Assembly: GCA_024614665.1 (NCBI GenBank)
Contig: GCA_024614665.1_4861.1
DNA: 64,000 nucleotides
Reading direction: 5' to 3' (one strand)
From: a phage
The translations under genes were made by a program, and so were the position numbers. Below are positions 1 through 64,000 of this stretch, piece after piece. How positions within the stretch are numbered: the stretch's first letter is position 1; the number at the start of each line of letters is the position of its first letter. The notes under the pieces were generated by a model, which was given only the letters and a program-made list of their open reading frames with translations, was not told the DNA's origin and made no database searches.

Positions 1-199
1 ACACCAGTTTGCCGCCGTTGATGGCCGTGTCGCGAACAAGACGTGCCATCTTACGCAACTCTACGGTCACATCGCCGCGGATAGCCGTGCTTGCGGTAGT
101 GGGATTTAACCATTGTTCATGGCCAGGTGCCACAATATACAGAATAGCACCTTCTTTGTAATACTGTTTTACCATTGTTTCAAATTCATCTTGCGTCAT
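1..199 (-). CDS. hypothetical protein, N-terminal part only (gene runs off the window start)
   Basis: ATG at 199..197 preceded by GAAGGAG; frame stays open down to position 2 (MTQDEFETMVKQYYKEG...); absent from ORF track because no stop lies inside the window. Confidence 0.5.
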   Translation of the reverse strand, partial: MTQDEFETMVKQYYKEGAILYIVAPGHEQWLNPTTASTAIRGDVTVELRKMARLVRDTAINGGKLV

Positions 200-212
200 G
201 TTAAATACTCCT

Positions 213-947
213 TCAGTAGTTTAGCTTCTCAGAGACTTCTTTACGGATGCGACACATCACCACCATCGCACCATTCGGAATTTGGCTCACGCAGTTATCC
301 GTGTAAAACTTACCTTCACACAGATAAAAGTCCAGACACATGGCATCGGTCAGCTCGTGCCACAGGGTGCCGAAACCATACTGCCAAGGGCCGGAATGAA
401 CGACATCGTAATCGCCATCAGTTATGCCAAATGCGGCAGTAGCGGAAGACCACAGTGTTGAGGAGGTGGTATAAGTGTCATACCAGTAACCGAGCAGTCG
501 ATGGTTACGACGTATCTCAGCTAACCGCTCGTACATTGGGATGAATACGTCCTCCACTTGCGTGACAAAATCAGCCAGCATCAACTTTTCCGTGAACCAC
601 TCGATCCACGCAAAGATTTGTTCTTCAACGTCTTGCTGGCTTAACCCCGTGGCAGTAATGCCTTCTTCGTAGGAGTAACCTTCGTAGACGTCAACAACAT
701 TAATCTCTACATGTTCTAGCGTGAACAACCGTTCGGTGTTGATGCAGTCGTACATCTCTTGTAACCACGCAGTGAAGACTTCTATACAGACGTTGATGGC
801 TGTATACTTGAACTCGTCACGCAGAGGATACCACTGTGGGTTATCCTTTAGTTCGTTCTTCGCGAACGCGGGCCAATGCTTTTCGAACAACGCTTCAAAG
901 AACTGGGGCGTGAGGTTTAAAAGCACTGGCACTTCGACTTTAAGCAT
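213..947 (-). CDS. hypothetical protein (244 aa)
   Basis: ORF track; ATG start with AAGGAG upstream; stop TGA overlaps the RBS of the downstream gene. Confidence 0.6.
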   Translation of the reverse strand: MLKVEVPVLLNLTPQFFEALFEKHWPAFAKNELKDNPQWYPLRDEFKYTAINVCIEVFTAWLQEMYDCINTERLFTLEHVEINVVDVYEGYSYEEGITATGLSQQDVEEQIFAWIEWFTEKLMLADFVTQVEDVFIPMYERLAEIRRNHRLLGYWYDTYTTSSTLWSSATAAFGITDGDYDVVHSGPWQYGFGTLWHELTDAMCLDFYLCEGKFYTDNCVSQIPNGAMVVMCRIRKEVSEKLNY

Positions 948-1000
948 CGTGAATAAATTCTCCTTAAGGTTACGTCCCTGTAGATAATATCTATCTCAGA

Positions 1001-1741
1001 TTACTTTAAGAGATGCAAGAAGCGTGCTGCCTGTTCTGTAAAGTGAAAATACTCGATGGTATCAGGTTCGTCCGAGTGAATGTCATCCGGGTCCAGCAGG
1101 TAGCCCGAGATATCATCCGTTAAAACCCAAGCGTCCCCTTGCAGGAAAATACCCATCGGTTTTTCTACCACGGGCATCACTAAGTCCGAATAAGAGTTAC
1201 CTTCTGCTACCCTTACAATGTCTACACACGGGTCAACAATATACAGGTTGCAGAGACTGCGATCTTTAAGACTGCGATGAAACATCGCTCGATCGTACCA
1301 AATAACCTGAGAACAATTATCTTCGTCACCCGCCACATCGACCAACTCTGTCCAGAAACGATGTAAGAACCAGTTCAACGCACCGGTTATTAGCTCGTTC
1401 GGTTTCAGCATTCTAACGTGTTCGTCGTACAACTCTTCCATTGTCCAGATTCGACACTGCTCACGATCGATTGTCGGTAGGGGAGGTATTTGCGGCGGGA
1501 CTTGTTTAGGCATCGGTTCATCACATCTTGCATTGTAACGCGCAATTGTTTCGGTAACCAGCTCTGCCACAACATCACAAGCCGCTTCAAATCCCCACTT
1601 GTACAACACGTCGTAATCTTCCATGGGCGCAGCACCGAACTCACGGTTCGTTGCCATCCACGACATCCATCCGTATTGCTCCACACAGTTAATCAGACTT
1701 TGTGTGTGGAGCGTGAGCGATTCACTCACGACTCGCAACAT
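1001..1741 (-). CDS. hypothetical protein (about 246 aa)
   Basis: ORF track 1001..1801, start moved to the internal ATG (MLRVVSES...) that directly follows the TAA of the upstream gene; the longer ORF would overlap that gene by 59 nt. Confidence 0.5.
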   Translation of the reverse strand: MLRVVSESLTLHTQSLINCVEQYGWMSWMATNREFGAAPMEDYDVLYKWGFEAACDVVAELVTETIARYNARCDEPMPKQVPPQIPPLPTIDREQCRIWTMEELYDEHVRMLKPNELITGALNWFLHRFWTELVDVAGDEDNCSQVIWYDRAMFHRSLKDRSLCNLYIVDPCVDIVRVAEGNSYSDLVMPVVEKPMGIFLQGDAWVLTDDISGYLLDPDDIHSDEPDTIEYFHFTEQAARFLHLLK

Positions 1742-1742
1742 G

Positions 1743-3257
1743 TTACACCTCTTCTTCTCGCAGTATGCGACGGTTTGCGTAATACGCACACCACAACCCA
1801 TGATACTCTTTACCGATATAGATTAAGAAGTAACGGATGTAGTATTTTTCAGGACGACACACCGCGATGTAATAACGGCCTTCCGGTTCTTTAATACGGT
1901 TGATTTCCGTACGCGATGGAATATCGATGCCGCGAGTCAAAATAACCGAGACAGGTCGTTTACCCATCGGAAAGTCAATCTTTAACGTTATTGACTTATC
2001 GACGCTACGGTAGTATTCCTTGACAGGTTTACCTTTGTCGTCGAATAGCAAGTCGGTAATGTCGTTTAAGACATAACCCTTTTCCTGATGCAGAACATCT
2101 CGCAACGTTGTAGCGAGTTCGTCACGAATATCCAGCGCACGGTACGACAATAAGGGCGGGCGAAGCATTCTGGAGATGGCCAGGTCTTCAAAGAACCAGA
2201 CATTGGAATCTTCTCCACTGAAATGCATCTTGTCTGCCGGTAATCCATCACCTGCCACATCAACGAACTTCTTACGTTTAACGAACTCATTGTTAACAAC
2301 ACCGATTGGATCATACTGCCGCATCTTCGGTGTATCTTTCCATGCCAGGGCGGCGTGGGTGTTTACAATCGTGTAGATGTTATCCCACGGTTGTTTAGTG
2401 AACATTACGGAAAAGTGTGCATCAGGAATCATTTTCCCAATAAACACCAAGTCGTCCTTGTTCTTTGCATGGTTACCACCAAACATGTAATAGAAAGTTT
2501 CATCTTTCACTTTTACAGTAGGATGGTCCTCGTTCACCAACGGATAGCAATATTTAACCGTACAAATCGGCGGATATGCCGCAAGGTTCATCCCAGCGGC
2601 GATGGGCTCGGGTTCCGCGGATGCAGGCAACTCATCTTTCGACCAGTACGGCTGATATGGAACGCCGTCGTTGGTCGCAGTGATAGCTGAACCTTTTCTA
2701 GCCAATTCGTCCGCCCGGTCGTTACCGTAGTGGCCGGAGTGTCCTTTGATTTTGATAACCTTAACACCCCGTCCTTCTTTTTTCATCTGCTGTTTGATTT
2801 CCCAGATACGAACAATAAGTTCTTTGTTCGCCAGCGGAGTACCGTCAGCACGAACCCAACCACGTTTATGCCAGCCGTCTATCCACTCGTTAAAAGTGTT
2901 TACAACGTAACTGGCATCCACGTAGATGATATAGTTCTTCGCGCGGAAGGGTGCGTTCTCAAACAACGTGATGAAGGCGATTAACTCGCCCACATCTGAG
3001 TAGAACTCTTTCGGAACGGGAATAACGGCGTCGACAAATTGAACGGTGTCCGGCAACTCCGGACACTTCACATCCTGCGGCACTTTTTTGTATCCAACAG
3101 TGGTAATCCGTTCTGAAACACCCGGATGGCTATAAGCCTGACTGTCTTCCAAATCTCCGTTGTTGAATAAATAACCATGAATACCAGCCCCCGAACCTTT
3201 CGGGGACTCAGTATGACTACCATCGGTATAAATAACCGCTACGTCGACGTCTTTCAT
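1743..3257 (-). CDS. RNase H (type 1) fold protein with about 300-aa C-terminal extension of unknown function
   Basis: N-terminal VIYTDGS, WIDGWHKRGW, IKGHSGHYGNDRADELARKG match RNase HI catalytic and substrate motifs; GAGGAG RBS; start overlaps stop of upstream gene (TAATG). Confidence 0.75.
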   Translation of the reverse strand: MKDVDVAVIYTDGSHTESPKGSGAGIHGYLFNNGDLEDSQAYSHPGVSERITTVGYKKVPQDVKCPELPDTVQFVDAVIPVPKEFYSDVGELIAFITLFENAPFRAKNYIIYVDASYVVNTFNEWIDGWHKRGWVRADGTPLANKELIVRIWEIKQQMKKEGRGVKVIKIKGHSGHYGNDRADELARKGSAITATNDGVPYQPYWSKDELPASAEPEPIAAGMNLAAYPPICTVKYCYPLVNEDHPTVKVKDETFYYMFGGNHAKNKDDLVFIGKMIPDAHFSVMFTKQPWDNIYTIVNTHAALAWKDTPKMRQYDPIGVVNNEFVKRKKFVDVAGDGLPADKMHFSGEDSNVWFFEDLAISRMLRPPLLSYRALDIRDELATTLRDVLHQEKGYVLNDITDLLFDDKGKPVKEYYRSVDKSITLKIDFPMGKRPVSVILTRGIDIPSRTEINRIKEPEGRYYIAVCRPEKYYIRYFLIYIGKEYHGLWCAYYANRRILREEEV

Positions 3258-3976
3258 TATTCTCCTCGCAACTGCGGTGGAATGTATTCACCTGTGCACA
3301 TTTCGCGGTGGGCTTCTAACATGCGCTCGAAGCCGTACGTACGCGCGACCAGGGCCAAATGATAGATGCGTGCCGTAGAATACGCTTCCTTCGCAGCATC
3401 AAAGCTAGCGTTATGCTCGTACGCTTCTTTGCCACGGGTCCAATGGTGCGCTTCTGCGTGCCAGTTAGGTTCCAGGCCAAACGCATATGCAATACGCTCT
3501 GCAGTCCGGTCAGAGTCCAATATAGAAAACTTGCGGTACTTGCCCGGCGGGATATCGCACTGCGCGAACGCGTTCATCAGAATTGGAGCATCGAAATCGG
3601 GACCGCGCATGGTGATAACCATTTTCACGTTGCCCAGATCATCCAACCATTTTTTGGCCGCCCACAGTGCTTCTGGCAGTGGCGTGGTCCCAGAAAACGC
3701 TTCAACACGTGCTTTCTCGCTCGGTGCGTATTCGGGGTCGCCTTTACCTTCCCAATAGCCGACCGTTTGTGGATCGATGTAGAAGATTTCTTTTGCTTTT
3801 GCATCGTTAGGGTCGATTTTGTGGTAACACGAACCGATCATTTTCATTGTCGGAACATCGAATGCCACGTTTGCCAACGTTAAGATGTAGGCATCTGGAC
3901 GTAAAGCCAGGGTCTCTAAGTCTGTACCAACAACCACGGTTGGTGTTAAAACAGGCAGAATTTTAGGATAGGTCAT
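3257..3976 (-). CDS. DEDDh-family 3'-5' exonuclease
   Basis: Exo I VVGTDLETL (DxE), Exo II GPDFDAPIL, Exo III HNASFDAAKEAY (H-x4-D); GGAGAG RBS. Confidence 0.65.
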   Translation of the reverse strand: MTYPKILPVLTPTVVVGTDLETLALRPDAYILTLANVAFDVPTMKMIGSCYHKIDPNDAKAKEIFYIDPQTVGYWEGKGDPEYAPSEKARVEAFSGTTPLPEALWAAKKWLDDLGNVKMVITMRGPDFDAPILMNAFAQCDIPPGKYRKFSILDSDRTAERIAYAFGLEPNWHAEAHHWTRGKEAYEHNASFDAAKEAYSTARIYHLALVARTYGFERMLEAHREMCTGEYIPPQLRGE

Positions 3977-4020
3977 TTCAACTCTCCACGAGATTATATA
4001 TCACACTATTAACTATTAAC

Positions 4021-4060
4021 GTAAAAAAGGAAATCCCTCTTACCCGAAGGTAAGAGGGGA
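4021..4060 (-). terminator. intrinsic terminator
   Basis: hairpin CCCTCTTACC-CGAA-GGTAAGAGGG followed by a T-run on the minus strand, downstream of 4065..4544. Confidence 0.6.
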
Positions 4061-4064
4061 ATTT

Positions 4065-4544
4065 TCATTGCACAAGGCAACTACTTCTGTGCCGTTCGTA
4101 GGCACGATTAAAAGACACTCTGTCTTCGCGATAGCCGCGAATGAGAGACTTAATCTGTCGTGACAAATCACGACTAATGTCTTGAGGGCTACGAGAACCA
4201 GGGTCGAGATATATCCCAGTGGGTATATCATGAAGAGTGGGGCGAATAAACTCTTCACAAAGCGGTGCGGCCATCGGGGTGCGCCACCCCTTAGCTTCTG
4301 CGTAATTGTTCAACGACTTAGCGTACAGATAAACGTAATAAGCATAAGCGTTCACATCCGCAACAAACATTTTCCCTGCCAGCTTTTTCGCCTCAGGACT
4401 GTTCCCACCGACATAAACTGGTGGGTGTTCTAAAGGACGAAAAGGCCAATCTCCGGTTGAGGAGTAATCTGGGTCTACGTGACGGATGACCCCAGGGCAT
4501 CCTGTCAACAATAGCACCAATATCGCCGCCAAAAATAACTTCAT
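4065..4544 (-). CDS. lipoprotein (possible o-spanin or exclusion lipoprotein)
   Basis: N-terminal MKLFLAAILVLLLTGC with lipobox LTGC; starts 10 nt after the preceding membrane-protein gene. Confidence 0.55.
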   Translation of the reverse strand: MKLFLAAILVLLLTGCPGVIRHVDPDYSSTGDWPFRPLEHPPVYVGGNSPEAKKLAGKMFVADVNAYAYYVYLYAKSLNNYAEAKGWRTPMAAPLCEEFIRPTLHDIPTGIYLDPGSRSPQDISRDLSRQIKSLIRGYREDRVSFNRAYERHRSSCLVQ

Positions 4545-4553
4545 GTATGCTCC

Positions 4554-5069
4554 TCATGGATTATTAAGCGTACTGATAATCTCCTGTCGGAAATCATTTG
4601 CCTCCTGCGACCCTACCGGGCGAGAAGCGGCCTGGTGTTTCTTGGCAGGTGGGCTAGACGGATTTAACGGTGCCGGCGGTGTTACCGGCTTGGGTTCTAC
4701 AGGCGGAACCGCGGCCCCAGTGCCTGTTCCTGTTGGAGATTTGGTACCATCATATGGCGGTCGAGAACCCAGGCACGTGAAGAGACGATCGTACAACTTA
4801 TTGTTCTCCACTTCGCCGTGATCGGACTTCTCTTTTAGCTCCTTATAGGATATCTCCAGATACTGAGTACGCGATTGAACGCTAACCAGTGTGTGGTATT
4901 GAACAATATAGGCATATGAGACAAATGCAGAGAACGCGATCAGTGCCACTATCACTAGTGTCACTATTTTCCCGGCTCGTGTTACTTTCTCCCCCTCGCC
5001 CGGTTTAAATGCTTCCCACAGTATCTGTAAGAATGGAAGCAGTTTGAAAACTGATGCTATCATGCTCAC
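4554..5069 (-). CDS. membrane protein with Pro-rich C-terminal region (possible i-spanin)
   Basis: hydrophobic segment IVTLVIVALIAFSAFVSYAYIV; Pro/Thr-rich tail PPVEPKPVTPPAPLNPSSPP; ORF track. Confidence 0.45.
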   Translation of the reverse strand: MSMIASVFKLLPFLQILWEAFKPGEGEKVTRAGKIVTLVIVALIAFSAFVSYAYIVQYHTLVSVQSRTQYLEISYKELKEKSDHGEVENNKLYDRLFTCLGSRPPYDGTKSPTGTGTGAAVPPVEPKPVTPPAPLNPSSPPAKKHQAASRPVGSQEANDFRQEIISTLNNP

Positions 5070-5087
5070 CTCGGAGAGTTTTTAATT

Positions 5088-6467
5088 ATGTATGATTTAC
5101 AAGGCTTTATTCAAATAGCGGCTCTGATTGATAATGGCCCTGGCAACACCGCTCCGGTAGGTGAGTTGTCTGAGCTGTCATATTCGTTCGCTAAAAGCAA
5201 GCAGTATTTTACTAAAGAAAATCTGCAGGTGGAACTGGTTGCTTTTACTTCTAAACGTGACGAGTTGCCTATTAAGACCCCGGCCGTCTTTAGCGACCAC
5301 GTTCTTACTGTTTCCCAATGGATCTACCAACAGTCTATCCTTGGCAACTTAAGAAACGACGAAGTTGAATTCCAGCGTTTGCTGTTGGGGCAATTTAATA
5401 GTGTCATCAGCGGTGTTCAGTCTGGCGCGATGATTCAGACTAACAGTAACTGGTTCCCACGTTGGGTCAGTTGGAAACTTGAAACCACAGCAGATAAAGT
5501 CGAAGACCCATCTGATGTGAATAACCAGATTATTCTCTGGTTTGCTGATGAAGATTTCAATCAGGACTATACCGGATTTGAAATTGAAGTCCAAATGCCG
5601 ATATTACCGGTTGATACTTTCTTGGCTGTGAAATCTGTAGTCGAAAAGGCAATGGAAGGGTTCAACCTTCCGGATCACCATAATAAGATTAACGAATTAG
5701 CTGACGGTTATCCGTACACTAGCCTGATTACTAACATCTATACTTGGCACGACCAGGAAGACTTTGATTCCACCCTACCGATACCGATGTCGGCTATCAT
5801 CTACGGACGCGCGGGTCGTAACCCGAGCAGAATTAAACAAGCGTTACGTGATTACATTTTGGCAAACTCCAGTTTTACTGTGGCGTTGGGTGTCAAGGTG
5901 TTCCCAGAAATCTTTACGACCACCAAGTTCACAATTGTTCCCGGTTGGTCAATTCGTGGGATTCCAAATGAGGAAGATGTTGCGGCATTATACTCGCCGA
6001 TTCTCCCATATGATTTCTGGGTCAAAGCAATCTCCCGATTTGGGGAGTGGACTGTTCAAACCATTACGGAAAAAAATAGTGGAGCAATCTCAACTCCAAC
6101 TACCGATGTAACGGATTTACCGTCCATCTATAAATCACTAAACGCTGTAGTTATCGCAGGCCCTGAAAACGATTCACGCAAAACGACCCTGCACGATACG
6201 ATTCCCGACTACGCATTAATCGGCACTAACAATGCAGATATTGCGAGAATGTCGAAGAAAACCACCGAGTGGCTGGACCTGTTCTTCCAGGCGTTAATCG
6301 CAGCGGAAGAGTATCACCCACATTCCACCCCGCTGGATATCGTGAAGCTCGTAGACGACGTTGATCCTAATGTTTACTTCTACGTCTTCGAATTCGATAA
6401 CGTGGAGTATCGTGTCTTGGCCCGCAAAGCTGTTTGGGATGTCCCTGCGGTAGAGCCAGAAGCCTAA
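5088..6467 (+). CDS. hypothetical protein (459 aa)
   Basis: ORF track; GGAGAG RBS; plus-strand island inside a minus-strand region. Confidence 0.65.
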   Translation: MYDLQGFIQIAALIDNGPGNTAPVGELSELSYSFAKSKQYFTKENLQVELVAFTSKRDELPIKTPAVFSDHVLTVSQWIYQQSILGNLRNDEVEFQRLLLGQFNSVISGVQSGAMIQTNSNWFPRWVSWKLETTADKVEDPSDVNNQIILWFADEDFNQDYTGFEIEVQMPILPVDTFLAVKSVVEKAMEGFNLPDHHNKINELADGYPYTSLITNIYTWHDQEDFDSTLPIPMSAIIYGRAGRNPSRIKQALRDYILANSSFTVALGVKVFPEIFTTTKFTIVPGWSIRGIPNEEDVAALYSPILPYDFWVKAISRFGEWTVQTITEKNSGAISTPTTDVTDLPSIYKSLNAVVIAGPENDSRKTTLHDTIPDYALIGTNNADIARMSKKTTEWLDLFFQALIAAEEYHPHSTPLDIVKLVDDVDPNVYFYVFEFDNVEYRVLARKAVWDVPAVEPEA

Positions 6468-6477
6468 GGAGGGTTAA

Positions 6478-7101
6478 ATGGCACAACTGTTGCCTAATAC
6501 GCCTCAGGTTAACCTTGAGGGGTTGTTCAAGGTTAAGGCACCTTATACGTTGCCAGATAAAGTGATTTACCGTGTTGACGCGGTACAGAACTTTCCGAAG
6601 CTCCAACGTAATAATATTGACGTTTATAGCAAGTATTATAAACCCGTCGGCCTAACTCGTGACGACTATATCAGCGACGCTAATGTCGAAGCTTCGATTG
6701 TAACATTAAAGTCGAGGGACGGTCAAGTCTACGAGTTGCCTGATACGTACATTGAGACGTATCCCGGACTGAACGGGTTAAATTATAGACGCAATGTTGT
6801 GGTTATTGACCTGGCATTAATACCCGAATACGTCGACGTCACACTGCTAACGAACGACCTGAAAAGCATTTTAGAACGCGGTTTAGGAATCGATGCACGT
6901 GTGGACATCACATCGATGGATTACGAAGGGACGGTGACGGAAGAAGAACACTTGCAAATGGAAGCGGTGCGTAAAGCCAAAATCCGTGAGCAGGTTCCTC
7001 TGACAGAACAAGTTGCAACACTCACTAAGCAGAATCAAGAACTGCAGGCGTTGAATGATGCGATGTTGAAAATCCTGAAAGATAACGGGTTAACAAATTA
7101 A
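6478..7101 (+). CDS. hypothetical protein (207 aa), C-terminal coiled-coil-like
   Basis: ORF track; AAGGAGGG RBS; followed by bidirectional terminator. Confidence 0.6.
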   Translation: MAQLLPNTPQVNLEGLFKVKAPYTLPDKVIYRVDAVQNFPKLQRNNIDVYSKYYKPVGLTRDDYISDANVEASIVTLKSRDGQVYELPDTYIETYPGLNGLNYRRNVVVIDLALIPEYVDVTLLTNDLKSILERGLGIDARVDITSMDYEGTVTEEEHLQMEAVRKAKIREQVPLTEQVATLTKQNQELQALNDAMLKILKDNGLTN

Positions 7102-7152
7102 AGAAAAAAAGAACTACCTACTCCCTTGGGAGTAGGTAGGCTTTTATTTTTT
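7102..7152. terminator. bidirectional intrinsic terminator
   Basis: A-run, hairpin CTACCTACTCCC-TT-GGGAGTAGGTAGG, T-run; between convergent genes ending at 7101 and 7159. Confidence 0.7.
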
Positions 7153-7158
7153 ATCGCA

Positions 7159-8292
7159 TTATTTACCGACGATGTCGCGGACCATTGCTTTGATTGTGGC
7201 AGCAGTACGTTTCTTTTTCGGCAGCTTGCGGATTTCCGCGTACAGTTTATCCAGGTTCAGAGTTTTCTGTACCTGAGCAACAATCTGCATTTGCTCTTCG
7301 TCGATTTTCACTTCGACGGTCTGCTCCTGCATTTTGCCCAGTTCCTGAATCACACTGGCAACCGACACCGGATAAGCTGTTGATTTTGGACGTTCGATAC
7401 CGAGGGTAACAAAGATTTCGTCGTCAATAAACACATTTTCGATATCAGCCAAGTTTTCCAGAATGATTTCATCGTGGTCTTCATCTTCTGACGCATTCGG
7501 ATATGGACGTTTGTAGGTGTAATCCCACACGTCATAGCCGAGTTTATCTGCGAGTTGTACGAAACCTTCCCAGGTTACTTCGCCGGGGTTGATAGTCTGA
7601 CCACGGAAACCAGGGTTGGCCGTAAAGACTTTCACCCAGTCGATGTTTGCGATGCTGCGACACTCTTCCAGCGGCGCGTAACGATCTCCCACTTCGTCAT
7701 TGTCAGACTCTTCAACATGCTCTGCTTCACAACGCTCGAAAGTAACTGAGTGTGGTTTACCGTCACCGAAGATAACGGAGGCAGAACGCCAGTCTTCGAT
7801 AGTCCACTGGACATGAGTCAAATCAATGTAACAATGCCCAACTTTAACACGACCTCGTGGGGCACTTACTGGTTTAATCAGTTCACCTGGTTCGAAGAAG
7901 AATTCGTCAGAATGTGCAATGGCATACCAGACACCATCAACACCTTCAACGAGAATAGACCAGTTATACGGCGCATGGCAACTTTGGAAAGCTACGCCCA
8001 GCATACTTCCCCAACGGTCATCTGGCGAATATTTCAGCGGCGGTAGGTTATCAAACTGAAGAGTTTGAGAAGAAAGGCACAACTTATTACGCAGGTGCGG
8101 CAGCGGCAGATAAGCCTCCACATTGTTATCGAACAGCGCATTGTAAAGATCCGGGTTGATAACACCGGTGCCAGTGACGTGTTGTGCAATCAGAGCTTCG
8201 GAATATGCACGAAAACCTTCGTAGCTAAGCACATACGCACGGTTACGTACTACACGAGCCATATCTTCGATTACGGAAATTGGAAATTGCAT
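7159..8292 (-). CDS. hypothetical protein (about 377 aa)
   Basis: ORF track 7159..8316 begins with TTG; first ATG (MQFPISV...) at 8292 has AAGGAC upstream. Confidence 0.55.
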   Translation of the reverse strand: MQFPISVIEDMARVVRNRAYVLSYEGFRAYSEALIAQHVTGTGVINPDLYNALFDNNVEAYLPLPHLRNKLCLSSQTLQFDNLPPLKYSPDDRWGSMLGVAFQSCHAPYNWSILVEGVDGVWYAIAHSDEFFFEPGELIKPVSAPRGRVKVGHCYIDLTHVQWTIEDWRSASVIFGDGKPHSVTFERCEAEHVEESDNDEVGDRYAPLEECRSIANIDWVKVFTANPGFRGQTINPGEVTWEGFVQLADKLGYDVWDYTYKRPYPNASEDEDHDEIILENLADIENVFIDDEIFVTLGIERPKSTAYPVSVASVIQELGKMQEQTVEVKIDEEQMQIVAQVQKTLNLDKLYAEIRKLPKKKRTAATIKAMVRDIVGK

Positions 8293-8351
8293 GTTAATAG
8301 TCCTTATAAAAGTCAATGGTATTTTCAGATGATTAGTTACTGCTGTAAAAA

Positions 8352-8618
8352 CTAGTTACGGTCGGAATTAAAGACGTGCCAGGTACTACGCCAGCGAAAG
8401 AATCGGGTCATGAAACCACGCACGTGGTAGCCTGAGAACAACATCCAGATCGTGAGAAAAAGCTGCGCCCATGGAGTGGTGAGTTCCATCAAATGTGCGA
8501 CTATCGCACCAACTATCAACATTACCGTGGAGAATAACAAACCATACATCATCGGAATGTTGTGGCTATAGTGTTTCTCCATCCAGTAGAGAAAATTTAT
8601 TAAACGTTTCACGAACAC
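8352..8618 (-). CDS. small membrane protein (2 predicted TM segments), start uncertain
   Basis: hydrophobic stretches LLFSTVMLIVGAIVAHLM and LFLTIWMLFSGY; no convincing RBS for any candidate start. Confidence 0.35.
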   Translation of the reverse strand: MFVKRLINFLYWMEKHYSHNIPMMYGLLFSTVMLIVGAIVAHLMELTTPWAQLFLTIWMLFSGYHVRGFMTRFFRWRSTWHVFNSDRN

Positions 8619-8619
8619 A

Positions 8620-8668
8620 CATCCAAGAATTAAATAAAAGGTGGTCAGACCCGAAGGTCTGACCGTTA
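8620..8668 (-). terminator. intrinsic terminator
   Basis: hairpin GGTCAGACC-CGAA-GGTCTGACC with T-run on the minus strand after 8670..9263. Confidence 0.55.
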
Positions 8669-8669
8669 A

Positions 8670-9263
8670 TTACGCATCGGCCTCAAAGAACGGCTGGTTT
8701 GGTACCACTGCGTATTCGAGCACGAACAGATGTTCTGGGGCATCTTCTGCTCGCCACAGTTTGTGACACGTTGCCAGTTTTTCCAGGATGGTCAGCCAGC
8801 TGAGTTGGCAAAACGCACGATCGCCGAAGAACAGTTTCTGCAGTGCAATTGACACATCCATATACGCCTGTTTGAAGTCGAGCCCTTTATCGTAACCTGC
8901 CGACTGTCGCCAGGTCAGCACGAAACCTGCTTCGGTTTCGTTAATTGCTGGACGTAAACCACAAATCCACATCAGTGCCAGATTAACGTTCCAGTCGAAT
9001 TCGATACCTTCGTCTTCGTCATCACCAAACGCCGCGTTTAACGCGTCGTAGAAACCGTGGTTCTCTGCGAACCATTCGCCGTACTCAACGTAGACCGGTG
9101 CTTCGACAGCCTCCCCATCGACTTCACCGATAGGGCGCTCTACATAGTTCGGGTTGGTTTGAACGTGTTCCGCACCCGCGCGAATCAGTTCGTAGACATC
9201 TTTGGCGGTGATTTGTGCGGCTGTTTTAAGACCTGGATACCAGGGGCGTGTTACGAGTGTCAA
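8670..9263 (-). CDS. hypothetical protein (197 aa)
   Basis: ORF track; TTG start with AGGAG RBS, overlapping the stop of the upstream gene. Confidence 0.5.
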   Translation of the reverse strand: MTLVTRPWYPGLKTAAQITAKDVYELIRAGAEHVQTNPNYVERPIGEVDGEAVEAPVYVEYGEWFAENHGFYDALNAAFGDDEDEGIEFDWNVNLALMWICGLRPAINETEAGFVLTWRQSAGYDKGLDFKQAYMDVSIALQKLFFGDRAFCQLSWLTILEKLATCHKLWRAEDAPEHLFVLEYAVVPNQPFFEADA

Positions 9264-9982
9264 AGCAGTGCTCCTTTCATGATGGTGTTATTTGCCAGTA
9301 ATGTACCGGCCGCAGGTGATATTTTGGTGTACAGCGTATCCCAGATTTTCTGAAGTTCAGCGACGCGTTGGTCGTGGTCTTCCTTCGCAAAAGCAAGCTG
9401 ACGTGTTTCAGCTTTCGGTGGCGTCATTTTCGCACCGTAGAATGCTGCGTCTTTTCGGTAACTGGCCATCCAGCGTTTCCCGACCGGTGATTTCTTTTTA
9501 ATCATCGCAACAGCAGCACTCTCACCGAAGCGGTAGCCTAATGCGATTTCGGCTGTGCTCGGCTTGCGTTTGAGTTGTTTCGTCAGATGATCCTCGATGT
9601 GTTTCATGTAAACAGCAGCAAGCTGTACAGCATATTTCGGTTTATTAAGGTCTGCGTTCTTTGGGATGTTAAGTTGTTTCCCATACAGACGTATCATGGA
9701 GCGTTTAGTGCCTGTCGTCATTTGGACAACACTACTAGCACTGCTCGATTTATTCTTACCCACGTTTTTATTAAAACGGGATTCACGGTAAATAGTGGTC
9801 GCAAGCATCCCGGCGTGTACACCTTGCTTTTGAGATGCGGAGACGATGAGAGGTTTAATCTCATTGAACTGGTCCTGGATAAGGACAAATTCTTTTTGAT
9901 GTTTGTTACTGGTGGACTGGTAAGAAGCGTTGCTGTTGAATGTGGTCACTGCTACCAGAAGAAATAAAATGGTGCGAAACAT
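9260..9982 (-). CDS. secreted lytic transglycosylase (SLT-domain) protein
   Basis: signal peptide MFRTILFLLVAVTTFNSNASYQ; SLT-like YRESRFN...SSSASSVVQM...AVYM; ATG at 9982 with GGAGA RBS (ORF track extends to 10021). Confidence 0.6.
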   Translation of the reverse strand: MFRTILFLLVAVTTFNSNASYQSTSNKHQKEFVLIQDQFNEIKPLIVSASQKQGVHAGMLATTIYRESRFNKNVGKNKSSSASSVVQMTTGTKRSMIRLYGKQLNIPKNADLNKPKYAVQLAAVYMKHIEDHLTKQLKRKPSTAEIALGYRFGESAAVAMIKKKSPVGKRWMASYRKDAAFYGAKMTPPKAETRQLAFAKEDHDQRVAELQKIWDTLYTKISPAAGTLLANNTIMKGALL

Positions 9983-10080
9983 GGATGTTCTCCAAATGGA
10001 TTTATACTTTTCCGTTCCCAATCCGGGAAGACGGCGCGGACGGCATTGTGCTCCTTTGTAATGTGCCCTGATAATAATAT

Positions 10081-10581
10081 CTATTTGAAACTTTTTGGGA
10101 TGATTTTCTCTGCTTCCCTCAGCAGGGTGTCTGGTAAATAGAATCGATAAGTCTGCTCCGTGTGCTGTAGTCGTTTCTGTAAGTGTATAAAGATTTCCAA
10201 TCGCTCATGGTAACGTAACCAACCGTTAGCCATCCCTAGGGGCGGTATCGCAATCCCTCCTTCTAAGTCTTCCCCTAGTCGCGCCAGCGCATCAATGCCG
10301 GACGTGACATAGTAAATCTGCGATTTATAGCGAAAATGGGTTTTAGTAGGAAGGAGTATTACCCCTTCCTCAGGATAACAATAGACCTCACCGATAACGA
10401 TTTGCTCTTTACGACATTTCTGGCGATAGTCGTTATAAAGCGATGGGAAGCGTTCTCGGCACGCCAAGGCAATGCCCCTTCCCATCGCACCAACACAGTT
10501 AACTGTAACGACCTTGAAGCGCTCAGGCGCGTTAAACAGGTCGTGGGAGATAATAGCCTCGTCGATCAGTTCGAGTGACAT
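10081..10581 (-). CDS. macro domain protein, DarG-like (ADP-ribose processing)
   Basis: VVTVNCVGAMGRGIALACRERFP and IAIPPLGMANGWL match macro-domain phosphate-binding and catalytic loops as I recall them from DarG-type antitoxins. Confidence 0.7.
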   Translation of the reverse strand: MSLELIDEAIISHDLFNAPERFKVVTVNCVGAMGRGIALACRERFPSLYNDYRQKCRKEQIVIGEVYCYPEEGVILLPTKTHFRYKSQIYYVTSGIDALARLGEDLEGGIAIPPLGMANGWLRYHERLEIFIHLQKRLQHTEQTYRFYLPDTLLREAEKIIPKSFK

Positions 10582-10780
10582 CTATTGCCATACCCCATTG
10601 TGAAATAACCGGAGACTGAAGCAGCGATTCCAGCTCAGTAAGAACTCTGGCTTTTGCTTCTTCGCGCAACTTACGGACTTCCGGATCAGGTTTGCCTGCG
10701 CCCAAATATTGGGGTTCTGTCTGCGGGGTAGGGAAACCACAGAAAGAACTAACCATTATTCCGATGATTGTTTTTTGCAT
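10532..10780 (-). CDS. small hypothetical protein (82 aa)
   Basis: ATG immediately after TAA of upstream gene with AAGGAA RBS; 3' end overlaps macro-domain gene by 50 nt. Confidence 0.4.
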   Translation of the reverse strand: MQKTIIGIMVSSFCGFPTPQTEPQYLGAGKPDPEVRKLREEAKARVLTELESLLQSPVISQWGMAIDVTRTDRRGYYLPRPV

Positions 10781-11203
10781 TTAGCTATTCCTTTTCGCCC
10801 AGGCATGTACCGCTGACTCGAAACCTTCGTGTTCGATACCGAGCCGTTTCATTGCCAACATAGTGTTGAGGCTATTCGTAATTTCTTCACGGTAGCGATG
10901 GTCATCCATCTTACGCCAACACTTCTCCGGGTCAACGCCTAAACGCTGGAGTAGATACGCCTCACGCACCATACCAGGCCGCCAGAATTTAGGGCGGGTA
11001 ATCGCGATTTCAATCATGGGCGTCATGTCCAACGTGTGGGCGAGAATACTAACCGGCGTTTCCCCAACTTTATCACGTAGCGCTAAACGTAACCACCACT
11101 GAACATTTGCTTTGGTTTCAGGTAACAGGTCGTAGAATAAGGCTGTTTCTTCTTCTGATAAATGATCGTATAGTGATTTTGTTTCGCGAATAGCGGTAAC
11201 CAT
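10781..11203 (-). CDS. hypothetical protein (140 aa)
   Basis: ORF track; AAGGAG RBS. Confidence 0.55.
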   Translation of the reverse strand: MVTAIRETKSLYDHLSEEETALFYDLLPETKANVQWWLRLALRDKVGETPVSILAHTLDMTPMIEIAITRPKFWRPGMVREAYLLQRLGVDPEKCWRKMDDHRYREEITNSLNTMLAMKRLGIEHEGFESAVHAWAKRNS

Positions 11204-11214
11204 TTTAATGCTCC

Positions 11215-11478
11215 TTAGGGTAAAGTTGCCTCCCAGTCGTAACGGTGAGGCTCAGGCAGCGTACCAAGCGCTGCTTTAATACACGTACTCAGCGGAGTAT
11301 CATCGAACGCAACACGCCCGATAGTACCCACGTTGATGTGTTTTGGATTTACGGGTAAGAACTCCTTCACCCGCTCGTACTCAGCCCAACAGATATCGGT
11401 GTTTAAAGCTGAAAACCCAGGACGGTGAAACATAAATAGCACTCCTCGCGTAAAAATACCCCACTCATAGTGAGGCAT
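11215..11478 (-). CDS. hypothetical protein (87 aa)
   Basis: ORF track; ATG start. Confidence 0.45.
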   Translation of the reverse strand: MPHYEWGIFTRGVLFMFHRPGFSALNTDICWAEYERVKEFLPVNPKHINVGTIGRVAFDDTPLSTCIKAALGTLPEPHRYDWEATLP

Positions 11479-11503
11479 AATCGTAAGGAGTGCTAAAACA
11501 GGA

Positions 11504-11992
11504 CTATGCTACCGCAGTCCTTAAAGGTTCATCTGCTTCCGCAGGAACCTGCTTCGTAAATTCAAGCCATTGTCCGTCTGTAGAGACGGTCTTGCCAAAG
11601 CCGCGAGCGGTAAAGAACGCAATACCAGCTTCCTGGCAAGCGTATATTCCCCCATGCGCACTGGTGAACCGTTCATTCACATCAAGCGCATCAAAAATCT
11701 GCGTCATCGTTTTGCGACGGCGTGCCATTTCGGACACGAACATCGTACGAATCTTCAGAACCCCGGCGATTACGCGATAGAGACAGTAACCAATAGGGGT
11801 GCCCCCTTCCAGAGCAACGCAAGCACGGTTCCCCGCCAACAGTTTCTCCAGAGTGAGGTTCGGAATCTCACCTTTTTCGATATGGAGTATGGTACGTTGG
11901 TGGTTCAGAAATTTATAATGCAGCCCCAACAGCTGTTTATTTTGTGCTTCCGTTAAATCTGAGGATGAGGTAAGAATGACAATTTCGGCCAT
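11504..11992 (-). CDS. hypothetical protein (about 162 aa), weak acetyltransferase-like resemblance
   Basis: ORF track 11504..12025 begins with TTG; ATG (MAEIVIL...) at 11992. Confidence 0.5.
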   Translation of the reverse strand: MAEIVILTSSSDLTEAQNKQLLGLHYKFLNHQRTILHIEKGEIPNLTLEKLLAGNRACVALEGGTPIGYCLYRVIAGVLKIRTMFVSEMARRRKTMTQIFDALDVNERFTSAHGGIYACQEAGIAFFTARGFGKTVSTDGQWLEFTKQVPAEADEPLRTAVA

Positions 11993-12645
11993 GAGCTGAA
12001 TTCCTAAGTGAGCTTTCACCTGCAATGAAAGCGTGTGACGAAGAATTGCGTTTGTGTTTTCTTAAGTTTACCGGTAAAGCTTAGCGGTGTATACCGCCAC
12101 AGATGAAGACCAGTTCTCTATCGGAACTATGTCTTTAATCAGCAACGACGTTTTCAACGTCGTGATGCTGAGGTAACCTTCCGTCGCCACATTCGCTCAT
12201 GGCGCTTCTGATTACCACGCCAGTCTTCCCCGACTGTACGTGAAACTGCAAAATCATCCGGCCCGCAGACTTCCGCGATGTCTGCTAAAAGGTTCTTTGA
12301 AGACCCTATAGCCATCCCCACGCTAGAAAGAACGATACGCCGGGTTGGCTCGGCCGCCCCTAAACCCACGACCACGGGATCAGAGACTGTTTCACTGCTA
12401 CATGTTGTTTCTCCCACTTCGTAATTACCCTCCTGTTAAAACCAACCTTGCGTCAATGCAAGGATTGCGCCTAGGGCGTATGCGCCTGCTCCTAGTATCA
12501 GGCTACAGACGATACACCCAATCCATTTCACTAAAATAGCCACGTTACTACAAACGCTCCGATTGCGCAAACGATAAACGTGATACCAACATCTGTCCAG
12601 GTGGCACCGTCATACGCACCCGTTGCAATCATCGCCGCGTTGACA

Positions 12646-12849
12646 CTATTCACGACTGTCATAAGCCGGGTCCCTTAAACGTGGGGGCTTGCTCCACAGA
12701 TTACCGAAGTAAACCCCTTCTAAGAACACCAAAACAACTAATCCCCAAAAGGCAGGCGTGGCACGAGACAAGAAAATACCCAGCAGCACCGCAGTGTGCA
12801 TTACCACAACTGCCCAAAACTTTAAACGTCGCGGTTTACGTGTTGCCAT
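12646..12849 (-). CDS. small membrane protein
   Basis: MATRKPRRLKFWAVVVMHTAVLLGIFL...; part of a chain of overlapping small hydrophobic ORFs. Confidence 0.3.
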   Translation of the reverse strand: MATRKPRRLKFWAVVVMHTAVLLGIFLSRATPAFWGLVVLVFLEGVYFGNLWSKPPRLRDPAYDSRE

Positions 12850-12936
12850 GGAATGCCCATCCTTTCGTGCGGATAATCCAATCCCAGGCACCACGAATTA
12901 ACCACAGCGCAATACCGGTTAGTACAATACCTTCGA

Positions 12937-13128
12937 TCATGACCGTTCCCCTACATCTCGCCACTCACAACGTGTGTCGAACAGACGTTCTTTAAGAGCA
13001 GCAGCTAAATAAACAACCGCAGCGATAACCACTACGGTTGCACAAAAGGAGAGGTACAGTACCATCACAACAAACTGAAGGAACTGAAAACCCCACCAAG
13101 CCCATAAGCGCCAACCTTTATGATGCAT
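12937..13128 (-). CDS. small membrane protein (63 aa)
   Basis: ATG with GAAGGGG upstream; WRLWAWWGFQFLQFVVMVLYLSFCATVVVIAAVVYLAAAL; overlaps the end of the Rad50-like gene by 11 nt. Confidence 0.35.
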   Translation of the reverse strand: MHHKGWRLWAWWGFQFLQFVVMVLYLSFCATVVVIAAVVYLAAALKERLFDTRCEWRDVGERS

Positions 13129-15628
13129 ATTTGATTATTACCCCTTCGTTATAAACCGGTGGAAGCGTTACACCTTCTGGCTCGACGACACAGTAGGTGG
13201 CTTCGTTAAGTTTAGAATGAACTTCCGCTTCATGCGAAACGACCAGTAATTGAGAAAACTCTCCCGACAACGCCAACGATTTAATGAAGTTAACTAATCG
13301 GTTTTTGTGTTCTTCATCCATGCCTTCAGATGGTTCATCCAATAACAAAGGATAGTTTTGTAAACCAAGCGCTTTATACGCCGTTAAACGAAACATCATG
13401 TTAAAGATAATACGCTGTGCTTTTGAACCTTTCTTCACATCCGGTACCAGTTCTACATGGTCTTTTAATCGCACAGGGAACGTGTAGTCCAGATCCCCGT
13501 CGGTTAGATCGCACGGAATAACCTGCATCGGATATGCCCACACCATTTCGATATACCGATTCATTAAATCCATGATGCGGGTAATCGCAGCGTAGAAGTA
13601 ACGTCTCAGTAAACCTTTTTCAGGAGAAACCGCATTAATAATCAGTCTGGCATGGTGGTGTTCTTTGAGCAACTCAGCTTGCTCTTTTTCCAGTTCCGCT
13701 AAACGTGCAATAGCCCCTTCCATTTGACGAAACCGTTCACGAGCTGAAGTATACGCATCGAGCTTCGCTTCGCGGCGGTTTAACAACTCACGAACTACGA
13801 CGTTGTTAACGGAGATGTTCATTTCCGATACCAGATGTTCGTAGCCCTTTTGGAAACGTTCGATTGCTTCTTTGGTTTGTTGCAGTTGGGTGGTTTCGCG
13901 TTCCAGCTCATTGGCTTGTCTGCGGTATTCTATCAGTCGACGGTTAGCCCCGTCTAGTTGTGAACGGATATGTTCAATTTTCTGGCTCAGAGCACCATCA
14001 ACATTACCTACTGCGGCAACAGCCTCTTGCCATTCCCGTTCCGCTGTTGCAAGCTTCGCTGATTGACGCAGATACATCATGGCCGAATCTAACTCTTCGG
14101 TAAAGGCACGTGCAATGGCACCATATCGATCCCGCGCCGTGGTGAAGATATCCAGCTCCTGTAGTTTACGGAAAAACAAACCGACAACGGGATGATTGGA
14201 ATACGACATGACAATTTCGCGAATCGTACGTAGGCTACGGACGTCCTCTTCAATCTCTTTGCGGTCACGCAAAAGACTATCCATTTCGTCTTTCAGCTGT
14301 TTTTTCCAACCTTCATTATCGTTGATGGCCTTTTCAATTTCAGGTAACGACTTACGAATCCCAGGACGGAAACGGTGGTTACACTGTGGACAATCAACTT
14401 CTGCAGTTTCTAAGAAGTGTTGACGGTCGTGGTATAAACCGTGTAGCACATTCTCACAACGTTGCAACTTTTCAGATAGACCCGCAGAGGTTAAATCCAT
14501 ACCCTGTAAACGCTTCTCTAACGCTCCTAGGCGCTCTGTTGTCTTTAACTGGTCCAGATGCATGGACAACGGTAAATTCCAGTTACAGGCGTCGTTTAAC
14601 GCGTTCTGAATGCTATCCACGTCGATGCGGGTACCTTCAAACAGAGCCGGGAACATCCAGTTCTGTTGGAACGTTGCCAGTTCCTGTTTTAAGCTGTCGA
14701 TTGTTTGTTTTAGACCGGTATGGTTACGCATCAGATACGCTTGACGCGACTCCTCATCCAGTAGCTGTGACAACTCTTTATTGTACATGTTGCATTCAGT
14801 TTCAGCGGAGGCAGCTTGCTCACGCCAGGCAACCACACGACTTTGAAACTCGTTAATCAGTTCGTCAGAAGGCAGAACGCCATAACGTTCCATAATGAGT
14901 TTTACAGCCGGTTGCAACGAAGCAATGCGTTTCCGGATACTGTCAACCGAAACAGCGTTATCTAAACCGGGCCTTGCTTCAATTGTGCGGTTTAATTCTT
15001 GAAGCTCAGCATCGAGTTCTTTCAAACGAACTTCTAAACGTGCACGATCTTCTTCATCGTCAACGACGCGCATTTTTGCTTCGCCGATTTTTCGTCCGGT
15101 GTGTTCGATGGCCCCGCTTAAACTGGAAGCGAGTTTACGCAAACGTCGATAGCAGCCAACAACGTACGTCAGATCAGATTCTGACATTAACGTAAACCAT
15201 TTACGACGAACTTCGGTAGTGGCGTCAGTTAATAAGGTCTCACCATTAATTAACTCTTTGATTTCTTTGGTGATTCCGGTTAATTGCTCCACCATGGAGT
15301 TGTAAACTTTGGCGTTTACCGAGTCCACAATGGGGACGCCTTTGGTGATATTGAAAATACTACAAGACAAAGAAGACCCACGTCGCAGGACTTCAAACTT
15401 AAGACGGTCGTCCCCGACTAACGCGTAGTTAGTGTAAGAACCACCTTCACGGAATTCAGATTTTGCTGGAGCTAAGGGGAGAAAAACAGATAGGAGGCTT
15501 GTTTTACCGCAACCATTCCCACCAAGGATAATGGTAACGGTTGATTTAAGGGTGAAATCAAACGTTTCGATTTCATGTAACCCCATGCCGGTAAATCCTT
15601 TCAAAATGATACGTTCGACCTTGAGCAT
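13118..15628 (-). CDS. Rad50/SbcC-like ATPase with zinc hook
   Basis: Walker A GGNGCGKTS at N-terminus; long coiled-coil middle with CPQC hook; C-terminal LLLDEPSEGMD (Walker B/D-loop) and VVSHE (H-loop); GAAGG RBS. Confidence 0.8.
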   Translation of the reverse strand: MLKVERIILKGFTGMGLHEIETFDFTLKSTVTIILGGNGCGKTSLLSVFLPLAPAKSEFREGGSYTNYALVGDDRLKFEVLRRGSSLSCSIFNITKGVPIVDSVNAKVYNSMVEQLTGITKEIKELINGETLLTDATTEVRRKWFTLMSESDLTYVVGCYRRLRKLASSLSGAIEHTGRKIGEAKMRVVDDEEDRARLEVRLKELDAELQELNRTIEARPGLDNAVSVDSIRKRIASLQPAVKLIMERYGVLPSDELINEFQSRVVAWREQAASAETECNMYNKELSQLLDEESRQAYLMRNHTGLKQTIDSLKQELATFQQNWMFPALFEGTRIDVDSIQNALNDACNWNLPLSMHLDQLKTTERLGALEKRLQGMDLTSAGLSEKLQRCENVLHGLYHDRQHFLETAEVDCPQCNHRFRPGIRKSLPEIEKAINDNEGWKKQLKDEMDSLLRDRKEIEEDVRSLRTIREIVMSYSNHPVVGLFFRKLQELDIFTTARDRYGAIARAFTEELDSAMMYLRQSAKLATAEREWQEAVAAVGNVDGALSQKIEHIRSQLDGANRRLIEYRRQANELERETTQLQQTKEAIERFQKGYEHLVSEMNISVNNVVVRELLNRREAKLDAYTSARERFRQMEGAIARLAELEKEQAELLKEHHHARLIINAVSPEKGLLRRYFYAAITRIMDLMNRYIEMVWAYPMQVIPCDLTDGDLDYTFPVRLKDHVELVPDVKKGSKAQRIIFNMMFRLTAYKALGLQNYPLLLDEPSEGMDEEHKNRLVNFIKSLALSGEFSQLLVVSHEAEVHSKLNEATYCVVEPEGVTLPPVYNEGVIIKYAS

Positions 15629-15679
15629 GTTTGCCTTCTAATGAGAAAGTATTAGTCGTTCATATCCAAAAGGTCATGC

Positions 15680-15713
15680 GTAAAAAAGAAGAAATGGAAC
15701 CCCGAAGGGTTCC
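15680..15713 (-). terminator. intrinsic terminator
   Basis: hairpin GGAACCC-CGAA-GGGTTCC with T-run on the minus strand after 15725..16351. Confidence 0.6.
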
Positions 15714-15724
15714 AGAGAGGAGAG

Positions 15725-16351
15725 TTATTGCGGAATAAACTTACGGTGTCCGAGTGATTCCCAAAAACTATCGGTGCGCTCTTTGGTTAATTCATACCAC
15801 GCACGCCCGGCATCAGAATCGACAACCTTTAACGTTTCAGTAAGCAGGAATTTGAACAGTTCAGCGCTACGACCGGGTGCTACACCGTCGAGATATATCG
15901 GAATTAAATAACCGGTTTTGATTTCTTCGTACGGTTGCGATTGGTGCTGACCAACAACCCAGGCGTCAGCCGCGCTACCGACCAAAGTGGTGTTTACAGT
16001 TAACTCATCAGAAATCCAGTTAACGGTATCAGCCATTATTGAATCGCCATTGACGTAGAAGAAAACTAAACGTTTAGGTTGCTCCACCGAACCGGCCAAA
16101 TCTAATGCAGTAGTTCCGGTGAAGATCGTATTATTGGGATTACGTTCTGCAATAGGTAGAGCAAACCACGCTTCGAGCTGTTCCCAGCTACGCGGCAGTG
16201 CTTCTTTAAACCACTTCACCAATCGCGGGTATTCCAGAAACCCTTCTACCTCTTCTTCCATCAGATTGATACGCAGTTTGGTATCCTGACGATTCGCTTT
16301 CTGACATGTCACCATGTCATCGATGAAACGAATCAGGGTAATTTCGTTCAT
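15725..16351 (-). CDS. hypothetical protein (208 aa)
   Basis: ORF track; followed by hairpin terminator. Confidence 0.6.
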   Translation of the reverse strand: MNEITLIRFIDDMVTCQKANRQDTKLRINLMEEEVEGFLEYPRLVKWFKEALPRSWEQLEAWFALPIAERNPNNTIFTGTTALDLAGSVEQPKRLVFFYVNGDSIMADTVNWISDELTVNTTLVGSAADAWVVGQHQSQPYEEIKTGYLIPIYLDGVAPGRSAELFKFLLTETLKVVDSDAGRAWYELTKERTDSFWESLGHRKFIPQ

Positions 16352-16365
16352 GTTTAATCCTTCTT

Positions 16366-16397
16366 CAACAAAAAAAGAAGGTAGCCCGTAGGCTACC
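16366..16397 (-). terminator. intrinsic terminator
   Basis: hairpin GGTAGCC-CGTA-GGCTACC with T-run on the minus strand after 16406..16906. Confidence 0.6.
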
Positions 16398-16405
16398 TCT
16401 CGTAT

Positions 16406-16906
16406 TTACAGCCCCATATGCATAAGGGAAATGATAGGGACTTTTCGGCCACGTATCATTGCATACGGTTCGTACATTTGTGCGTTAGTTTCGAATAACT
16501 CACAGGCCGGAATACGATCGCCGGTAGAGAGTTGTAAGACTTCGATTTGGTCGCCCCAGAAGTTATTCACTAATACGTGGTCGACAGTGTTGTCTTCACG
16601 ACCTTCAGGGGTTTTGCAATAAGTGGCGGCATCGTACCAACCTTTGCGGTATACTTCATAACCCGCGTGAAGCATCCGGTAGTACGGACGCAGTTGTGGG
16701 GCATTCAACGCAGCATCTAGCCACTCGCTGTGAATGCTGTTAATCAACACGGTCGCTTCTTCTGGCCACTCGCTGCGGTTTAGGGTTAACTCGCCTAACA
16801 GCTTTAACTTCCAGCCAGTGGAAAGAATAGCGCGGGTACGTTCTGGATTGACGTTCATCTGAGTAAAGAAAGTAGAACGAGTATCGTCAAGAATGTTCAT
16901 GTTCAT
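16406..16906 (-). CDS. hypothetical protein (about 166 aa)
   Basis: ORF track 16406..16972; start moved to ATG (MNMNIL...) with AAGGA RBS because upstream codons lie inside a terminator hairpin. Confidence 0.5.
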   Translation of the reverse strand: MNMNILDDTRSTFFTQMNVNPERTRAILSTGWKLKLLGELTLNRSEWPEEATVLINSIHSEWLDAALNAPQLRPYYRMLHAGYEVYRKGWYDAATYCKTPEGREDNTVDHVLVNNFWGDQIEVLQLSTGDRIPACELFETNAQMYEPYAMIRGRKVPIISLMHMGL

Positions 16907-16924
16907 TTGCTTAGTCCTTACGAG

Positions 16925-16977
16925 TAATAGTCGATTAAAAAGGACCCTGCGGCTATGTGTTGGGGATATCACCGCAG
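16925..16977 (-). terminator. intrinsic terminator
   Basis: stem CCCTGCGG / CCGCAGGG with long loop, then T-run on the minus strand, after 17036..17419. Confidence 0.45.
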
Positions 16978-17035
16978 GGCCAAAGTGAGATGGGTCGTCA
17001 TCTCACGTTATAACATCTGTCTGAAAACTTTTCGG

Positions 17036-17419
17036 TTACTGGTCGAGCGCTACTGAACCACGCACCACTCCTTGCTGTTCAATAACCAGGAGGCGTTGTT
17101 TGGTTTTCGTATTGTAAGCGAGCGACGCGCGAAGCGTCGGGTCGCACGTTATTGTCTCTACTGGCACAATCTCTTGTGCCTTTGAGTTCAACAAAAAGTA
17201 GTAACCTGCCGGACAAGTTTCCTCGCCCTTTGCGTGGACCAGGATGTACTCGTCGTGCCGGCTGACTTCTTCACATCTACCATCATCCCCAGTACAGACT
17301 TCGAACGAAGGCGGGTTGTACTGATACGGTGTGCCTGGTAGTAAATCTTCTACGCTAGTTGTAGCTGAAGCAGAAGCGGTAAAGAACACCGCCACGATAA
17401 TACCCATAAATCCACGCAT
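17036..17419 (-). CDS. small secreted protein (signal peptide, 4 Cys)
   Basis: MRGFMGIIVAVFFTASASA / TT cleavage-like site; ORF track. Confidence 0.6.
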   Translation of the reverse strand: MRGFMGIIVAVFFTASASATTSVEDLLPGTPYQYNPPSFEVCTGDDGRCEEVSRHDEYILVHAKGEETCPAGYYFLLNSKAQEIVPVETITCDPTLRASLAYNTKTKQRLLVIEQQGVVRGSVALDQ

Positions 17420-17432
17420 GTTGTTTCCTTAC

Positions 17433-17843
17433 TTAAAAGTCGAGTTTATTGATGCCTACGTTTTTCTTAATCGTAGGGTCATACATGATAACCGTCAGGG
17501 CATTATCACCTGGGTCGCGAGTAAACTCAGCAACGGCTTCACCACTGCAGGCCTGGTTATCATTATAGTTCATGGTTTCGGCTTGCCCGGTTGCCATGTT
17601 AATAACCCCGTATTCCGGGTCGCCACATGCGACGCCGCCCATCGTTTTCACTAACAGGTAACGGTTGTTATCGGACATCGCAACGATCTGGCAGCTACCG
17701 CCTTGTACGTCAGAGTTCTGGCACCAGAACTGGCCGCCGTATTCGTGATCGTTAACAACTTTTGGTAACTCGATACTTCCAGCACGAGCGAAGAAGCTAA
17801 TGGCCAGAGTAGCAAGTAAAACTGGTAATAAAAAATGTTTCAT
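17433..17843 (-). CDS. small secreted protein (signal peptide, Cys-containing)
   Basis: MKHFLLPVLLATLAISFFARA / GS; ORF track. Confidence 0.6.
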   Translation of the reverse strand: MKHFLLPVLLATLAISFFARAGSIELPKVVNDHEYGGQFWCQNSDVQGGSCQIVAMSDNNRYLLVKTMGGVACGDPEYGVINMATGQAETMNYNDNQACSGEAVAEFTRDPGDNALTVIMYDPTIKKNVGINKLDF

Positions 17844-17865
17844 AATAGCACCTCAATTTTTTGAG

Positions 17866-18357
17866 TTATTCTGAATAGTCGATTGTTTTGATAGTTTCCA
17901 TACCGTAGTACATAGCGATGGAGGCCAGAGTTTTGGTATCCGGTCGCTGTACAAAACCGGCCCTGAAATCTTTGCTGCAAATTTTCTCCACTGATAGTTC
18001 ATCACGATTAGGGATAAGCCATAACGCGTCACCGTTGTGACGGTCGACTGCACCCCACCAACCACCTGGGCAATCTTTATCGCCCGGACGGTGTACGATA
18101 GCGACACGTCCGTTGAAGGATATGTCAACTACACGACACTGTTTCTTAAGCAGCTTACGCGCATTGCACCAGAACGGCTTATCATTAAGATTGATGGTGC
18201 GGGTATATGCTGGAATGCTGCCGTTAATACTGCCCTGGAACCCGCTGAATTCGTCAGCGCGTGCCTTAGAAATCCGTAGCCCAACAACAAGTGCCATCAA
18301 CAGCACAGTAAAAAGCACCACTTTGGCCAAGTGGCGATTAACGTTATTGCATTTCAT
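17866..18357 (-). CDS. small exported or membrane-anchored protein
   Basis: ORF track 17866..18402; start moved to MKCNNVNRHLAKVVLFTVLLMALVVGL with GGAG RBS; overlaps upstream gene stop by 14 nt. Confidence 0.5.
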   Translation of the reverse strand: MKCNNVNRHLAKVVLFTVLLMALVVGLRISKARADEFSGFQGSINGSIPAYTRTINLNDKPFWCNARKLLKKQCRVVDISFNGRVAIVHRPGDKDCPGGWWGAVDRHNGDALWLIPNRDELSVEKICSKDFRAGFVQRPDTKTLASIAMYYGMETIKTIDYSE

Positions 18358-18745
18358 TTTTAATATCTCCACGATTAAGGGTGATGCGACCGACGAGCAC
18401 ATCGTTGTGATAAAAACTCACAGCAACCAGATCTGGCAATTCCAACGGCGATACACTGACCGAGGTGACTTTTGGTTGATTGCACGATATGTCGATTAAT
18501 CGCTGATACATTTTCAATTTCTTATCAGCGATAACCAGCCCTGTGCAGTTCTTACCGTCCGTCAGTCTGTAGATTTGTAACTGTTCGACCTCACGCATCA
18601 GTTCCGGTTTTTCATTCGGTGCAATGGCATAATCCGAATCAGCTGATGTGTATTCAGTCACGTCTGGCTTATCGAAAGCATAAGTTGCTGCAATACCACA
18701 TGCGGCCAGAACTACTACTGCTTGTAAGAACTTCTTGATAGTCAT
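18344..18745 (-). CDS. lipoprotein
   Basis: MTIKKFLQAVVVLAACG with lipobox LAAC; ORF track. Confidence 0.6.
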   Translation of the reverse strand: MTIKKFLQAVVVLAACGIAATYAFDKPDVTEYTSADSDYAIAPNEKPELMREVEQLQIYRLTDGKNCTGLVIADKKLKMYQRLIDISCNQPKVTSVSVSPLELPDLVAVSFYHNDVLVGRITLNRGDIKNEMQ

Positions 18746-18767
18746 GTTTTGCTCTATAGTCGATTGG

Positions 18768-18800
18768 TTTAAAAAAGAATAGGCTACCCGAGGGTAGCCA
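18768..18800 (-). terminator. intrinsic terminator
   Basis: hairpin GGCTACCC-GA-GGGTAGCC with T-run on the minus strand after 18851..19438. Confidence 0.6.
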
Positions 18801-18850
18801 GTTGAGTTAATCTCTTAACTCTCACCTAGGTAATATATATCTGAGATATT

Positions 18851-19438
18851 TTACAATGTGAAGGTTGTGTTAAGAATACGAAAACCCAATGCTCGCTTAG
18901 CGATTTGCATATTTGCAGGCGTGAAGTCCACCAGTTTGATTTGAACGATCGATAAATCGTAAAGCTTGTGAAGCACTTCGATTTTGTGCCGCCAATCTGT
19001 TTTTTGGTGCAGCTCTATCGTCGTTGGTATCTCGCCTAGTCTCGGCAACTGTGCCCCAAGTAAACGATGATGGACTTTACCGTTTATAGTTGGGGTACCT
19101 TCCGTAACCATCAGTCGTGCATCGATGTAGTTATTTCGCTTAGCGTACTCCATAAAAGTTTTGACATTTATCTTTTCCTCGTATAGAATGCTGCGAAAGT
19201 ATTCGTAAATGATGTGTCCTGCCTCCCTACCGCTTTCCGAGTCTGGAATAACCTTATCGATGAAAATCGCAGAGACCACTTCGCTCCGACGCGAATGCAT
19301 TGTAATGACCCTATCCCCGTGCTGTGCGGCAGTTAATAATCCACTCACATCAAGCCCCACCGGAAACAAGCCACGACTACGCATTACGTGCAGGTCTTCT
19401 AACTTGTTCTCTTGCAGTCGTAAAATACGTTCTGTCAT
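18851..19438 (-). CDS. hypothetical protein (about 195 aa)
   Basis: ORF track begins with GTG at 19447; ATG (MTERIL...) at 19438 with GAGGTG RBS. Confidence 0.55.
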   Translation of the reverse strand: MTERILRLQENKLEDLHVMRSRGLFPVGLDVSGLLTAAQHGDRVITMHSRRSEVVSAIFIDKVIPDSESGREAGHIIYEYFRSILYEEKINVKTFMEYAKRNNYIDARLMVTEGTPTINGKVHHRLLGAQLPRLGEIPTTIELHQKTDWRHKIEVLHKLYDLSIVQIKLVDFTPANMQIAKRALGFRILNTTFTL

Positions 19439-19469
19439 ATACCACACCTCAAATTAATTTGAGTTAAGT

Positions 19470-19512
19470 GTAAAAAATAAGAGGACTCCAGTAACCCTCG
19501 TGGTTACTGGAG
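19470..19512 (-). terminator. intrinsic terminator
   Basis: hairpin CTCCAGTAACC-CTCGT-GGTTACTGGAG with T-run on the minus strand after 19518..20045. Confidence 0.6.
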
Positions 19513-19517
19513 ATAAA

Positions 19518-20045
19518 CTACACACTCAACGTTTCAATGAATTTGATGCGCGCTGGGTGAAATGTGTGATAAACAGTTACCGGCGTGTGCGCGCCTTCTG
19601 CTGCGTGTATTGCACCATCGTATCCGTTCAGCAATAGATGGTCGTATATCGTACTGCAGTTATACGCCACCGATGCCCACAGAGGTAACTTGTCAAACTC
19701 TTTAGGGTGTTGGTGGTAAACCTCCATCAAACCCTTTTCAGGATGACGCTCTCGGATACGCTCCCACTCATTTGTTTCAATGAGCAAGTTCCCTTTCTTC
19801 TGTGCAACAGTCTGGTATTGGTGCGGGGAGAGAATCTCGCGGAAATTACCGATATCGACGAACGGGTCAGTAGGATCGTTGATAAACGGATTGGTGATTT
19901 CCAAAGAAACGTGGTTGATTAGCCAGCTGGGATTCGCTTTAACAATTTCAGCAGGGACATCGATGTCTTTATAGACAACTTGAGAACGTGAAAGGTTAGC
20001 CTCAACAAACGGCTTATCAGTAACAATATAACCTTCGAGTTTCAT
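19518..20045 (-). CDS. hypothetical protein (175 aa)
   Basis: ORF track; start overlaps stop of upstream gene. Confidence 0.6.
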   Translation of the reverse strand: MKLEGYIVTDKPFVEANLSRSQVVYKDIDVPAEIVKANPSWLINHVSLEITNPFINDPTDPFVDIGNFREILSPHQYQTVAQKKGNLLIETNEWERIRERHPEKGLMEVYHQHPKEFDKLPLWASVAYNCSTIYDHLLLNGYDGAIHAAEGAHTPVTVYHTFHPARIKFIETLSV

Positions 20046-20608
20046 TATAAGGCTCCTTTAAAGTGGTATGTCATGCTTTCCACGAGGTGAGAAGTCTGGC
20101 TTTCAAAGAAGTGTAAAACGGGTTCGAGCGGTACACCACCGAGATTATAAATAGTGACGTCCTGCTTTAATCCCGCATTAATTTCACTAAGAAAAGACTC
20201 GATTGCCTGTTCGCTGTTCGTTGTGGAGAGGGTGATCGTTGTTTCACCCTCTTCGCTAAAGCCTGACGCATCTTGTAAACGTAAAACAGTTGGCACAGTT
20301 TTACTAATACGGATGTCTGGCGGAAGGATGACCTCCAATTGTGGCGTACGTACTTTACGCGCAAGGTAATTAACAAACAGATTGACATCAAGCTCACTGA
20401 CTCCGCAGCAAATGCAGTTTAGAACCGTTGCCAAATTCGTTGTCTTCCGTTCAAAAATTCCCTTGATCTGTTTAGCTTTATCGCTGTAAAGGAACACCAG
20501 TAGTTGGTCGGGATTATCTGGTAAATCCTTTTCCACTCCCTCCCATTCCGGATCGTCGCGGACATGTTCTTGCCAGATATCGTTACGTATTTCTAACAAG
20601 CGGAACAT
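20045..20608 (-). CDS. hypothetical protein (187 aa)
   Basis: ORF track. Confidence 0.6.
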   Translation of the reverse strand: MFRLLEIRNDIWQEHVRDDPEWEGVEKDLPDNPDQLLVFLYSDKAKQIKGIFERKTTNLATVLNCICCGVSELDVNLFVNYLARKVRTPQLEVILPPDIRISKTVPTVLRLQDASGFSEEGETTITLSTTNSEQAIESFLSEINAGLKQDVTIYNLGGVPLEPVLHFFESQTSHLVESMTYHFKGAL

Positions 20609-20617
20609 ATACCCTCC

Positions 20618-21199
20618 TTACGCAACGTAAACCGCGCGATGGTTGCGGAAGCCGTGTTCTTCGGTAAGGTAGCGGGCGTAGGTGTGTTCAATAGACGGAG
20701 TATAACAAAGCAGATGCAGTTCCTGCCCTTCAGCTAGGCCAGGCAACATCACACTCAACCAGTCCATTCCACCGTTCTGTTGAAGCATGTCTTGAGTTAG
20801 CGTTAGCGGTTGAACAATATGTTCCGGACTGCTATCGTCTTCACTTTTTGTAAAACGAAGAATTCCCGGACGAGAACCCTCCACCAGTACCGTGCGCGGT
20901 AAGTCAAACGCGACCACTTTCGCTTTCTGTTCGTAGGACGACTTATAACGACGTAGTAGTCCAATATCGGTATCCAGTACGGTAGCCATCACGTTATACA
21001 ACATCACAAGACGGCCGTCGTTGTCGTTAGTGACATGTTTTACGAACACCAACATCGGAATACCTTCGCGTTGGAATACCACGAAGTCTGCTTCTTTGTA
21101 TTTCTCGCAACCTTCTACTACCTGTGGGGCTTTCACGCGATAGCGGCGGGTCAGTTCTTCGTAGTTCATTTCATGTTGTTCAATAATTGGTTGTGGCAT
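20618..21199 (-). CDS. hypothetical protein (193 aa)
   Basis: ORF track. Confidence 0.6.
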   Translation of the reverse strand: MPQPIIEQHEMNYEELTRRYRVKAPQVVEGCEKYKEADFVVFQREGIPMLVFVKHVTNDNDGRLVMLYNVMATVLDTDIGLLRRYKSSYEQKAKVVAFDLPRTVLVEGSRPGILRFTKSEDDSSPEHIVQPLTLTQDMLQQNGGMDWLSVMLPGLAEGQELHLLCYTPSIEHTYARYLTEEHGFRNHRAVYVA

Positions 21200-21218
21200 G
21201 GTTATATACTCTTTACGG

Positions 21219-21250
21219 TTAAAAAATAAGAAGGGGGTACAAGACCCCCG
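21219..21250 (-). terminator. intrinsic terminator
   Basis: hairpin GGGGGT-ACAAG-ACCCCC with T-run on the minus strand after 21260..22498. Confidence 0.5.
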
Positions 21251-21259
21251 ATGACGAGA

Positions 21260-22498
21260 TTACAGTAAACGCAAATCTGCGACAAACAACAGTTGACGGC
21301 CGTACTTAGTCACTTCTTTCCAGCCATTGTTAACACCCCATTTGATGATAGCGTCGTAATGCCACTGTTTCAGTTCGCTGGTACCCCACGCATCCCGTAC
21401 CGCCTTCGCCGACATCAAATAAGCAGGTTCGGCAACGGAGCGCATTTCAGAATCTGGCAGGCGAGAAACAACGGAACTGTTCACGCGCCGCAGCGTTCCT
21501 GACACTTGTATCCAGAACGCAGGCGATATTGTATTTGTCGGTCGACAGTCAAATACCCACGCCGTGTCATTTTCACTGGCCGGGGTCTTGCGTTTATAGA
21601 TGCTTAACAGTATTTCTGACTGGATAACTTCGCGGAAAACAGCAAGAAGAGCGACGACTTTCTCATTAACCACCTCACCCTTTTCGACCTTATAGTAATC
21701 TTTAAGGTTTCCTGGCTCTGTTATCGGCATTACTGACCAAACATCGGCGTCTAACATCTCACCGAAATAATGGTTAGCGTTTTCATCAGATGTCCAGAAC
21801 ATCGTATTACCGTCATTGGCAGTGGTGACTAGATCACGCAGTGCTTCCTTGGTGTCTTCGTCAATTTCCACAGGTTTGGCTGCTTCACGCGGTGCGTTTT
21901 TCGTGTAGAATCTGCGCTTGCTTACCGCTCTATTCCATACGGTAGTAATTTGGTACGCAGTGAATTCGGGGAACTGCTGCACCAACACTTCCGCATCAAC
22001 ATCGAGTCGCTCTGAATTAAAGTTTTGTAATTTCTCATTAAACCCTGTATTCAGCTCTCCGCCAGTCCACCAGTTGCTGTCGCTTAGTGCAGGCATGTCA
22101 GGTGTTAACTCGAACACCGGTTTACCGGTCAGCAGAGTAAGAATGTAGTGCACCCACATTGTGTTACCCTCAGCAATGGCGCGTCCGATGTTTTGATTAC
22201 CCGATAGGTAAGTTACTCGCGAATCCCCTTCGAACGTCATGGTTAACTCAACCCACGGCGCTAAGTCGGAGACGTGGTGGCCTAAACGGCACTTTACTTC
22301 CCCTTTGTCAAGCAGACGCTTTTCAACAACGGTTGAGAGCTTTTGTGGCAGGCACGCACAATCCTGCCACGTTACGTCGCTGTAAGCCATACTCCGAATA
22401 TTGAACTGCATTCCCAACAGTACAATTGAGTTAGTAATTACTGCATTAAAGAATGCTTCTTTCGGTGTCTGGTAAACTAATTCGTATTCGTTATACAT
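21260..22498 (-). CDS. hypothetical protein (412 aa)
   Basis: ORF track; followed by hairpin terminator at 21219-21250. Confidence 0.65.
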   Translation of the reverse strand: MYNEYELVYQTPKEAFFNAVITNSIVLLGMQFNIRSMAYSDVTWQDCACLPQKLSTVVEKRLLDKGEVKCRLGHHVSDLAPWVELTMTFEGDSRVTYLSGNQNIGRAIAEGNTMWVHYILTLLTGKPVFELTPDMPALSDSNWWTGGELNTGFNEKLQNFNSERLDVDAEVLVQQFPEFTAYQITTVWNRAVSKRRFYTKNAPREAAKPVEIDEDTKEALRDLVTTANDGNTMFWTSDENANHYFGEMLDADVWSVMPITEPGNLKDYYKVEKGEVVNEKVVALLAVFREVIQSEILLSIYKRKTPASENDTAWVFDCRPTNTISPAFWIQVSGTLRRVNSSVVSRLPDSEMRSVAEPAYLMSAKAVRDAWGTSELKQWHYDAIIKWGVNNGWKEVTKYGRQLLFVADLRLL

Positions 22499-22618
22499 TT
22501 GGTATTTCCTTTAAAGTACACTAAAGTGACCAAAAACTGTTACTAAAGAACAGTTGGTGTTTAAGCGACTGTGGGTTTATACACAATGCTCACTAAGATG
22601 ACATCTATCTGTAAAAAC

Positions 22619-22936
22619 TTAGTATACGACCAGGACGACGCAGTCATCGATAGCCAGATTCAGTAATGAGTAGTCGTTACTTAACCGCTGGTAACGCATC
22701 CCTTTTTCAAACTGACTTAATTGTTCAGTCGGCATGGCGTATACCGCGCTTTGCACTACTCCCGTAAACAGTTCGTCGTAGAACTGGTCTACTTCCCCGA
22801 CTTTGTAAAAGCGCATTCTTTGATTGTTAGCAAAGACGCTGTCTAGCTTCCCGTTACTGGCTTTCTGTAACGCAGTAAAGGCACTGTCTGCATCATTACG
22901 CTCTAATGCACTTTTAATGGTTTGAAATAAAGACAT
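22619..22936 (-). CDS. hypothetical protein (105 aa)
   Basis: ORF track; first gene of the minus-strand block, divergent from 23117. Confidence 0.55.
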   Translation of the reverse strand: MSLFQTIKSALERNDADSAFTALQKASNGKLDSVFANNQRMRFYKVGEVDQFYDELFTGVVQSAVYAMPTEQLSQFEKGMRYQRLSNDYSLLNLAIDDCVVLVVY

Positions 22937-23116
22937 GGTACTGCACTCCTCGTTAGGTTAAAAGTCAAGGTCAACTACAAAAAGGATGTCGGTATCCTAC
23001 GGATACCTCCGTTTATGTTCGCATCCAATACATAAACCCCCTTACCCCCGTACTCTCCTCGATTGTCAAACGATGAGATCGAAACGTAAAAAAGTGTAGT
23101 ATGAGAGGAGGGTGGT

Positions 23117-24049
23117 ATGAACAAATCTAAGTCAGGGTTGCACATCTTCTCGATAGGTATCGTCGCGGAAGATAAACCTCGTGGTGCCACTCGAGTTAAA
23201 GTCATCCCTATCGAAGTTAACTTTATTAATCCAACAGCTGTCGATGCAACAGAGACGCCTGTAGAGAAGCAACACAACAGTTTAAGTGGTACTGACAACC
23301 TTACTGTAAAGCAAGGTAATGCCATCACTGCAAAATGGATGAAGTCCAATAGCAACCGGGTTAACCCTCCGGATGTGAAAAAAGAAGACTATGTAAGAAT
23401 CTGGCGTATCGGTGAAACCGATATGTACTTCTGGGAAGATTTAAACAACAGTAACGTTAAGCGACTGGAAGATGGGGTATATGCCTGGTCTGCTGACCCA
23501 GTAAACCAGATGGCCGATGACCTCTCTAACGCCTACGTACTGAATATCTCCCCGATGGATGGTCACATTACCTTACGTACCAGTATGACCAACGGTGAGA
23601 AAAATGCGTATTTGCTCCAGCTGAATACCCGTGACGGACTTTGCCAGTTAGTGGATGACGAAGGGCGTAAGTTCTACCTCAATTCTCCGGAGGATGACTT
23701 AGGGTTTGAAAACGCCTGCCGGTCGAAGATTAATATCAATAAAGAGGACGCTTTCATTTATGCTAAACGTTCTATTAATCTCGAGACAAAGACGATTAAC
23801 GAGAAGTGCGAAACTCGCAACTCTACAGCGTCGAAAAACATGGCATGGACGACTGAAGACTGGAAGACCACATGCCCAACGAATCTATTTACCGGTAACC
23901 TGGAAGTAGGTAAGGATTTCCTCTATAACGGCAAGGGTGAGGGTAAGGGCACATTCACAGTTACCGAATCGGTTATCGGCGGCATCACCTTTACTCTTCA
24001 CGTACATACTGGCCATGGTCCGGGCAACGACACCAGTACACCTCACTAA
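23117..24049 (+). CDS. hypothetical protein (310 aa), possible virion spike or needle-like protein
   Basis: GAGGAGGG RBS; C-terminal GITFTLHVHTGHGPG (HxH-type motif); function not established. Confidence 0.6.
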   Translation: MNKSKSGLHIFSIGIVAEDKPRGATRVKVIPIEVNFINPTAVDATETPVEKQHNSLSGTDNLTVKQGNAITAKWMKSNSNRVNPPDVKKEDYVRIWRIGETDMYFWEDLNNSNVKRLEDGVYAWSADPVNQMADDLSNAYVLNISPMDGHITLRTSMTNGEKNAYLLQLNTRDGLCQLVDDEGRKFYLNSPEDDLGFENACRSKININKEDAFIYAKRSINLETKTINEKCETRNSTASKNMAWTTEDWKTTCPTNLFTGNLEVGKDFLYNGKGEGKGTFTVTESVIGGITFTLHVHTGHGPGNDTSTPH

Positions 24050-24209
24050 GTTATTTACGTGTGTGGGGTATAATGTGACAATAAACCCCTAACTGTAACG
24101 ATAACCCGAATCGCTTGTACACAGTTAGCCACTTTTTTCGCACAAAAGCCGGTTTATTGTCAACTAACTTACGAGTCGGGGCAGTTAATATGCCTCGTAG
24201 TACAAGTAG

Positions 24210-24236
24210 TTGAACATAGGGTTCTTCTGCTATCAT
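24210..24236 (+). promoter_or_regulatory. candidate sigma70-like promoter for the DUF1471 gene
   Basis: TTGAAC - 15 nt - TATCAT, about 20 nt upstream of the ATG at 24257; spacer is shorter than optimal. Confidence 0.3.
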
Positions 24237-24256
24237 TTGTTAATGGAGATAAGTAA

Positions 24257-24466
24257 ATGAGCATTCGTGAAATCACCGCAGGCAGCGACGTTTCTGGTCT
24301 GGTAGAAGCAGGCACCGTTCAGGTTTCTGGACTGAGCACCGTTACCGAAGTTACCGAAGCGCTGGCTAAAAAAGCCGAAGCTGAAGGCGGCGTAGCATTC
24401 AAAGTTACCGCTTGTGGCGGCAACAACAAAATGTTCGGCAACGCGATCTATTACGTAAACGCGTAA
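24257..24466 (+). CDS. DUF1471 (BhsA/YdgH/McbA-like) domain protein, 69 aa, no signal peptide
   Basis: GTVQVSGLSTVTEVTEALAKKAEAEGGVAFKVTACGGNNKMFGNAIYYV matches the DUF1471 pattern as I recall it; GGAG RBS; flanked by a strong terminator. Confidence 0.6.
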   Translation: MSIREITAGSDVSGLVEAGTVQVSGLSTVTEVTEALAKKAEAEGGVAFKVTACGGNNKMFGNAIYYVNA

Positions 24467-24480
24467 TCAGCCTGCAGGCA

Positions 24481-24537
24481 AAAAAAGATATAGGTACCCT
24501 ACTCCCAACGGGAGTAGGGTTTACCTTTTATTTTTTT
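24481..24537. terminator. bidirectional intrinsic terminator
   Basis: A-run, hairpin ACCCTACTCCC-AAC-GGGAGTAGGGT, long T-run; between convergent genes ending 24466 and 24528. Confidence 0.7.
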
Positions 24538-25790
24538 CTTGCTTTGTAGCGATGCATTTCAACAAACGGCTTACCCCAAGCCCCGAAAGGCCCGACGATT
24601 GCCTGCGCGTCGTTTACCAAATTCTGGTTATACCAACGTGCGTTCCCCAACAAAAAGTTTTCCCGGTCGAAGAATGTGGTATTGAAAACCCACTCCCCTT
24701 CTTCCCAGGTCGGCCAGTACCCTACACATTTACCAATACGGTTAAAGATAGGACCTAGCGTTTTCTTCCCATCTGGGTCAGTTGGGTCTTTTAAATAGAA
24801 CCGGCCCCAGATAGCGTTGTGGCTTATTCCGTGAATCTCTTTTTCGAGATACGGGTTGTCTATCGTAAAGATAAACGAGGATTCGTGCGTCAGCAACGCT
24901 TTTAACGTTTCTGAGTTACGAATACGTTGAACGGACGTAGGCGTACTTAAATCACCTACACCGATGGCGTCCCAATCGTAATAGCGACGGGTTTCCAATA
25001 CAATCTTCGCCACGCTAAGGTTTGGCAGACTCAGCATAATCGCACGGTCGCTGAAATAGCCCTGCGGTGGCAACCAATGCAGAATACCCCCGATGACGAA
25101 CCCAACGGTTTTCCCTGTAATGGAATCGGGTAAGGTCAACATTAACGAAGAATAGTAATCTCGCGTAGTATCGAGTTTGTTCATCGTTAAACCGGATATG
25201 GGGTAGGTCTTTACTTTACCGATGTTTGCCATCACCAGACAGCCGATGTCAGGTGTATTGGCACGCCGCACGATGTTACCAGCGCCAGTTAAGCGAACAC
25301 CCACTGGGTCAGATTGGTGAGGTACCCATTGACCGTTGATGTTGTACAGTACCCCGGTACGGTATTTCTCTTTCCACTCATCGTCGCAGACTACAACAAC
25401 GTCATGTGCATCATCAGGATTGAAGTCCTGAGTGTAATGGTACCCAGGAGGGCATAGGTGCGTTTCTACGGGCACATCTGCATTAATAGACTGGTAGTGT
25501 GCCTCAACGAATTCGAGCTTCGGTAGGCCCTTCCCAAGCGTTGGAATCGCGATTCCTGACTTGGTGTTTAACCAATCTTGCAACGTGTCCGTACGGTTTT
25601 GTAAATCTGCCAGGTGATACTGGCTATAGAAGGTATATTCAGCACCTAGTGCTTCTAGTCCTACTTCGAAAAAGTGGTAGTTAGCACAAAGGGTATTTAA
25701 GGGCTGCGTGACATCGATGGTTCCCCAAGTTCGGGTGTCTCGAGAGAAGCCAAAAGCGCTGTCGGCCCGCACTTGATAAGCAGTAGTCAC
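24528..25790 (-). CDS. hypothetical protein (420 aa)
   Basis: ORF track; GTG start with GAGGAAA RBS. Confidence 0.55.
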   Translation of the reverse strand: MTTAYQVRADSAFGFSRDTRTWGTIDVTQPLNTLCANYHFFEVGLEALGAEYTFYSQYHLADLQNRTDTLQDWLNTKSGIAIPTLGKGLPKLEFVEAHYQSINADVPVETHLCPPGYHYTQDFNPDDAHDVVVVCDDEWKEKYRTGVLYNINGQWVPHQSDPVGVRLTGAGNIVRRANTPDIGCLVMANIGKVKTYPISGLTMNKLDTTRDYYSSLMLTLPDSITGKTVGFVIGGILHWLPPQGYFSDRAIMLSLPNLSVAKIVLETRRYYDWDAIGVGDLSTPTSVQRIRNSETLKALLTHESSFIFTIDNPYLEKEIHGISHNAIWGRFYLKDPTDPDGKKTLGPIFNRIGKCVGYWPTWEEGEWVFNTTFFDRENFLLGNARWYNQNLVNDAQAIVGPFGAWGKPFVEMHRYKARKK

Positions 25791-25857
25791 TGGCTGTTTC
25801 CTCTAAGGATTCGGGTCATAGTATGAACTCGACGCCCTCAGAGAAAAGGAGTGTAAA

Positions 25858-28800
25858 ATGGCTGTCGTCCCTGACCCGCACTATCAAGAACCGGGGAATA
25901 TGCAGACCGGTGAAGCGGTAACGCCGATCGGTACTAAGTACCGGATGCTGTTCCCCGCACACGCCCCCTTTTATACCACATCCCTGGTGGTCAAGAGTGG
26001 CGGCAAGAAATTAACATTAGGTGATGATTACGTCATCACCCATGCGTACGTTACGGGCATGGCCCGCACTGGTCATGTTTGTCACGGCGGCGTGTGGATT
26101 ACCAACCCGAAATATCAGAGTGGCTTTACACTCGATTACCATGCAATTGGTATCGGTGAAGCCACTGCAGAAATGATCGCCGCAGAACGAGAAGCGAATA
26201 AAGATCGCTATCCTGTAGACTGCCAATGGGATAACGTCATTGGGGATTTATATTTCCCACCGGTCGATATTAAGTTCGACTGGGAAAACTGGCGTGGTGA
26301 ATCCGAACTGATGGAAGCGATTGCCGAGATCGGACAGAAGATCGCGACATTACCACCGATACCCGATCCGATGGCAAATAACACCGCAAAATACGTTGAT
26401 AACGATTTAGTTGAACCGAACTTTACGTACGATAACGCCGGTGGCTTCGTTACTAATACGAACAAAGCTGACCAGTATAGCACCTTAGGGTCAAGGACGT
26501 ATTCTCTTGGTGACTATAAGTTCCAGGCAACGTATACATTACCAAGTTACTACTCGACAACCACTACGCCGTACTGGTGGTTCACGCTAATCGGGTACTG
26601 GGGATCGCCTTTCCGCAAGGCAACGCTTGAACTTGTTAACGGTAACACTTTCCGCTTCCTAATTACCTACGACTCGTTTGACAAAAAAGAAACGTTCGTC
26701 TGGGCAACTTTGCCGGTTGGGATTGATTTCTTCAAGAAGCCTTTTACAGTTACCATTGACCGTAAACGTGCGGCCCGCACCATCGAATTGACTATTACGC
26801 AGGATTCGAAGGTCGTTTTACACTCGCTGATGGATATGAATAATCCACCGGCAGAGTTTGCGACCAGGTTTACACAACTGGGTATTGCGTCGACGCTGGA
26901 TCGCAATACGGACTTCCGTTTCCGTCACATCAGCAGCATCGGCGATAAAGTGTCTTTTAGGGCTCTTCCAGGCGCAGTCATTGAGGCCCCTGATGGCTCA
27001 GATGTACTATCGATACTCAAAAAGTATCACGCATTAGTTGACCAACTGTACCGAGGCGCGCCAGCGCACGCGCACGTGCCGCGCAAGGATAACCCACATC
27101 GCGATTCGTGGGGTGCAATCCGTGCTTTGGAAAATAACGGTATTGCTTCGGACGCGACACTGGTATACGGAAAAACGCAACCGCAGCTGACAGATTACGT
27201 TAACAATCTGTTGCCGAAACTGTCAACGCTGGCGAATAAGCTTTTGCGTTTACCGGCGGCTGCACAGTCTATCAGCGGCACGTTCGGCATGAAGCCTGGC
27301 CTGACTTCGATAACGTCAGCAGTGGGTACCGATGAGTCTGAAGGCGTGGGTGCGCAATTCACGGTTGACCCGAGGGTTATCCGTTTTATTGGACGCGATT
27401 CGCAAACCGTTAACGCCGGGAACAACCCGATCACATGGCAAGGCGGTGCTAACCAACTCATCCTTTATCCGGATTCCCGTGGATTGGAGTTCAACGGTAA
27501 GAAACTGTTGGACCCTACTACGGTCGGGCCGTATTTGCCGGGTAACGAGTCAGGTGGCGATGGACTGTTTTACGGAACTTCCACAGCTACTGTAACCATT
27601 AACGGTAACGGTATTCAGTCTGTTCCGTTTATTTGTACCTTTGTTCCACCGGAGTCCGATGACCTTGGCCTGATGGCTGTCCGTTTGTTGGCTACTGAAT
27701 TCGGCGATCGTGAGGACTTGGCCGCAACGCCGGCACTCATCAAGAAATTGGATCAGCAGTTTACGGGCAAGTTGGTTGCCGTTAAATCGTACATCAACGA
27801 CATGCCACTGACGAGTTCTATTTACATCGATAAAACTAACTTTGGCTTATCGAACGTACAGAACGTCCCAGATGTACAATTGCCGATTTCCCCGCTCCAA
27901 CAAGCTGAGCTGGACAAGTATGCAGTCGTCGGTCACAAACACACTTCTGCTGCGTTCGGGATTAAGCGTGCAACAACGACGGAGTTCGGTTTAGTACAGT
28001 TCGGCACCGCGGTTGACGATGCCACGCTGGCATTAGACGGCGGTGTGGTCATCCGACAGGCGGACGCCATCACAGAGATAGAGAAGGTTGCGAAGACGGT
28101 CGACTCTGGTGCTGCAATCGACATTATTCGTTACGGTTTACCCGGCACAGATATCATTGAAAACGGCATCACTTACACCGACTGGATGGTTACTATTAAA
28201 GCGAACGATTATTTCGTTGGTCGCGAGTACAAAGTACCTCTTTCCACATTTAACTTGGCGGAGCTATTCCCAGCAACGCACGAGGATGCTGAGTTTGGCG
28301 TGTATGTTGACGTGGCAGGCAACGATGCTAAGTATATTATCTACGAAAATCCAAATACGGCAGAAACTGAGACGATGACCAAAATAGGTTCCATCATCAC
28401 CAGTGAAACCGGTGTGGTGTTTGTAGAAATCCGCAACGTGACGCGTTTAGGTGAGTTCCGTGAATTAGGCGAGCATATCGAGGATGATAACGCCCATATT
28501 CGTCGGGGTATGACGCAAGCTGAATTCGGATTTACTTACGGTACGGGCGGGCCTGTGTGGTCCACGGGTGCACCGGGTACAAAACGTATAGATGCTGATT
28601 GGCGTTACGCGCAGGCTAACAGCTATACGCCTATGTTGGAAGCGGACTACGATCCGGCTGCTGACAAATGGACGTTTAAAACAACCAGTTTATCTGTAGC
28701 CGATTATCGTTTTGTCCACAACACATTCCCGATGTTCCAGAATAACGGCATTACCGCGACGTGGACACCTTTAACCGCAACAGCGGACAGTGTGCTAGAA

Positions 28801-29562
28801 ACGGTAATTGGGTGTTGCCATCACTCGGCCACGTTCATGCACCGTATTTCTGTACTCGTCGCACGCACCGCAGGGCGTATTACCACTCCAGGCGGCGTGA
28901 GCACGTATGCGGGAATCGCGGTTAACTACGGACGTGCTGCACAGGTTGTTATTGGCCTGAATGGTGTCACTGGTTCTGGCCGAGACTGGACGGCACTTAA
29001 TCCATCGGTGCGTTTCAGCCACACGCGAACAGCGGACGGTATTTCGTTCGAGGGAACGATTAACATCGATTCCAAAACGATTAACTTTGAGTTGACGCTA
29101 ACCGCGACAACAAAGACGCTGAAATACACCTTGCAGTCGACCGGCGAGTCGTGGACTGAAGATTTGTCTACCCGTCTCCGTCCTGACTATATTGACTTGA
29201 CGAAACTGATTACCGATCCGAGTACGCCGATTTATCACGGCATGGGTGGTTTGTTTAGTTCCGACACAGAAGTGCGTTTGACCTACGCTAACCTGAACAC
29301 GATGCCGACAAAGAATCGTTATTACGCCACGTTCCTTGATTATGCGATTAACTATTCCGGCTTAAACCGCGCAAGATTCTTTACTGGCGTGGTGGAAGCA
29401 GGTTCAACGATTAATGAGATGAACAGCGAGATGTGCAACTATTCATACAGTTCGTTCCGACCAGTGGATACAGGTAAAATTCCGCCGGCGGCACACCCAT
29501 CCAAGATGATGACGTTCAATCCGCAAAACACGTCAGGTCGAACACTTATTATTCGTGATTAA
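25858..29562 (+). CDS. tail fibre-like protein (1234 aa)
   Basis: AAAGGAG RBS; tail-fibre-type repeats (ATTTEFGLVQFGTAVDDATLALDGG); shared N-terminal module with the next three genes. Confidence 0.75.
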   Translation: MAVVPDPHYQEPGNMQTGEAVTPIGTKYRMLFPAHAPFYTTSLVVKSGGKKLTLGDDYVITHAYVTGMARTGHVCHGGVWITNPKYQSGFTLDYHAIGIGEATAEMIAAEREANKDRYPVDCQWDNVIGDLYFPPVDIKFDWENWRGESELMEAIAEIGQKIATLPPIPDPMANNTAKYVDNDLVEPNFTYDNAGGFVTNTNKADQYSTLGSRTYSLGDYKFQATYTLPSYYSTTTTPYWWFTLIGYWGSPFRKATLELVNGNTFRFLITYDSFDKKETFVWATLPVGIDFFKKPFTVTIDRKRAARTIELTITQDSKVVLHSLMDMNNPPAEFATRFTQLGIASTLDRNTDFRFRHISSIGDKVSFRALPGAVIEAPDGSDVLSILKKYHALVDQLYRGAPAHAHVPRKDNPHRDSWGAIRALENNGIASDATLVYGKTQPQLTDYVNNLLPKLSTLANKLLRLPAAAQSISGTFGMKPGLTSITSAVGTDESEGVGAQFTVDPRVIRFIGRDSQTVNAGNNPITWQGGANQLILYPDSRGLEFNGKKLLDPTTVGPYLPGNESGGDGLFYGTSTATVTINGNGIQSVPFICTFVPPESDDLGLMAVRLLATEFGDREDLAATPALIKKLDQQFTGKLVAVKSYINDMPLTSSIYIDKTNFGLSNVQNVPDVQLPISPLQQAELDKYAVVGHKHTSAAFGIKRATTTEFGLVQFGTAVDDATLALDGGVVIRQADAITEIEKVAKTVDSGAAIDIIRYGLPGTDIIENGITYTDWMVTIKANDYFVGREYKVPLSTFNLAELFPATHEDAEFGVYVDVAGNDAKYIIYENPNTAETETMTKIGSIITSETGVVFVEIRNVTRLGEFRELGEHIEDDNAHIRRGMTQAEFGFTYGTGGPVWSTGAPGTKRIDADWRYAQANSYTPMLEADYDPAADKWTFKTTSLSVADYRFVHNTFPMFQNNGITATWTPLTATADSVLETVIGCCHHSATFMHRISVLVARTAGRITTPGGVSTYAGIAVNYGRAAQVVIGLNGVTGSGRDWTALNPSVRFSHTRTADGISFEGTINIDSKTINFELTLTATTKTLKYTLQSTGESWTEDLSTRLRPDYIDLTKLITDPSTPIYHGMGGLFSSDTEVRLTYANLNTMPTKNRYYATFLDYAINYSGLNRARFFTGVVEAGSTINEMNSEMCNYSYSSFRPVDTGKIPPAAHPSKMMTFNPQNTSGRTLIIRD

Positions 29563-29574
29563 GGAGATTTTTGA

Positions 29575-32500
29575 ATGAAAACGTATCCTTACGATCCTCG
29601 GGGTGTAAATCCCGAGTGTCACTTCATCGAGGAACGTATCATCGACTCCGACAATCCTAACGATCGGGTGGTGATGCTAGATCATCGCCCGTTTTTCGAA
29701 GGATTGGTGGTAACGCTCGCCGGCTCGTCCATACCGCTTACCCGCGGGACGGACTATGAGCTGGAGTATGCTTTAACACCGTTGGACGACTCGGTGACGA
29801 CCCCGGTGTTCTGTGGGGTGCATCTTATTAACCCTAAACTGCGTGGTGCAGTGGTCTTTGAAGGCCAGATGCTCGGGGGTACGTTTTACAGTGGTCTGAT
29901 TGAGATGTTGGATGAGCTAATTAAGGCTCTCAACAATCCAACGGCTGCAGATTGGCTGCTTTTAGGTAATCGACCTTCCCTGTACCCAGCCACCCCTGCA
30001 GCGGTAGCTTGGTCAGACATGCTGAATAAAAAGTATGTTGCCTCTGCAGTGCATGATGTGGAGTTAGATGCCGGGGCGGCCAACGAGCAGATTCGTGAAA
30101 AGCTTACCGAGCTGAAAGATACGGTTCTGGCCTTAGGAACTGAAATCGCCACATTTAACTACCCCGGACACATTGCGTCCACTAACCCTCATGGGACTAC
30201 CGCGGCGCAGGCCGGTGCGCATCCTGTCAACCTGAAAACGCCAGATACTTTCCTGGCGTACGGAAAGACGTTGCGTCAGTTAACCAGCGAGGTCCGTGCA
30301 CTGGGTCTGCAGCAATCGGATATCGACAAGTACATTTCTAAATGGGTATCGAAAGAATCCAAAGGGGTGTTTAATGCGACGATATCTGGTACTCGTGCCC
30401 TGTTCCGTTCTCCTGCTGGCGAATCTGAAATTGTGTTCTCTGCTGAGGCTTTCACTCTTAAATCTAATGGCTCTGTTGTGTTGGCGTGTGGGTATGCCGA
30501 TACTACTGGAACCGTCCGGTTTATGGAGTGGAAAGCAGGCATCAATACATTACGTATTGAGTCGACTGGCAGTGCCTTGGGGATGGATAAGCTGACGCTT
30601 AACGGAACAACGTTGCTGACCACCACCGCTCTCATGGGCTATCAACAAGACCCTGGTGCCGGCGGTGGTACCGGCGGTGGTACCGTTGACCCGGATGACA
30701 ATAAACTGTACATTAGCGGGGTGAACGGCATTACTTTCACGGGTAAAGGGTCAAAAGCCGATCCCGTCGCCGGGAAGGTCACAGCCAAGCCAGCGACGAC
30801 CTCTGAACCCGGCGTTGTGACGCTAACTGATAAGCCGAGCGATGTAGTCAAAGGACAAGCAGCCACCCCAGCTTCGCTCTTACCGTACGAGGGTGATCTG
30901 TCTTCGTACGTCAGGAAGACAACACTGCTGAATAACCAGCCGATGGACACTGGTAGCCGAACGCTAACGAAAAAGGATTTGGGTCTGGACTTGGCTGATA
31001 ACACAGCTGACGTCGATAAACCACTTTCTGATTCGTTGGCAGAAGCAGTTACTGGTCTTAGTGATAAAGGCCACCATCACAACTTCGCCGATTTACAGAT
31101 CCCAACGGCTTCTCAAACAGTTCCCGGTATCGCTCGATATTCTACCAACCTAAATAGCTTGTCGGATAATCGCGGCGTTACCCCGAACGTACTGAACGAT
31201 TTGTCAAAACGTTTAGACGTAGTTGCAGCTGCGCTAGCAAACGCGAAAGAGGACACCGTGACCGATTTTGCCGCTGTGCGCGGTAAGACTTGGACTGTGG
31301 GGTCTTCACGTACCACCCTCGCCGTAACGGATTTGAATTATTTCTATCTGTTAAATGGTGCACGTAAAGAGGGGACGGTATCCGGTTCGATAGACCTGCA
31401 AACCACGCCGATGTTCCAGTGGTTCTCTCCAGATAACCGTATGGAAAGAACGTGGCAGAACGCGGTAATCAATACCGGTGCCGGTATTGATTTTAGTGGG
31501 TTTGAGGTTGCCGTCCCGGAAACGGACTACGGTGCCCAGATTGGTTTAACGACAACCGGAATGGGTGATTTGTCGGTCGTTAACCTCTTGGCGAAAACGT
31601 GGGTTCGTTGCGACTCTGGTAAGCTGCGGATTTGGGTTCGTGGCGGTGGTGCTGTTTCTGTTTATCTAGACGGTGAAATTATCGCTGCGGGTATTACAGA
31701 AGCGGGGTATCTGGAGGCGACTGTCAAGGAGGGGTGGAAGCAACACTGCTTAGCATTCCGTGCCGAGTGTAACGATAGCGCTAAAGCAGCCGCAATTCGT
31801 TTCACAATTTACGACGGTGACTTTGCGGTTGGGGCCTCGGATAAAAACACCAAAGTTGCCCGCCTGCAGGAGTTTGTTAAGACACCGAATGGTTTAAGGC
31901 ATTACCTCTATGTGAACATGATAACCGATGCGTTATATTCGCGCGCCGAACCTATTGTGGACACGGATGGTATTAACCTGGAGCGCGGGTACATTGGTTA
32001 CATTGATGTGCCCGAGACGGGATTGGTTGCAGGTACGACTTACGAGTTTGAAACGACGTTTGATTTTGGCATGGCGTCCGAACTTAAACGGCACTTCGAA
32101 ACACGTCTGGCGCACGGAGTGAGTAATACCGACTGGTCGTTGACGGATAACCCGAAAATGCTGCCGTTGAATAAGGTTGATCCGTTACCTAAACAATGGC
32201 TGTACGCGTATCCAACTAACCCGTCAGTTTCTGGGGATAACCTCGTTCGTTTAGATCGTGGGTTATTTGATTATAAATTCGTAAGTGCCACCTCGCTCAC
32301 GATTCTTCTTGCGGCGGTTGTTTCCACTGAAAACGCGTCCCCGTATTGCTGGTTTACACCAAGCAACCCGAAAGAAAATGGAATGGCGACATTCGAGGGT
32401 TCGGTGGTAATCGACACTGATTATCCTGAAGTCCCAAAAACCTCGGACGTCGAAGTTTCATTAAACTTCATGGCCCCTTCTGCTGATGGGAAAGGTAAAA

Positions 32501-33717
32501 CCAGAGTTCTGCAGTGGAGTAATTCCAAGACCAGTTTAAACTGTGGCTTTATTGCTGCGCCGTACGATAAACCAACCGGAAGAATTGCCAGCACACAATC
32601 CAGCGTTACTAATACGCTGGTTGATGCTCCTCGTGTAATCAAGAGCGTGGAAGTTCAGTCGCCTGACTGTTTAGACTATCTCCCGGTTTCAATCGCTAGC
32701 GAGTTCGCAGCCATTGGTTCACGCTGGCTTATTCGTTATCGCTATATTGTTGATACGCAGATACTGCGAATATCGACGATTAGTAAGATAGGTGGCCAGG
32801 CTTCGGCAACTGTTCGTGAGATAGAATACGACATTCCGTTTGACGCGATTGATTATTTTAAAGGTGGCGCTTTATCGATTAGTGTTACTGGCATCGAAAC
32901 TGGTGAAGGCGTCACAATCAACCACGGTTTGATGGACCCCTCCACAACAGAAGTAGATTTAAATCGTTTCCATTATCTACGCTCATTATTTGAGTCGTAT
33001 ATTGAGCGTTCTCCAGACACCCAGTCTTCTGGGCATGAGGAGATGTCGATATCAACCGTCACGTTCGCGAACTTTGGAGATAACGTCGATAACCCGGTTA
33101 CGGAATACATCACGTTGTCTGCTGCAGGCGAGGGTTATCCGGAACTTGCACCGAATGGTAAACTCCCTGCACCGTTTTACAAAGGACTGCAGAAACGTGG
33201 TGCTCCGCTACTTGAGTCGGCTCCTACAGACTATACGTCTAACGGTGGTGAATGGAAGTACGGCTTTATGCGGGCTTATCGCCCAACTCAAAATGAGCGT
33301 TTTGTGTCGGTAAATGGGACAATGCTCTCTAACTACCCTGGATACATCATCGTGGGTAGTGAGAAAATTCCGGGTAATGTTATACCTTTCAGTGCATCGA
33401 CAACAGCTGTTCAGATATCTGGGACTCTTGCCCGCACGAAACCGATGCAGCCAATTCACATCGTGTTCGTGCCTCCGGAAGGTTCTGTGCCGCCACTGCA
33501 AGCGAAGTTCACTATTAATGGTGTGGGCAGTAGTGGTAATCCGTTGTTCGTGATTACTGAAACGACACCGGTGGAACTTCGCACAGGTGGCGAGACGGTC
33601 CTCATTGAGAAGCGTAATCCATTCCACATCCCCACCAGGACATGGGATTGGATTTTACAAACGTTGGATACTGAACGTAGAAACGAAGGCAACAACTCGG
33701 GTGAGTGGGCCTCTTAG
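29575..33717 (+). CDS. tail fibre-like protein (1380 aa)
   Basis: AAGGAG RBS; ATTSEPGVVTLTDKPSDV and GIARYSTNLNSL fibre-type motifs; Gly-rich GAGGGTGGGT linker. Confidence 0.75.
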   Translation: MKTYPYDPRGVNPECHFIEERIIDSDNPNDRVVMLDHRPFFEGLVVTLAGSSIPLTRGTDYELEYALTPLDDSVTTPVFCGVHLINPKLRGAVVFEGQMLGGTFYSGLIEMLDELIKALNNPTAADWLLLGNRPSLYPATPAAVAWSDMLNKKYVASAVHDVELDAGAANEQIREKLTELKDTVLALGTEIATFNYPGHIASTNPHGTTAAQAGAHPVNLKTPDTFLAYGKTLRQLTSEVRALGLQQSDIDKYISKWVSKESKGVFNATISGTRALFRSPAGESEIVFSAEAFTLKSNGSVVLACGYADTTGTVRFMEWKAGINTLRIESTGSALGMDKLTLNGTTLLTTTALMGYQQDPGAGGGTGGGTVDPDDNKLYISGVNGITFTGKGSKADPVAGKVTAKPATTSEPGVVTLTDKPSDVVKGQAATPASLLPYEGDLSSYVRKTTLLNNQPMDTGSRTLTKKDLGLDLADNTADVDKPLSDSLAEAVTGLSDKGHHHNFADLQIPTASQTVPGIARYSTNLNSLSDNRGVTPNVLNDLSKRLDVVAAALANAKEDTVTDFAAVRGKTWTVGSSRTTLAVTDLNYFYLLNGARKEGTVSGSIDLQTTPMFQWFSPDNRMERTWQNAVINTGAGIDFSGFEVAVPETDYGAQIGLTTTGMGDLSVVNLLAKTWVRCDSGKLRIWVRGGGAVSVYLDGEIIAAGITEAGYLEATVKEGWKQHCLAFRAECNDSAKAAAIRFTIYDGDFAVGASDKNTKVARLQEFVKTPNGLRHYLYVNMITDALYSRAEPIVDTDGINLERGYIGYIDVPETGLVAGTTYEFETTFDFGMASELKRHFETRLAHGVSNTDWSLTDNPKMLPLNKVDPLPKQWLYAYPTNPSVSGDNLVRLDRGLFDYKFVSATSLTILLAAVVSTENASPYCWFTPSNPKENGMATFEGSVVIDTDYPEVPKTSDVEVSLNFMAPSADGKGKTRVLQWSNSKTSLNCGFIAAPYDKPTGRIASTQSSVTNTLVDAPRVIKSVEVQSPDCLDYLPVSIASEFAAIGSRWLIRYRYIVDTQILRISTISKIGGQASATVREIEYDIPFDAIDYFKGGALSISVTGIETGEGVTINHGLMDPSTTEVDLNRFHYLRSLFESYIERSPDTQSSGHEEMSISTVTFANFGDNVDNPVTEYITLSAAGEGYPELAPNGKLPAPFYKGLQKRGAPLLESAPTDYTSNGGEWKYGFMRAYRPTQNERFVSVNGTMLSNYPGYIIVGSEKIPGNVIPFSASTTAVQISGTLARTKPMQPIHIVFVPPEGSVPPLQAKFTINGVGSSGNPLFVITETTPVELRTGGETVLIEKRNPFHIPTRTWDWILQTLDTERRNEGNNSGEWAS

Positions 33718-33728
33718 GACGGACTGCC

Positions 33729-33795
33729 TACGGGCGGGTAGTCCGTAGGTAAACCGCCCTTCCGTTATTGGGAGGGCGGTCTCCGTTTTATTACA
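33729..33795 (+). terminator. tandem hairpins / intrinsic terminator after tail fibre gene 2
   Basis: CCTACGG-N9-CCGTAGG then ACCGCCCTTCC-N7-GGAGGGCGGT followed by CTCCGTTTTATT. Confidence 0.55.
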
Positions 33796-33812
33796 GATTA
33801 GGAGTGTTTGCA

Positions 33813-36800
33813 ATGCCGAGAGAAGATGCGGCGCAGTTTAACGGTACGCTCAGTACCGCTACTTACCCGAACCGTTATTCGGCGGTCATTCCCGTCGAAG
33901 CACCGTTCTATCGCATCGGGTTAACGTTAACCGTTACCGATAAAACAACCGGAACCAAACGCAAGTTAATAGAAGGTCTTGATTATTTCTTAGGACATTA
34001 CTTCCAGGAATTAGCCGAGGCTGAGAACGATGCAATATACGGCAGCATAATGCTGCTGAACGCCACAGAGGTAGAATACGAGTTGTTGTCGGTTGGTCGA
34101 CAGTATCGCATCCCTGCTTCTGAAATCGGCAAGTATCTGGTTAAGACAGATATGAAAGACCCGCGTAACTGCGATTGGTCTGAGCTGATGAAATATCCGC
34201 CGATTATCTCGCCAATCGACCCGCCAAAAGACCTCGAAGAAGCGATTCTTCGCGATGAAATCGTAAAGGCGTTGGAAGATATCCGTCTGGGTATTTTAGA
34301 GCGCGCCCACGAGCTGGATGAGGCTTTTGCCGAAGTTACCGATTTGATTTATCAGAACGGTAAGCAGGTGTTTGAAGATGAGATGTATCAGCACCACCTG
34401 GTTAAAAACGCACACGGTTACACCTGCGGTGATATTGGCGCTCTCCCGGTACTCGGCAAAGCCGTAGATGCGACTAAGGCATTCGGACGTACCCTGGCAG
34501 AGCTAGTGACGTTAATGTCTACCAGCGGCATCCAACAGAAACACGTTGACATGCTTCTGGATAATACCCTGGGTGATTTACTGGGCCGTATGCGTGTTCT
34601 GAATAACGACGCGATTACGTTCCAAACAACGTCTGGTCACGTTATCAGCATGAAGGGTGAGAAGTTCATCATCACCTCGACAAAACCGCTGGTATTAAAA
34701 GCTGACCAGGATAACAACGAACCGGGTATCGCTACGGAGTTCAGTGCTGGTCTGAACACGCTTTGGGTTCACTCGGGTAAAGCAGGTGACAAGTGGGGCG
34801 ATTATGATGCGGGTGTGCTTGCACCTGTGTATAATAGCGTGTATCTCGTTACACCGGATATGGTTAAGATGTACTTGACCTCGGTGAAGATACTTCCAGC
34901 AAACGCCTACTTCAAGTCCAGCGACACGTTGAAGATTTATGGCTCTGGTAAAGAAACAAACAAAGTTTACATGAATGCGGAGCTGCCTGCAGCAACCACA
35001 ACTGTGCAGGGTTTGTTTGCGATTACTAACCTTTCGGCGTCCGCTGCATCGTCCACAGCGATTTCCCAAAAAGCTGTTACTGACTTGAAGAACAAACTCG
35101 ACGGATATGTGGACGACACGTATACGGTCAACGGCAAAGGGTTTGTGTTAGACGAAAACGGTCAAATGCATTTAACCTTAACCGCGTCGGATTTCGGTAT
35201 TGAGAAGATGAACAATACCGGGCCGCTGGAGAAACCGGTTACTAATGCGTTGCGCACCGTGCTATCAGGCAAGGCACTCTCAACACACACCCACACCATT
35301 GCTGATCTCGATGACGTGCCGTACGCATCCACATCTGTTACAGGTTTGGCTAAACTGTGGGATGCTATTGACACCACAACAGATAAGATGGTTACTGCCC
35401 GCCAGGGTTTCTTGCTCGAACAGAAGATCGGTACACTGAACGACAAGATTGCTACGTTGTTGCCAGCATGGACCGTTGGCGGATCGTCGTACGGTAACAA
35501 TAACTTCTTGCCTATACCTGTCCAGGGGAACTACGAAGGGTACACCAAAAACCAAACTTGGCAAAAAGGACTGGCGCGTTACGAGGCTGGTAAGGTTTAC
35601 TCGTTGCGTAATGGTTCCAACGGTAACGCCCCTGCTGACTGGGCTATCTATTACGCCTATGCTGATGTGTCGCCAAGCAATACGCTGGAAAATATGCAGC
35701 AGACGTCCGTACGTTATCACCCCGCTGGAATGTCGGCGTATCCTGGGGTGAATCTGGTTGCTATTCTGATTACCGGTACAGATGCAATGATCTGCTTAGG
35801 CAGTGACGGTGCGTATTACCTGGTCATCTTTGACGGCACCATTGACCATGCAAAACATCATCGTGTTGTTAAAGTTTACTTGGGCGATTACCGAAATGGT
35901 AACGCGGCCGGTGTGATTACAACCGCACCATGGGTTGCCGATCCATCAACAAACGATTTGATCGTTTGCAACGATCGGGTTTATCTGCTCCGTACTGTGC
36001 TTACCTCCGGTGACTATTTCGTGAGTATGCGTAGCATCGCACTCGACGAACTTAATCTGGGTGGTAGCAACACGTTTGTGGCGGATGTGTTAACGGGTGG
36101 GATGTTAACGTCGGGAGATAATATCTACTTGCGTCAGGGTCAGAAACGTTCTGATACAGATGTGTTGGTAGCGCCAGTAACACAAATCTACGCAGACGCA
36201 TCGGCGAAGTGGAATAGTGCGCGAAATTTCGTCCATGGTCCGGAATGTAATCACGCGATTGCTGTGGATGGGCTGAACTTTCGTGTTGGTTTAACGCCAA
36301 CAGTCTGGTTTGCTTCTACTACAGGGCAAACTATTAACTTTAAACAATGGGTGTCAAGCTTTGTTGTTGATTGCAGTTCAATGACGGTAACGCTGGAAGG
36401 GGCTGATCGATTCCCTATTGTGGCTGATCTTACCGCGGTTCGTTATAACGGTGGTGCTGAGATTGGGATTCCGAGCTGGAAGTGGGGCGAAGGTCAAGCT
36501 AATAACCGAACCTTTGCAACATCGCAAGACAAGTATATTGTTTCGCAAGGACTTTCAGGCGATCGCGACCTAATGCCTTATGTCAGGATTACAACGTTAG
36601 ATGACGGTGTGAGTTGGTACGAGTACCTGTCGTGCGACTACAACTTCACTGCCAGAAGTTTTAGTGCGGTAATGTTAAACCAAGGACGTGGTTCTATCTA
36701 CGAGCTGGGTATGGCGTATCCGCTGACTCTGGGAGCGAATTCCAGACTTATCTGGTTGTCACAACCGCGTACCCGTTTGGCAATTGAAGTTGAGTTTGAT

Positions 36801-38996
36801 CCGAACACCACTTACTCAGGTAAGGCGGGGTATGGCCCAACTAACAATCGTCGTGTAGTAGATTCTATCACGTATGAGAATCTGTCGCAGATGTGCCACA
36901 TTGTTACACCGGCGTCGCCTGGTACAGAGTTAAACGGCTGGTATTGCACAGGACCAGAAACATTCCCTTACCACAACGTTTCCGGCACTTTCACGATTCA
37001 TGCCGATCGATTGACGCTGTCACAAGCTGAATGGAATAAGATGAAGCAGATGATCATCGACGGAGCACCGGCAGGCGCTGCGAATGGTTATGCTTCGGAA
37101 TTTATCCTTGCTGCAAATAACGCAGGAAAGGCATTGTTTTCCGTTTGGTTCATCGGCATCGGAACGGCCACACCGCTCACATTAGCACAAGTAGCATGTA
37201 CACGTACTGTGAACAATGTTAACGTGTTAGATATCTACTACTTTACACTGAAACCAACAATCAGCAACGGGCAGGTAACATTCCCCGCAGCGATATTGGC
37301 ACTGTTTGACTTCTATAACAACCTCGTCTATGGCTTGAACTATGCTACGTTGGGAGAGATAACGGGAGGAAAAACACGCCGGCCGGGACAACCTACCATG
37401 GTGTCGGTAGATGGTACGCAGTTCGGGTTGTATCTTCCACACACGTTAACCTTGCGCCAAATTGGCGACTTGGGTGCGCTTAACTACGGTGTCGGTCTTA
37501 CGCTGTCTAATGGTACCTGGACGCGTTCTTCTGCCCCGCGCGGCATTGGACGCATGGCACCATCACACACTCCAGTCAGCCCAGCTTATCTGGCTCATCG
37601 TGATCAGGTGATGCTACACAACTCATCTCTCGACTACGTCTATTGTGGTGGTATCGCAATGTCGTCGAGTGATTTTGTCGCGGCTCCTAATTTTAGTGGC
37701 CCGACTGAATCGGTCGTCATTGCTGGTGTGGAAACAGCCGAAGGTTGGCTGGTATATGTGACTGAGGAAGTTAACCTGCGTTTCGGCTCGAGCACTTATA
37801 AGCTGCCTACGTGGTATATTGACCTCAGCGCAGCGTTTCCAACAAACCATCAGAACCGGACATTCTACCTGCACGCCAAGGTAGAAAATGGTACACCGAA
37901 GTACGTAATGGACGTGATTCAACATCCAGACACTGAAACGGAACTCTATATCGGGTATGTTAAAACGGGCTCGTCGCGAGTCGTCGAGACTAATGTCGAA
38001 CATGTTAAGCGCTTGGGTGCGGTGAAACAGCTGTTGGAACACGCAGCAGTTGAGAATAAGCACGATGTGGAAGTGGGAAGGGATGCAGCAACGGGCAGAC
38101 TGGCACCATTACGTAAAGAAGCGATGGGTCCTTTGTCTATCGATGGCAAGAAAGGCTATCTGGATAGTCAGTTGCTTTATACCGTATCTGACGCACAGCG
38201 TCGCGGTAAAGCGATGGTGTCCAAACGTTTCGAAGGCTTGAAAACCTTGCCGGTGTTTACTCAGGCAAACAAGTCGGGGGCGTTTTGGAAACATCCTACA
38301 ACAATTGCGACGGTAACGGCCGATGAGAACGGTGAAGCGGCATCGTTGGGAATGGAGTGGGTAGGTATTCCAACGCCCGCCTTCTCTCCGACCACAACAT
38401 ACGCGATGGTGATGATACAAAGTAAATTCGTCGTCCCAGGTACACCTGGAGTGGAAACAACCTTTAATGTCAACATCGCCCCATGGGAGACGGTAGAAAT
38501 GTTTTTCTACAACGTCGAGGCGGAAGGTAAGGATGTTAACATTGATGAAAGTTCAGAACTGTTAACGCCGAGACCACATACCGTGTATCACGAACAGCAC
38601 TCTCTGCCCGCAGGCGTGCCATGTACGTTTACTTTCGTTGGTGTGTTGAGTTCCTCAGCGCTTGAGATGGCCAACCAGCATATTTGCTCTTGGCTTTTCA
38701 CGGACGCGGGGGGACTACCAATCACCACCGATCTTTCGGATAGTAAGATTCAAATCTTTCCAGCGGCGGGAGAGACCAACGGCACACCAGTTGTTTTTAA
38801 CAGCCGTAGCTACACGTTTGTGGATGTGGCGGGTGCAATTCCGGTTGTTACCACGGGCGCTCAGGGTTTATACCCACCACCGATCGTGGCGTGGGATGGC
38901 GATGATCTTACGTTAACGATTGCGCACGATTGGGTGAACGAGAGAGGATGGCAACAGGCTAATGTTATCCAGGTCAATCTTATGTTCCGTACCTAA
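33813..38996 (+). CDS. tail fibre-like protein (about 1727 aa)
   Basis: ORF track 33768..38996; start moved to ATG (MPRED...) with AGGAG RBS because upstream codons lie inside terminator hairpins; ATTTVQGLFAIT and STHTHTIADLDDV motifs. Confidence 0.75.
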   Translation: MPREDAAQFNGTLSTATYPNRYSAVIPVEAPFYRIGLTLTVTDKTTGTKRKLIEGLDYFLGHYFQELAEAENDAIYGSIMLLNATEVEYELLSVGRQYRIPASEIGKYLVKTDMKDPRNCDWSELMKYPPIISPIDPPKDLEEAILRDEIVKALEDIRLGILERAHELDEAFAEVTDLIYQNGKQVFEDEMYQHHLVKNAHGYTCGDIGALPVLGKAVDATKAFGRTLAELVTLMSTSGIQQKHVDMLLDNTLGDLLGRMRVLNNDAITFQTTSGHVISMKGEKFIITSTKPLVLKADQDNNEPGIATEFSAGLNTLWVHSGKAGDKWGDYDAGVLAPVYNSVYLVTPDMVKMYLTSVKILPANAYFKSSDTLKIYGSGKETNKVYMNAELPAATTTVQGLFAITNLSASAASSTAISQKAVTDLKNKLDGYVDDTYTVNGKGFVLDENGQMHLTLTASDFGIEKMNNTGPLEKPVTNALRTVLSGKALSTHTHTIADLDDVPYASTSVTGLAKLWDAIDTTTDKMVTARQGFLLEQKIGTLNDKIATLLPAWTVGGSSYGNNNFLPIPVQGNYEGYTKNQTWQKGLARYEAGKVYSLRNGSNGNAPADWAIYYAYADVSPSNTLENMQQTSVRYHPAGMSAYPGVNLVAILITGTDAMICLGSDGAYYLVIFDGTIDHAKHHRVVKVYLGDYRNGNAAGVITTAPWVADPSTNDLIVCNDRVYLLRTVLTSGDYFVSMRSIALDELNLGGSNTFVADVLTGGMLTSGDNIYLRQGQKRSDTDVLVAPVTQIYADASAKWNSARNFVHGPECNHAIAVDGLNFRVGLTPTVWFASTTGQTINFKQWVSSFVVDCSSMTVTLEGADRFPIVADLTAVRYNGGAEIGIPSWKWGEGQANNRTFATSQDKYIVSQGLSGDRDLMPYVRITTLDDGVSWYEYLSCDYNFTARSFSAVMLNQGRGSIYELGMAYPLTLGANSRLIWLSQPRTRLAIEVEFDPNTTYSGKAGYGPTNNRRVVDSITYENLSQMCHIVTPASPGTELNGWYCTGPETFPYHNVSGTFTIHADRLTLSQAEWNKMKQMIIDGAPAGAANGYASEFILAANNAGKALFSVWFIGIGTATPLTLAQVACTRTVNNVNVLDIYYFTLKPTISNGQVTFPAAILALFDFYNNLVYGLNYATLGEITGGKTRRPGQPTMVSVDGTQFGLYLPHTLTLRQIGDLGALNYGVGLTLSNGTWTRSSAPRGIGRMAPSHTPVSPAYLAHRDQVMLHNSSLDYVYCGGIAMSSSDFVAAPNFSGPTESVVIAGVETAEGWLVYVTEEVNLRFGSSTYKLPTWYIDLSAAFPTNHQNRTFYLHAKVENGTPKYVMDVIQHPDTETELYIGYVKTGSSRVVETNVEHVKRLGAVKQLLEHAAVENKHDVEVGRDAATGRLAPLRKEAMGPLSIDGKKGYLDSQLLYTVSDAQRRGKAMVSKRFEGLKTLPVFTQANKSGAFWKHPTTIATVTADENGEAASLGMEWVGIPTPAFSPTTTYAMVMIQSKFVVPGTPGVETTFNVNIAPWETVEMFFYNVEAEGKDVNIDESSELLTPRPHTVYHEQHSLPAGVPCTFTFVGVLSSSALEMANQHICSWLFTDAGGLPITTDLSDSKIQIFPAAGETNGTPVVFNSRSYTFVDVAGAIPVVTTGAQGLYPPPIVAWDGDDLTLTIAHDWVNERGWQQANVIQVNLMFRT

Positions 38997-39043
38997 CAGA
39001 TAGCGCTATGGGGCAAGGAAGCCCCAATCAAAGGAGTTTGGCA

Positions 39044-40246
39044 ATGGCCGAAATCATTTATCAGTACCCGCTCGACCTTACCGGGACATTAACGTCGAAC
39101 GCCGTTACGCGGCGTATTACGTTAGGTTCTGGTAAAGTTAACCGGGCTTTTGCATTTCCTGACGGAGCTTTCTACGCGGATACTTTCCGCTTAGCGGCTG
39201 CGAACAAACCGGGTGTCTACCCGTACAAACGTGGTACAGACTACGAGCTGATTTTTGCACATACTGCATATCAGAAAATGACCAAGAACCGCGAAGTGGT
39301 CATGGGTGTGGTGGTAACTAACTCGGCCATTCCTACAGATATCGAAGTCTCTGCGCAAGTCGTTGGTGGTTTTCAGTCTGCGAACGTCGAAGGCATCCGA
39401 CAAGCGATTGCGTCGTTGAAAATTGAAGACCGCGTGGTGGACTTCAAGGATCTTCGGAACGTACCCGATACGTTCCCGTCCGCACCGACGTATAAAGACC
39501 TTGGCGATATCTACGGTTTTGAGTACATCATTACCGTGCTCGCGGGGATTAAAGATGCGATTAACTCCGGCTCTGCAGTACAGCTGGAAGAAATTAAAGG
39601 TATTCTGGACGGTCTGAAAAACGACTTCCTCGATGCCTTAAATACCCACATCAACGCCGAAGGTAACGTACACAATCTCGACATTCATCAGGTTAATGGC
39701 CTGACGGAGACGGAGATTCGTGCTCTGATTCAAAGTGTACAGACTGCCATTGACGCCACTATCAGAGATATCGGCGACTTAAGAGCAGCAGACACGGCGT
39801 TGGGGCAACGCATCGATGCAGTTGTGGCTTCGTTAGCCGCGTGGAACGACCAGCTTAATGTAGTTGCTCAAAATTACCAGAAAATGTCGTTAGCATTAGC
39901 TAACCTTAATTCTCTGGTGTTGCAATTACAGAAGAAGGTTAATGATCTTCAGTCTGCGCTGAATGAAACAAATCAGCGTGTCACGGATCTTGAGAATCAA
40001 GGCAAAGACTTCCAACAGCAAATTGATAACCTGCAAGGACAAATCAACAGTCTTAAAACTCAGGTTGTAAACAACACCAACGCAATTTCGCAGGCAAACC
40101 AGAATCTGGCGAACCATGCGGCTGCGGATAACCCACACCCGAATTACCTCCATAAACAGTATGGCGGTGTTGTGCAGGCTGCTGTTCACGTCAACAACAA
40201 CCTCACCTCGCGCGACGATGTTCAAGCTGAAGCGGGTACTAAGTAA
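39044..40246 (+). CDS. tail fibre-like protein with C-terminal coiled coil (about 400 aa)
   Basis: ORF track 39008..40246; ATG (MAEIIYQ...) with AAGGAG RBS; shared N-terminal module (GTDYELIFAHTAY); heptad-like Q/N/L-rich segment. Confidence 0.7.
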   Translation: MAEIIYQYPLDLTGTLTSNAVTRRITLGSGKVNRAFAFPDGAFYADTFRLAAANKPGVYPYKRGTDYELIFAHTAYQKMTKNREVVMGVVVTNSAIPTDIEVSAQVVGGFQSANVEGIRQAIASLKIEDRVVDFKDLRNVPDTFPSAPTYKDLGDIYGFEYIITVLAGIKDAINSGSAVQLEEIKGILDGLKNDFLDALNTHINAEGNVHNLDIHQVNGLTETEIRALIQSVQTAIDATIRDIGDLRAADTALGQRIDAVVASLAAWNDQLNVVAQNYQKMSLALANLNSLVLQLQKKVNDLQSALNETNQRVTDLENQGKDFQQQIDNLQGQINSLKTQVVNNTNAISQANQNLANHAAADNPHPNYLHKQYGGVVQAAVHVNNNLTSRDDVQAEAGTK

Positions 40247-40253
40247 CTTGTTT

Positions 40254-40300
40254 ACGAGCCGGACTATGTTTATGGACATAGTCCGCTCGTTCTACTTTTT
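40254..40300 (+). terminator. intrinsic terminator between tail fibre module and Cys-rich peptide genes
   Basis: long imperfect hairpin ACGAGCCGGACTATG...CATAGTCCGCTCGT followed by TCTACTTTTT. Confidence 0.6.
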
Positions 40301-40311
40301 AAGGAAGCGTA

Positions 40312-40704
40312 ATGGCGATATCTATTAAAGACGTCAGAAACCGCGTCCAGATAGTCGAAGCTAACATGGCGACAGGCCCCCGTATCGACGCGCAAGTGGC
40401 CTCTAAAGCCCATAACGCGGCAGACCGATTTGGGGGTTGGACGAAAACACAGCTAGATTGCGGCGGGACATGTTCTTGGACGTGCTCTAACGGTTGCTCG
40501 CATGGCTGTTCGAGCTGTTCAGGAAGCTGTTCTGCTTCTTGTATCGGTAGCTGTTCTTCGACGTGTGGCGGTAACTGTTCTGGTTGCTCTGGTTGTTCTG
40601 GTGGTTGCAGTAGTAGCTGTACCGGTAACTGCACAGGTGGTTGCGGTGGCTCTTGTTCCGCAAACTGCTCCGGGGCCTGCTCCGGCGGCTGTTCAGGTCG
40701 CTAA
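40312..40704 (+). CDS. Cys-rich repeat peptide 1 (130 aa), candidate radical-SAM substrate
   Basis: AAGGAAG RBS; about 50-aa leader-like N-terminus then core with Cys every 4th residue (CSNGCSHGCSSCSGSCSASC...). Confidence 0.7.
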   Translation: MAISIKDVRNRVQIVEANMATGPRIDAQVASKAHNAADRFGGWTKTQLDCGGTCSWTCSNGCSHGCSSCSGSCSASCIGSCSSTCGGNCSGCSGCSGGCSSSCTGNCTGGCGGSCSANCSGACSGGCSGR

Positions 40705-41110
40705 GGGGGATTAAATGGCAATTGGATTAAAAGAACTGAATAACCGATTAAACACGATCGATGCAAACGCTCTAAAGAATACCACGAATGTGCAAAACTA
40801 CATTCGCAATAAAGCTACGAATAACGCCGACTTGTTCGCAGGTCAAGGCCGTTCGCACTATGACTGTGGTGGCACATGCTCTTTTAGTTGCTCGAGTTGT
40901 TCTGGCGGATGTACTGGGTCTGCGACAGGTGGTTGTGGGTCGACTTGTTCGGCAAACTGTGTATCAGGCTGTAGCAGCAGCTGCACGGGCTGTAGCTCTT
41001 CGTGCTCTGGTGGTTGTAGCGGCACGTGCACAGGCAGCTGTTCTGGGGGTTGTGGTAAATCCTGCTCCGCAAACTGCTCAGGTGCGTGCTCTGGTGGTTG
41101 TTCAGGTCCT
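40480..41110 (+). repeat. periodic Cys-codon region encoding the cores of Cys-rich peptides 1 and 2
   Basis: 12-nt (4-codon) periodicity of TGT/TGC; Ser and Gly codons vary synonymously between repeats, so periodicity is at protein level. Confidence 0.6.
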
Positions 41111-41119
41111 AACTCCTAA
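40715..41119 (+). CDS. Cys-rich repeat peptide 2 (134 aa), paralog of peptide 1
   Basis: AAGGGGGA RBS; conserved leader and DCGGTCS core entry; same C-terminal CSANCSGACSGGCSG ending as peptide 1. Confidence 0.7.
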   Translation: MAIGLKELNNRLNTIDANALKNTTNVQNYIRNKATNNADLFAGQGRSHYDCGGTCSFSCSSCSGGCTGSATGGCGSTCSANCVSGCSSSCTGCSSSCSGGCSGTCTGSCSGGCGKSCSANCSGACSGGCSGPNS

Positions 41120-41134
41120 CTGACGGAGGCTTAT

Positions 41135-41341
41135 GTGATCAGTCTCAAGACTATTCGAAACCGTCTCGTTACGGCAGAAGGCTACATTACAACCGCGCAG
41201 GCAAACAACTATATCGCTAACCAGGGCACCGTGTCAACCACGAACAACCTGGCTGGTTTACCGCTTTCTCACTATAACTGTAATGGTGGGTGTAGCTGGT
41301 CCTGCAGCGGAAGCTGTAGCCGTGGAGCGGGGAATCGATAA
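41135..41341 (+). CDS. Cys-rich repeat peptide 3 (68 aa, short paralog)
   Basis: GTG start with GACGGAGG RBS; leader related to peptides 1 and 2; short core NCNGGCSWSCSGSCS. Confidence 0.55.
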   Translation: MISLKTIRNRLVTAEGYITTAQANNYIANQGTVSTTNNLAGLPLSHYNCNGGCSWSCSGSCSRGAGNR

Positions 41342-41363
41342 CAGAAAACGTTCGGAGTATTAA

Positions 41364-42251
41364 ATGAAAAACGATTTGCATCTTGCGTATAAAACCACAT
41401 TCAACCACCCGCTGCATCTATCTTCCCCAGATTCGGTGCGTGCACACCTCGCTGACAAAGTCAGACTGATTGCACAGATTCCTGGTGAGTGGCCAAAGGT
41501 TCGTGGTCGCTTCTTGACCGACAAGAAGAACTACACCGTAGAAAATACGTTTAAGATCCGTGATATGGTTGCAGAGGCCATCGTTATCTTTAACGGCGAT
41601 GGTAACTCTCGCGGCGTGTTGGTTGACGGTAAGTATTTCTTCAGTGAAGGGATTCTGAACAACAGTGTCGATTTAGAACTGATGTTTACACCGTTTGACG
41701 AACTCGAAGCAAAACCGATGGCGCGCCGTTGGTGGAGTCCGGACTATCTGGGCTCGTTCCCTTACTACTTTGTACTGGTACCTGCCGATACGGAAACGTA
41801 TTTCGACACCGAACCGTACATCGATATCGAGGGATATAAAGAACTCGGCATCACCCGTTTAGCGGACATGATGGCGTATAGCTATAAGTTCGTGTGGGAT
41901 AAAAAGCGTTCTGTCTGGTATGCGCTGACTGACGATTTTGAAATCACCAAACGTATTCGTAAGCCGTGGATGCAACACCTGGTTCAAACCCGATATGGGG
42001 ATTACCCGGCGACAGAAGCGGATTTGAGTAAGCTGGTAAGCTTCCTCTTAACGAAGGTGGATTTAACGAAAGAAGAAGCAGAAGCTGTTTCTGAGATTCG
42101 TAGTCGTTCGGTTACGTTGGCCGATTTGAAACGCTTGAACGAAAGACATGCCGACCTGAACAAAATTTTAGCTGCCTATCACGACCCGATGTTACTGGTG
42201 CCTGGCGCTAATGTAGACGAAGATCCTTTATTCGCCATTGATTATATTTAA
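41364..42251 (+). CDS. hypothetical protein (295 aa) within the radical-SAM cluster
   Basis: ORF track; co-directional, tightly packed between precursors and radical-SAM genes. Confidence 0.6.
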   Translation: MKNDLHLAYKTTFNHPLHLSSPDSVRAHLADKVRLIAQIPGEWPKVRGRFLTDKKNYTVENTFKIRDMVAEAIVIFNGDGNSRGVLVDGKYFFSEGILNNSVDLELMFTPFDELEAKPMARRWWSPDYLGSFPYYFVLVPADTETYFDTEPYIDIEGYKELGITRLADMMAYSYKFVWDKKRSVWYALTDDFEITKRIRKPWMQHLVQTRYGDYPATEADLSKLVSFLLTKVDLTKEEAEAVSEIRSRSVTLADLKRLNERHADLNKILAAYHDPMLLVPGANVDEDPLFAIDYI

Positions 42252-42273
42252 AAATATACTGGAGCAACCTGCA

Positions 42274-43188
42274 ATGACAGATCAAGTAGAATCCAGGATC
42301 TCGTCTGAACTGTACGACAAACCGTCAATTCTGTCGGTTGTCGCAACTTCTAAGTGTAACTTAGACTGTAGCTTCTGTGGAGGGGCTTATTACATGGATA
42401 GAGAAGATACTTCTCGTGAGTTTCAACGTGAAGAGATTCTCTCGATTTTAGAGAAGAATCCGGATATCGGTGAAATTCATTGGACGGGCGGTGAGCCGCT
42501 GTTAGCGCAGCGCAAGATTGAAGACTTCGTGAACGAGTTGAAGGAGTCTCATCCGAACCTCCGTCATCACATGTACACCAACGGTTTAAAGATGCGTAAA
42601 TCACATCTGCCGTTGCTGAAACAGTTCGACCTTATCTTTGTGTCCATTGACGGCTACAAGAAGTCGGAACGTCCGTTTATGAACTTTGTAAACGGTGGTA
42701 ATCACGAAGCGCTGGAAGTGCTGTACGAGCTGGACAACTATTACACCTGGGGTGTGATGACGCGTGACCAGTTAGGTGATAAACGCTGGTACGAAGATTT
42801 CATCGAGCTGCACCGAGCAATCTATCATTACCGTCCAGGTGGTATGTCGTTGCTGTTTGATGCGATGATGCCGAAACCGTTATCGCCAGACCACGTCATG
42901 AACTTCATGTACGGGTATTGGAAAATACTCGACAATATCGAACGCCTTAACATGCAGAACGATTCTGAGTGTGGGCTTGCGATCAGTAAAATGTTCGATA
43001 CTGAGTGCAACACGTGCAGTGAAGTGCTGTGGCTTAACGCCGACGGTACGCAGGAGCAAATTCAGAACGCCCCAGAGATATTGGAAGTCGGCTGTAATCG
43101 CCTGGCGCGTTCTATCGGCGTTGATGCGTATAACTACATCAACCGTGTAATTTCTGCTAAGCGTAAACGGGCGGCGAACAATGAGTAA
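42274..43188 (+). CDS. radical SAM enzyme (about 304 aa)
   Basis: CNLDCSFC (CxxxCxxC) near N-terminus; GGEPLL; C-terminal Cys cluster (ECGLA...ECNTCSE...GCN); ATG with CTGGAG RBS (ORF track starts 42238). Confidence 0.75.
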   Translation: MTDQVESRISSELYDKPSILSVVATSKCNLDCSFCGGAYYMDREDTSREFQREEILSILEKNPDIGEIHWTGGEPLLAQRKIEDFVNELKESHPNLRHHMYTNGLKMRKSHLPLLKQFDLIFVSIDGYKKSERPFMNFVNGGNHEALEVLYELDNYYTWGVMTRDQLGDKRWYEDFIELHRAIYHYRPGGMSLLFDAMMPKPLSPDHVMNFMYGYWKILDNIERLNMQNDSECGLAISKMFDTECNTCSEVLWLNADGTQEQIQNAPEILEVGCNRLARSIGVDAYNYINRVISAKRKRAANNE

Positions 43189-44509
43189 CAGCGAACAGCA
43201 AATCCAGTACACACCACGCACGTATCAGGTTGTGACTAACCTGTCATGTAATCTGGACTGCGAATACTGCTACGAGCGTAAATATCCTCGTAACAACAAA
43301 GTAGCAGACGTGATTGATTTTATCCACGCTTGTTTCGAGCGTGATAAAGATATCCCGAACGTTGAGGTCATCATCGATATCATCGGTGGTGAGCCGTTCA
43401 TGCAGCCTAAACTTCTTTTGGCGGCCTTTGAAACCGCAGAGAAGTTATGCGCAGAACACAATCGCCCGTATATGTTCAGTATCTCCACGAACGGTACACT
43501 TCTGGACCGTCCGCTGAACAAAGAAATTATCGAGCGCTGGAAAGACAAACTGTCTATTGGGGTCTCCATCGATGGTTTACCTGAAGTCCATGACAAATAT
43601 CGTATCTTTACCACGACGCGTGAAGGGTCGTACGAAGCTGCGGTACGCGGTTACAATTATCTGAAGAGTGTTGGCATCGCTGAATTAGGCGTAAAGGCGA
43701 CGTTTACGATCGATACATTGCCGCACTATGCCGCCAGCATGAAATCGTTAATTGACATGTCCGGCGGTGGTACCATTTCTGGTAACGTAACGTACGAAGA
43801 TATCCTGCCGCGCCATATGGCGTTGGATATCGCGAACCAGATGATGGACGTGATGGACTACTGGATTGAGAAGGGTCTGCACACCAACCCGCGTAACACG
43901 ATTACACACATCATCCCGGATGGCCTGAACTTTATGGCAACTTGGGACCCGGATTGGCGTGACAAACTCTTACATGACGACTCTGTTCGTCTCGACCCAG
44001 AACGCCTGAAACCGTACTGCGGTACGTTGACGCACATGACCTGTCTCGGCTTTGATCGCAAGATTTACGGTTGTAACCGTTTCATGTCCACGGTAACTTC
44101 CCGTTCTGCTGTAGCAGAACTGGTCGGTCGTGAGTTTGTGAGCCTGGACGGTGGTAAGTTGTTAGAAGAGATTCAAACACAGTACACCAACTACCCAGAA
44201 ACCTGTTTAGGGTGTCCGATGAAACACAGTTGCGGTAGCTGCGCAGCAGCATCGTACGAAAACGGTGAAGGTACACTGGAAGACCGTAAAGCGTATCACG
44301 CCGAGCGTCGTCAGTGTGGTTGGACTACTGCGAAGCTGATGGCGGCGGAATATTGGTATCAGAAAACTGGTACGACCCGCGCATCAGATTTGCATGATAA
44401 ATCCATGTGCTATTGTTCACGTTGTGTACGCCAACGTGCTGAAGCAGAAAAATTACAAAACGGAGCCCAGAATGAAGTCAATACTGATTCACAATTTTAC
44501 GAAGCGTAA
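43181..44509 (+). CDS. radical SAM enzyme with SPASM-like C-terminal domain (442 aa)
   Basis: CNLDCEYC (CxxxCxxC); IGGEPF; C-terminal CLGCPMKHSCGSC resembling the SPASM auxiliary-cluster motif; start overlaps stop of preceding radical-SAM gene by 8 nt. Confidence 0.8.
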   Translation: MSNSEQQIQYTPRTYQVVTNLSCNLDCEYCYERKYPRNNKVADVIDFIHACFERDKDIPNVEVIIDIIGGEPFMQPKLLLAAFETAEKLCAEHNRPYMFSISTNGTLLDRPLNKEIIERWKDKLSIGVSIDGLPEVHDKYRIFTTTREGSYEAAVRGYNYLKSVGIAELGVKATFTIDTLPHYAASMKSLIDMSGGGTISGNVTYEDILPRHMALDIANQMMDVMDYWIEKGLHTNPRNTITHIIPDGLNFMATWDPDWRDKLLHDDSVRLDPERLKPYCGTLTHMTCLGFDRKIYGCNRFMSTVTSRSAVAELVGREFVSLDGGKLLEEIQTQYTNYPETCLGCPMKHSCGSCAAASYENGEGTLEDRKAYHAERRQCGWTTAKLMAAEYWYQKTGTTRASDLHDKSMCYCSRCVRQRAEAEKLQNGAQNEVNTDSQFYEA

Positions 44510-45038
44510 ACTGCACTTGGTCGATCGCTTCCTGCGCAAAAGCAAGCTGTACAATGTGCACGCAATTGTGGCAGGGGAAGACTTCACTGATGAAATCCAA
44601 AGCCTGTTGATTAAATACGGGCTGAATGTGATGATCCCGGTCTACTGCGTTGAGAAAGGACACGAGTCTGTCGCGGAAATCGAAAAGCGCAACCCCGGCT
44701 TTGAGAAGCGACTGCTTGCATACCCACGCCACAAAATCGAACTGCTACGTCACTCTATTGATGAAGCCAGTCCTGAAAGTTTAGTGGCTTTGGGCTTGTC
44801 TTTCCCGCGGATGCGTATTCGTAACTTACGCTCCAATAACCCGGTTGACGCTTATTACACAGAGCGTCAAATCTTCGAAGAACACCTGCTCCCGCAGTTG
44901 GAAGAAGAAGAGCAACACAACATTTCTCTGTTGTGGGCCGGTAACCTCGATCAGGACTTCCAGATGCTGGACTTCGGTTTGTTGTTAGAACTTGGCCTGA
45001 TTGAGGAGGACGAATGTCTGTTACTGACAAAAGCTTAA
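44472..45038 (+). CDS. hypothetical protein (about 188 aa)
   Basis: ORF track 44394..45038; ATG (MKSILIH...) with ACGGAG RBS; overlaps 3' end of SPASM gene. Confidence 0.5.
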   Translation: MKSILIHNFTKRKLHLVDRFLRKSKLYNVHAIVAGEDFTDEIQSLLIKYGLNVMIPVYCVEKGHESVAEIEKRNPGFEKRLLAYPRHKIELLRHSIDEASPESLVALGLSFPRMRIRNLRSNNPVDAYYTERQIFEEHLLPQLEEEEQHNISLLWAGNLDQDFQMLDFGLLLELGLIEEDECLLLTKA

Positions 45039-45685
45039 CGAACGAAGAGATCCGCGCCCGTTATTTCCAGCGTGATTTGCCGATTGATCGTCACGGTAAT
45101 TTCATGGAACGAATCGGTGCGCAGGATCAGGGCCGTACAGGCTTTTGCGCTCTGCTCCATTATCATCTCATCGAAGGGATGTCTGATAAAGAAGCCCTGG
45201 CACGCATGAAGCTGTATGAGATGTCGGAGATTGAAGCTAACTTCACATTGAAACGCACGAAAGAGTTTATTGCTAATGTGCTGGAGATTGACCTCGACGA
45301 AATTCGCGGGAATCTGAAATCTACCGCACGTTACATTTACGAAGACGTGCAGAAGATGCTGTTGGAGCTTGACCACCGCTACGAAGATGAGCGTCATGGT
45401 TATATCGAGTTTGAAGGTAGTCACTTTCAAGCCGATGAATCGTCGCGTACCATCCTCGGTCAATACATTCAGGCAGATACCGCACCAGAATACTGGCTCG
45501 ATACGCTGAATACTAAGCACAGTCCGTTTACAGTAGCCCAATGTAAAGCGTTGCTGGCCGCTATTGTTGCACGTGACCAAGTGTTGCACTCAGCAATGGC
45601 AGATAACAAACGCCATATCCGTGAGTTAGCTGAAAAGCGCGATTACACTGGATTAAAAACATTGTCCGAATCTCTCGGCATTTAA
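45014..45685 (+). CDS. hypothetical protein (223 aa)
   Basis: GAGGAGG RBS; followed by bidirectional terminator. Confidence 0.6.
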   Translation: MSVTDKSLTNEEIRARYFQRDLPIDRHGNFMERIGAQDQGRTGFCALLHYHLIEGMSDKEALARMKLYEMSEIEANFTLKRTKEFIANVLEIDLDEIRGNLKSTARYIYEDVQKMLLELDHRYEDERHGYIEFEGSHFQADESSRTILGQYIQADTAPEYWLDTLNTKHSPFTVAQCKALLAAIVARDQVLHSAMADNKRHIRELAEKRDYTGLKTLSESLGI

Positions 45686-45687
45686 GC

Positions 45688-45745
45688 AAAGAAAATAAAG
45701 GCCCTACCTCCCTTCGGGGAGGTAGGTACCTTATTTTATTTCTTA
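45688..45745. terminator. bidirectional intrinsic terminator closing the radical-SAM cluster
   Basis: A-rich run, hairpin CCTACCTCCC-TTCG-GGGAGGTAGG, T-rich run; between convergent genes ending 45685 and 45766. Confidence 0.7.
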
Positions 45746-45765
45746 GAAACTACTAAGTTGTTTTG

Positions 45766-46293
45766 TTAAACGAATCCGTCCAGTTCACCGTTGGTGGTGC
45801 TCAGGTCAGTTTTAACGATTGGCTGCGTTACAGTATAAACTGCAGGGCTGCCAGGTCGGTATTTAATGTGGCCTGATTTCACCTTAACAGTGATGACTTT
45901 CTCACCACTGCTGCCGTCCACGCGTTTAATGATGAGTTCAGACAATGCAAACGCATCTTCCGTTTTACCGGCGGCAATTAGATCTGCGTTGACAAAAGCA
46001 AGCACTTCTTCATCGGTATCCCATTCTGCCTGGTCAGCGGTAACTGCCTTCTCACCGATGATGTCCGATAAATTGAGGCGGGTATAATGCAGCTCTTTCA
46101 CGCCAGTAAAGTTAGCGGATTCCGCGGTGGCGGTGATGGTGAGATTGGTGTTGCGAGTGTCTCCAGAATCTGCTGGTGAATAGTCAGCAACAGCGCCGAA
46201 TGTAACGTCAGCAGCAGTTAACGGACTAGGCAGTCCGCTGTTTGCAGCATTAAACAGCGCGACGAGTTGGTCTTTTGCAGAGATGACTGCCAT
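45766..46293 (-). CDS. short family-A paralog (175 aa)
   Basis: AAGGAAA RBS; LHYTRLNLSDI motif and C-terminal TNGELDGFV shared with long family-A proteins. Confidence 0.6.
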   Translation of the reverse strand: MAVISAKDQLVALFNAANSGLPSPLTAADVTFGAVADYSPADSGDTRNTNLTITATAESANFTGVKELHYTRLNLSDIIGEKAVTADQAEWDTDEEVLAFVNADLIAAGKTEDAFALSELIIKRVDGSSGEKVITVKVKSGHIKYRPGSPAVYTVTQPIVKTDLSTTNGELDGFV

Positions 46294-46420
46294 GGTTGTT
46301 TCCTTATAGTAGGTTTGTGGTGCATACTAAATCGTTCTAAAAAAAATACATAGTGGGCTTAATATGACAGTAAAGTTGACTGTTAAACGAGAAAATTATT
46401 TACCACTGAAAGGATACCTT

Positions 46421-64000: not shown

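What the first reader, a model, noticed from the sequence alone, without database searches (positions are those of the whole stretch)
25858..40246. Four consecutive tail-fibre-like genes share an N-terminal module but have unrelated distal parts
The N-termini of the 1234-, 1380-, 1727- and 400-aa proteins share a pattern (hydrophobic-P-F-Y/F ... G-x-DYEL/DYVI: FPAHAPFYTT...GDDYVITHAY; HRPFFEG...GTDYELEYAL; EAPFYRIGLTL...; FPDGAFYADTF...GTDYELIFAHTAY). Further in they carry tail-fibre motifs of the A-T-T-x-x-x-G type and then diverge completely. This is the architecture expected when several receptor-binding fibres dock onto a common virion site, implying a broad or multi-receptor adsorption apparatus.
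Basis: partly seen in the sequence, partly recalled or inferred. Interest (0 to 1): 0.6.

Follow-up and report, generated by a model that had tools for sequence, protein, structure and literature searches.

The report
Known jumbo-phage baseplate fibre paralogues

Summary
The window is an SPN3US-like Salmonella jumbo phage (Seoulvirus, 96-97% identity). The four genes are homologues of SPN3US gp170, gp169, gp168 and gp167.

**Observation: confirmed.**
- Four of six pairs of N-termini are significantly similar.
- Leave-one-out profiles recover each member (E 5e-10 to 7e-5; best unrelated ORF E 0.29 or worse).
- One PHROG family covers all four.

**The module is the phiKZ gp131-like N-terminal domain.**
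- A profile of the four hits gp131, gp135, gp134 and gp133.
- The layout is conserved: a divergently transcribed gp130 homologue (gp171) sits just upstream.

**Prior work.**
- SPN3US papers (2016-2023) call gp168-170 "paralog family C", fibre or baseplate proteins.
- The 2026 phiKZ cryo-EM atlas fits six such N-domains plus a six-helix bundle into each fibre base under gp130.

**Corrections to the finding.**
- The three long proteins also share a shaft of about 350 aa and a distal domain of about 125 aa.
- The short protein is conserved throughout, with a coiled coil, so it is probably structural.
- Co-assembly of the paralogues is at least as likely as separate fibres on one site.

**One new detail.** The gp170 homologue has an internal cassette of about 240 aa with at least four very divergent alleles among otherwise near-identical phages.

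Interest is low.

The parts
24528..25790 (-). Homologue of SPN3US gp171 and phiKZ gp130 (420 aa), divergently transcribed. It is the probable baseplate platform under which the fibre base docks.
   Evidence: blastp against phiKZ-type gp130: E 2.4e-15 over 428 aa. PHROG 3337. A homologue sits immediately upstream of the N-module genes in CR5, 201phi2-1, PCH45 and RSL2. SPN3US gp171 is essential and tail-associated (PMC5105663). phiKZ fibres attach beneath gp130 (PMC13250141).
25858..29562 (+). Gene A, the SPN3US gp170 homologue (1234 aa). By its N-domain it is the orthologue of phiKZ gp131.
   Evidence: PHROG 7557, full length. 83% identical overall to SPN3US gp170. Its N-domain groups with phiKZ-type gp131 at 100% bootstrap.
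25900..26370 (+). N-terminal gp131-like module of A (aa 15-171).
   Evidence: HMM match. Leave-one-out E 9e-9. blastp against phiKZ-type gp131: E 2.5e-9.
26323..27042 (+). Polymorphic internal cassette of A (aa 156 to about 395), predicted to be a beta-sandwich. B, C, D and phiKZ gp131 have no counterpart.
   Evidence: No nucleotide match to SPN3US or SEGD1 over 26324-27020. Identity is 14-40% in 50-aa bins while the flanks are 98-100% identical. At least 4 alleles exist among near-identical homologues. The closest is Erwinia phage ChrisDB at 74% aa identity. The alleles are homologous but as low as 26% identical. AF2 pLDDT 60-86.
27055..28062 (+). Proximal shaft of A (aa 400 to about 735), with the NPH, ATTxxxG, KP and GHxH motifs. 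It is homologous to the shafts of B and C.
   Evidence: Alignment A4. blastp A 412-734 against C 199-531, E 2e-4, and A 622-720 against B 429-527, E 6e-5. Motif positions.
28126..28503 (+). Distal beta-domain of about 125 aa in A (aa 757-882), shared with C and marginally with B.
   Evidence: blastp E 5e-11. hhalign probability 98.8%, E 5e-17. AF2 pLDDT about 85.
28600..29289 (+). Distal beta-rich domain of A (aa about 915-1144), fast-evolving. A candidate receptor-binding domain.
29575..33717 (+). Gene B, the SPN3US gp169 homologue (1380 aa). N-module aa 3-165 (29581-30069), shaft aa about 200-562, variable distal part from about aa 900.
   Evidence: PHROG 8078, full length. HMM match. blastp against phiKZ-type gp131: E 4.5e-7. 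Identity profile.
33753..33780 (+). Strong hairpin (12-bp stem) followed by a T-rich tail, in the gap between B and C. Possibly a terminator or attenuator between the two genes.
   Evidence: It overlaps the TTG at 33768, which favours ATG 33813 as the start of C.
33813..38996 (+). Gene C, the SPN3US gp168 homologue (1727 aa). N-module aa 14-170 (33852-34322), shaft aa about 197-545, highly variable region aa about 600-1300, shared beta-domain aa 1292-1419 (37686-38069).
   Evidence: PHROG 7449, full length. HMM match. blastp against phiKZ-type gp131: E 7e-9. Identity to the SPAsTU orthologue is 18-31% over aa 700-1300 against 78-90% over aa 1-500. hhalign.
39008..40246 (+). Gene D, the SPN3US gp167 homologue (412 aa, or 400 aa from ATG 39044). 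N-module aa 12-186 (39041-39565), long helices, a coiled coil over aa about 240-370, and a C-terminal NPH motif. Its positional counterpart in phiKZ is gp135.
   Evidence: PHROG 2163, E 8e-109. blastp against phiKZ-type gp135: E 5.6e-14. AF2: beta-sandwich over aa about 28-120 with pLDDT 86-95, helix 127-140, helices 171-217. Only coiled-coil families match in Pfam. Conserved over its whole length: 89-97% in SPAsTU, 60-76% in ChrisDB. Detected in SPN3US virions.

Best explanation
The four genes are the Seoulvirus version of the chimallivirus gp131-like baseplate-fibre paralogue family: SPN3US gp170, gp169, gp168 and gp167, corresponding to phiKZ gp131-gp135.

**The common N-terminus.**
- It consists of a beta-sandwich of about 100 aa, a short helix, a flexible linker and a long helix.
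- It is the module that fixes these proteins to the outer baseplate beneath the gp130 homologue gp171, which is encoded divergently next door.
- It packs with the N-modules of the other paralogues, and the helices form a bundle, to make the base of a fibre.

**The rest of each protein.**
- The three long proteins continue with a homologous shaft of about 350 aa carrying classic fibre motifs, one shared beta-domain of about 125 aa, and otherwise unrelated, fast-evolving distal domains. At least one of these has a lectin-type fold. They contact the host surface.
- The short protein D (N-module plus coiled coil, conserved throughout) is a structural partner in the fibre base.

**What is shown and what is inferred.**
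- Shown here: the homology, the synteny, the ancient orthologue groups, and the pattern of conservation and variability.
- Taken from the literature: virion and tail location in SPN3US, and the position of the domain in the phiKZ baseplate.
- Inferred: that the Seoulvirus paralogues co-assemble rather than forming four independent fibres, and that the distal domains bind receptors.
For: **Identity of the locus.**
- 96-97% nucleotide identity to SPN3US and SEGD1, with the same gene order.

**N-module homology.**
- Within the window.
- To phiKZ-type proteins: blastp A, B, C against gp131 E 2.5e-9, 4.5e-7, 7e-9; D against gp135 E 5.6e-14. The profile of the four hits gp131 at 2e-20, gp135 at 3e-20, gp134 at 2e-9 and gp133 at 7e-7.

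**Conserved layout.**
- A gp130 homologue on the minus strand is followed by a run of N-module genes in phiKZ-type phages, 201phi2-1, CR5, PCH45 and RSL2.

**Ancient, distinct paralogues.**
- The A, B, C and D orthologue groups each have 100% bootstrap support. A groups with gp131 at 100%.

**Predicted structure.**
- A confident N-terminal beta-sandwich followed by long helices.

**Conservation pattern.**
- The N-termini and shafts are conserved and the distal parts are variable, while D is conserved throughout.

**Literature.**
- SPN3US gp167-171 are all virion proteins of similar low abundance: spectral counts per kDa of protein mass (SC/M) of 0.74-1.90 against 0.93-1.29 for the 12-copy portal.
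- gp168-170 are absent from tailless particles and are named paralog family C (PMC5694885, PMC10052503). gp171 is essential (PMC5105663).
- In phiKZ, six gp131-like N-domains and a six-helix bundle are fitted beneath gp130, with twelve fibres per virion (PMC13250141).
- gp131-135 are all free of transposon insertions (PMC12676376).
Against: - The phiKZ hetero-hexamer is itself a "candidate" model: AlphaFold models docked into 4.4-4.6 A maps. Chain identities and stoichiometry there are not firmly established.
- No structure exists for the SPN3US baseplate periphery.
- The split into long and short paralogues differs: three long plus one short here, one long plus three short in phiKZ. The phiKZ arrangement therefore cannot be transferred one to one.
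- The number of detectable paralogues varies between lineages, from 2 to 4.
- Spectral-count abundances cannot tell 12, 18 or 36 copies apart.
- No receptor-binding activity has been shown for any of the four proteins.
- The lectin-fold match cannot be assigned to a particular domain from the output, and it rests on a model with a mean pLDDT of 62.
Confidence: 0.7

Rival explanations
1. Four independent fibres, probably homotrimers, each use the same kind of N-terminal adaptor to occupy equivalent docking sites on the baseplate. The virion then carries several alternative receptor-binding fibres and has a broad or multi-receptor host range.
For: - The shared N-module with different distal parts is the classic pattern for interchangeable fibres.
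- All four proteins are in the SPN3US virion at similar abundance, which equal numbers of homotrimers would also give.
- A, B and C each have a full shaft with trimer-type fibre motifs.
- The phiKZ map shows two classes of attachment site with the same architecture.
Against: - The N-modules of the paralogues are only about 20-25% identical, and two pairs are not detectably similar pairwise. Orthologues in contrast keep 53-100% identity. This is odd for domains that must fit one and the same site.
- Each paralogue lineage is ancient and has been kept separately.
- The phiKZ density is interpreted as six N-domains from four paralogues in one base.
- The phiKZ paralogues are individually essential.
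- D has no distal receptor-binding part.
Confidence: 0.25
2. The proteins are mainly architectural parts of the unusually large chimallivirus baseplate periphery. The shared N-domain is a building block of that lattice, and host recognition is done by other proteins, such as homologues of phiKZ gp145/gp146 or the DUF7941 filament proteins described for Goslar.
For: - phiKZ gp131 was first located at the baseplate periphery (cited in PMC5105663).
- The TnSeq paper calls gp131-135 a "paralogous baseplate protein family".
- D looks purely structural.
- The Goslar study proposes a different family as host-recognition filaments.
Against: - A, B and C have long shafts with fibre motifs.
- Their distal regions evolve fast between phages with different hosts.
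- Gene A carries a polymorphic cassette and a lectin-type fold. None of this is expected of a purely internal scaffold.
- The phiKZ atlas traces fibres downward from these N-domains.
Confidence: 0.1
3. The N-terminal resemblance is a chance or compositional similarity.
For: A-D and C-D are not significant in direct pairwise comparison.
Against: - Four of six pairs are significant against shuffles.
- Leave-one-out profiles recover every member.
- One PHROG family covers all four.
- The profile of the four finds 2914 cluster representatives, always at the N-terminus.
Confidence: 0.01

Closest known systems
SPN3US paralog family C (gp168, gp169, gp170) plus gp167 and gp171 (Thomas et al. 2016, Ali et al. 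2017, 2023: PMC5105663, PMC5694885, PMC10052503)
   Same: - Direct orthologues. B, C and D are about 92-100% identical in most 100-aa bins, and A is 83% identical overall.
- Same gene order.
- Already described as paralogous baseplate or tail-fibre candidates similar to phiKZ gp131, present in virions and absent from tailless particles.
   Different: - The published family lists only gp168-170. gp167 (D) was detected in virions but not placed in the family. Here it is shown to carry the same N-module.
- The window phage carries a different allele of the internal gp170 cassette from SPN3US: 26% identity over about 200 aa.
phiKZ gp131/gp133/gp134/gp135 fibre paralogues and their gp130 platform (Sycheva et al. 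2012; structural atlas PMC13250141)
   Same: - Homologous N-terminal domain.
- Same tandem layout next to a divergent gp130 homologue.
- Four N-module genes.
- A long helix after the N-domain, which could make the helical bundle.
- Distal parts unrelated between paralogues.
   Different: - phiKZ has one long (771 aa) and three short (about 460 aa) paralogues plus the small gp132. This phage has three very long (1234-1727 aa) and one short (400 aa).
- No match to the seven-bladed propeller of the gp131 C-terminus.
- Gene A has an inserted polymorphic cassette that gp131 lacks.
201phi2-1 gp216-gp220 virion paralogues
   Same: Four N-module genes after a gp130 homologue. The GenBank record already annotates them as paralogues of each other, as similar to phiKZ proteins, and as virion proteins by mass spectrometry.
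   Different: phiKZ-type size pattern (one protein of 738 aa and three of about 450 aa). No long shafts.
N-terminal virion-binding domains of T7-type tail fibres and tailspikes (T7 gp17 N-domain, 7boz/8e4g; P-SCSP1u gp28; CBA120 TSP4 N-terminus)
   Different: The scores are weak, Foldseek finds nothing (best E-value 0.21) and there is no sequence similarity. These are homotrimeric adaptors on podovirus tails. The resemblance is a lead only, not evidence of membership.

Membership tests
Chimallivirus gp131-like N-terminal-domain fibre paralogues (phiKZ gp131/133/134/135) | An N-terminal domain of about 150 aa homologous to the N-terminus of phiKZ gp131 | tested here: met
   blastp E 2.5e-9 to 5.6e-14. 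The profile of the four window modules hits gp131, gp135, gp134 and gp133 at 2e-20 to 7e-7.
Chimallivirus gp131-like N-terminal-domain fibre paralogues (phiKZ gp131/133/134/135) | Several paralogues in tandem, next to a divergently transcribed gp130 homologue | tested here: met
   gp171 against gp130: E 2.4e-15. The same layout is found in phiKZ-type phages, 201phi2-1, CR5, PCH45 and RSL2.
Chimallivirus gp131-like N-terminal-domain fibre paralogues (phiKZ gp131/133/134/135) | The similarity between paralogues is at the N-terminal end, and the C-terminal parts differ | tested here: met
   Exceptions: a shaft shared by A, B and C, and one shared distal domain of about 125 aa.
Chimallivirus gp131-like N-terminal-domain fibre paralogues (phiKZ gp131/133/134/135) | Located at the baseplate periphery or fibres of the virion | not testable with these tools
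   Literature only. SPN3US gp167-171 were detected in virions, gp168-170 are missing from tailless particles (PMC5694885, PMC10052503), and phiKZ gp131 is at the baseplate periphery (PMC13250141).
Chimallivirus gp131-like N-terminal-domain fibre paralogues (phiKZ gp131/133/134/135) | Six N-domains plus a six-helix bundle form one hetero-oligomeric fibre base | tested here: inconclusive
   A long helix (aa 171-217 of D) follows the N-domain in the monomer model. No multimer prediction or map was available, and the spectral-count stoichiometry is not decisive.
phiKZ gp131 C-terminal seven-bladed beta-propeller | A distal domain homologous to 4GBF | tested here: not met
SPN3US paralog family C | Orthology to SPN3US gp168, gp169 and gp170 | tested here: met
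   Collinear alignment at 96-97% nucleotide identity. Protein identity profiles.
DUF7941 baseplate filament proteins (Goslar gp22/gp23, phiKZ gp126/gp127) | A match to the DUF7941 Pfam model | tested here: not met
   No Pfam family reaches threshold in A, B or C. D matches only coiled-coil models below their cut-offs. None of 24 N-module proteins matches any relevant Pfam family.
Classical tail-fibre Pfam families (phage tail repeat and others) | A match above the gathering threshold | tested here: not met
   Only sub-threshold PTR (PF12789), E 0.028, in C 480-501. The motif-level resemblance (ATTxxxG, KP, GHxH, NPH) is seen in the alignment.
T7 gp17-type N-terminal fibre adaptor fold | Significant structural similarity of the N-domain | tested here: inconclusive

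The most novel reading that the evidence does not exclude
The fibre base has three "long" and three "short" positions, and the Seoulvirus lineage is the mirror image of phiKZ.

- phiKZ would use gp131 x3 plus gp133, gp134 and gp135. SPN3US-type phages would use gp167 (D) x3 plus one copy each of A, B and C.
- The homologous 350-aa shafts of A, B and C would form a heterotrimer that splays into three different tips, so every fibre would carry three distinct distal binding regions.
- On top of that, the internal lectin-like cassette of gp170 would be a freely exchanged specificity allele, with at least four alleles shared across genera.
- Phages such as RSL2, with one long and one short paralogue, would represent the simple ancestral state.

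Nothing here excludes this. The similar abundance of A, B and C, close to that of the 12-copy portal, and the higher value for D point the right way but are far from proof.
Probability: 0.2. Interest if true: 0.55.

Novelty: already known. Interest (0 to 1): 0.22.

Why it matters
- **The family itself is documented.** It was noted in the 201phi2-1 annotation, in the phiKZ gp131 work of 2012, in the SPN3US papers of 2016-2023 and in the phiKZ atlas of 2026. Confirming it in another SPN3US-like genome adds little.
- **Practical use.** The boundaries worked out here show which segments could be swapped to retarget these Salmonella jumbo phages, which are used in biocontrol cocktails. These segments are the anchor, the shaft, the shared beta-domain, the variable distal regions and the polymorphic gp170 cassette.
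- **Gap in the databases.** The N-domain is a very large family (2914 clusters at 50% identity) that still has no Pfam model.
- **Open question.** Whether the paralogues form one mixed fibre or several separate ones can now be tested directly in the genetically tractable SPN3US system.

Tried and rejected
- **Pfam:** a scan of the four proteins gave no family above threshold.
- **PDB by sequence:** searches with A, B, C and D and with the N-module profile gave nothing relevant. The copy holds only the gp131 C-terminus (4GBF), not the docked phiKZ N-domains.
- **Foldseek:** the N-domain model against the PDB gave no E-value below 0.2.
- **Word-indexed homologue search:** with the B N-terminus it returned only 5 proteins. 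The exhaustive HMMER search was needed instead.
- **DUF7941 (Goslar filament family):** considered and rejected.
- **A gp131-type propeller at the tip:** rejected.
- **Sigma-70 promoter scan:** fewer sites than in shuffles, and these phages use their own RNA polymerases, so it is uninformative.
- **Stoichiometry:** spectral counts were examined to separate hetero-hexamers from homotrimers and are not decisive.
- **Other copies in the window:** no additional N-module copy was found on either strand. The short minus-strand ORFs inside the four genes have no support.


Full report
**What the window is.** The region matches Salmonella jumbo phages of the genus Seoulvirus (SPN3US, SEGD1, the SPFM phages) at 96-97% nucleotide identity, with the same gene order. 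By position and by predicted mass, the four genes of the finding are homologues of SPN3US proteins:

| Gene | Window coordinates | Length | SPN3US homologue |
|---|---|---|---|
| A | 25858-29562 | 1234 aa | gp170 |
| B | 29575-33717 | 1380 aa | gp169 |
| C | 33813-38996 | 1727 aa | gp168 |
| D | 39008 or 39044-40246 | 412 or 400 aa | gp167 |

The 420-aa gene on the opposite strand just upstream (24528-25790) is gp171. The exact A protein is also encoded on a 237-kb contig assembled from a public sequencing run.

**Check of the observation.**
- The quoted motifs are present and fall into the same alignment columns.
- Local alignment scores of the first 160 residues against 1000 shuffles are significant for A-B, A-C, B-C and B-D (z 6-13, no shuffle reaching the score). 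A-D and C-D are not significant.
- Profiles close that gap. Leave-one-out HMMs recover each omitted protein at E 5e-10 to 7e-5 among all 491 ORFs of the window, and the best unrelated ORF scores E 0.29 or worse.
- PHROG 2163 matches the N-terminus of all four.
- No other ORF in the window has the module.
- The refutation criterion, no significant similarity on formal alignment, is therefore not met.

**Three details of the finding need correction.**
1. The shared region goes far beyond 100 residues. B and C align over about 540 residues (E 2e-23). A shares the same shaft of about 350 aa after an insertion of about 240 aa. The shaft carries the motifs NPH(G), ATTxxxG, (N)T.D..KP.S and GHxH.
2. 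ATTxxxG is present once each in A, B and C, where about 0.1 is expected by chance, and is absent from D.
3. The distal parts are not wholly unrelated. A 757-882 and C 1292-1419 are homologous (blastp E 5e-11; profile-profile probability 98.8%, E 5e-17), and B 740-877 matches marginally. Nothing else in the distal parts is detectably shared.

**What the module is.**
- The N-termini of A, B and C match the N-terminus of phiKZ-type gp131 (E 2.5e-9, 4.5e-7, 7e-9). D matches gp135 (E 5.6e-14). gp171 matches gp130 (E 2.4e-15).
- A profile built only from the four window modules hits gp131, gp135, gp134 and gp133 of a phiKZ-type phage at 2e-20 to 7e-7.
- The layout is the same in both lineages: gp130 on one strand, then gp131, the small gp132, gp133, gp134 and gp135 on the other.
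- The arrangement "divergent gp130 homologue followed by 2-4 N-module genes" is also found in CR5, 201phi2-1, PCH45 and RSL2. The 201phi2-1 GenBank record already annotates gp216-220 as mutual paralogues and as virion proteins.
- Searched against 1.84 billion cluster representatives, the profile finds 2914 proteins (1704 at E 1e-10 or better) of 159-2164 aa, with the match at the N-terminus in all 150 hits listed.
- No Pfam family covers the module.

**Structure.**
- AlphaFold2 on D 1-240 with a 24-sequence alignment gives a confident beta-sandwich (aa about 28-120, pLDDT 86-95), a helix at 127-140, a low-confidence linker and long helices at 171-217.
- Foldseek against the PDB finds nothing.
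- A model of A 140-1234 has a mean pLDDT of 62. The shaft is poorly predicted, as expected for a monomer of a fibre, but there are three reasonably confident beta domains: the insertion (A about 189-370, pLDDT 60-86), the domain shared with C (A about 759-864, about 85) and a distal domain (A about 915-1144, 81-93).

**Evolutionary pattern.**
- Compared with SPAsTU (hosts Typhi and Paratyphi A) and the Erwinia phage ChrisDB, the N-modules and shafts of A, B and C are well conserved. A beyond about aa 900, B beyond about aa 900 and C over aa 600-1300 drop to 15-60% identity. D is conserved along its whole length.
- A neighbour-joining tree of the N-modules gives 100% bootstrap for each of the A, B, C and D orthologue groups, and 100% for A plus phiKZ-type gp131. 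gp133, gp134 and gp135 group together (79%) and only weakly with D.
- The paralogues are thus old, are kept apart, and are only about 20-25% identical to each other.

**What is already published.**
- Thomas et al. 2016 and Ali et al. 2017 and 2023 name gp168-170 "paralog family C". They call them baseplate or tail-fibre candidates on the basis of similarity to phiKZ gp131, and show they are missing from tailless particles. gp171 is essential.
- Their supplementary table lists gp167 as a virion protein of comparable abundance, in spectral counts per kDa of protein mass (SC/M): gp167 1.90, gp169 1.41, gp168 1.08, gp170 1.00, gp171 0.74, and the 12-copy portal 0.93-1.29. It does not put gp167 in the family.
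- The 2026 structural atlas of phiKZ finds fibre-attachment sites beneath gp130. [quoted passage not shown] The assignment rests on AlphaFold models docked into 4.4-4.6 A maps and is called a candidate model.
- A phage TnSeq study reports that all of gp131-135 lack insertions.
- SPN3US is reported to use flagella as its receptor.

**Most likely mechanism.**
- The N-module is the baseplate anchor and oligomerisation unit of the fibres. gp171 is its platform. A, B and C carry shafts and variable host-binding ends. D is a structural partner.
- I consider co-assembly of different paralogues in one fibre base somewhat more likely than four independent fibres on equivalent sites. The reasons are the phiKZ map, the individual essentiality of the phiKZ paralogues, and the deep, position-like divergence of the N-modules. 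This step is inferred, not shown.
- The long/short pattern is inverted relative to phiKZ (three long and one short here). An attractive but unproven reading is D x3 plus a heterotrimer of A, B and C.

**A new detail.**
- Residues 156 to about 395 of A (window 26323-27042) have no nucleotide match in SPN3US or in any of the roughly 23 close phage genomes. They are 14-40% identical at the protein level between flanks that are 98-100% identical.
- Among 120 near-identical homologues from isolate and metagenome assemblies there are at least four alleles of this cassette, in proteins of 1234, 1237, 1238 and 1240 aa.
- The window's allele is closest to that of Erwinia phage ChrisDB. It is 74% identical there, higher than the flanking regions, and only 26% identical to the SPN3US allele, yet still clearly homologous.
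- The cassette sits exactly where A has an insertion relative to B, C, D and gp131.
- It looks like an exchangeable specificity domain. I found no mention of it in the papers read.

**Verdict.** The "several fibres on one site, hence multi-receptor" reading is only partly supported. I rate the novelty as already known and the interest as low.

Noticed in passing
window 26323-27042 (aa 156 to about 395 of gene A): A sharply bounded, highly divergent cassette in the gp170 homologue. It is 14-40% identical to SPN3US between flanks that are 98-100% identical. At least four alleles exist among otherwise near-identical homologues. The nearest allele is in Erwinia phage ChrisDB (74% aa). It is predicted to be a beta-sandwich and may be the lectin-like domain. 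A candidate exchangeable specificity determinant.
   Followed up: partly
window 40312-40704 and 40715-41119 (+): Two tandem paralogous small ORFs (130 and 134 aa) directly downstream of gene D. Both match PHROG 6085 (unknown function) at E about 1e-40. The SPN3US record annotates only one overlapping 111-aa ORF in another frame here. They might be fibre assembly factors, but this was not tested.
   Followed up: no
window 33753-33780 (+): A strong hairpin (12-bp stem, 8 G-C pairs) followed by a T-rich tail, in the 95-nt gap between genes B and C. It may be a terminator or attenuator inside the fibre gene run, and it argues for ATG 33813 as the start of C.
   Followed up: no
window about 24250-24470 (+), between the baseplate assembly gene (23117-24049) and gp171: A small gene for a YdgH/BhsA-like (DUF1471) protein, a family of enterobacterial envelope stress proteins, sits inside the phage baseplate gene cluster. 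It is annotated in SPN3US and SPAsTU, and PF07338 is recorded on the Logan contig.
   Followed up: no
window 42238-43188 and 43181-44509 (+): Two adjacent radical SAM genes (PF04055, E 1e-15) about 2 kb downstream of the fibre genes. They are conserved in SPN3US, ChrisDB and CR5.
   Followed up: no
related sequences: Dozens of contigs of about 240 kb carrying gp170 homologues are deposited as parts of Salmonella enterica (and a few E. coli) isolate assemblies of many serovars. This suggests that SPN3US-like jumbo phages are often carried along with cultured isolates, in a carrier state or as contamination.
   Followed up: no
L002 (SEGD1) 10953-16135: In the SEGD1 record the gp168 homologue is annotated as two overlapping genes (SEGD1_173 and SEGD1_172). 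This is probably a frameshift or sequencing error, because it is one 1727-aa ORF here and in SPN3US.
   Followed up: no
N-modules of A, B, C and D (for example window 39041-39565): The gp131-like N-terminal domain defines a very large family: 2914 cluster representatives at E 1e-3 or better, in proteins of 159-2164 aa. No Pfam model covers it.
   Followed up: partly

Follow-up and report, generated by a model that had tools for sequence, protein, structure and literature searches.

The pairing of a radical-SAM/SPASM enzyme with a protein that carries Cys at every fourth residue is described by two NCBIfam families, TIGR04115 ('radical SAM peptide maturase, CXXX-repeat target family') and TIGR04114 (its target, a 'Cys-rich repeat-containing protein' modelled as an 18-residue repeat). 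Both were defined by comparative genomics. We found no experimental characterisation of either, and the family descriptions do not mention phage tails. PapB (NF047865), the maturase of the ranthipeptide freyrasin, is a SPASM enzyme and belongs to a gene cluster for a bacterial RiPP. It installs several thioethers on a repeating CX3D substrate, which also has a period of four. CteB (PDB 5WGG, TIGR03974) forms thioethers in SCIFF precursors of ~45 aa with six Cys, and it has an N-terminal RRE domain of ~100 residues. QhpD, a radical-SAM/SPASM enzyme of quinohemoprotein amine dehydrogenase maturation, makes intramolecular Cys thioethers in QhpC, a subunit retained in a larger assembly, and is a functional precedent for a product that is not a secreted peptide. 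In phage fibres, receptor-binding tips are usually at the distal end, and known tips are stabilised by metal ions, as in metal-stapled HxH trimeric fibres of the T4 gp37 type, and by chaperone-assisted folding. Covalent cross-links installed by an enzyme have not, as far as we found, been described for known fibre tips, and we found no literature on the Cys-repeat/radical-SAM fibre system proposed here.

The DNA analysed (the window, 64,000 nucleotides) belongs to an SPN3US-like jumbo Salmonella phage (99% identity). Eight co-directional genes had been predicted at positions 40312 to 45685, and all eight were found there on the plus strand, in the order CysA, CysB, CysC, gp165, gp164, gp163, gp162 and gp161 (Table 1). 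They are flanked by two hairpin terminators, as had also been proposed. The downstream hairpin has 10 pairs, seven of them G-C, with T-runs on both strands. The upstream hairpin (~40254-40290, followed by TTCTACTTTTT) was missed by a simple terminator scan and recovered by folding (MFE -24.1 kcal/mol, z = -4.5); none of 200 shuffles was equally stable. The ribosome-binding site of CysA, AAGGAAG, sits 3' of this hairpin. The block from gp167 to gp160 is kept in synteny among Seoulvirus-like phages. The original prediction placed the cassette between a tail-fibre module and lysis genes. Its upstream half stood, as the cassette is preceded by gp167, directly next to it, and gp168, both of them virion fibre/baseplate proteins. 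The lysis side fared less well, as it showed a single DUF1353 protein and a single Peptidase_M15 match below threshold.

Table 1. Features of the cassette and its borders in the window
Feature	Coordinates	Strand	Description
gp167	39008..40246	+	412 aa, coiled-coil virion protein; phrog_2163 and coiled-coil matches
Upstream hairpin with T-rich tail	40254..40300	+	Intrinsic-terminator-like; ends gp167, the fibre gene, ahead of the cassette
CysA	40312-40704	+	130 aa, 21 Cys; phrog_6085 (9e-40); putative substrate
CysB	40715-41119	+	134 aa, 20 Cys; CysA paralog; phrog_6085 (3e-41); putative substrate
CysC	41135-41341	+	68 aa, GTG start, 4 Cys (CNGGCSWSCSGSCS); paralog; phrog_6085 (3e-24)
gp165	41364-42251	+	295 aa, conserved partner
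gp164	42238/42274-43188	+	304 aa from ATG 42274 (TTG 42238 also open); short radical-SAM enzyme
gp163	43181-44509	+	442 aa, radical-SAM/SPASM enzyme, putative Cys-repeat maturase; phrog_1802
gp162	44394/44472-45038	+	188 aa from ATG 44472; phrog_7988
gp161	45014-45685	+	223 aa, DUF4376 (PF14301 36.3 bits, cutoff 25)
Downstream bidirectional hairpin terminator	45703..45726	.	Ends the cassette and the convergent gp160 gene

The three tandem paralogous Cys-rich ORFs that had been predicted are present and have a common design: a short helical N-terminal region, a junction motif and a period-4 Cys tract. In CysA, an N-terminal region of ~49 aa is followed by the junction NAADRFGG...DCGGTCSWTCS and a (CX3)n tract. 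The junction consensus, NA..L.G....Y/L.C.G.CSW.CS, is of the fibre type. CysC has the N-terminal region and the junction of its paralogs, but only four Cys. The N-terminal peptides of the three ORFs include VQIVEANMATGPR, LNTIDANALK and ATNNADLFAGQGR. Consecutive Cys residues are spaced by four in 17 of 20 intervals of CysA (by three in the other 3) and in 16 of 19 intervals of CysB, a periodicity far beyond chance. It is a property of the protein and not of the DNA: the codons are mixed, and tandem repeats in the DNA are only weak and short. The cores of CysA and CysB consist of S, G, C, T, N and A, without Asp or Glu. The (CX3)n tract alone is predicted to be disordered.

All three Cys ORFs are preceded by Shine-Dalgarno sequences. 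In comparison with six orthologous loci, substitutions clustered at the third codon position of the Cys frames; for CysA against locus L002 they were distributed 17/6/57 over the codon positions, and 52 codon changes were synonymous and 14 non-synonymous. It is the Cys frames that are under selection as coding sequence. CysA, CysB and CysC are each conserved as orthologs under purifying selection, and CysC is a distinct ortholog in all Seoulvirus-like loci. The third-position substitutions and the retention of each paralog across the genus indicated that the ORFs are truly coding and the genes real. The exact CysC sequence occurred in 230 contigs, always annotated as 'hypothetical protein'. 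The SPN3US reference annotation lacks the three ORFs and has an out-of-frame ORF, gp166, at the CysB site.

The required motifs of both predicted radical-SAM enzymes are present. The second one, predicted to have a SPASM-like cluster, is gp163; it contains CNLDCEYC (C23, C27 and C30 of CX3CX2C), GGEP and CLGCPMKHSCGSC, and scored 55.6 bits against Pfam Radical_SAM (PF04055, cutoff 29.5). Eight conserved Cys lie in its C-terminal region (C280, C288, C298, C342-x2-C345-x5-C351-x2-C354 and C379). In an alignment of 20 sequences (A1, 32-77% identity), seven of them were invariant and C288 was conserved in at least 90%. This is the seven- or eight-Cys region, for two auxiliary [4Fe-4S] clusters, by which SPASM enzymes are recognised. 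In the proposed HMM check, both enzymes exceeded the PF04055 cutoff. Two caveats concern the SPASM assignment: gp163 gave no match to the Pfam model PF13186 (SPASM) at E < 0.1, and its last SPASM spacing is CX2C, not CX3C. The radical-SAM motif Cys residues were invariant or nearly so in A1 and in the gp164 alignment (A4). Across Seoulvirus-like phages, gp163 is the most conserved cassette member (63-83% identity).

Among curated families, the best NCBIfam match of gp163 was TIGR04115 (125.6 bits, 3e-36, cutoff 350); it also matched PapB (113.6 bits, 1e-32, cutoff 340), SCIFF maturase TIGR03974 (53.9 bits, cutoff 425) and the QhpD profile TIGR03906 (3.8e-15); gp163 lies below the cutoffs of all curated families. 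By profile comparison, it is a divergent sister of the TIGR04115 maturases and about equally close to PapB. The TIGR04115 definition includes a Cys-Xaa-Xaa-Xaa tandem-repeat protein nearby, and CysA, CysB and CysC lie 1.8-2.9 kb upstream of gp163 on the same strand. They scored 18.5, 17.1 and 13.7 bits against TIGR04114 (cutoff 20). Gut-phage relatives reached or approached the cutoffs: three enzymes scored 391 (L023), 309 (L030) and 300 bits (L031) against TIGR04115, and the repeat protein of L030 reached 28.9 bits against TIGR04114. One class-2 locus shows the curated TIGR04114/TIGR04115 pairing. The statement that no described family matches this combination was therefore incorrect, since these families describe the pairing, although the window proteins score below their cutoffs. 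The window clade differs from TIGR04115 loci by its CSW junction, its gp165 partner and an additional, short radical-SAM enzyme; class-2 loci carry unrelated proteins of ~195 aa and ~100 aa instead. The window and its gut-phage relatives share PHROGs 6085 and 1802.

gp163 was also compared with the characterised enzymes. Residues 22-357 of gp163 align to positions 12-319 of the 330-position PapB profile, that is, over its full length. The Cys-X3-Asp/Glu substrate pattern of the PapB family is not found in the CysA and CysB cores, so the acceptor residue and carbon must differ from those of PapB, and the chemistry may differ too; the substrates are also three to four times longer, and they are encoded among phage structural genes and not in a bacterial RiPP cluster. 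CteB was the only PDB sequence match (E 3e-10), and its auxiliary-cluster motif CDSCWAKFYCSGGC aligns with that of gp163, which reads CX2CX5CX2C instead of CX2CX5CX3C. The alignment begins at CteB residue 106, and gp163 starts 22 residues before CX3CX2C; an N-terminal RRE domain is thus absent from gp163 in this alignment. By its defining features, the system is not a SCIFF system. QhpD is distant in sequence, and QhpC has a few Cys-Asp/Glu links, no 20-Cys periodic tract and no phage context.

We examined viral loci encoding a gp163 relative. In 76 of 80 loci, a Cys-repeat ORF shared the strand of the enzyme and lay at most 3.5 kb from it, whereas none was found in 584 kb of their outer flanks. 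Enzyme and repeat therefore co-occur, and together with the family matches this strongly supports the core of the original prediction, a radical-SAM/SPASM maturase acting on Cys-rich substrates. The (CX3)n tracts might instead bind metal or Fe-S clusters like metallothioneins and stay unmodified, the radical-SAM enzymes having another substrate. Their extreme Cys density and the predicted disorder of the isolated tract would suit this explanation, as would the frequent use of metal sites in fibre proteins and the HxH motifs of relatives. We consider it very improbable, because it leaves unexplained both this near-obligate linkage and the curated target-maturase pairing.

In relatives, the repeat is fused to fibre proteins and located with tail genes. 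In relatives of 38-39% identity, genuine fibre proteins carrying HxH...YYTE repeats have the Cys repeat as their C-terminus. The gene directly before them is gpJ (PF13550/PF24801), and genes for a gp165 homolog and for gp164-like and gp163-like enzymes come next. In L003 and L004, the HxH...YYTE repeats lie upstream of the Cys tract, which places the tract at the distal fibre end; the window Cys proteins, in contrast, are free-standing and have no shaft. A 568-aa protein encoded on a 213-kb contig, downstream of a baseplate wedge gene, has the repeat at its end. An unrelated gut myophage carries phrog_6085 and phrog_1802 between baseplate hub/wedge and collagen-like tail-fibre genes. In L080 and P0169, the phrog_6085 region is part of a fusion with 'tail protein' or 'tail fiber' domains.

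The original prediction left open whether the product is a modified peptide or a cross-linked virion or fibre component. As a diffusible or intracellular RiPP, CysA, CysB and CysC would be precursors modified by gp163 and gp164, with no virion role. Such a product could be released at lysis or stay in the cell as a toxin, a signal, or an anti-competitor or anti-defence molecule. The Cys proteins are small (68-134 aa), have a conserved leader-like N-terminus and occur as three paralogs; the nearest characterised relatives of gp163 are RiPP maturases; and related enzymes of bacteria, for example those of Clostridium botulinum (L093), L097 and L098, are encoded beside Cys-rich peptides of 56-75 aa. 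Measured against the general definition of a RiPP cluster, leader-like N-terminus and core are present, but none of the eight cassette proteins gave a Pfam, NCBIfam or PHROG profile match to a leader protease, an exporter/transporter or an immunity protein. Moreover, gp163 has no RRE domain, and core tracts of ~80 aa with ~20 Cys exceed by far any RiPP core known to us. Among relatives, fibre proteins of 258-568 aa and tail-domain fusions contain the repeat as a covalent part, and the cassette is consistently within tail/baseplate modules in several unrelated phage lineages. We therefore consider a RiPP unlikely, and the first half of the original alternative (toxin, signal or anti-competitor peptide) is disfavoured against the second.

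The virion data were compared with the cassette. The SPN3US virion proteome of 86 proteins includes gp167 to gp173; gp163, gp164, gp165, gp162 and gp161 are absent from it (PMC5694885 Suppl. Table 1). This distribution fits assembly factors encoded beside structural genes. For gp167, virion mass spectrometry gave an SC/M of 1.90, and the protein was not assigned to the head (PMC5694885). The lack of CysA, CysB and CysC in SPN3US proteomes is uninformative, because the ORFs are absent from the searched annotation. The SPN3US genes shown to be essential to date (PMC5105663) include none from the cassette, a result that counts against a fibre component. A modified tract might also act only during assembly, as a scaffold for fibre folding or trimerisation that is then removed or left behind. 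It would resemble the C-terminal intramolecular chaperones of other fibres and be missing from the mature virion. We regard this as improbable, since a disposable part would hardly justify the cost of two or three dedicated Fe-S enzymes, no protease or autocleavage motif was identified, and the window repeat proteins are separate small genes without fibre fusion.

The reading we prefer, with about an even chance of being correct in our judgement, is that the cassette encodes enzymes together with their substrates and serves to cross-link a fibre-associated protein, probably via thioethers, rather than to make a diffusible peptide. CysA, CysB and CysC would be the substrates of gp163. By analogy with PapB, CteB and QhpD, its radical-SAM cluster would abstract a hydrogen from the acceptor carbon, and its auxiliary cluster would present the Cys thiolate. 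Many intramolecular thioethers could turn the disordered Gly/Ser/Cys tract into a rigid, reduction-resistant ladder. Phage assembly takes place in the cytoplasm, a reducing compartment that permits thioethers to form but not disulfides. The mature product would most likely be a tail-fibre or baseplate component or tip, a diffusible antibiotic being less likely. It may dock through the N-terminal helices, perhaps on gp167 to gp170, and gp167 is a candidate attachment partner.

The recurrence of the pairing in tail-fibre modules of many unrelated phages suggests that it may be an undescribed way to build part of an attachment apparatus. More tentatively, and with somewhat less than an even chance, varied phages may use a (CX3)n tract, converted by dedicated radical-SAM enzymes to a covalent thioether ladder, as part of the tail-fibre tip. 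The phages concerned would be jumbo myoviruses, lambda-like siphoviruses and gut myophages. In SPN3US-like phages, a heterotrimeric tip could be made of the three Cys paralogs. If this holds, it would be, to our knowledge, the first virion or receptor-binding protein cross-linked by enzymes, and the uncharacterised 'CXXX-repeat RiPP' family (TIGR04114/TIGR04115) would be reassigned to phage tail maturation.

The first predicted radical-SAM enzyme (CNLDCSFC, GGEPLL) is gp164, with C28, C32 and C35 in CX3CX2C and 58.6 bits against PF04055 (cutoff 29.5). Its small C-terminal Cys set, a CxxC pair and C274 (invariant in A4), appears twitch-like in our own reading. A Shine-Dalgarno sequence precedes 42274, where the EC001 annotation also starts the gene; the SPN3US reference start truncates the protein and loses the Fe-S motif. 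gp164 and gp165 may be clade-specific helpers for a second modification, for substrate presentation or for both; presentation is suggested because gp163 has no fused peptide-recognition domain. gp165 is a candidate substrate-presenting factor or fibre chaperone. gp162 is kept with the cassette in jumbo-phage relatives only, and the phrog_7988 alignment begins at residue 27 of its longer ORF. gp161 matched phrog_2837, a PHROG 'tail protein', weakly (1e-3) and is possibly an assembly factor.

The cassette shared 99% identity with Salmonella phage SPN3US, where the equivalent genes are 166 to 161, and with close relatives of that phage. The SPN3US group forms the genus Seoulvirus, phiKZ-related jumbo myoviruses of ~240 kb. 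All eight plus-strand ORFs were present with the motifs originally predicted. The predicted terminators at both ends were also confirmed. The downstream one was a strong bidirectional hairpin. The upstream one folded stably into a hairpin with a T-rich tail behind it (z = -4.5 against shuffles); a simple terminator scan missed it. A sigma-70 promoter scan gave 9 sites against 12 expected, with no enrichment. The block from gp167 to gp160 was syntenic throughout the Seoulvirus group, and gp163 was its most conserved gene. Positions of all features are collected in the table.

Positions of the cassette, its neighbors and features of related loci
Feature	Sequence	Position	Strand	Remarks
gp168	window			1742 aa; directly upstream of cassette, with gp167
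gp167	window			412 aa; directly upstream of cassette
Eight-gene cassette (CysA to gp161)	window	40312-45685	+
"gp166" of JN641803/NC_027402	window	40788-41123	+	out-of-frame ORF over CysB
gp164 start of JN641803/NC_027402	window	42238-42430	+	placed 3' of the CNLDCSFC Fe-S motif (CX3CX2C)
Hairpin terminator	window	45703-45726	bidirectional	downstream end of cassette
gp160	window	45766-46293	-	175 aa; DUF7941, phrog_4862; convergent with cassette
182-aa ORF	window	46364-46912		lipoprotein-like N-terminus; no family match
Second strong hairpin terminator	window	46915-46945	bidirectional	13 pairs, 8 G-C; after 182-aa ORF
gp158	window	47038-48204 region	-	Peptidase_M15_3, 16.8 bits, below threshold
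gp157	window	47038-48204 region	-	DUF1353 protein, 63.8 bits
Third radical-SAM gene	L005/L006	1868-2830
Third radical-SAM gene	L004	7087-7992
Third radical-SAM gene	L018	6571-7989
Variant cassette	L020	6883-10074		279-kb viral contig
Large repeat proteins and enzyme	L083	3684-7616		1031 and 279 aa

The genes around the cassette encode virion proteins of SPN3US. There, gp168 is designated a tail protein and, like gp169/gp170, is a baseplate or tail-fiber candidate; gp167 is fairly abundant in the virion and has no head assignment (PMC5105663, PMC5694885). On the other side, gp160 is among the most abundant head proteins, with >300 copies (PMC5694885). A member of paralog family B is named gp161 in the main text of PMC5694885 and gp160 in its Supplementary Table 1, which looks like a typo. 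The genes beyond gp160 had been called lysis genes. This label is plausible but weakly supported here: gp158 matches the peptidase below threshold, gp157 is a DUF1353 protein, and in a related locus (L005) a DUF1353 gene adjoins a GH108 endolysin.

The three Cys-rich ORFs differed in Cys content. CysA contained 21 Cys residues, spaced by exactly four residues in 17 of 20 intervals; CysB contained 20 and CysC 4. Several reading frames are open across the Cys-rich sequence, so the frame under selection was tested. Compared with six orthologous loci (~55-90% protein identity), differences in the Cys frame were concentrated at the third codon position. For CysA against the related locus L002, there were 17, 6, and 57 differences at the three codon positions, and the codon changes were synonymous in 52 cases and non-synonymous in 14. 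Conservation in related phages, whose absence would have counted against the original prediction, was clear: CysA, CysB, and the short CysC were each kept as a separate ortholog in every Seoulvirus-like locus. Each was preceded by a Shine-Dalgarno site and matched phrog_6085 (1e-24 to 1e-41). That these ORFs are not genes, or are read in the wrong frame, was ruled out by the third-position substitutions, the conservation of orthologs, the Shine-Dalgarno sites, and PHROG membership. A DNA tandem-repeat artifact was ruled out by mixed codons and by Tandem Repeats Finder, which gave weak, short arrays only. The Cys periodicity is a property of the protein, not of the DNA. AlphaFold 2 modeling of CysB from a 9-sequence alignment gave a pLDDT of 42, with the N-terminal helices alone modeled and the repeat unmodeled.

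The reference annotation was found to be in error here. In the SPN3US GenBank and RefSeq records (JN641803 and NC_027402), the CysA, CysB, and CysC frames are unannotated, "gp166" is an ORF in another frame, and the gp164 start excludes the Fe-S motif. Since the three putative substrate genes are omitted and gp164 is truncated, published proteomic searches were blind to them. Escherichia phage EC001 (MN445185) has all three Cys ORFs and the longer gp164 correctly annotated, as hypothetical proteins. The exact CysC sequence was found on 230 contigs, annotated "hypothetical protein" every time, whereas exact CysA and CysB sequences were absent from the protein collection searched. The ~80-residue cores contain almost no tryptic sites. 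Predicted tryptic peptides are VQIVEANMATGPR, IDAQVASK, and FGGWTK for CysA and LNTIDANALK, NTTNVQNYIR, and ATNNADLFAGQGR for CysB.

Both gp163 and gp164 passed the Pfam Radical_SAM model, which bears out the radical-SAM assignment. In an alignment of 20 sequences, down to 32% identity, the CX3CX2C motif of gp163 was invariant. Eight C-terminal Cys residues were conserved in the same alignment (C280, C288, C298, C342-x2-C345-x5-C351-x2-C354, and C379). This agrees with the predicted SPASM-like cluster, and the arrangement is of a SPASM type that should be able to bind two auxiliary clusters. gp163 aligned end to end with the ranthipeptide maturase PapB (1e-32). Weaker profile matches were HxsB, the SCIFF maturase, QhpD, and the anaerobic sulfatase maturase. 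The only solved structure matching gp163 by sequence was CteB, a SCIFF thioether maturase. The alignment begins at CteB residue 106, indicating that gp163 lacks the N-terminal peptide-recognition (RRE) domain that CteB has. The shorter gp164 carries CX3CX2C, GGE, a conserved C-terminal CxxC pair, and one invariant Cys, and we read the C-terminal set as putatively twitch-like. A curated profile search gave gp164 no specific family match beyond the radical-SAM core.

The original prediction could name no described family for this combination. The NCBIfam pair TIGR04114/TIGR04115 describes exactly this combination. TIGR04114 is titled "Cys-rich repeat-containing protein" (model tSAM_targ_Cxxx), and TIGR04115 "radical SAM peptide maturase, CXXX-repeat target family". 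The enzyme and Cys-repeat pairing is the same, whereas the cassette proteins score below the family cutoffs. CysA and CysB scored 18.5 and 17.1 bits on TIGR04114 (cutoff, 20), and TIGR04115 was the best curated match of gp163 (3e-36, 125.6 bits; cutoff, 350). By the curated cutoffs, the cassette proteins form a divergent sister clade rather than being members of these families. The models reportedly come from a 2011 paper by Haft & Basu. No experimental characterization of TIGR04114/TIGR04115 was found in the non-subscription literature searched. Pfam PF27846 is precomputed on Cys-repeat proteins resembling the gut-phage type described below (P0168, P0171-P0173, and P0176-P0189).

IMG/VR was scanned with the gp163 alignment, giving 80 loci. 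In 76 of them, a Cys-periodic long-tract ORF lay within 3.5 kb of the enzyme gene on the same strand; no such ORF was found in the 584 kb outside these intervals. From this co-occurrence and the family resemblance, the Cys-repeat proteins are very probably substrates of gp163. A metal-binding protein unrelated to the enzymes is a highly improbable reading. Two groups of loci stood out. Class 1 was made up of the jumbo phages resembling SPN3US plus some that are more distant. Its loci have in common a gp165 homolog, a short second radical-SAM enzyme, and NA..L.G....Y.C.G.CSW.CS as the junction motif. In class 2, from gut-metagenome phages, a ~110-aa N-terminal domain precedes the repeat, only one SPASM enzyme is encoded, and the small partners (~195 and ~100 aa) are unrelated. 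HHalign found no relationship of gp165 to the ~195-aa protein in the same position or to a 224-aa protein of L018 (a 213-kb contig), and weak similarity to the 267-aa protein of L020 (E 8e-4). A class 2 enzyme (L023) scored 391 bits on TIGR04115, and a class 2 repeat protein (L030) scored 28.9 bits on TIGR04114. Class 2 members reach or come close to the curated cutoffs, indicating that the catalogued CXXX system itself is present in phage genomes. Cassettes contained one (class 2) to three radical-SAM enzymes; the third gene occurred in some class 1 cassettes.

In INPHARED, the cultured phages with this enzyme family were almost all SPN3US-like jumbo phages (57 records), with Salmonella, Erwinia, Cronobacter, Escherichia, and Proteus as hosts. 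Ten further records were of uncultured human-gut phages. A scan of genome contigs gave mostly generic radical-SAM matches, with Cys-repeat ORFs at 15 of 80 loci, some being long class 2-like ORFs and some small peptides. In bacteria (L093, Clostridium botulinum ATCC 25763; L097; L098; L117), more distant SPASM relatives adjoin small Cys-rich peptides (56-75 aa), at times present in tandem, which look like conventional RiPP precursors. They indicate that the wider enzyme family spans peptide as well as protein substrates.

Several relatives were linked to tail fibers. In L003 (a Deferribacter abyssi contig) and L004 (a metagenomic contig), gp163 relatives with 38-39% identity occur directly 3' of a lambda gpJ-type central fiber gene (PF24801, PF13550). 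There, the Cys tract forms the C terminus of a protein (302 or 258 aa) whose features are classic for fibers: HxH...YYTE motifs occur repeatedly, and "Phage tail repeat like" is matched weakly. A gp165 homolog (HHalign 97%, E 7e-11), a gp164-like enzyme, and a gp163-like enzyme follow. In L018, a 568-aa protein encoded after a baseplate wedge gene terminates in the tract. In L030, the order is baseplate hub, baseplate assembly protein, baseplate wedge, structural protein, and tail fiber, then Cys-repeat (phrog_6085), unknown, radical-SAM (phrog_1802), unknown, and collagen-like tail fiber. In L080 and P0169, the phrog_6085 region forms one protein with domains labeled "tail protein" or "tail fiber".

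These fusions and contexts, the lack of a protease, exporter, or RRE, and the core size tilt us slightly towards a product that belongs to the tail-fiber apparatus rather than a diffusible peptide. A released RiPP would accord with the 56-75-aa peptides beside the bacterial enzyme relatives, but we consider it unlikely for the cassette. The SPN3US virion list of 86 proteins includes gp160, gp167, and gp168 to gp173, and lacks gp161 to gp166. This absence fits a role of gp163, gp164, gp165, gp162, and gp161 as non-structural assembly factors. For CysA, CysB, and CysC, the list is uninformative because their frames were absent from the searched annotation. That they form a transient assembly scaffold seems to us quite improbable.

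By analogy with PapB, CteB, and QhpD, the modification may well consist of multiple Cys-derived thioether cross-links. The cores are nearly all Ser, Gly, Cys, and Thr; acidic residues are absent, and the acceptor residue in CysA, CysB, and CysC cannot be Asp or Glu. Cys-to-formylglycine oxidation, as by anaerobic sulfatase maturases, was not favored, given the weaker match (1e-15) and no sulfatase motif. Thioethers can form in the reducing cytoplasm in which phages assemble; disulfides cannot. gp163-type enzymes could therefore cross-link a virion protein covalently before it leaves this environment. All functions given to the cassette are ones that we infer.

Radical-SAM peptide maturases are known for small secreted natural products. 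Maturases tied to tail-fiber modules and a fiber-fused repeat in several lineages point to a different use. The enzyme class and CXXX pairing are already catalogued. What appears undescribed is the systematic embedding in tail-fiber modules, the fiber fusions, the class 1 accessories (gp165 and the second enzyme), and the presence in a model phage of substrates that lack annotation. No paper on the cassette, CXXX-repeat maturases, or radical-SAM enzymes in tail fibers was found in the non-subscription literature that was searched. If true, the tail-fiber role would give a function to an orphan curated family, and phage structural biology would gain a new type of post-translational modification. 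There may also be consequences for how stable particles are and how hosts are recognized in candidate therapy phages (against Salmonella, Erwinia, and Cronobacter). The idea is directly testable in SPN3US, for which an amber-mutant genetic system and deep proteomics exist.

Two loci departed from these patterns. L020 lacks a long repeat; a 97-aa protein ending in CESCAMGC is followed by the 267-aa gp165-like protein, the SPASM enzyme, and the short radical-SAM enzyme, with the enzyme order swapped. In L083, two very large proteins adjoin a related radical-SAM enzyme; their Cys repeats differ in composition (CxxC rich in D, E, Q, and T) and may represent a separate substrate type. The gp163 cluster occurred on 598 contigs. 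Cassette contigs of ~240 kb were deposited within the assemblies of many isolates of Salmonella enterica and E. coli, so SPN3US-like phages may frequently accompany isolates, whether in a carrier state or as contaminants.

Follow-up and report, generated by a model that had tools for sequence, protein, structure and literature searches.

Cysteine-repeat proteins beside two radical-SAM enzymes in a jumbo-phage tail module: probable structural substrates of iterative modification

Introduction

Why should a phage keep, inside its tail and baseplate module, three small tandem genes, two of which encode chains with a cysteine at almost every fourth residue? The stretch of DNA that raises this question (64,000 nucleotides, referred to below as the window) comes from an SPN3US-like jumbo phage, the host of SPN3US being Salmonella. 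The three ORFs, of 130, 134 and 68 amino acids, lie exactly where a preliminary description of the DNA had put them: Cys-repeat protein 1 at 40312..40704 (+ strand, ATG start, 21 Cys, Shine-Dalgarno sequence AAGGAAG), Cys-repeat protein 2 at 40715..41119 (+ strand, ATG start, 20 Cys) and the short paralogue 3 at 41135..41341 (+ strand, GTG start, 4 Cys). That description took them for precursor-like, with a conserved leader that would guide the iterative modification of a repetitive core. The answer developed here keeps the modification and gives up the precursor. Very probably, the peptides are substrates of iterative enzymatic modification; and, on balance, we regard them as small structural proteins associated with the tail, in which a neighbouring pair of radical-SAM enzymes (rSAM1 and rSAM2) cross-links the Cys repeat, rather than as precursors of released peptides.

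Three conserved genes with a cysteine repeat

Are these genes real? Several frames on both strands are open at this place and annotators have picked different ones, which would suit untranslated open frames arising from low-complexity, GC-rich DNA. However, when the genes are set against orthologues from all four genera compared (Seoulvirus, Machinavirus, Derbicusvirus and Wellingtonvirus; Cys-repeat orthologues were found in seven phages), pN is much lower than pS, and this in the Cys frame specifically; synonymous sites are close to saturation. Against pEa_SNUABM_29, pN amounts to 0.05-0.15 and pS to 0.58-0.81. The three genes are under strong purifying selection in the Cys frame. Moreover, a Shine-Dalgarno site precedes every copy of all three genes in all genera, the Cys columns are invariant across the orthologues, and the homologous Cys-repeat family is a large one, with some 1,858 representatives at the 50% identity level. 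The excess of pS over pN in the Cys frame speaks against untranslated low-complexity ORFs, and an artefact of this kind is hardly credible.

The N-terminal region of about 50 amino acids that the three peptides were thought to share is indeed homologous, global alignment giving scores of 75 and 61 where shuffled sequences average -16 and -8 (sd ~9). In peptide 1, an N-terminal helix-plus-junction segment is followed by a C-S-G-x repeat, in which 17 of the 20 intervals between Cys have a spacing of 4 and the other three a spacing of 3; among the 19 intervals of peptide 2, 16 have a spacing of 4, two of 3 and one of 8. The earlier count of about 20 Cys in CxxxC, occasionally CxxC, spacing is therefore true of peptides 1 and 2 (21 and 20) and not of peptide 3, which has only 4 and in which the N-terminal segment leads into a C-x-G-x-C-S-W motif and two more Cys. 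The pattern does not come from chance: a run of at least eight Cys at spacing 3-4, searched in six frames over the whole window, matches no gene but those of peptides 1 and 2. S, G, C and T abound in the cores, charged residues being limited to two in peptide 3 and to one at most in the longer peptides, whose cores contain neither Asp nor Glu. In the AF2 model of peptide 2, residues 5-32 form a helix (pLDDT ~80), and the unmodified Cys core has no confident fold (pLDDT ~42).

At the entry to the core, peptides 1, 2 and 3 read QLDCGGTCSW, HYDCGGTCSF and HYNCNGGCSW, respectively, so that HYDCGGTCSW/F, as first described, rightly marks a conserved motif and is approximate in its letters; the invariant part in 24 orthologues and paralogues is C-x-G-x-C-S, with W as the next residue in at least 90%. 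Peptides 1 and 2 do finish alike, both with CSANCSGACSGGCSG. Recent gene conversion as the origin of this common end is disfavoured, because the DNA differs at several synonymous sites (compared by eye only), which makes selection on the protein the more likely cause. Peptide 3 does start with GTG, but it is not merely a short version of its neighbours: it is kept in all four genera, and its Derbicusvirus and Wellingtonvirus versions have the C-x-G-x-C-S-W motif only, with two Cys.

Does the chain divide into a leader and a core? If the locus encoded a classical RiPP, the leader would guide the radical-SAM enzymes and then be cleaved off, and a thioether-rich core would be released at lysis as a diffusible product, for instance one with antimicrobial, signalling or metal-chelating activity. 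An N-terminal region joined to a Cys-rich core beside rSAM/SPASM-like genes is the typical ranthipeptide/sactipeptide layout, the lack of a predicted fold in the core (AF2) fits it as well, and in bacteria the relatives of the repeat are small proteins with Tat signals, whose genes lie beside TIGR04115, TIGR04119 and TIGR04116 genes together with TatA/TatC genes. The homologue alignment, however, shows the opposite of a conserved leader and a variable core. Over the four genera, the number of core Cys stays at 20-23 and the total length at 127-142 amino acids, and in most comparisons the core is conserved more than the leader. In the sole unsaturated comparison, that with pEa_SNUABM_29, pN in core versus leader is 0.05 versus 0.125 for peptide 1 and 0.116 versus 0.207 for peptide 2; the exceptions, in which the core is slightly less conserved, are peptides 1 and 2 against Caitlin and peptide 3 against the Derbicusvirus and Wellingtonvirus phages. 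Nor was a protease or an exporter found among the neighbouring genes scanned. What the 'leader' does elsewhere weighs further against cleavage and is taken up below.

A radical-SAM pair beside the repeat

The peptides are followed, on the + strand throughout, by genes for a gp165-like putative accessory protein of novel fold (41364..42251, 295 aa), which is a conserved third component of the cassette; for rSAM1, gp164-like (42274..43188, 304 aa; Pfam Radical_SAM, 1e-15); for rSAM2/SPASM, gp163-like (43181..44509, 442 aa; Pfam Radical_SAM); and for a gp162-like protein (44472..45038, 188 aa), a probable further accessory whose gene overlaps the rSAM2 stop. rSAM1 has a CX3CX2C motif and three conserved C-terminal Cys, its Cys columns and start having been set from the orthologues, and no specific NCBIfam family was assigned to it. 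rSAM2 combines C23/C27/C30 with a SPASM-like set of seven invariant Cys (C280, C298, C342, C345, C351, C354 and C379). Its best NCBIfam family is TIGR04115, the 'CXXX-repeat target' maturase (3e-36; 125.6 bits, below the cutoff of 350), followed by PapB (1e-32; 113.6 bits, below the cutoff of 340); the score against the SCIFF maturase is 53.9 bits, below the cutoff of 425. For comparison, a genuine TIGR04115 member (from locus L018) reaches 625 bits, and the versions in gut phages reach 296-309. Among solved structures, CteB (5wgg) is the nearest, and rSAM2 may be seen as a distant member of the PapB/CXXX-repeat-maturase clade. Since its CX3CX2C starts at residue 23, it leaves no room for an N-terminal recognition domain.

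Comparable searches with the peptides gave 18.5 bits (peptide 1), 17.1 and 13.7 for TIGR04114, borderline and below the cutoff of 20, and 12.8 bits for TIGR04117, which does not reach its cutoff of 50. All three belong to phrog_6085 (peptide 1, E 9e-40; peptide 3, E 3e-24; peptide 2 is also a member), while gp165 falls into phrog_8030 and both radical-SAM proteins into phrog_1802; the first two families carry no functional annotation and the third is labelled 'radical SAM domain-containing protein'. A Pfam scan of the peptides, with a model set that did not include PF27846 (tSAM_targ_Cxxx_rpt), returned zero matches, and precomputed PF27846 matches exist on many of their profile-found relatives.

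How close is this to the CXXX repeat peptide modification system (TIGR04114/TIGR04117, TIGR04115, TIGR04119 and TIGR04116)? That system has, to our knowledge, been defined in silico only, and a literature search found no experimental paper on it. The likeness is twofold: here, too, Cys stands at every fourth residue of an S/G/T-rich repeat, and the SPASM enzyme of the window has TIGR04115 as its best-scoring family. It extends to the entry motif, the repeat of some Tat-type bacterial members, such as P0229, opening with C-N-G-S-C-S-W. The differences are equally plain. The window has neither the TIGR04119/TIGR04116 partners nor a Tat signal or Tat genes, and it has instead a second radical-SAM enzyme, the gp165-like protein with its novel fold and the gp162-like protein; the genes lie in the tail module of a phage, and fusions of the repeat to fibre-like proteins are frequent. 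TIGR04119 and TIGR04116 were found neither in gp165 and gp162 (E <= 0.1) nor among the 25 best matches listed for rSAM1. Between gp165 and the TIGR04119 protein encoded in locus L018 there is no relationship (hhalign probability 0.1%); gp165 also has no similarity to a 224-aa protein of locus L013, and gp162 has none to an 80-aa protein of Deferribacter. The gp162-like protein, annotated in SPN3US and its relatives and without a match in a Pfam scan, does resemble the protein right after rSAM2 in an unrelated contig (L015; BLASTP 3e-11).

Association of repeat and enzymes across phages

If the enzymes serve the repeat, the two should travel together, and they do. The search for rSAM2 homologues found 113. 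Among 80 IMG/VR loci retrieved with the rSAM2 enzyme alignment, 71 have a Cys-repeat ORF on the same strand beside the enzyme, and in at least four of the nine others the sequence is truncated upstream; all loci retrieved from the peptide side have an adjacent radical-SAM gene. The order of the cassette is conserved as well: a Deferribacter abyssi prophage has fibre, Cys-repeat, gp165-like, rSAM1 and rSAM2 genes in this succession, next to a GpJ-like tail protein. In two other loci (L016 and L019), rSAM1 is fused to the N-terminal side of an rSAM2-like domain, so that the order rSAM1-rSAM2 is maintained; the best family of these fused enzymes is PapB, at about 205 bits.

Could the repeat nonetheless be used as it is translated? 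The proteins might be unmodified Cys-rich structural or metal-binding proteins, acting like metallothioneins or forming a ladder of disulfides after lysis, with the radical-SAM enzymes there for another purpose. Regular Cys spacing among small residues does resemble metal-binding and disulfide-ladder repeats, and rSAM1 has no specific family assignment. A PDB profile search with the repeat also gave EGFR Cys-rich regions and nematocyst wall Cys-rich domains, but only at E ~0.5, which is not significant. What makes this explanation improbable is the tie between the repeat and the rSAM2 clade across very divergent phages, along with the conserved gene order, the existence of rSAM1-rSAM2 fusions and the fact that the best matches of rSAM2 are peptide maturases with Cys-containing substrates. 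We infer from the same association, together with the two radical-SAM genes that follow the peptides, the TIGR04115 assignment and the near-cutoff TIGR04114 scores, that the enzymes act on these proteins; on this point, the preliminary description was well founded.

Tail-module setting and fusion to fibre-like proteins

What, then, is the modified product for? The + strand block that holds the cassette begins, at its upstream end, with a gp168-like large baseplate/fibre protein (33813..38996, its start at 33813 being inferred from the 5184-nt SPN3US annotation), followed by a gp167-like coiled-coil protein (39044..40246, + strand), annotated as 'virion structural protein' in SPN3US and its relatives and with Pfam matches to coiled coils only. 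Of the SPN3US counterparts, gp168 is described as a tail (baseplate/fibre) protein that resembles phiKZ gp131, and gp167 is the homologue of phiKZ ORF134, marked as structural (PMC5105663 and its supplement). Between gp167 and the first Cys-repeat gene lies an RNA hairpin followed by a U-rich run (40254..40289, + strand; MFE -24.1 kcal/mol, z = -4.1), which is probably a terminator/attenuator or a processing site; seven related phages keep a hairpin, with different stem sequences. The last gene of the block encodes a gp161-like DUF4376 protein (45014..45685, + strand; Pfam 8.6e-9), found at the same position in all related phages, and the block is closed by a bidirectional hairpin resembling an intrinsic terminator (45703..45726, either strand; a 10-bp stem containing 7 GC pairs, with T-runs on each strand). 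An Rfam scan of the region gave no match. Nearby are a GP38-adhesin-domain protein, an endolysin and a DUF1353-domain (Pfam) gene called 'tail assembly chaperone' in the records of related phages, which places the Cys-repeat genes inside the tail/baseplate module, with gp168 and gp167 upstream and the region of the annotated chaperone, the GP38-domain protein and the endolysin beyond.

The same kind of setting is met elsewhere. Other loci adjoin Phage_T7_tail, T4 gp13, SU10 adaptor or Peptidase_S74 fibres, and among ten upstream neighbours scanned, a functionally named PHROG was obtained for four, all of them tail proteins (baseplate wedge, tail fibre, tape measure). In other phages and in a prophage, inside tail modules, junction and repeat make up the C-terminal end of fibre-like proteins of 206-568 amino acids, and up to 1785. 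Of 79 distinct proteins, 67 have the Cys repeat at their C-terminus, and the long relatives carry fibre repeats, collagen-like repeats or weak matches to carbohydrate-binding domains (the tail-fibre, PTR and CBM matches are weak or below cutoff). In the small proteins of the window, no fibre domain of their own was recognised, phrog_6085 being the only match. That the kit is met again in many phages unrelated to one another, with frequent fusion to the end of a tail-fibre protein, suggests that it may bring about a hitherto undescribed enzymatic hardening of phage fibres.

These fusions also bear on the supposed leader. Its C-terminal part, N-x-x-D/N-x-L/F-x-G-x5-Y-x-C, precedes the repeat in the long fibre-like proteins as well, and when the phrog_6085 model (built from the jumbo-phage peptides) is aligned to them, 'leader' positions 15-50 fall on their pre-repeat segment, where this stretch cannot be a leader. 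In view of this, of the conservation and constant length of the core, and of the fact that the cassette sits in tail modules across myovirus-like, T7-like and prophage contexts, a cleaved and released RiPP appears unlikely, even though parts of its layout are present.

A further possibility is that the modified proteins are transient assembly factors (a scaffold, a chaperone or a carrier of iron-sulfur clusters or sulfur) that do not stay in the mature particle. The module does hold a gene that the related phage records annotate as a tail assembly chaperone, and DUF4376/DUF1353 genes, and peptide 3, conserved although almost free of repeats, might be regulatory. Yet many other phages have the repeat built covalently into large fibre-like proteins with carbohydrate-binding or collagen-like regions, which favours a structural function in the finished product; purely transient factors are, to our mind, very unlikely.

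A stapled tail element?

How might a small structural protein of the tail make use of such a repeat? In the mechanism that we favour, the N-terminal helix and the junction (N-x-x-D-x-L/F-x-G-x5-Y) probably dock or oligomerise the protein on the baseplate/fibre apparatus, and the second part would consist of the C-x-G-x-C-S-W entry and some 20 C-[S/T]-G-x units. Inside the infected cell, the adjacent rSAM1 and rSAM2/SPASM would modify this repeat iteratively, perhaps with the assistance of the gp165-like protein and, less certainly, of the gp162-like protein. The most likely chemistry would be the formation of many short intramolecular thioether rings, each from a Cys sulfur to a carbon of a neighbouring residue, by which a floppy Gly/Ser-rich chain might be turned into a covalently stapled rod or tip resistant to reductants and proteases.

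Precedents for parts of this scheme exist. PapB and CteB are both thioether-forming rSAM/SPASM maturases, the former with Asp/Glu as acceptors (in C-X3-D/E motifs) and the latter with Thr, and in freyrasin six repeated Cys-X3 motifs are modified iteratively. rSAM2 resembles these enzymes in its CX3CX2C and auxiliary-cluster Cys. In contrast to the substrate of PapB, the cores described here have no Asp/Glu acceptors and about 20 repeats rather than six; in contrast to both systems, there is a second radical-SAM enzyme, and the product is probably a structural protein instead of a small released peptide. With almost no acidic residues in the cores, as against acceptors that are Asp/Glu or Thr, the known chemistry is not simply transferable, and we know of no rSAM/SPASM enzyme for which the cross-linking of Cys to Ser, Thr, Gly or Cys acceptors has been described.

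Phage structures reinforced by other means are familiar. The HK97 capsid is held by an isopeptide 'chainmail', the tip of the T4 long tail fibre contains His-coordinated iron, and Peptidase_S74 domains are self-cleaving fibre chaperones. What these share with the present case is structural stability gained through post-translational chemistry or cofactors, and a place in receptor-binding or tail modules. None of them, however, has dedicated radical-SAM enzymes or a repeat with Cys at every fourth residue, and the reinforcement proposed here would, unlike theirs, be installed by enzymes.

Should the scheme be correct, it would define a new class of virion post-translational modification, a thioether-stapled fibre module, with the stapling done in the cytoplasm, whose reducing conditions prevent disulfides. 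A bolder and more tentative idea is that phages of several morphotypes (the jumbo myovirus, T7-like contigs, gut-phage contigs and the Deferribacter prophage) install about 20 or more consecutive radical-SAM cross-links in the Cys repeats of their fibre or baseplate proteins. Such a modification would potentially bear on particle stability, on host recognition and on the engineering of robust receptor-binding proteins. The family, large and in viral contigs almost always adjacent to the enzyme, would also explain a recurrent piece of phage genomes that is at present unannotated or mis-annotated.

Why have these proteins escaped notice? All three genes are missing from the RefSeq annotation of SPN3US, several Erwinia phage records mis-annotate them, and the published SPN3US proteomics rested on an annotation without these ORFs; existing proteomic data could therefore not have found them. 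The main texts and supplements of the SPN3US papers mention none of the three Cys-repeat ORFs and contain no proteomic data for gp161-166 but only a CoreGenes table, and searches of the literature on SPN3US, the CXXX repeat, radical-SAM enzymes and tail fibres, phage RiPPs and Erwinia jumbo phages returned nothing on these genes. For SPN3US, which grows on Salmonella, amber mutants and proteomics are already in place (PMC5105663), so that the occurrence of this compact system in a culturable and genetically tractable phage makes the chemistry of CXXX repeats directly testable. As to the composition of the proteins, K and R are present in their N-terminal halves, which should yield tryptic peptides such as VQIVEANMATGPR and IDAQVASK.

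Three tandem Cys-repeat genes

The region containing the Cys-repeat genes is 98-99% identical to that of Seoulvirus Salmonella jumbo phages (99.3% for SaP7, 98.9% for SPN3US), and the genes sit in a plus-strand block corresponding to SPN3US gp168 to gp161. Both the ORF listing and the raw sequence bear out the preliminary description of three tandem ORFs within 40312-41341 (peptide 1, 40312-40704; peptide 2, 40715-41119; peptide 3, 41135-41341) encoding 130, 134 and 68 aa, the third from a GTG start, and the N-terminal region said to be common to all three is homologous well above chance. The claim that Cys recurs about 20 times holds for peptide 1 (21 Cys; spacing of 4 seventeen times and of 3 three times) and peptide 2 (20 Cys; spacing of 4 sixteen times, of 3 twice and of 8 once), but not for peptide 3, which has only four Cys. 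The consensus unit of the cores is C-S-G-x, with at most one charged residue each in peptides 1 and 2, and a pattern search for eight or more Cys at spacing 3-4 returned no further match in the six frames of the 64-kb window. The 8-residue gap of peptide 2 (CTGSATGGC, residues 66-74) is found in Seoulvirus and Machinavirus phages, whereas Derbicusvirus and Wellingtonvirus orthologues retain a Cys there (CTGTCSGTC), so one repeat position seems to be dispensable or lineage-specific.

The three ORFs are real genes. That they might be untranslated, an artefact, is excluded by the selection analysis, in which pN lies far below pS in the Cys frame, with pS near saturation (pN 0.05-0.15 and pS 0.58-0.81 against pEa_SNUABM_29). 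Across four genera of Erwinia and Cronobacter phages (pEa_SNUABM_29, Machina, Caitlin, Phobos, CR5, Derbicus and Kwan), all three have orthologues at the equivalent position, and a Shine-Dalgarno sequence precedes each gene in every phage compared. None of the three is annotated in the RefSeq and GenBank records of SPN3US, which carry instead a wrong-frame 336-nt ORF (gp166/gp100; 7786-8121 of the SPN3US locus L001, NC_027402); in the records of Caitlin, Phobos, CR5, Kwan and pEa_SNUABM_29 this stretch is covered by fragmentary ORFs or by ORFs on the opposite strand, and those of EC001 and Machina annotate the Cys-repeat genes correctly, as hypothetical proteins. Published proteomics, being based on these faulty annotations, could not detect the proteins.

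Downstream enzymes and accessory genes

Four genes that abut or overlap one another follow the peptide genes on their 3' side: a gp165-like gene (295 aa, no family match except phrog_8030); rSAM1 (gp164-like, likely true start ATG 42274), a radical-SAM protein with a CX3CX2C motif and three conserved C-terminal Cys; rSAM2 (gp163-like, 442 aa), a radical-SAM/SPASM protein with C23/C27/C30 and seven conserved C-terminal Cys; and a gp162-like gene (188 aa). The overlaps (rSAM1/rSAM2, 8 nt, 43181-43188; rSAM2/gp162, 38 nt, 44472-44509; gp162/gp161, 25 nt, 45014-45038) suggest that the cassette is translationally coupled, and a strong bidirectional terminator at 45703-45726 closes the block. rSAM1 invariably accompanies the SPASM enzyme, in some cases within a single fused protein. 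Two such fusions of ~669 aa (comparison loci L016:8490-10499 and L019:8330-10336, one of these contigs being T7-like) keep the window gene order as their domain order, and their N-terminal halves lack the three C-terminal Cys conserved in stand-alone rSAM1.

What might these enzymes act upon? The best NCBIfam match of rSAM2 is TIGR04115, 'radical SAM peptide maturase, CXXX-repeat target family' (3e-36), followed by the PapB ranthipeptide maturase (1e-32), each far below its curated cutoff; the nearest solved structure is CteB, a thioether-forming SCIFF maturase. The peptides score 17-18.5 bits against the corresponding target-repeat model, TIGR04114, for a cutoff of 20. On these grounds, the earlier proposal that the peptides would be substrates of an iterative modifying enzyme is well founded. 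Functionally closest are the CXXX-repeat system, defined in silico, and the PapB/SCIFF maturases; the window proteins score below the curated thresholds and are not members of these equivalog families, and the cassette lacks the canonical partners. They form a divergent variant, specific to phages, that has an accessory set of its own. Radical-SAM targets with Cys at every fourth residue are already known as curated bioinformatic families; the literature searched yielded no experimental or phage-related paper on them, and within it rSAM-modified Cys-repeat modules in phage tail proteins, whose modification and virion location are predicted here, appear to be undescribed.

A core mostly better conserved than the leader

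The alignment proposed in the preliminary description, which anticipated a conserved leader and a core of variable length, gave the reverse picture: total length stays at 127-142 aa with 20-23 Cys across four genera, the Cys columns are invariant among orthologues, and most comparisons show stronger conservation in the core than in the N-terminal region, the clearest case being pEa_SNUABM_29; exceptions come from Caitlin (peptides 1 and 2) and from Derbicusvirus and Wellingtonvirus phages (peptide 3). Peptides 1-3 are therefore not a textbook leader/core RiPP. A RiPP that is cleaved and released is a less likely reading of the small jumbo-phage versions and fits poorly with this conservation pattern, the lack of any protease or exporter among the neighbouring genes scanned, and the fusion of the repeat to long proteins elsewhere (see below). 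Peptide 3 is conserved everywhere, and in Derbicusvirus and Wellingtonvirus phages (L005:3455-3664, L006:3460-3669, L007:3463-3672 and L010:3461-3670) it retains only the entry motif C-x-G-x-C-S-W, after which it ends in SSGGAK(A/S)V(T/S)(W/F)PS. Since it is conserved without the repeat, it may serve in docking, priming or regulation rather than as a substrate.

Related loci in other phages and bacteria

Distant rSAM2 homologues (32-47% identity) were followed to their contigs. In a Deferribacter abyssi prophage, a GpJ-like tail protein and two small proteins precede a 302-aa protein with HxHDxRYYTE fibre-type repeats, which ends in '...KATNADQLGGQAGSYYRCSDCSWTCSSSC' and then a long Cys repeat, and homologues of gp165, rSAM1 and rSAM2 follow; on a phage contig of 213 kb, a fibre-like protein of 568 aa beside a T4 gp13-like gene ends in '...AVTLGGQPPDFYTCGGSCSWSC...' ahead of two rSAM genes. 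The same junction is present in the window peptides (e.g. 'NNADLFAGQGRSHYDCGGTCSF'), and positions 15-50 of the supposed leader in a PHROG model built from jumbo-phage peptides align to the pre-repeat segment of long fibre-like proteins. A 27-kb contig carries two small window-like peptides beside Peptidase_S74 fibre genes and homologues of gp165, rSAM1, rSAM2 and gp162.

The family is large and phage-wide: the peptide profile search returned more than 1,100 proteins in the collection clustered at 90% identity, and 1,858 representatives at 50% identity (480 with E <= 1e-10). SPN3US is a tractable system in which to study it. Three architectures recur, namely a phage fibre-like N-terminus with an NAxxLxGQxxxYYRC-x3-CSW junction and the repeat, some with carbohydrate-binding or collagen-like segments; a different N-domain with the repeat, common in gut-phage contigs; and small bacterial proteins with Tat signals. 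Every context retrieved from the peptide side has an adjacent rSAM gene, be it a capsid/adaptor/tail block that includes a gp165 homologue and fused rSAM1-rSAM2, a T7-like arrangement (T7 gp14, Phage_T7_tail, Cys-repeat protein, 238-aa protein, fused double rSAM, SLT, terminase), a 210-kb contig, or a canonical bacterial-type cluster (TIGR04115 at 625 bits, TIGR04119, TIGR04116, TatA/TatC), which served as positive control for the family models. From the enzyme side, 71 of 80 IMG/VR loci have a same-strand Cys-repeat ORF beside the enzyme; of the nine that lack one, at least four are cut off on the upstream side. So tight an association with enzymes speaks against an unmodified metal- or disulfide-binding repeat, which fits poorly. 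Among 79 distinct repeat proteins, spacing 4 makes up 86% of Cys intervals, Ser/Thr occupies C+1 in 53% and Gly occupies C+2 in 48%, and the repeat is C-terminal in 67. Four of ten upstream neighbours scanned matched PHROGs of named function, all four of them tail proteins (baseplate wedge, tail fibre, tape measure).

Some members carry very large repeats (the family protein P0283, 1785 aa; L097:3702-6776, 1025 aa; L073:11016-12278), amounting to ~600 aa of Cxxx units or to 76-87 Cys, CxxC variants like C-x-T-C-E-x-C-D among them; module length is thus highly variable among lineages, though fixed in the SPN3US group. The canonical Tat-type CXXX cluster used as positive control (L018:6001-9809), with a 97-aa Tat-signal target, lies directly beside phage integrase and P22-portal-like genes, so that mobile or phage elements may carry even the 'bacterial' form.

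A proposed mechanism

Judging by gene position, the three proteins would be made late, alongside tail genes. Given that long fibre-like proteins have a homologous junction at their shaft-repeat boundary, the N-terminal helix and junction may dock the three proteins on the fibre/baseplate apparatus or drive oligomerisation. C-x-G-x-C-S-W, being invariant and present in some Tat-type bacterial members, would mark the start of the substrate region, along which the SPASM enzyme, from a clade whose characterised members form Cys-S-to-carbon thioethers, would install a series of short rings. With neither Asp nor Glu in the cores, the acceptor cannot be of the PapB kind; one speculative candidate is the conserved Ser/Thr at C+1, three residues ahead of the next Cys. 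rSAM1 would carry out a second radical step. Substrate presentation may fall to gp165 and gp162, as rSAM2 lacks an N-terminal extension in which a recognition domain could be housed. These steps would yield a rod or tip that is stapled covalently and withstands reductants, a sensible answer for a particle built in a reducing cytoplasm; that the Cys-repeat proteins act in assembly only is also possible. The predicted structure of peptide 2, with an N-terminal helix at residues 5-32 (pLDDT ~80) and a core without confident structure (pLDDT ~42), is compatible with, and no proof of, a chain ordered only by modification, partners or metal.

Setting in the tail module

A tail (baseplate/fibre) protein, gp168 resembles phiKZ gp131 (PMC5105663), and gp167 is a homologue of the structural phiKZ ORF134 (PMC5105663 supplement), whereas gp161-165, common to SPN3US, PhiEaH2 and CR5, have no phiKZ homologue (PMC5105663 and supplement); from this comparison, the cassette looks like a lineage-specific insertion in a conserved baseplate/fibre module. 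Genes further downstream encode a DUF4376 protein, a GH108 endolysin, a T4 Gp38 adhesin-domain protein, and a Pfam DUF1353-domain protein; the gene for the last of these is labelled 'tail assembly chaperone' in related phage records.

Past the gp167-like stop and ahead of the first Cys-repeat gene lies a stable hairpin followed by a U-rich run (40254-40289; MFE -24 kcal/mol, z -4.1). Seven related phages have a hairpin with a UAUGG-like loop and differing stem sequences in the corresponding position, which suggests that the element is conserved as a terminator, an attenuator or a site of RNA processing, separating cassette expression from gp167. On the opposite strand near the cassette, a 725-aa protein (49189-51366) combines DUF7941 with the T4 Gp38 tail-fibre adhesin domain and its Gly-rich motifs, and a 175-aa neighbour (45766-46293, also minus strand) carries DUF7941 too; both are likely receptor-binding components.

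Follow-up and report, generated by a model that had tools for sequence, protein, structure and literature searches.

The pairing of a Cys-X-X-X run with an adjoining radical SAM/SPASM enzyme is already known as a named, bioinformatically defined family, namely the CXXX-repeat system of NCBIfam (TIGR04114, TIGR04115, and TIGR04117; PF27846, tSAM_targ_Cxxx_rpt), within which TIGR04115 is designated "radical SAM peptide maturase, CXXX-repeat target family". In the literature searched, only the bioinformatic definition of this family was found, and its chemistry is not described. PapB (freyrasin) and CteB are SPASM radical SAM enzymes joining the sulfur of a Cys to a carbon of a nearby residue. 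For both enzymes, this sulfur-to-carbon linkage was described within repeated Cys motifs (PMC12373016). QhpD, likewise a SPASM radical SAM enzyme, installs several Cys thioethers in QhpC, a protein subunit that is retained.

In this study, a jumbo phage locus was analyzed in which three tandem genes (referred to as A, B, and C) featuring Cys-X-X-X cores are followed by genes for an accessory protein and two radical SAM enzymes. On balance, the evidence favors the interpretation that A, B, and C represent enzyme-cross-linked tail-fibre modules and not released peptides, with both the chemistry and the presence in the virion being inferred. In the full-text literature searched, no paper on phage CXXX proteins or on radical SAM-modified fibres was found.

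Genomic Location and Layout of the Cys-X-X-X Genes

The analyzed DNA stretch of 64,000 nucleotides (contig GCA_024614665.1_4861.1, hereafter the window) belongs to an SPN3US-like jumbo phage. Over positions 39000-43200, it shares 98-99% identity with the SPN3US-like jumbo phages that infect Salmonella and E. coli (genus Seoulvirus), and approximately 81% with the phages STsAS and SPAsTU. Upstream of A, B, and C, the plus-strand gene at 39008..40246 encodes the fibre-like virion protein gp167 (SPN3US gp167, annotated as 'virion structural protein 20'), the C-terminal half of which is a coiled-coil with matches to coiled-coil type Pfam and NCBIfam entries. Mass spectrometry detected this protein in SPN3US virions (PMC5694885 supplement), and gp167-170 together with gp160 were listed among the 86 virion proteins of this phage (PMC5694885). 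Furthermore, gp170, gp169, and gp168 were described as baseplate/tail-fibre candidates missing from a tailless mutant (PMC5694885, PMC5105663). The upstream neighbours of A, B, and C are gp170-gp168 and gp167, and the three genes are located right after this group and before an annotated tail assembly chaperone, that is, in a tail/baseplate module.

In the tables supplementing the virion proteomics study (PMC5694885), the products gp161-166 were not found, which fits assembly enzymes. A, B, and C are unannotated in the SPN3US records, and it is inferred that the published proteomics data are therefore uninformative about these three proteins. Between gp167 and gene A, a strong RNA hairpin with a trailing U-rich tract was found on the plus strand (40254..40290). 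Folding of the region 40244-40311 resulted in -24.1 kcal/mol (z = -4.5), and none of 200 shuffled sequences folded as well. The hairpin, as predicted by the folding model, is possibly terminator-like or mRNA-stabilising; a simple terminator scan did not flag it.

The region 40480-41110, for which the first-pass annotation had described Cys-rich cores, falls within the two tandem genes A and B. Gene A (40312..40704, plus strand) is preceded by the Shine-Dalgarno sequence AAGGAAG and encodes a protein of 130 aa composed of an N-terminal part (40312-40458) and a CXXX core (40459-40701) containing 21 Cys. Gene B (40715..41119, plus strand), preceded by AGGGGGA, encodes 134 aa and is organized in the same manner, with the N-terminal part extending from 40715 to 40864 and the core, containing 20 Cys, from 40865 to 41116. 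Both proteins matched phrog_6085 end to end (E about 1e-40; 9e-40 for A and 3e-41 for B). Gene C (41135..41341, plus strand) starts with GTG, encodes only 68 aa, and enters its core at 41279, with only 4 Cys following. It possesses a paralogous N-terminal part and the junction motif described below; its leader is paralogous to that of B (E 2e-4), and the gene is annotated in most relatives.

Each of the three proteins consists of a Cys-free N-terminal part of approximately 50 residues (an example of a leader-region peptide being VQIVEANMATGPR), followed by the Cys-X-X-X core. The transition from the end of this "leader" into the core is represented by the junction motif N-x-x-x-L-x-G-Q-x4-Y-x-C-x-G-x-C-S-W-[ST]-C. 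Good Shine-Dalgarno sequences precede all three genes and are conserved together with the start codons, and the gaps between the genes and to the next gene amount to only 10-22 nt. Cys accounts for 21 of 81 core residues in A and 20 of 84 in B (approximately 25%), as compared to 0.87% across the long ORFs of the window. Apart from a single Lys in B, the cores of A and B are devoid of internal Lys or Arg. A Pfam search of A, B, and C, metal-binding families included, returned no match. The AF2 model of B, computed from a shallow alignment, reached a pLDDT of 40 with the core modelled as disorder and was uninformative.

An additional observation concerns the C-terminal tails of A and B. The last approximately 16 residues of both proteins are identical in the window (16/16), and in six of eight genomes the two tails agree in 14-16 of 16 positions within the same genome, as compared to a mean identity of 8.2/16 between orthologous tails of different genera. 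Within the identical stretches, half or more of the codons differ synonymously (8/16), by which recent A-B gene conversion was ruled out. The pattern suggests that the tails either underwent gene conversion long ago or co-evolved with a partner common to both.

The Four-Residue Period Is Maintained at the Protein Level

It had been proposed at first inspection that the four-residue period of the cores is selected on the protein and is not a product of recent replication slippage. This proposal held, as four independent tests (codon shuffling, comparison with orthologs, comparison with close relatives, and Cys counts) agreed in showing that protein-level selection preserves the period. Its description required two corrections. 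The period is dominant and not perfect: a spacing of four was counted for 17 of 20 Cys intervals in A and 16 of 19 in B (33/39), whereas the remaining intervals are of three residues, apart from one of eight, so that several three-residue units interrupt the run. Moreover, the reported alternation of TGT and TGC was only partly confirmed, because the two codons are mixed (12 TGT and 9 TGC in A, 12 and 8 in B, 24:17 in total) without strictly alternating, the core of gene A even including a run of seven TGT among its Cys codons. The reported diversity of synonymous Ser, Gly, and Thr codons was confirmed, with all six Ser and all four Gly codons in use and Thr usage corresponding to the phage background. 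Overall, the codon usage of the cores is indistinguishable from that of the rest of the phage, as deduced from a chi-square comparison of codon proportions with the phage's own usage (p = 0.96 for Cys, 0.10 for Ser, 0.25 for Gly, and 0.17 for Thr).

At the DNA level, tandem repeat detection (TRF) yielded only short arrays with 76-93% matches, and a repeat-family search revealed 60-80% identity among the units; internal exact repeats reach at most 10 nt for A and 17 nt for B. Near-identical nucleotide units, which would have spoken for recent slippage, were thus not observed. For codon shuffling, synonymous codons were permuted among the positions encoding the same amino acid. In the resulting codon-level self-alignment, the fraction of identical codons between units was 0.382 as compared to 0.391 after permutation in A, and 0.376 as compared to 0.369 in B. 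Adjacent units likewise shared codons no more than expected by chance (P = 0.57 for A and 0.31 for B).

Since pairwise dS was saturated for most between-species pairs, counts and close-genome comparisons were used instead. Between the window and STsAS, 44 synonymous and 4 non-synonymous differences were counted for the core of A, and 49.5 and 10.5, respectively, for that of B, the differences being distributed over codon positions 1/2/3 as 3/1/45 (A) and 4/4/48 (B). TGT and TGC were switched at 9 of 21 Cys codons in A and 8 of 20 in B, and every Cys was retained. Among eight close Seoulvirus genomes, the cores comprised 26 codon columns with synonymous changes only and 3 with replacements, and no indels of repeat units were found. 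Hence, slippage judged by the combination of near-identical units and copy-number polymorphism is not supported for A and B in these genomes. In eight genomes representing five genera, the Cys count is invariably 21 for A and ranges between 20 and 23 for B. These comparisons establish the coding frame of the cores, the purifying selection acting on it, and the fixed Cys number of A.

Spurious Reading Frames and Annotation Errors

Four long ORFs had initially been regarded as spurious by-products of the core composition, and this assessment held: all four exist, namely 40299..40634 and 40884-41072 on the minus strand and 40502-40714 and 40788..41123 on the plus strand. Two further ones were detected on the minus strand (40487-40663 and 40858-41031). 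Owing to the composition, frames +2 and -2 are free of stops in all eight genomes. Amino acid identity, however, ranged between 0.37 and 0.44 for frame +2 and between 0.81 and 0.90 for frame -2, as compared to 0.95-0.98 for the Cys frame; for the frame of 40788..41123 in particular, the values were 0.37 versus 0.95. The high identity of frame -2 is inferred to reflect wobble positions that it has in common with the sense frame. On this basis, and with the sense frame being better conserved, dual coding in frame -2 was considered and rejected.

The +2-frame ORF at 40788..41123 corresponds to SPN3US_0166 / ACQ60_gp100 (gp166), which is annotated in the SPN3US reference, whereas A, B, and C are omitted there. 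In several records of Erwinia and Cronobacter phages, among them Huxley, Phobos, CR5, and pEa29, minus-strand ORFs are annotated at the position of A, B, and C, and in other Seoulvirus records the corresponding 1.1 kb are left unannotated. Phage EC001 features a correct annotation of the region, including gene A. The annotation error is thus systematic. Of the deposited genomes inspected, most either lack the real genes or carry ORFs in the wrong frame or on the wrong strand in their place. A protein database of 5.8 billion clusters likewise does not include the exact A protein, and a search there gave only 16 weak matches.

Accessory Protein and Radical SAM Enzymes of the Cassette

Downstream of gene C, the plus strand encodes a conserved accessory protein of 295 aa (SPN3US gp165, 41364..42251), which matched phrog_8030 with an E value of 7e-151. 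It was modelled by AF2 with a pLDDT of 88.6; no Pfam match was obtained, and a structure search with the model revealed no recognisable relative. The following plus-strand gene (gp164, 42274..43188) encodes a radical SAM enzyme of approximately 300 aa (rSAM2; PF04055, E 1e-15). Its ORF opens at TTG 42238, and the start given here, ATG 42274, is the one annotated in EC001.

A second enzyme of 442 aa (gp163, hereafter rSAM1) is encoded on the plus strand at 43181..44509 and was recognized by NCBIfam and structure matches. Its best NCBIfam matches are TIGR04115 with 125.6 bits (cutoff 350) and PapB with 113.6 bits (cutoff 340). As these scores are far below the cutoffs, they do not allow a confident assignment of the chemistry of the named families to rSAM1. 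Among solved structures, CteB (5WGG, E 3e-10) is the closest, with the match covering the radical SAM core only. In 20 homologs, the CX3CX2C cluster motif (C23/C27/C30) and a C-terminal pattern of seven Cys (C280, C298, C342, C345, C351, C354, and C379) are invariant or nearly so. Inferred from the sequence alone, rSAM1 meets the SPASM-type pattern, i.e., CX3CX2C in combination with a C-terminal 7-Cys auxiliary-cluster pattern; in a Pfam scan, the protein matched PF04055 and PF13353 alone, without any SPASM-domain family. Its cluster motif starts at residue 23, which leaves no room for an N-terminal RRE, and no PqqD-like or RRE match was found by Pfam and NCBIfam in any protein of the cassette. 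Searches against the same two collections detected no protease or transporter family within 39008-46293.

Two further co-oriented genes, gp162 and gp161, follow on the plus strand (44394..45685), gp161 matching DUF4376 (E 9e-9). Their order is kept in Erwinia and Cronobacter phages and not in the distant loci L011-L013, and their membership in the cassette is no more than possible. The gene block is closed by a bidirectional terminator-like hairpin (45703..45726; 10-bp stem, 7 GC pairs) with a T-run on both strands.

Cassette Conservation and Fusion to Tail Fibres

To the extent analyzed, the block consisting of fibre gene, A/B/C, 295-aa protein, rSAM2, and rSAM1 is kept in the genera Seoulvirus, Machinavirus, Erskinevirus, Derbicusvirus, and Wellingtonvirus. 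Distant relatives of rSAM1 (30-47% identity) are also located in tail modules. In a Deferribacter prophage (L011), a GpJ-like tail protein is followed by a 302-aa fibre-like protein ending in 28 repeat-region Cys, and subsequently by homologs of the 295-aa protein and both radical SAM enzymes. The cassette of L012 adjoins Peptidase_S74 fibres and includes homologs of the 295-aa protein and rSAM2, the gp164 homologs being detected with E values of 1e-14 (L011) and 2e-34 (L012). On a 213-kb phage contig (L013), two radical SAM enzymes adjoin a fibre-like protein of 568 aa whose C-terminus is formed by a CXXX domain. Conservation of the four-part cassette was thereby shown to span from enterobacterial jumbo phages to the Deferribacter prophage.

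Co-occurrence of the Cys-X-X-X run with the enzyme was likewise demonstrated, as 82 of 84 loci encoding a relative of rSAM1 also contain a run at a distance of at most 8 kb, usually directly upstream and on the same strand. The upstream neighbours of the surveyed loci mostly represent tail-fibre, tail, or baseplate families, and in one case (L027) the cassette lies 3' of baseplate hub and wedge genes. Giant CXXX proteins accompanied by a radical SAM enzyme were also identified amid housekeeping genes of two bacterial genomes, assigned to Margulisiibacteriota/Termititenax (L095 and L096). These pairs reside outside a phage context, indicating that the module is not intrinsically a fibre part, and the generalization that all CXXX/radical SAM systems are phage-tail systems is ruled out by them.

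Fusion of the module to tail fibres was shown for other phages. The CXXX proteins of three loci (L019, L022, and L023) combine N-terminal matches to PHROG tail-fibre families (E 2e-40 to 2e-9) with a C-terminal phrog_6085 region. In an alignment, the junction motif is shared by A, B, C, these fused proteins, and the CXXX proteins of the distant cassettes, including L011, L012, and L013, and it is also present in the fibre-like proteins P0186, P0187, P0191, P0203, and P0221. When 1.84 billion representative proteins were searched with a profile, 427 relatives were recovered, many of them featuring classic tail-fibre N-terminal repeats. A and B themselves match only phrog_6085 among the PHROGs, and the tail-fibre matches originate from the N-terminal parts of the fused homologs; A, B, and C are without a fibre shaft of their own. 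Attachment of their leaders to gp167 via shared sequence was considered and discarded, since the best match, obtained for the A leader, was not significant (E 0.068).

Proposed Function and Alternative Explanations

In the proposed model, A, B, and C are real late genes of the SPN3US-like phage, and each would represent a stand-alone copy of the module that forms the C-terminal end of tail-fibre proteins in other phages. This module comprises a short helical neck, the conserved junction motif, and approximately 20 Cys-X-X-X units of small residues. The Cys run may serve as the substrate of the SPASM-type enzyme, the second radical SAM enzyme, and the 295-aa accessory protein, which are predicted to convert the cysteines to intramolecular thioether cross-links, by analogy with CteB, PapB, and QhpD. 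The resulting product would sit on the phage fibres as a knob or rod, compact and insensitive to redox conditions. The parts of this model are not equally well supported. That the radical SAM enzymes act on A, B, and C is likely, as inferred from strong co-occurrence. The assignment of the products to the virion or its fibres, as opposed to released peptides, is inferred from the fusions and the gene position, and we give this a modest preference. Thioether formation rests on analogy only, with the acceptor residue unidentified, and might equally well prove right or wrong. The odd and invariant number of 21 Cys in A argues against simple intrachain disulfide pairing.

Among the alternatives, a classical RiPP system survives best, and is nevertheless considered unlikely. 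According to this explanation, the leaders of approximately 50 aa guide the radical SAM modification and are then removed, and lysis sets free the Cys-rich cores, which act as a natural product with an antimicrobial, signalling, or metal-binding role. It is supported by the leader and core layout of three tandem precursors adjoining radical SAM/SPASM enzymes, by the nearest named families (TIGR04115, PapB, and CteB) being RiPP maturases, by the predicted disorder of the core, which resembles RiPP precursors, and by some cellular homologous pairs outside phage contexts. However, other phages with homologous enzymes carry junction and core in one polypeptide with tail-fibre domains of 200-570 aa, the location within the tail-fibre block is conserved, and Pfam and NCBIfam searches of the cassette returned neither a peptidase nor an exporter or RRE domain. 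Typical RiPP cores are far smaller than 80 aa, and the 80-aa cores with a fixed number of 21 Cys far exceed this size.

Alternatively, the CXXX run might form an unmodified Cys-rich domain folding around metal ions or disulfides, similar to metallothioneins or Cys ladders, with the radical SAM enzymes acting elsewhere. Metal-thiolate proteins resemble cores of approximately 25% Cys and small residues, and the modification chemistry is undemonstrated, both of which speak for this option. It is nonetheless regarded as very unlikely, because the run lies beside an rSAM1 relative in nearly all loci of very different phages, the whole four-part cassette is conserved as far as the Deferribacter prophage, the 21 Cys of A cannot all pair within one chain, and no Pfam metal-binding family matched.

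Finally, the possibility that the cores are an artefact, namely a young slippage array or non-coding low-complexity DNA with gp166 (40788-41123) as the real gene, is all but excluded, since the reference annotation of that frame and the openness of frames +2 and -2 in all eight genomes are outweighed by the concentration of Cys-frame differences at third positions (3/1/45 and 4/4/48), the amino acid identity of 0.95-0.98 versus 0.37-0.44, the conserved Shine-Dalgarno sequences and start codons, and DNA repeats of only 60-80% identity without unit indels among close genomes.

If the tail-fibre interpretation is correct, it would join two unconnected fields, i.e., radical SAM peptide chemistry and phage tail-fibre structure, and would provide the uncharacterised "CXXX-repeat target" radical SAM family with a concrete model that can be approached genetically, both amber-mutant genetics and proteomics of the virion being already available for SPN3US. 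It would also represent a new route to a small fibre domain resistant to redox conditions and proteases, and, for a group of phages applied to combat Salmonella, E. coli, and Erwinia, would extend the host-range candidates by three unannotated genes. A bolder reading, on which we remain undecided, is that of a hitherto unnoticed type of tail-fibre end domain built by radical SAM enzymes, in which a ladder of approximately 20 enzyme-installed cross-links within the Cys-X-X-X repeat would mean that RiPP-type chemistry matures a virion structural protein instead of yielding a secreted peptide. Under this bolder reading, the module would be widespread in phages (427 representative proteins) and largely invisible, because gene callers choose the wrong frame.

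Comparison with Known Systems

As in the CXXX-repeat system, the Cys-X-X-X run of A, B, and C adjoins a radical SAM/SPASM enzyme whose gene is located near its proposed target, on the same strand and within 2.1 kb. TIGR04114 is the sole NCBIfam match of A and B, and TIGR04115 is the top NCBIfam match of rSAM1. In contrast to the members of this system, A, B, and C reached only 18.5, 17.1, and 13.7 bits, which is below the TIGR04114 cutoff of 20, and rSAM1 did not attain the 350 bits passed by two control proteins (L024 with 387 and L064 with 455 bits). These full-scoring TIGR04115 members also adjoin CXXX proteins on viral contigs. Unlike the described system, the clade of A, B, and C adds a second radical SAM enzyme and the 295-aa protein, the fold of which is unknown, and its junction reads Y-x-C-x-G-x-C-S-W, as compared to G-C-x-x-x-C-[ST]-G-L-C in distant members. 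The PHROG families concerned, phrog_6085 and phrog_8030, are both labelled 'unknown function', so that the family is named and nothing is explained.

The similarity to ranthipeptide / SCIFF maturases is represented by PapB as the second-best family match and CteB as the nearest solved structure. Differences from PapB and CteB include the score of rSAM1 below the family cutoff and the absence of an N-terminal RRE; with respect to the putative substrates, an Asp/Glu acceptor pattern is missing, and these are proteins of 130 aa or fibre domains instead of short peptides. In addition, the region 39008-46293 differs from a classical RiPP cluster in lacking a leader peptidase or exporter family.

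Apparently new are, accordingly, a clade that fails the curated cutoffs and possesses a second enzyme and a new accessory protein, the tail-fibre context of this clade, and the annotation problem, none of which was described in the full-text literature searched. With the QhpD family model TIGR03906, rSAM1 and its relatives score 55-107 bits. QhpC is a different protein from A, B, and C, receives few cross-links, and has no repeat architecture, but as the gamma subunit of quinohemoprotein amine dehydrogenase it offers, together with QhpD, a precedent for a modified subunit within a larger assembly.

Annotation and database representation of the A/B/C region

The three tandem plus-strand genes A (40312-40704), B (40715-41119) and C (41135-41341), each encoding an N-terminal part of about 50 aa followed by a core of Cys-X-X-X (CXXX) units, are missing from the annotation of the SPN3US reference genome, in which gp166 (SPN3US_0166/ACQ60_gp100) is a wrong-frame ORF on the plus strand (window 40788-41123; 7786-8121 in the compared locus L001). 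Wrong-strand or wrong-frame ORFs were likewise annotated in this region in the phages Huxley, Phobos, CR5, Kwan, and pEa29, and in MET_P1_082_240, SPLA3, and SPLA1a, the 1.1 kb of the region carry no annotated gene at all. A homology search of a collection of 5.8 billion protein clusters recovered no identical or full-length near-identical protein for protein A; only 16 matches were obtained in total, most of them being fragments or frameshifted calls, indicating that the family is under-sampled by gene callers.

The antisense frame -2 over the cores (window 40459-41116) was found to be open in nearly all genomes examined, the exception being one stop in the A core of Kwan, and its amino-acid identity between species within the cores ranged between 0.81 and 0.90. 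This conservation, which is most probably attributable to wobble positions held in common with the sense frame, can mislead gene finders relying on conservation.

Paralog C and the C-terminal tails of A and B

Paralog C (also at L008 2949-3164, L009 2960-3169, and L010 2963-3172) still has its N-terminal part, as well as the junction motif Y-x-C-x-G-x-C-S-W, but encodes only four Cys residues in the window, two in Phobos and CR5, and three in Kwan, one of the latter being located upstream in the N-terminal part. Either C is a minimal member of the family, or it is degenerating.

A and B end in the same 16 residues (SCSANCSGACSGGCSG; window 40652-40699 and 41061-41108), encoded with synonymous differences in 8 of the 16 codons. 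In other genera, the tail is again common to A and B, but unlike that of the window, a pattern that resembles lineage-specific co-variation between the paralog tails.

Hairpins upstream of gene A and between gp161 and gp160

Between the gp167 fibre gene and gene A, a strong hairpin (window 40254-40290; -24 kcal/mol, z = -4.5) is followed by a U-rich tract, and may act as a partial terminator or mRNA stabiliser. A GC-rich hairpin with a perfect 10-bp stem and T-runs on both strands (window 45703-45726) is placed between the convergent genes gp161 and gp160; it has the appearance of a bidirectional terminator.

Distant CXXX loci

Giant CXXX proteins of 662-667 aa with 107-122 Cys residues in the repeat region were observed in Margulisiibacteriota/Termititenax genomes (L095 3886-5874 and L096 5399-7402), where both loci are surrounded by genes for housekeeping functions or flagellar export and not by those of phages. 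Another giant CXXX representative protein, P0179, comprises 1679 aa. On the gut-phage contig L027, a reverse transcriptase gene (12604-13881; phrog_1423) lies about 3.6 kb downstream of a CXXX protein/radical SAM enzyme pair and adjoins a tail-protein-like gene; it is perhaps part of a diversity-generating retroelement.

Follow-up and report, generated by a model that had tools for sequence, protein, structure and literature searches.

The N-terminal leaders of three Cys-repeat proteins, P1, P2 and P3, encoded in the 64,000-nucleotide stretch of phage DNA analyzed here (the window), are unrelated to the N-termini of the DUF7941 proteins encoded nearby. P1 to P3 probably form a minimal, free-standing fiber-end module that is modified by radical SAM (rSAM) enzymes and joins the tail apparatus. 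This structural reading is favored by the fusion of the same module to tail-fiber proteins beside the same enzymes in other phages.

Organization of the cassette

The window derives from an SPN3US-like jumbo phage, a giant Salmonella phage, at an identity of 98.5%. On its upstream side the cassette adjoins the gene for a gp167-like coiled-coil/fiber protein (39008–40246, plus strand), located in a region 98.5% identical to SPN3US. gp167 was found in virions without a head flag (PMC5694885, Suppl. Table 1), and the protein of the window matched PHROG virion structural and tail families, and homology with the N-terminal regions of the fiber-fused relatives described below was not found.

Downstream on the plus strand lie the genes for P1 (40312–40704, 130 aa), P2 (40715–41119, 134 aa) and the short form P3 (41135–41341, 68 aa, GTG start), a conserved cassette partner, the gp165-like protein (41364–42251, 295 aa, phrog_8030), the second rSAM enzyme gp164 (42238–43188, Pfam Radical_SAM, E = 1.1e-15), and the rSAM/SPASM-type maturase gp163 (43181–44509, with matches to NCBIfam TIGR04115 and PapB). 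They are followed by a gp162-like gene (44394–45038, phrog_7988), whose start annotated in SPN3US is the equivalent of position 44471, and a gp161-like DUF4376 gene (45014–45685, Pfam DUF4376, E = 8.6e-9) with a weak match to a PHROG 'tail protein' (E = 0.001). A bidirectional terminator hairpin (45703–45726) with 7 GC pairs in its 10-bp stem and T-runs on both strands separates the cassette from the convergent gene for gp160, a short DUF7941 head protein outside the cassette (45766–46293, minus strand, Pfam DUF7941, E = 9.5e-13).

Three conserved Cys-repeat genes

In each of the three proteins, an N-terminal segment of about 48 residues precedes the Cys-X3 repeats. P1 consists of a 49-aa leader (40312–40458) and an 81-aa core with 21 Cys, mostly with a period of 4, P2 of a 50-aa leader (40715–40864) and an 84-aa core with 20 Cys, and P3 of a 48-aa leader and the 20-aa core CNGGCSWSCSGSCSRGAGNR with 4 Cys. 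The P1 and P2 cores of all phages examined have 20 to 23 Cys with a period of 4 and carry 0 to 1 charged residues each; 1 to 2 were found in the short P3 cores.

On the comparative evidence of conservation, codon bias, Shine-Dalgarno sites, and family membership, P1, P2 and P3 are to be regarded as real genes. They are kept in seven phages, with leaders 27 to 75% identical among themselves, and P3 is present in every related phage examined. Differences by codon position, 16/7/67 for P1 against its orthologues and 14/10/74 for P2 against SPAsTU, are biased toward the third position. The Shine-Dalgarno sequences AAGGAAG and AAGGGGGA lie 5' of P1 and P2, respectively, and GGAGG is located 5 nt ahead of the GTG start of P3. 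All three proteins fall in phrog_6085 (E = 8.9e-40, 3e-41, and 2.7e-24 for P1, P2 and P3, respectively), a score to which the low-complexity composition of the Cys-rich regions may contribute a part. The three genes were overlooked because they are missing or misframed in the reference annotation: none is annotated in its own frame in JN641803, where P1 is unannotated and the P2 region carries the out-of-frame ORF 40788–41123 as SPN3US_0166, so published virion searches could not detect their products.

Leaders and DUF7941 N-termini

The sequence-only reading had proposed that the Cys-peptide leaders may be kin to the N-termini of the family-A proteins (Pfam DUF7941), which are the published SPN3US head "paralog family B" (PMC5694885). 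The sequences and coordinates it quoted are correct, KELNNRLNTIDANALKN being residues 6 to 22 of the P2 ORF, and the minus-strand positions of the three family-A N-termini are 63210, 60488, and 46278. The short family-A gene that it placed immediately after the cluster is present (gp160), but it is encoded on the opposite strand, converges on the cassette and lies behind the terminator.

The resemblance itself did not exceed chance. In Smith-Waterman alignments, leaders of the window scored at most 24 against family-A N-termini, compared to a mean of 28.6 (SD 3.4) for shuffled leaders, 96% of which scored at least 24, and N-termini of unrelated proteins of the window reached scores of up to 34. 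In the profile-profile comparison of 17 leaders with 17 family-A N-terminal domains, only 'MA' was aligned, with an hhalign probability of 0.78%, and hhalign run locally returned P = 0.83. Unfiltered reciprocal searches of all ORFs of the window (hmmsearch --max) produced zero cross-hits between leaders and family A; the family-A HMM derived from the window matched every family-A ORF and not one peptide ORF, and Pfam DUF7941 had no match in P1 to P3 at E ≤ 0.1. The predicted folds differ as well. In the AlphaFold2 model, gp160 is a globular alpha/beta protein (pLDDT 93) whose helix 5–16, followed by strands, is integral to the domain, and P3 has two weakly predicted helices (4–17 and 20–29) with the remainder disordered (pLDDT 55).

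A virion-docking segment shared by homology between the leaders and DUF7941 was thus refuted by the profile-profile and structure-prediction tests, and we give it almost no credence. The two groups do share an M-A-(I/V) start followed by a short amphipathic helix, and in SPN3US-like as well as Erskinevirus genomes gp160 is a neighbor of the cluster, yet no sequence or structure relationship was detectable, the gp160 helix is a high-confidence part of its domain, and neither the Wellington flank nor any distant cassette contains DUF7941. Moreover, gp160 is an abundant head protein, of which each capsid contains more than 300 copies, and it is retained in a tailless mutant (PMC5694885), whereas the neighbors and relatives of the cassette are tail proteins. 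Since family A consists of head proteins, it offers no argument on the docking of the Cys peptides. The accompanying suggestion of a cross-linked structural component in place of a classical RiPP leader is nevertheless favored, through the fiber-protein homologues and not through kinship with family A.

Relatives of the module in other phages

Three distant loci encode homologues of gp163 with 32 to 39% identity: a Deferribacter prophage, where the homologue follows a gpJ-like tail gene; a contig of 213 kb, where it is preceded by a T4 gp13-like gene; and another contig of 140 kb. As judged from gene content, the cassette is conserved: each of these loci also encodes a second rSAM enzyme, a gp165-like protein, and a protein that terminates in the junction and Cys repeats known from P1 to P3. 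The gp164 homologue of the Deferribacter prophage is full length (E = 1e-14), and gp165-like homologues of distant cassettes were located at L012:5182–5955 (E = 3e-12) and L009:4411–5163 (E = 1e-9). A Cys-repeat ORF was present, usually just upstream, in 76 of the 79 IMG/VR viral loci with a gp163 relative, and in the window the Cys-repeat target genes and the maturase gene are likewise adjacent. This strong genomic association suggests that the Cys repeats are the substrate of the enzymes.

Domain and motif matches in the predicted proteins demonstrate that the module is fused to tail-fiber proteins in other phages. Proteins of unrelated phages have as their C-terminal part a counterpart of the last ~17 leader residues and the beginning of the core, with a junction consensus of roughly N-x-x-[L/F]-x-G-x5-[Y/F]-x-C-x-x-x-C-S-W-x-C and a following Cys-X3 run that contains hardly any residues besides Cys, Ser, Gly, and Thr. 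The fiber-type relatives bearing the module are 250 to 570 aa long. Strong N-terminal tail-fiber domains were found in three of them, namely, Pfam Phage_tail_fib in L032:5031–6182 (E = 1.8e-40), a PHROG tail fiber in L039:3985–5337 (E = 2.7e-32), and collagen-like tail-fiber PHROGs in L040:4345–5502. Pfam PF27846 (tSAM_targ_Cxxx_rpt) is annotated on a 568-aa relative in L010. An exhaustive HMMER search of 1.8 billion sequences with a profile of the leader and P3 recovered the 211-aa P0242 and P0243 (E about 1.6e-4), in which the module begins near residue 95 after other sequence; the N-terminus of P0243 has a weak PHROG tail-fiber match (3.6e-5). In these relatives, phrog_6085 aligns with the C-terminal parts. 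The leader by itself resembles fiber proteins weakly and only over its C-terminal ~17 residues; among 1,635 sequences, the best match reached 13.9 bits (E = 0.005). The first ~30 residues of the leader are peculiar to the clade of the present phage. P1 to P3 carry the junction motif without a long shaft or an N-terminal tail-fiber attachment domain.

Radical SAM enzymes and the proposed product

In gp163, the CX3CX2C motif begins at residue 24, which leaves no N-terminal RRE extension, and the C-terminal Cys columns of its alignment are invariant. Its best NCBIfam match was the CXXX-repeat maturase TIGR04115 (3e-36, 125.6 bits, below the cutoff of 350), followed by PapB (1e-32, 113.6 bits, below the cutoff of 340, spanning residues 22–357); the QhpD family was also matched (3.8e-15). 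The nearest solved structures were CteB (5wgg) and anSME, the latter being among the closest solved relatives of gp164, too. gp164 has CX3CX2C at residues 40–47 and probably starts at the ATG at 42274, as in the SaP7 annotation. For the gp165-like protein, no relatives were found in Pfam, NCBIfam, or PDB.

The module comprises a short helical or shaft segment, the conserved junction, and the Cys-X3 run, and is always paired with a dedicated rSAM/SPASM enzyme (gp163 in the window), to which nearer clades add a second rSAM enzyme (gp164) and a gp165-like protein. In the reducing cytoplasm, the enzymes would modify the Cys of the repeats. The most plausible outcome is a large number of small thioether (sulfur-to-carbon) rings like those made by the nearest characterized relatives of the enzymes. 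As the cores lack the Asp/Glu acceptors of PapB and gp163 scores far below the TIGR04115 and PapB cutoffs, this chemistry is extrapolated. The rings would stiffen a floppy low-complexity stretch into a rod that is insensitive to redox conditions. Roles of the N-terminal ~48 residues may include enzyme recognition and/or oligomerization and attachment. Instead of being exported, the product would become part of the neighboring tail/baseplate fiber apparatus (gp167–gp170). We infer that the thioethers form, that the leader is retained, and that P1 to P3 are incorporated into virions. More tentatively, the fiber ends of many phages could be a RiPP-like poly-thioether 'ladder' made by dedicated rSAM/SPASM enzymes, represented in SPN3US-like phages by three free-standing mini-fiber proteins. 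We regard this wider version as possible rather than probable; if true, it would describe the first radical-SAM-matured virion structural element.

Alternative readings

A classical RiPP cluster, in which the leader only guides the maturases and is then removed, and lysis frees the cross-linked peptides to act as a diffusible antibacterial, antidefense, or metal-binding effector, is unlikely but deserves weight. Its classic layout is seen in the tandem trio of short ORFs, each combining a conserved leader with a repetitive low-complexity core, gp163 is closest to the peptide maturases TIGR04115, PapB, and CteB, and gp161 to gp165 were not detected in virions (PMC5694885), which fits biosynthetic enzymes. 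However, Pfam, NCBIfam, and PHROG searches of the cluster proteins revealed neither a protease or transporter nor an immunity gene or RRE/PqqD domain, and the cassette lies inside a tail-fiber module in three unrelated phage lineages. In the fiber proteins of 250 to 570 aa the module belongs to the same chain as the preceding sequence, which cannot serve as a leader to be discarded. The number of Cys also holds steady at 20 to 23 in spite of the divergence of the leaders, which suggests a length-constrained structural element.

Even less probable is a metallothionein-like metal- or Fe-S-binding repeat, with the rSAM enzymes performing another modification such as formylglycine formation or epimerization. 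Extreme Cys density with Gly/Ser spacers, the proximity of anSME to both enzymes among solved structures, and the missing Asp/Glu acceptor for PapB-type links speak for it. Against it, the families that gp163 matches best are peptide maturases that form thioethers, and the conserved CSW junction would be left unexplained. The target motif of anSME is C/S-x-P/A-x-R, and it is absent from cores with 0 to 1 charged residues.

Comparison with known systems

The shaft motif NA-x-x-L-G-G-x5-Y/F of tail fibers (P0244, L012:7937–10138, and L035) matches the last ~17 residues of the leader, e.g., KATNNADLFAGQGRSHY, and stands directly before the Cys domain in leaders and fiber-fused relatives alike, although it is short, its statistics are weak by themselves, and P1 to P3 have no long shaft.

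The CXXX-repeat system (TIGR04114/TIGR04115, PF27846) likewise combines long runs with Cys at every fourth residue and an adjacent rSAM/SPASM gene. The phage peptides show the Cys-X3 pattern of the TIGR04114 repeat model and score 17.1 to 18.5 bits, narrowly under its 20-bit cutoff; TIGR04115 is the best family for gp163, yet at 125.6 bits versus 350. In contrast to that system, the phage cassette belongs to tail modules, frequently occurs as a fusion to fibers, and includes a second rSAM enzyme and a gp165-like partner. A literature search for TIGR04114/TIGR04115 returned a passing mention of TIGR04115 and no description of the product of the system.

Freyrasin is produced from PapA by the rSAM/SPASM enzyme PapB, with thioether rings in six CX3D motifs and the unit CSAND (PMC9413430). 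The repeated units of 4 to 5 residues are similar, and 'CSAN' units are present in P1 and P2. Unlike in ranthipeptides, CX3-Asp/Glu acceptors were not found in the phage cores, and gp163 scored 113.6 versus 340 bits for PapB. Freyrasin is a small secreted peptide, whereas the phage products have 68 to 134 aa or are parts of proteins of up to 568 aa. In the QhpC/QhpD pair, QhpD resembles gp163 distantly, with no common substrate motif, and QhpC serves as a subunit of an enzyme rather than as a virion protein; nevertheless, QhpD is an rSAM/SPASM enzyme that introduces thioether cross-links into a subunit staying in its complex, which provides a precedent for such modification of a structural polypeptide.

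Organization of the cassette and its surroundings

Between positions 39000 and 46400, the window shared 98.5-98.9% identity with the Salmonella jumbo phage SPN3US and its close relatives (genus Seoulvirus), and genes are numbered below after their SPN3US counterparts. On the plus strand, gp167 (39008-40246) is followed by three Cys-rich ORFs, P1 (40312-40704), P2 (40715-41119), and P3 (41135-41341), then by gp165 (41364-42251), the radical SAM protein genes gp164 (42238-43188) and gp163 (43181-44509), and gp162 and gp161, which extend up to 45685. The product of gp161 (45014-45685) matched DUF4376 (E 8.6e-9) and, weakly, a PHROG 'tail protein' family. The interval from the gp167 stop codon to the ribosome-binding site of P1 contains an imperfect ~12-bp hairpin (40256-40288) that has a single bulge and leads into a T-rich run; this hairpin was missed by the consensus scan and may be an attenuating terminator setting the expression level of P1-P3. 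The stretch immediately upstream of the cassette (25858-38996) is taken up by three very large ORFs on the plus strand (1234, 1380, and 1742 aa). The last is gp168, on its SPN3US match, and the other two would be gp170 and gp169 by position. These large ORFs place the cassette at the end of a tail-fibre module, gp168-gp170 being the published baseplate/tail-fibre 'paralog family C'.

P1-P3 are real genes. Each is preceded by a good Shine-Dalgarno site, the reading frames are unbroken in all related phages, and substitutions concentrate at third codon positions; P2 differed from its SPAsTU counterpart at 14, 10, and 74 first, second, and third positions, with 66 synonymous and 15 non-synonymous codon changes. 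In the SPN3US record JN641803, none of the three is annotated in its own frame, and the sole CDS there, SPN3US_0166, is an out-of-frame ORF (40788-41123) overlapping P2. P1-P3 are therefore presumably missing from the databases of published virion proteomics, one of which comprised 273 SPN3US sequences. In the virion proteome, gp161-gp166 were undetected, and gp167-gp170 carried no head flag, with gp168-gp170 proposed as baseplate/tail-fibre candidates (PMC5694885). The tryptic leader peptides expected are VQIVEANMATGPR and IDAQVASK from P1, LNTIDANALK, NTTNVQNYIR, and ATNNADLFAGQGR from P2, and LVTAEGYITTAQANNYIANQGTVSTTNNLAGLPLSHYNCNGGCSWSCSGSCSR from P3.

All three products share a conserved N-terminal segment of ~48 residues, the leader, and a core starting C-x-G-x-C-S-W-x-C; phrog_6085 (function unknown) takes in all of them. 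In every phage examined, the P1 and P2 cores contained 20-23 Cys at period 4 and consisted of nearly nothing but S, G, C, and T (charged residues, 0-1), and the P3 core contained 2-4 Cys. The first ~30 leader residues, which make up an amphipathic helix whose hydrophobic residues follow an a/d-like pattern, are confined to this jumbo-phage clade. Two metagenomic P3 relatives, P0223 (210 aa) and P0228 (147 aa), carry an extra region of 80-140 residues, non-repetitive in appearance, beyond the short Cys core; barring assembly or frameshift artefacts, the P3 'peptide' would in such cases be the N-terminal part of a larger protein.

Comparison of the leaders with family A proteins

The sequence-only reading had raised, as a weak and perhaps coincidental similarity, a possible kinship of the leaders with the N termini of family A; if real, the leader might be a virion-docking segment. 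Family A comprises the paralogues encoded on the minus strand at 49189-63975 and by gp160 (45766-46293, minus strand; Pfam DUF7941, E 9.5e-13), which is counted in with the array. The strings it compared were found where it had placed them. The short gene gp160 does follow the cluster, but it is convergent and separated from the cassette by a GC-rich hairpin (45703-45726) that has a perfect 10-bp stem and T-runs on either strand, a strong bidirectional terminator-like element. The loose resemblance was no stronger than chance would give. When the window leaders were aligned locally (BLOSUM62) with the N-terminal 45 residues of the family A proteins, the top score was 24, compared to a mean maximum of 28.6 (SD 3.4) for shuffled leaders, 96% of which reached the observed score, and the N termini of unrelated window proteins scored up to 34 in the same comparison.

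Profile-profile alignment of leaders from seven phages (SPN3US-like, SPAsTU, Asesino, phiEaH2, Wellington, EarlPhillipIV, and CR5) with the family A N-domains (nine window paralogues and eight gp160 orthologues) aligned the initial 'MA' alone, with a probability of 0.78%, and a local hhalign run gave P = 0.83. Unfiltered hmmsearch between leader and family A over every window ORF produced no cross-hit in either direction; the family A HMM recovered every family A ORF and none of the peptides, and the leader HMM recovered P1-P3 only, with no further kin in the window. The predicted folds differed as well. AlphaFold2 with alignments predicted gp160 as a confident globular alpha/beta domain (pLDDT 93), with the N-terminal helix 5-16 integral to the fold, compared to two low-confidence helices followed by disorder for P3 (pLDDT 55). 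The sequence-only reading had itself named the lack of a significant profile-profile score and a difference in predicted folds as refuting, and the kinship is refuted.

Family A corresponds to the SPN3US 'paralog family B' of Ali et al. 2017 (PMC5694885), given as gps 83, 138-154, 161, and 237 in the main text of that paper, with gp160, not gp161, in its tables. All members were detected in a tailless mutant and are assigned to the head, and gp160 and gp141 were each estimated at >300 copies per capsid (PMC5694885). Short DUF7941 genes occur near the cassette in some lineages only, and they were absent from the Wellington flank and from all distant cassettes. A Foldseek search of the confident gp160 model against the PDB returned no match with E <= 0.001. 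At their C termini, gp160 and two other family A proteins, encoded at 54847-56265 and 58222-59679, share the motif (T/L)NGELDGF-x (45766-45790, 54847-54870, and 58222-58245, minus strand), which is nearly invariant among gp160 orthologues (T166, G168, E169, L170, and F173; alignment A3) and may be a shared C-terminal interaction motif. Within the array, a three-gene unit is duplicated in tandem at 52943-59679 (minus strand), with 58222-59679, 57212-58210, and 56279-57202 corresponding to 54847-56265, 53845-54834, and 52943-53878; in the alignments of duplicated pairs, identities numbered 128 in 339 columns and 135 in 319. After the duplication, a 68-codon remnant (52755-52958, minus strand) resembles the N terminus of the 54847-56265 product (family A HMM, E 1.7e-4).

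Relatives of the Cys-repeat module in other phages

The radical SAM/SPASM-type enzyme gp163 best matched the CXXX-repeat maturase family TIGR04115 (3e-36) and PapB (1e-32), both far under the curated cutoffs, and its nearest solved relatives are CteB and anSME. Its radical SAM motif begins at residue 24, so an N-terminal recognition domain is lacking. Searches of the cluster proteins with Pfam, NCBIfam, and PHROGs detected no protease, transporter, or PqqD-like domain, and the gp165-family profile gave no credible match to PDB sequences or Pfam.

Homologues of gp163 with 32-39% identity were found in other phage contexts, namely, directly after a gpJ-like tail gene in a Deferribacter abyssi prophage (L009), after a T4 gp13-like gene on a 213-kb contig (L010/L011), and on a 140-kb contig (L012). 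Each locus has a second radical SAM gene (that of L009 matching gp164 with E 1e-14), a gp165-like gene was confirmed in L009 (E 1e-9) and L012 (E 3e-12), and each encodes a protein whose C terminus is the P1-P3 module. The L009 protein (302 aa, with HxH/YTE fibre-type repeats) carries KVDKATNADQLGGQAGSYYRCSDCSWTCSSSC and the L010 protein (568 aa) carries NVNAVTLGGQPPDFYTCGGSCSWSCLSTC, the counterpart stretch in P2 being NKATNNADLFAGQGRSHYDCGGTCSFSCSSC.

When 1.84 billion representatives were searched exhaustively (HMMER) for the leader+P3 profile, jumbo-phage homologues were among the matches, and phrog_6085 maps to the C-terminal parts of the relatives. In P0242 and P0243 (211 aa, E ~1.6e-4), the module lies downstream of other sequence, from near residue 95, and a cassette containing two radical SAM genes comes after the P0243 gene. 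A Cys-free collagen-like protein contains ~8 'VENANKLGNVAAxxYALKTDT' repeats, six of which match leader profile positions 23-48 (E 8e-4). The matches P0235, P0241, and P0245 were rejected as multi-repeat false positives. A word-seeded leader-profile search of 5.8 billion proteins retrieved mostly P3-type proteins on jumbo-phage-sized or short contigs, and zero non-phage relatives.

Scanning IMG/VR with a gp163 alignment yielded 446 relatives. Of 79 loci retained, 76 had a Cys-repeat ORF (100-568 aa, up to 92 Cys), in almost every case in the same orientation and immediately upstream. Among these proteins, L032:5031-6182 matched Pfam Phage_tail_fib (1.8e-40) as well as tail-fibre families of PHROG (about 1e-55), L039:3985-5337 matched PHROG tail fiber (2.7e-32) with phrog_6085 at residues 356-444, and L040:4345-5502 is a collagen-like tail fibre with the terminal stretch AETLNGQAPDYYRCANGCSWTCSSGC; the L035 protein carries SNADMLEGQHGDYYRCSGCTWTC and obtained no family label. 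A more distant group (25-27% identity to gp163; e.g., L045:4732-6195, L050:5094-5960, and L067:4990-6213) has mostly one detected radical SAM gene, and its Cys-repeat proteins combine an N-terminal part of ~90-116 residues, which shares an 'F..LK..V..E..RR' motif and matches no known family, with 44-92 Cys in CXX(X) repeats.

Against the fibre proteins, the leader HMM without the core matched weakly (best, 13.9 bits) and within the last ~17 residues, so the homology claim is limited to these residues and the core, the first ~30 being clade-specific. Scores on long Cys runs may be inflated by low-complexity composition, and the homology of the module is carried jointly by the junction, the first part of the core, and the conservation of the neighbouring enzyme genes. 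A split fibre composed of gp167 and P1-P3 is not claimed, the similarity of gp167 to the N-terminal parts of fibre-fused relatives being at coiled-coil level only.

Proposed role of P1-P3

The kinship with family A, as originally worded, is not real, and the evidence best supports a reading of P1-P3 as minimal, free-standing forms of a Cys-repeat module that elsewhere makes up the C terminus of tail fibres, with gp163, gp164, and gp165 as its maturation machinery. These three proteins would mature the Cys repeats, and the cross-linked module would then form a rigid rod independent of disulfides. We infer the chemistry, the fate of the leader, and the incorporation of P1-P3 into the virion. CteB and QhpD are thioether-forming enzymes, and the likeliest chemistry, judged from the closest enzymes that have been characterised, would be the formation of many small sulfur-to-carbon rings. 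PapB forms Cys-to-Asp thioethers in six CX3D units (PMC9413430). Asp and Glu are missing from the cores, so the acceptor cannot be either of these.

Two alternatives remain. P1-P3 could be precursors of a diffusible RiPP, against which stand the fusion of the module to fibre proteins elsewhere, its location within tail modules of unrelated phages, the lack of a protease or exporter in the cluster, and the conserved Cys count. The Cys repeats could also constitute a metal-binding domain, with the enzymes making some other modification.

Relation to known systems

Work on radical SAM/SPASM peptide maturases has dealt almost exclusively with the secreted natural products that they make, and the stability of tail fibres is generally attributed to trimeric folding, chaperones, and metal ions. 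In the widespread phage cassette described here, such a maturase accompanies a Cys-repeat module, and at least three strongly labelled examples have this module fused to a tail-fibre protein. The pairing suggests that fibre parts may be made in the reducing cytoplasm through enzymatic covalent cross-linking. This provides a testable bridge between the two fields, and SPN3US, a model phage for genetics and proteomics, allows the idea to be tested directly. The analysis also brings to light three conserved genes that are either missing from the SPN3US reference record or supplanted there by an out-of-frame call.

Full-text literature searches found no description of this system. The P1-P3/gp163 cassette would work like a CXXX-repeat/ranthipeptide-type radical SAM maturation system. 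It missed the curated membership thresholds of TIGR04115, TIGR04114, and PapB, and the PapB substrate motif is absent from the phage cores; it is therefore filed as a new phage tail-associated variant outside these three families.
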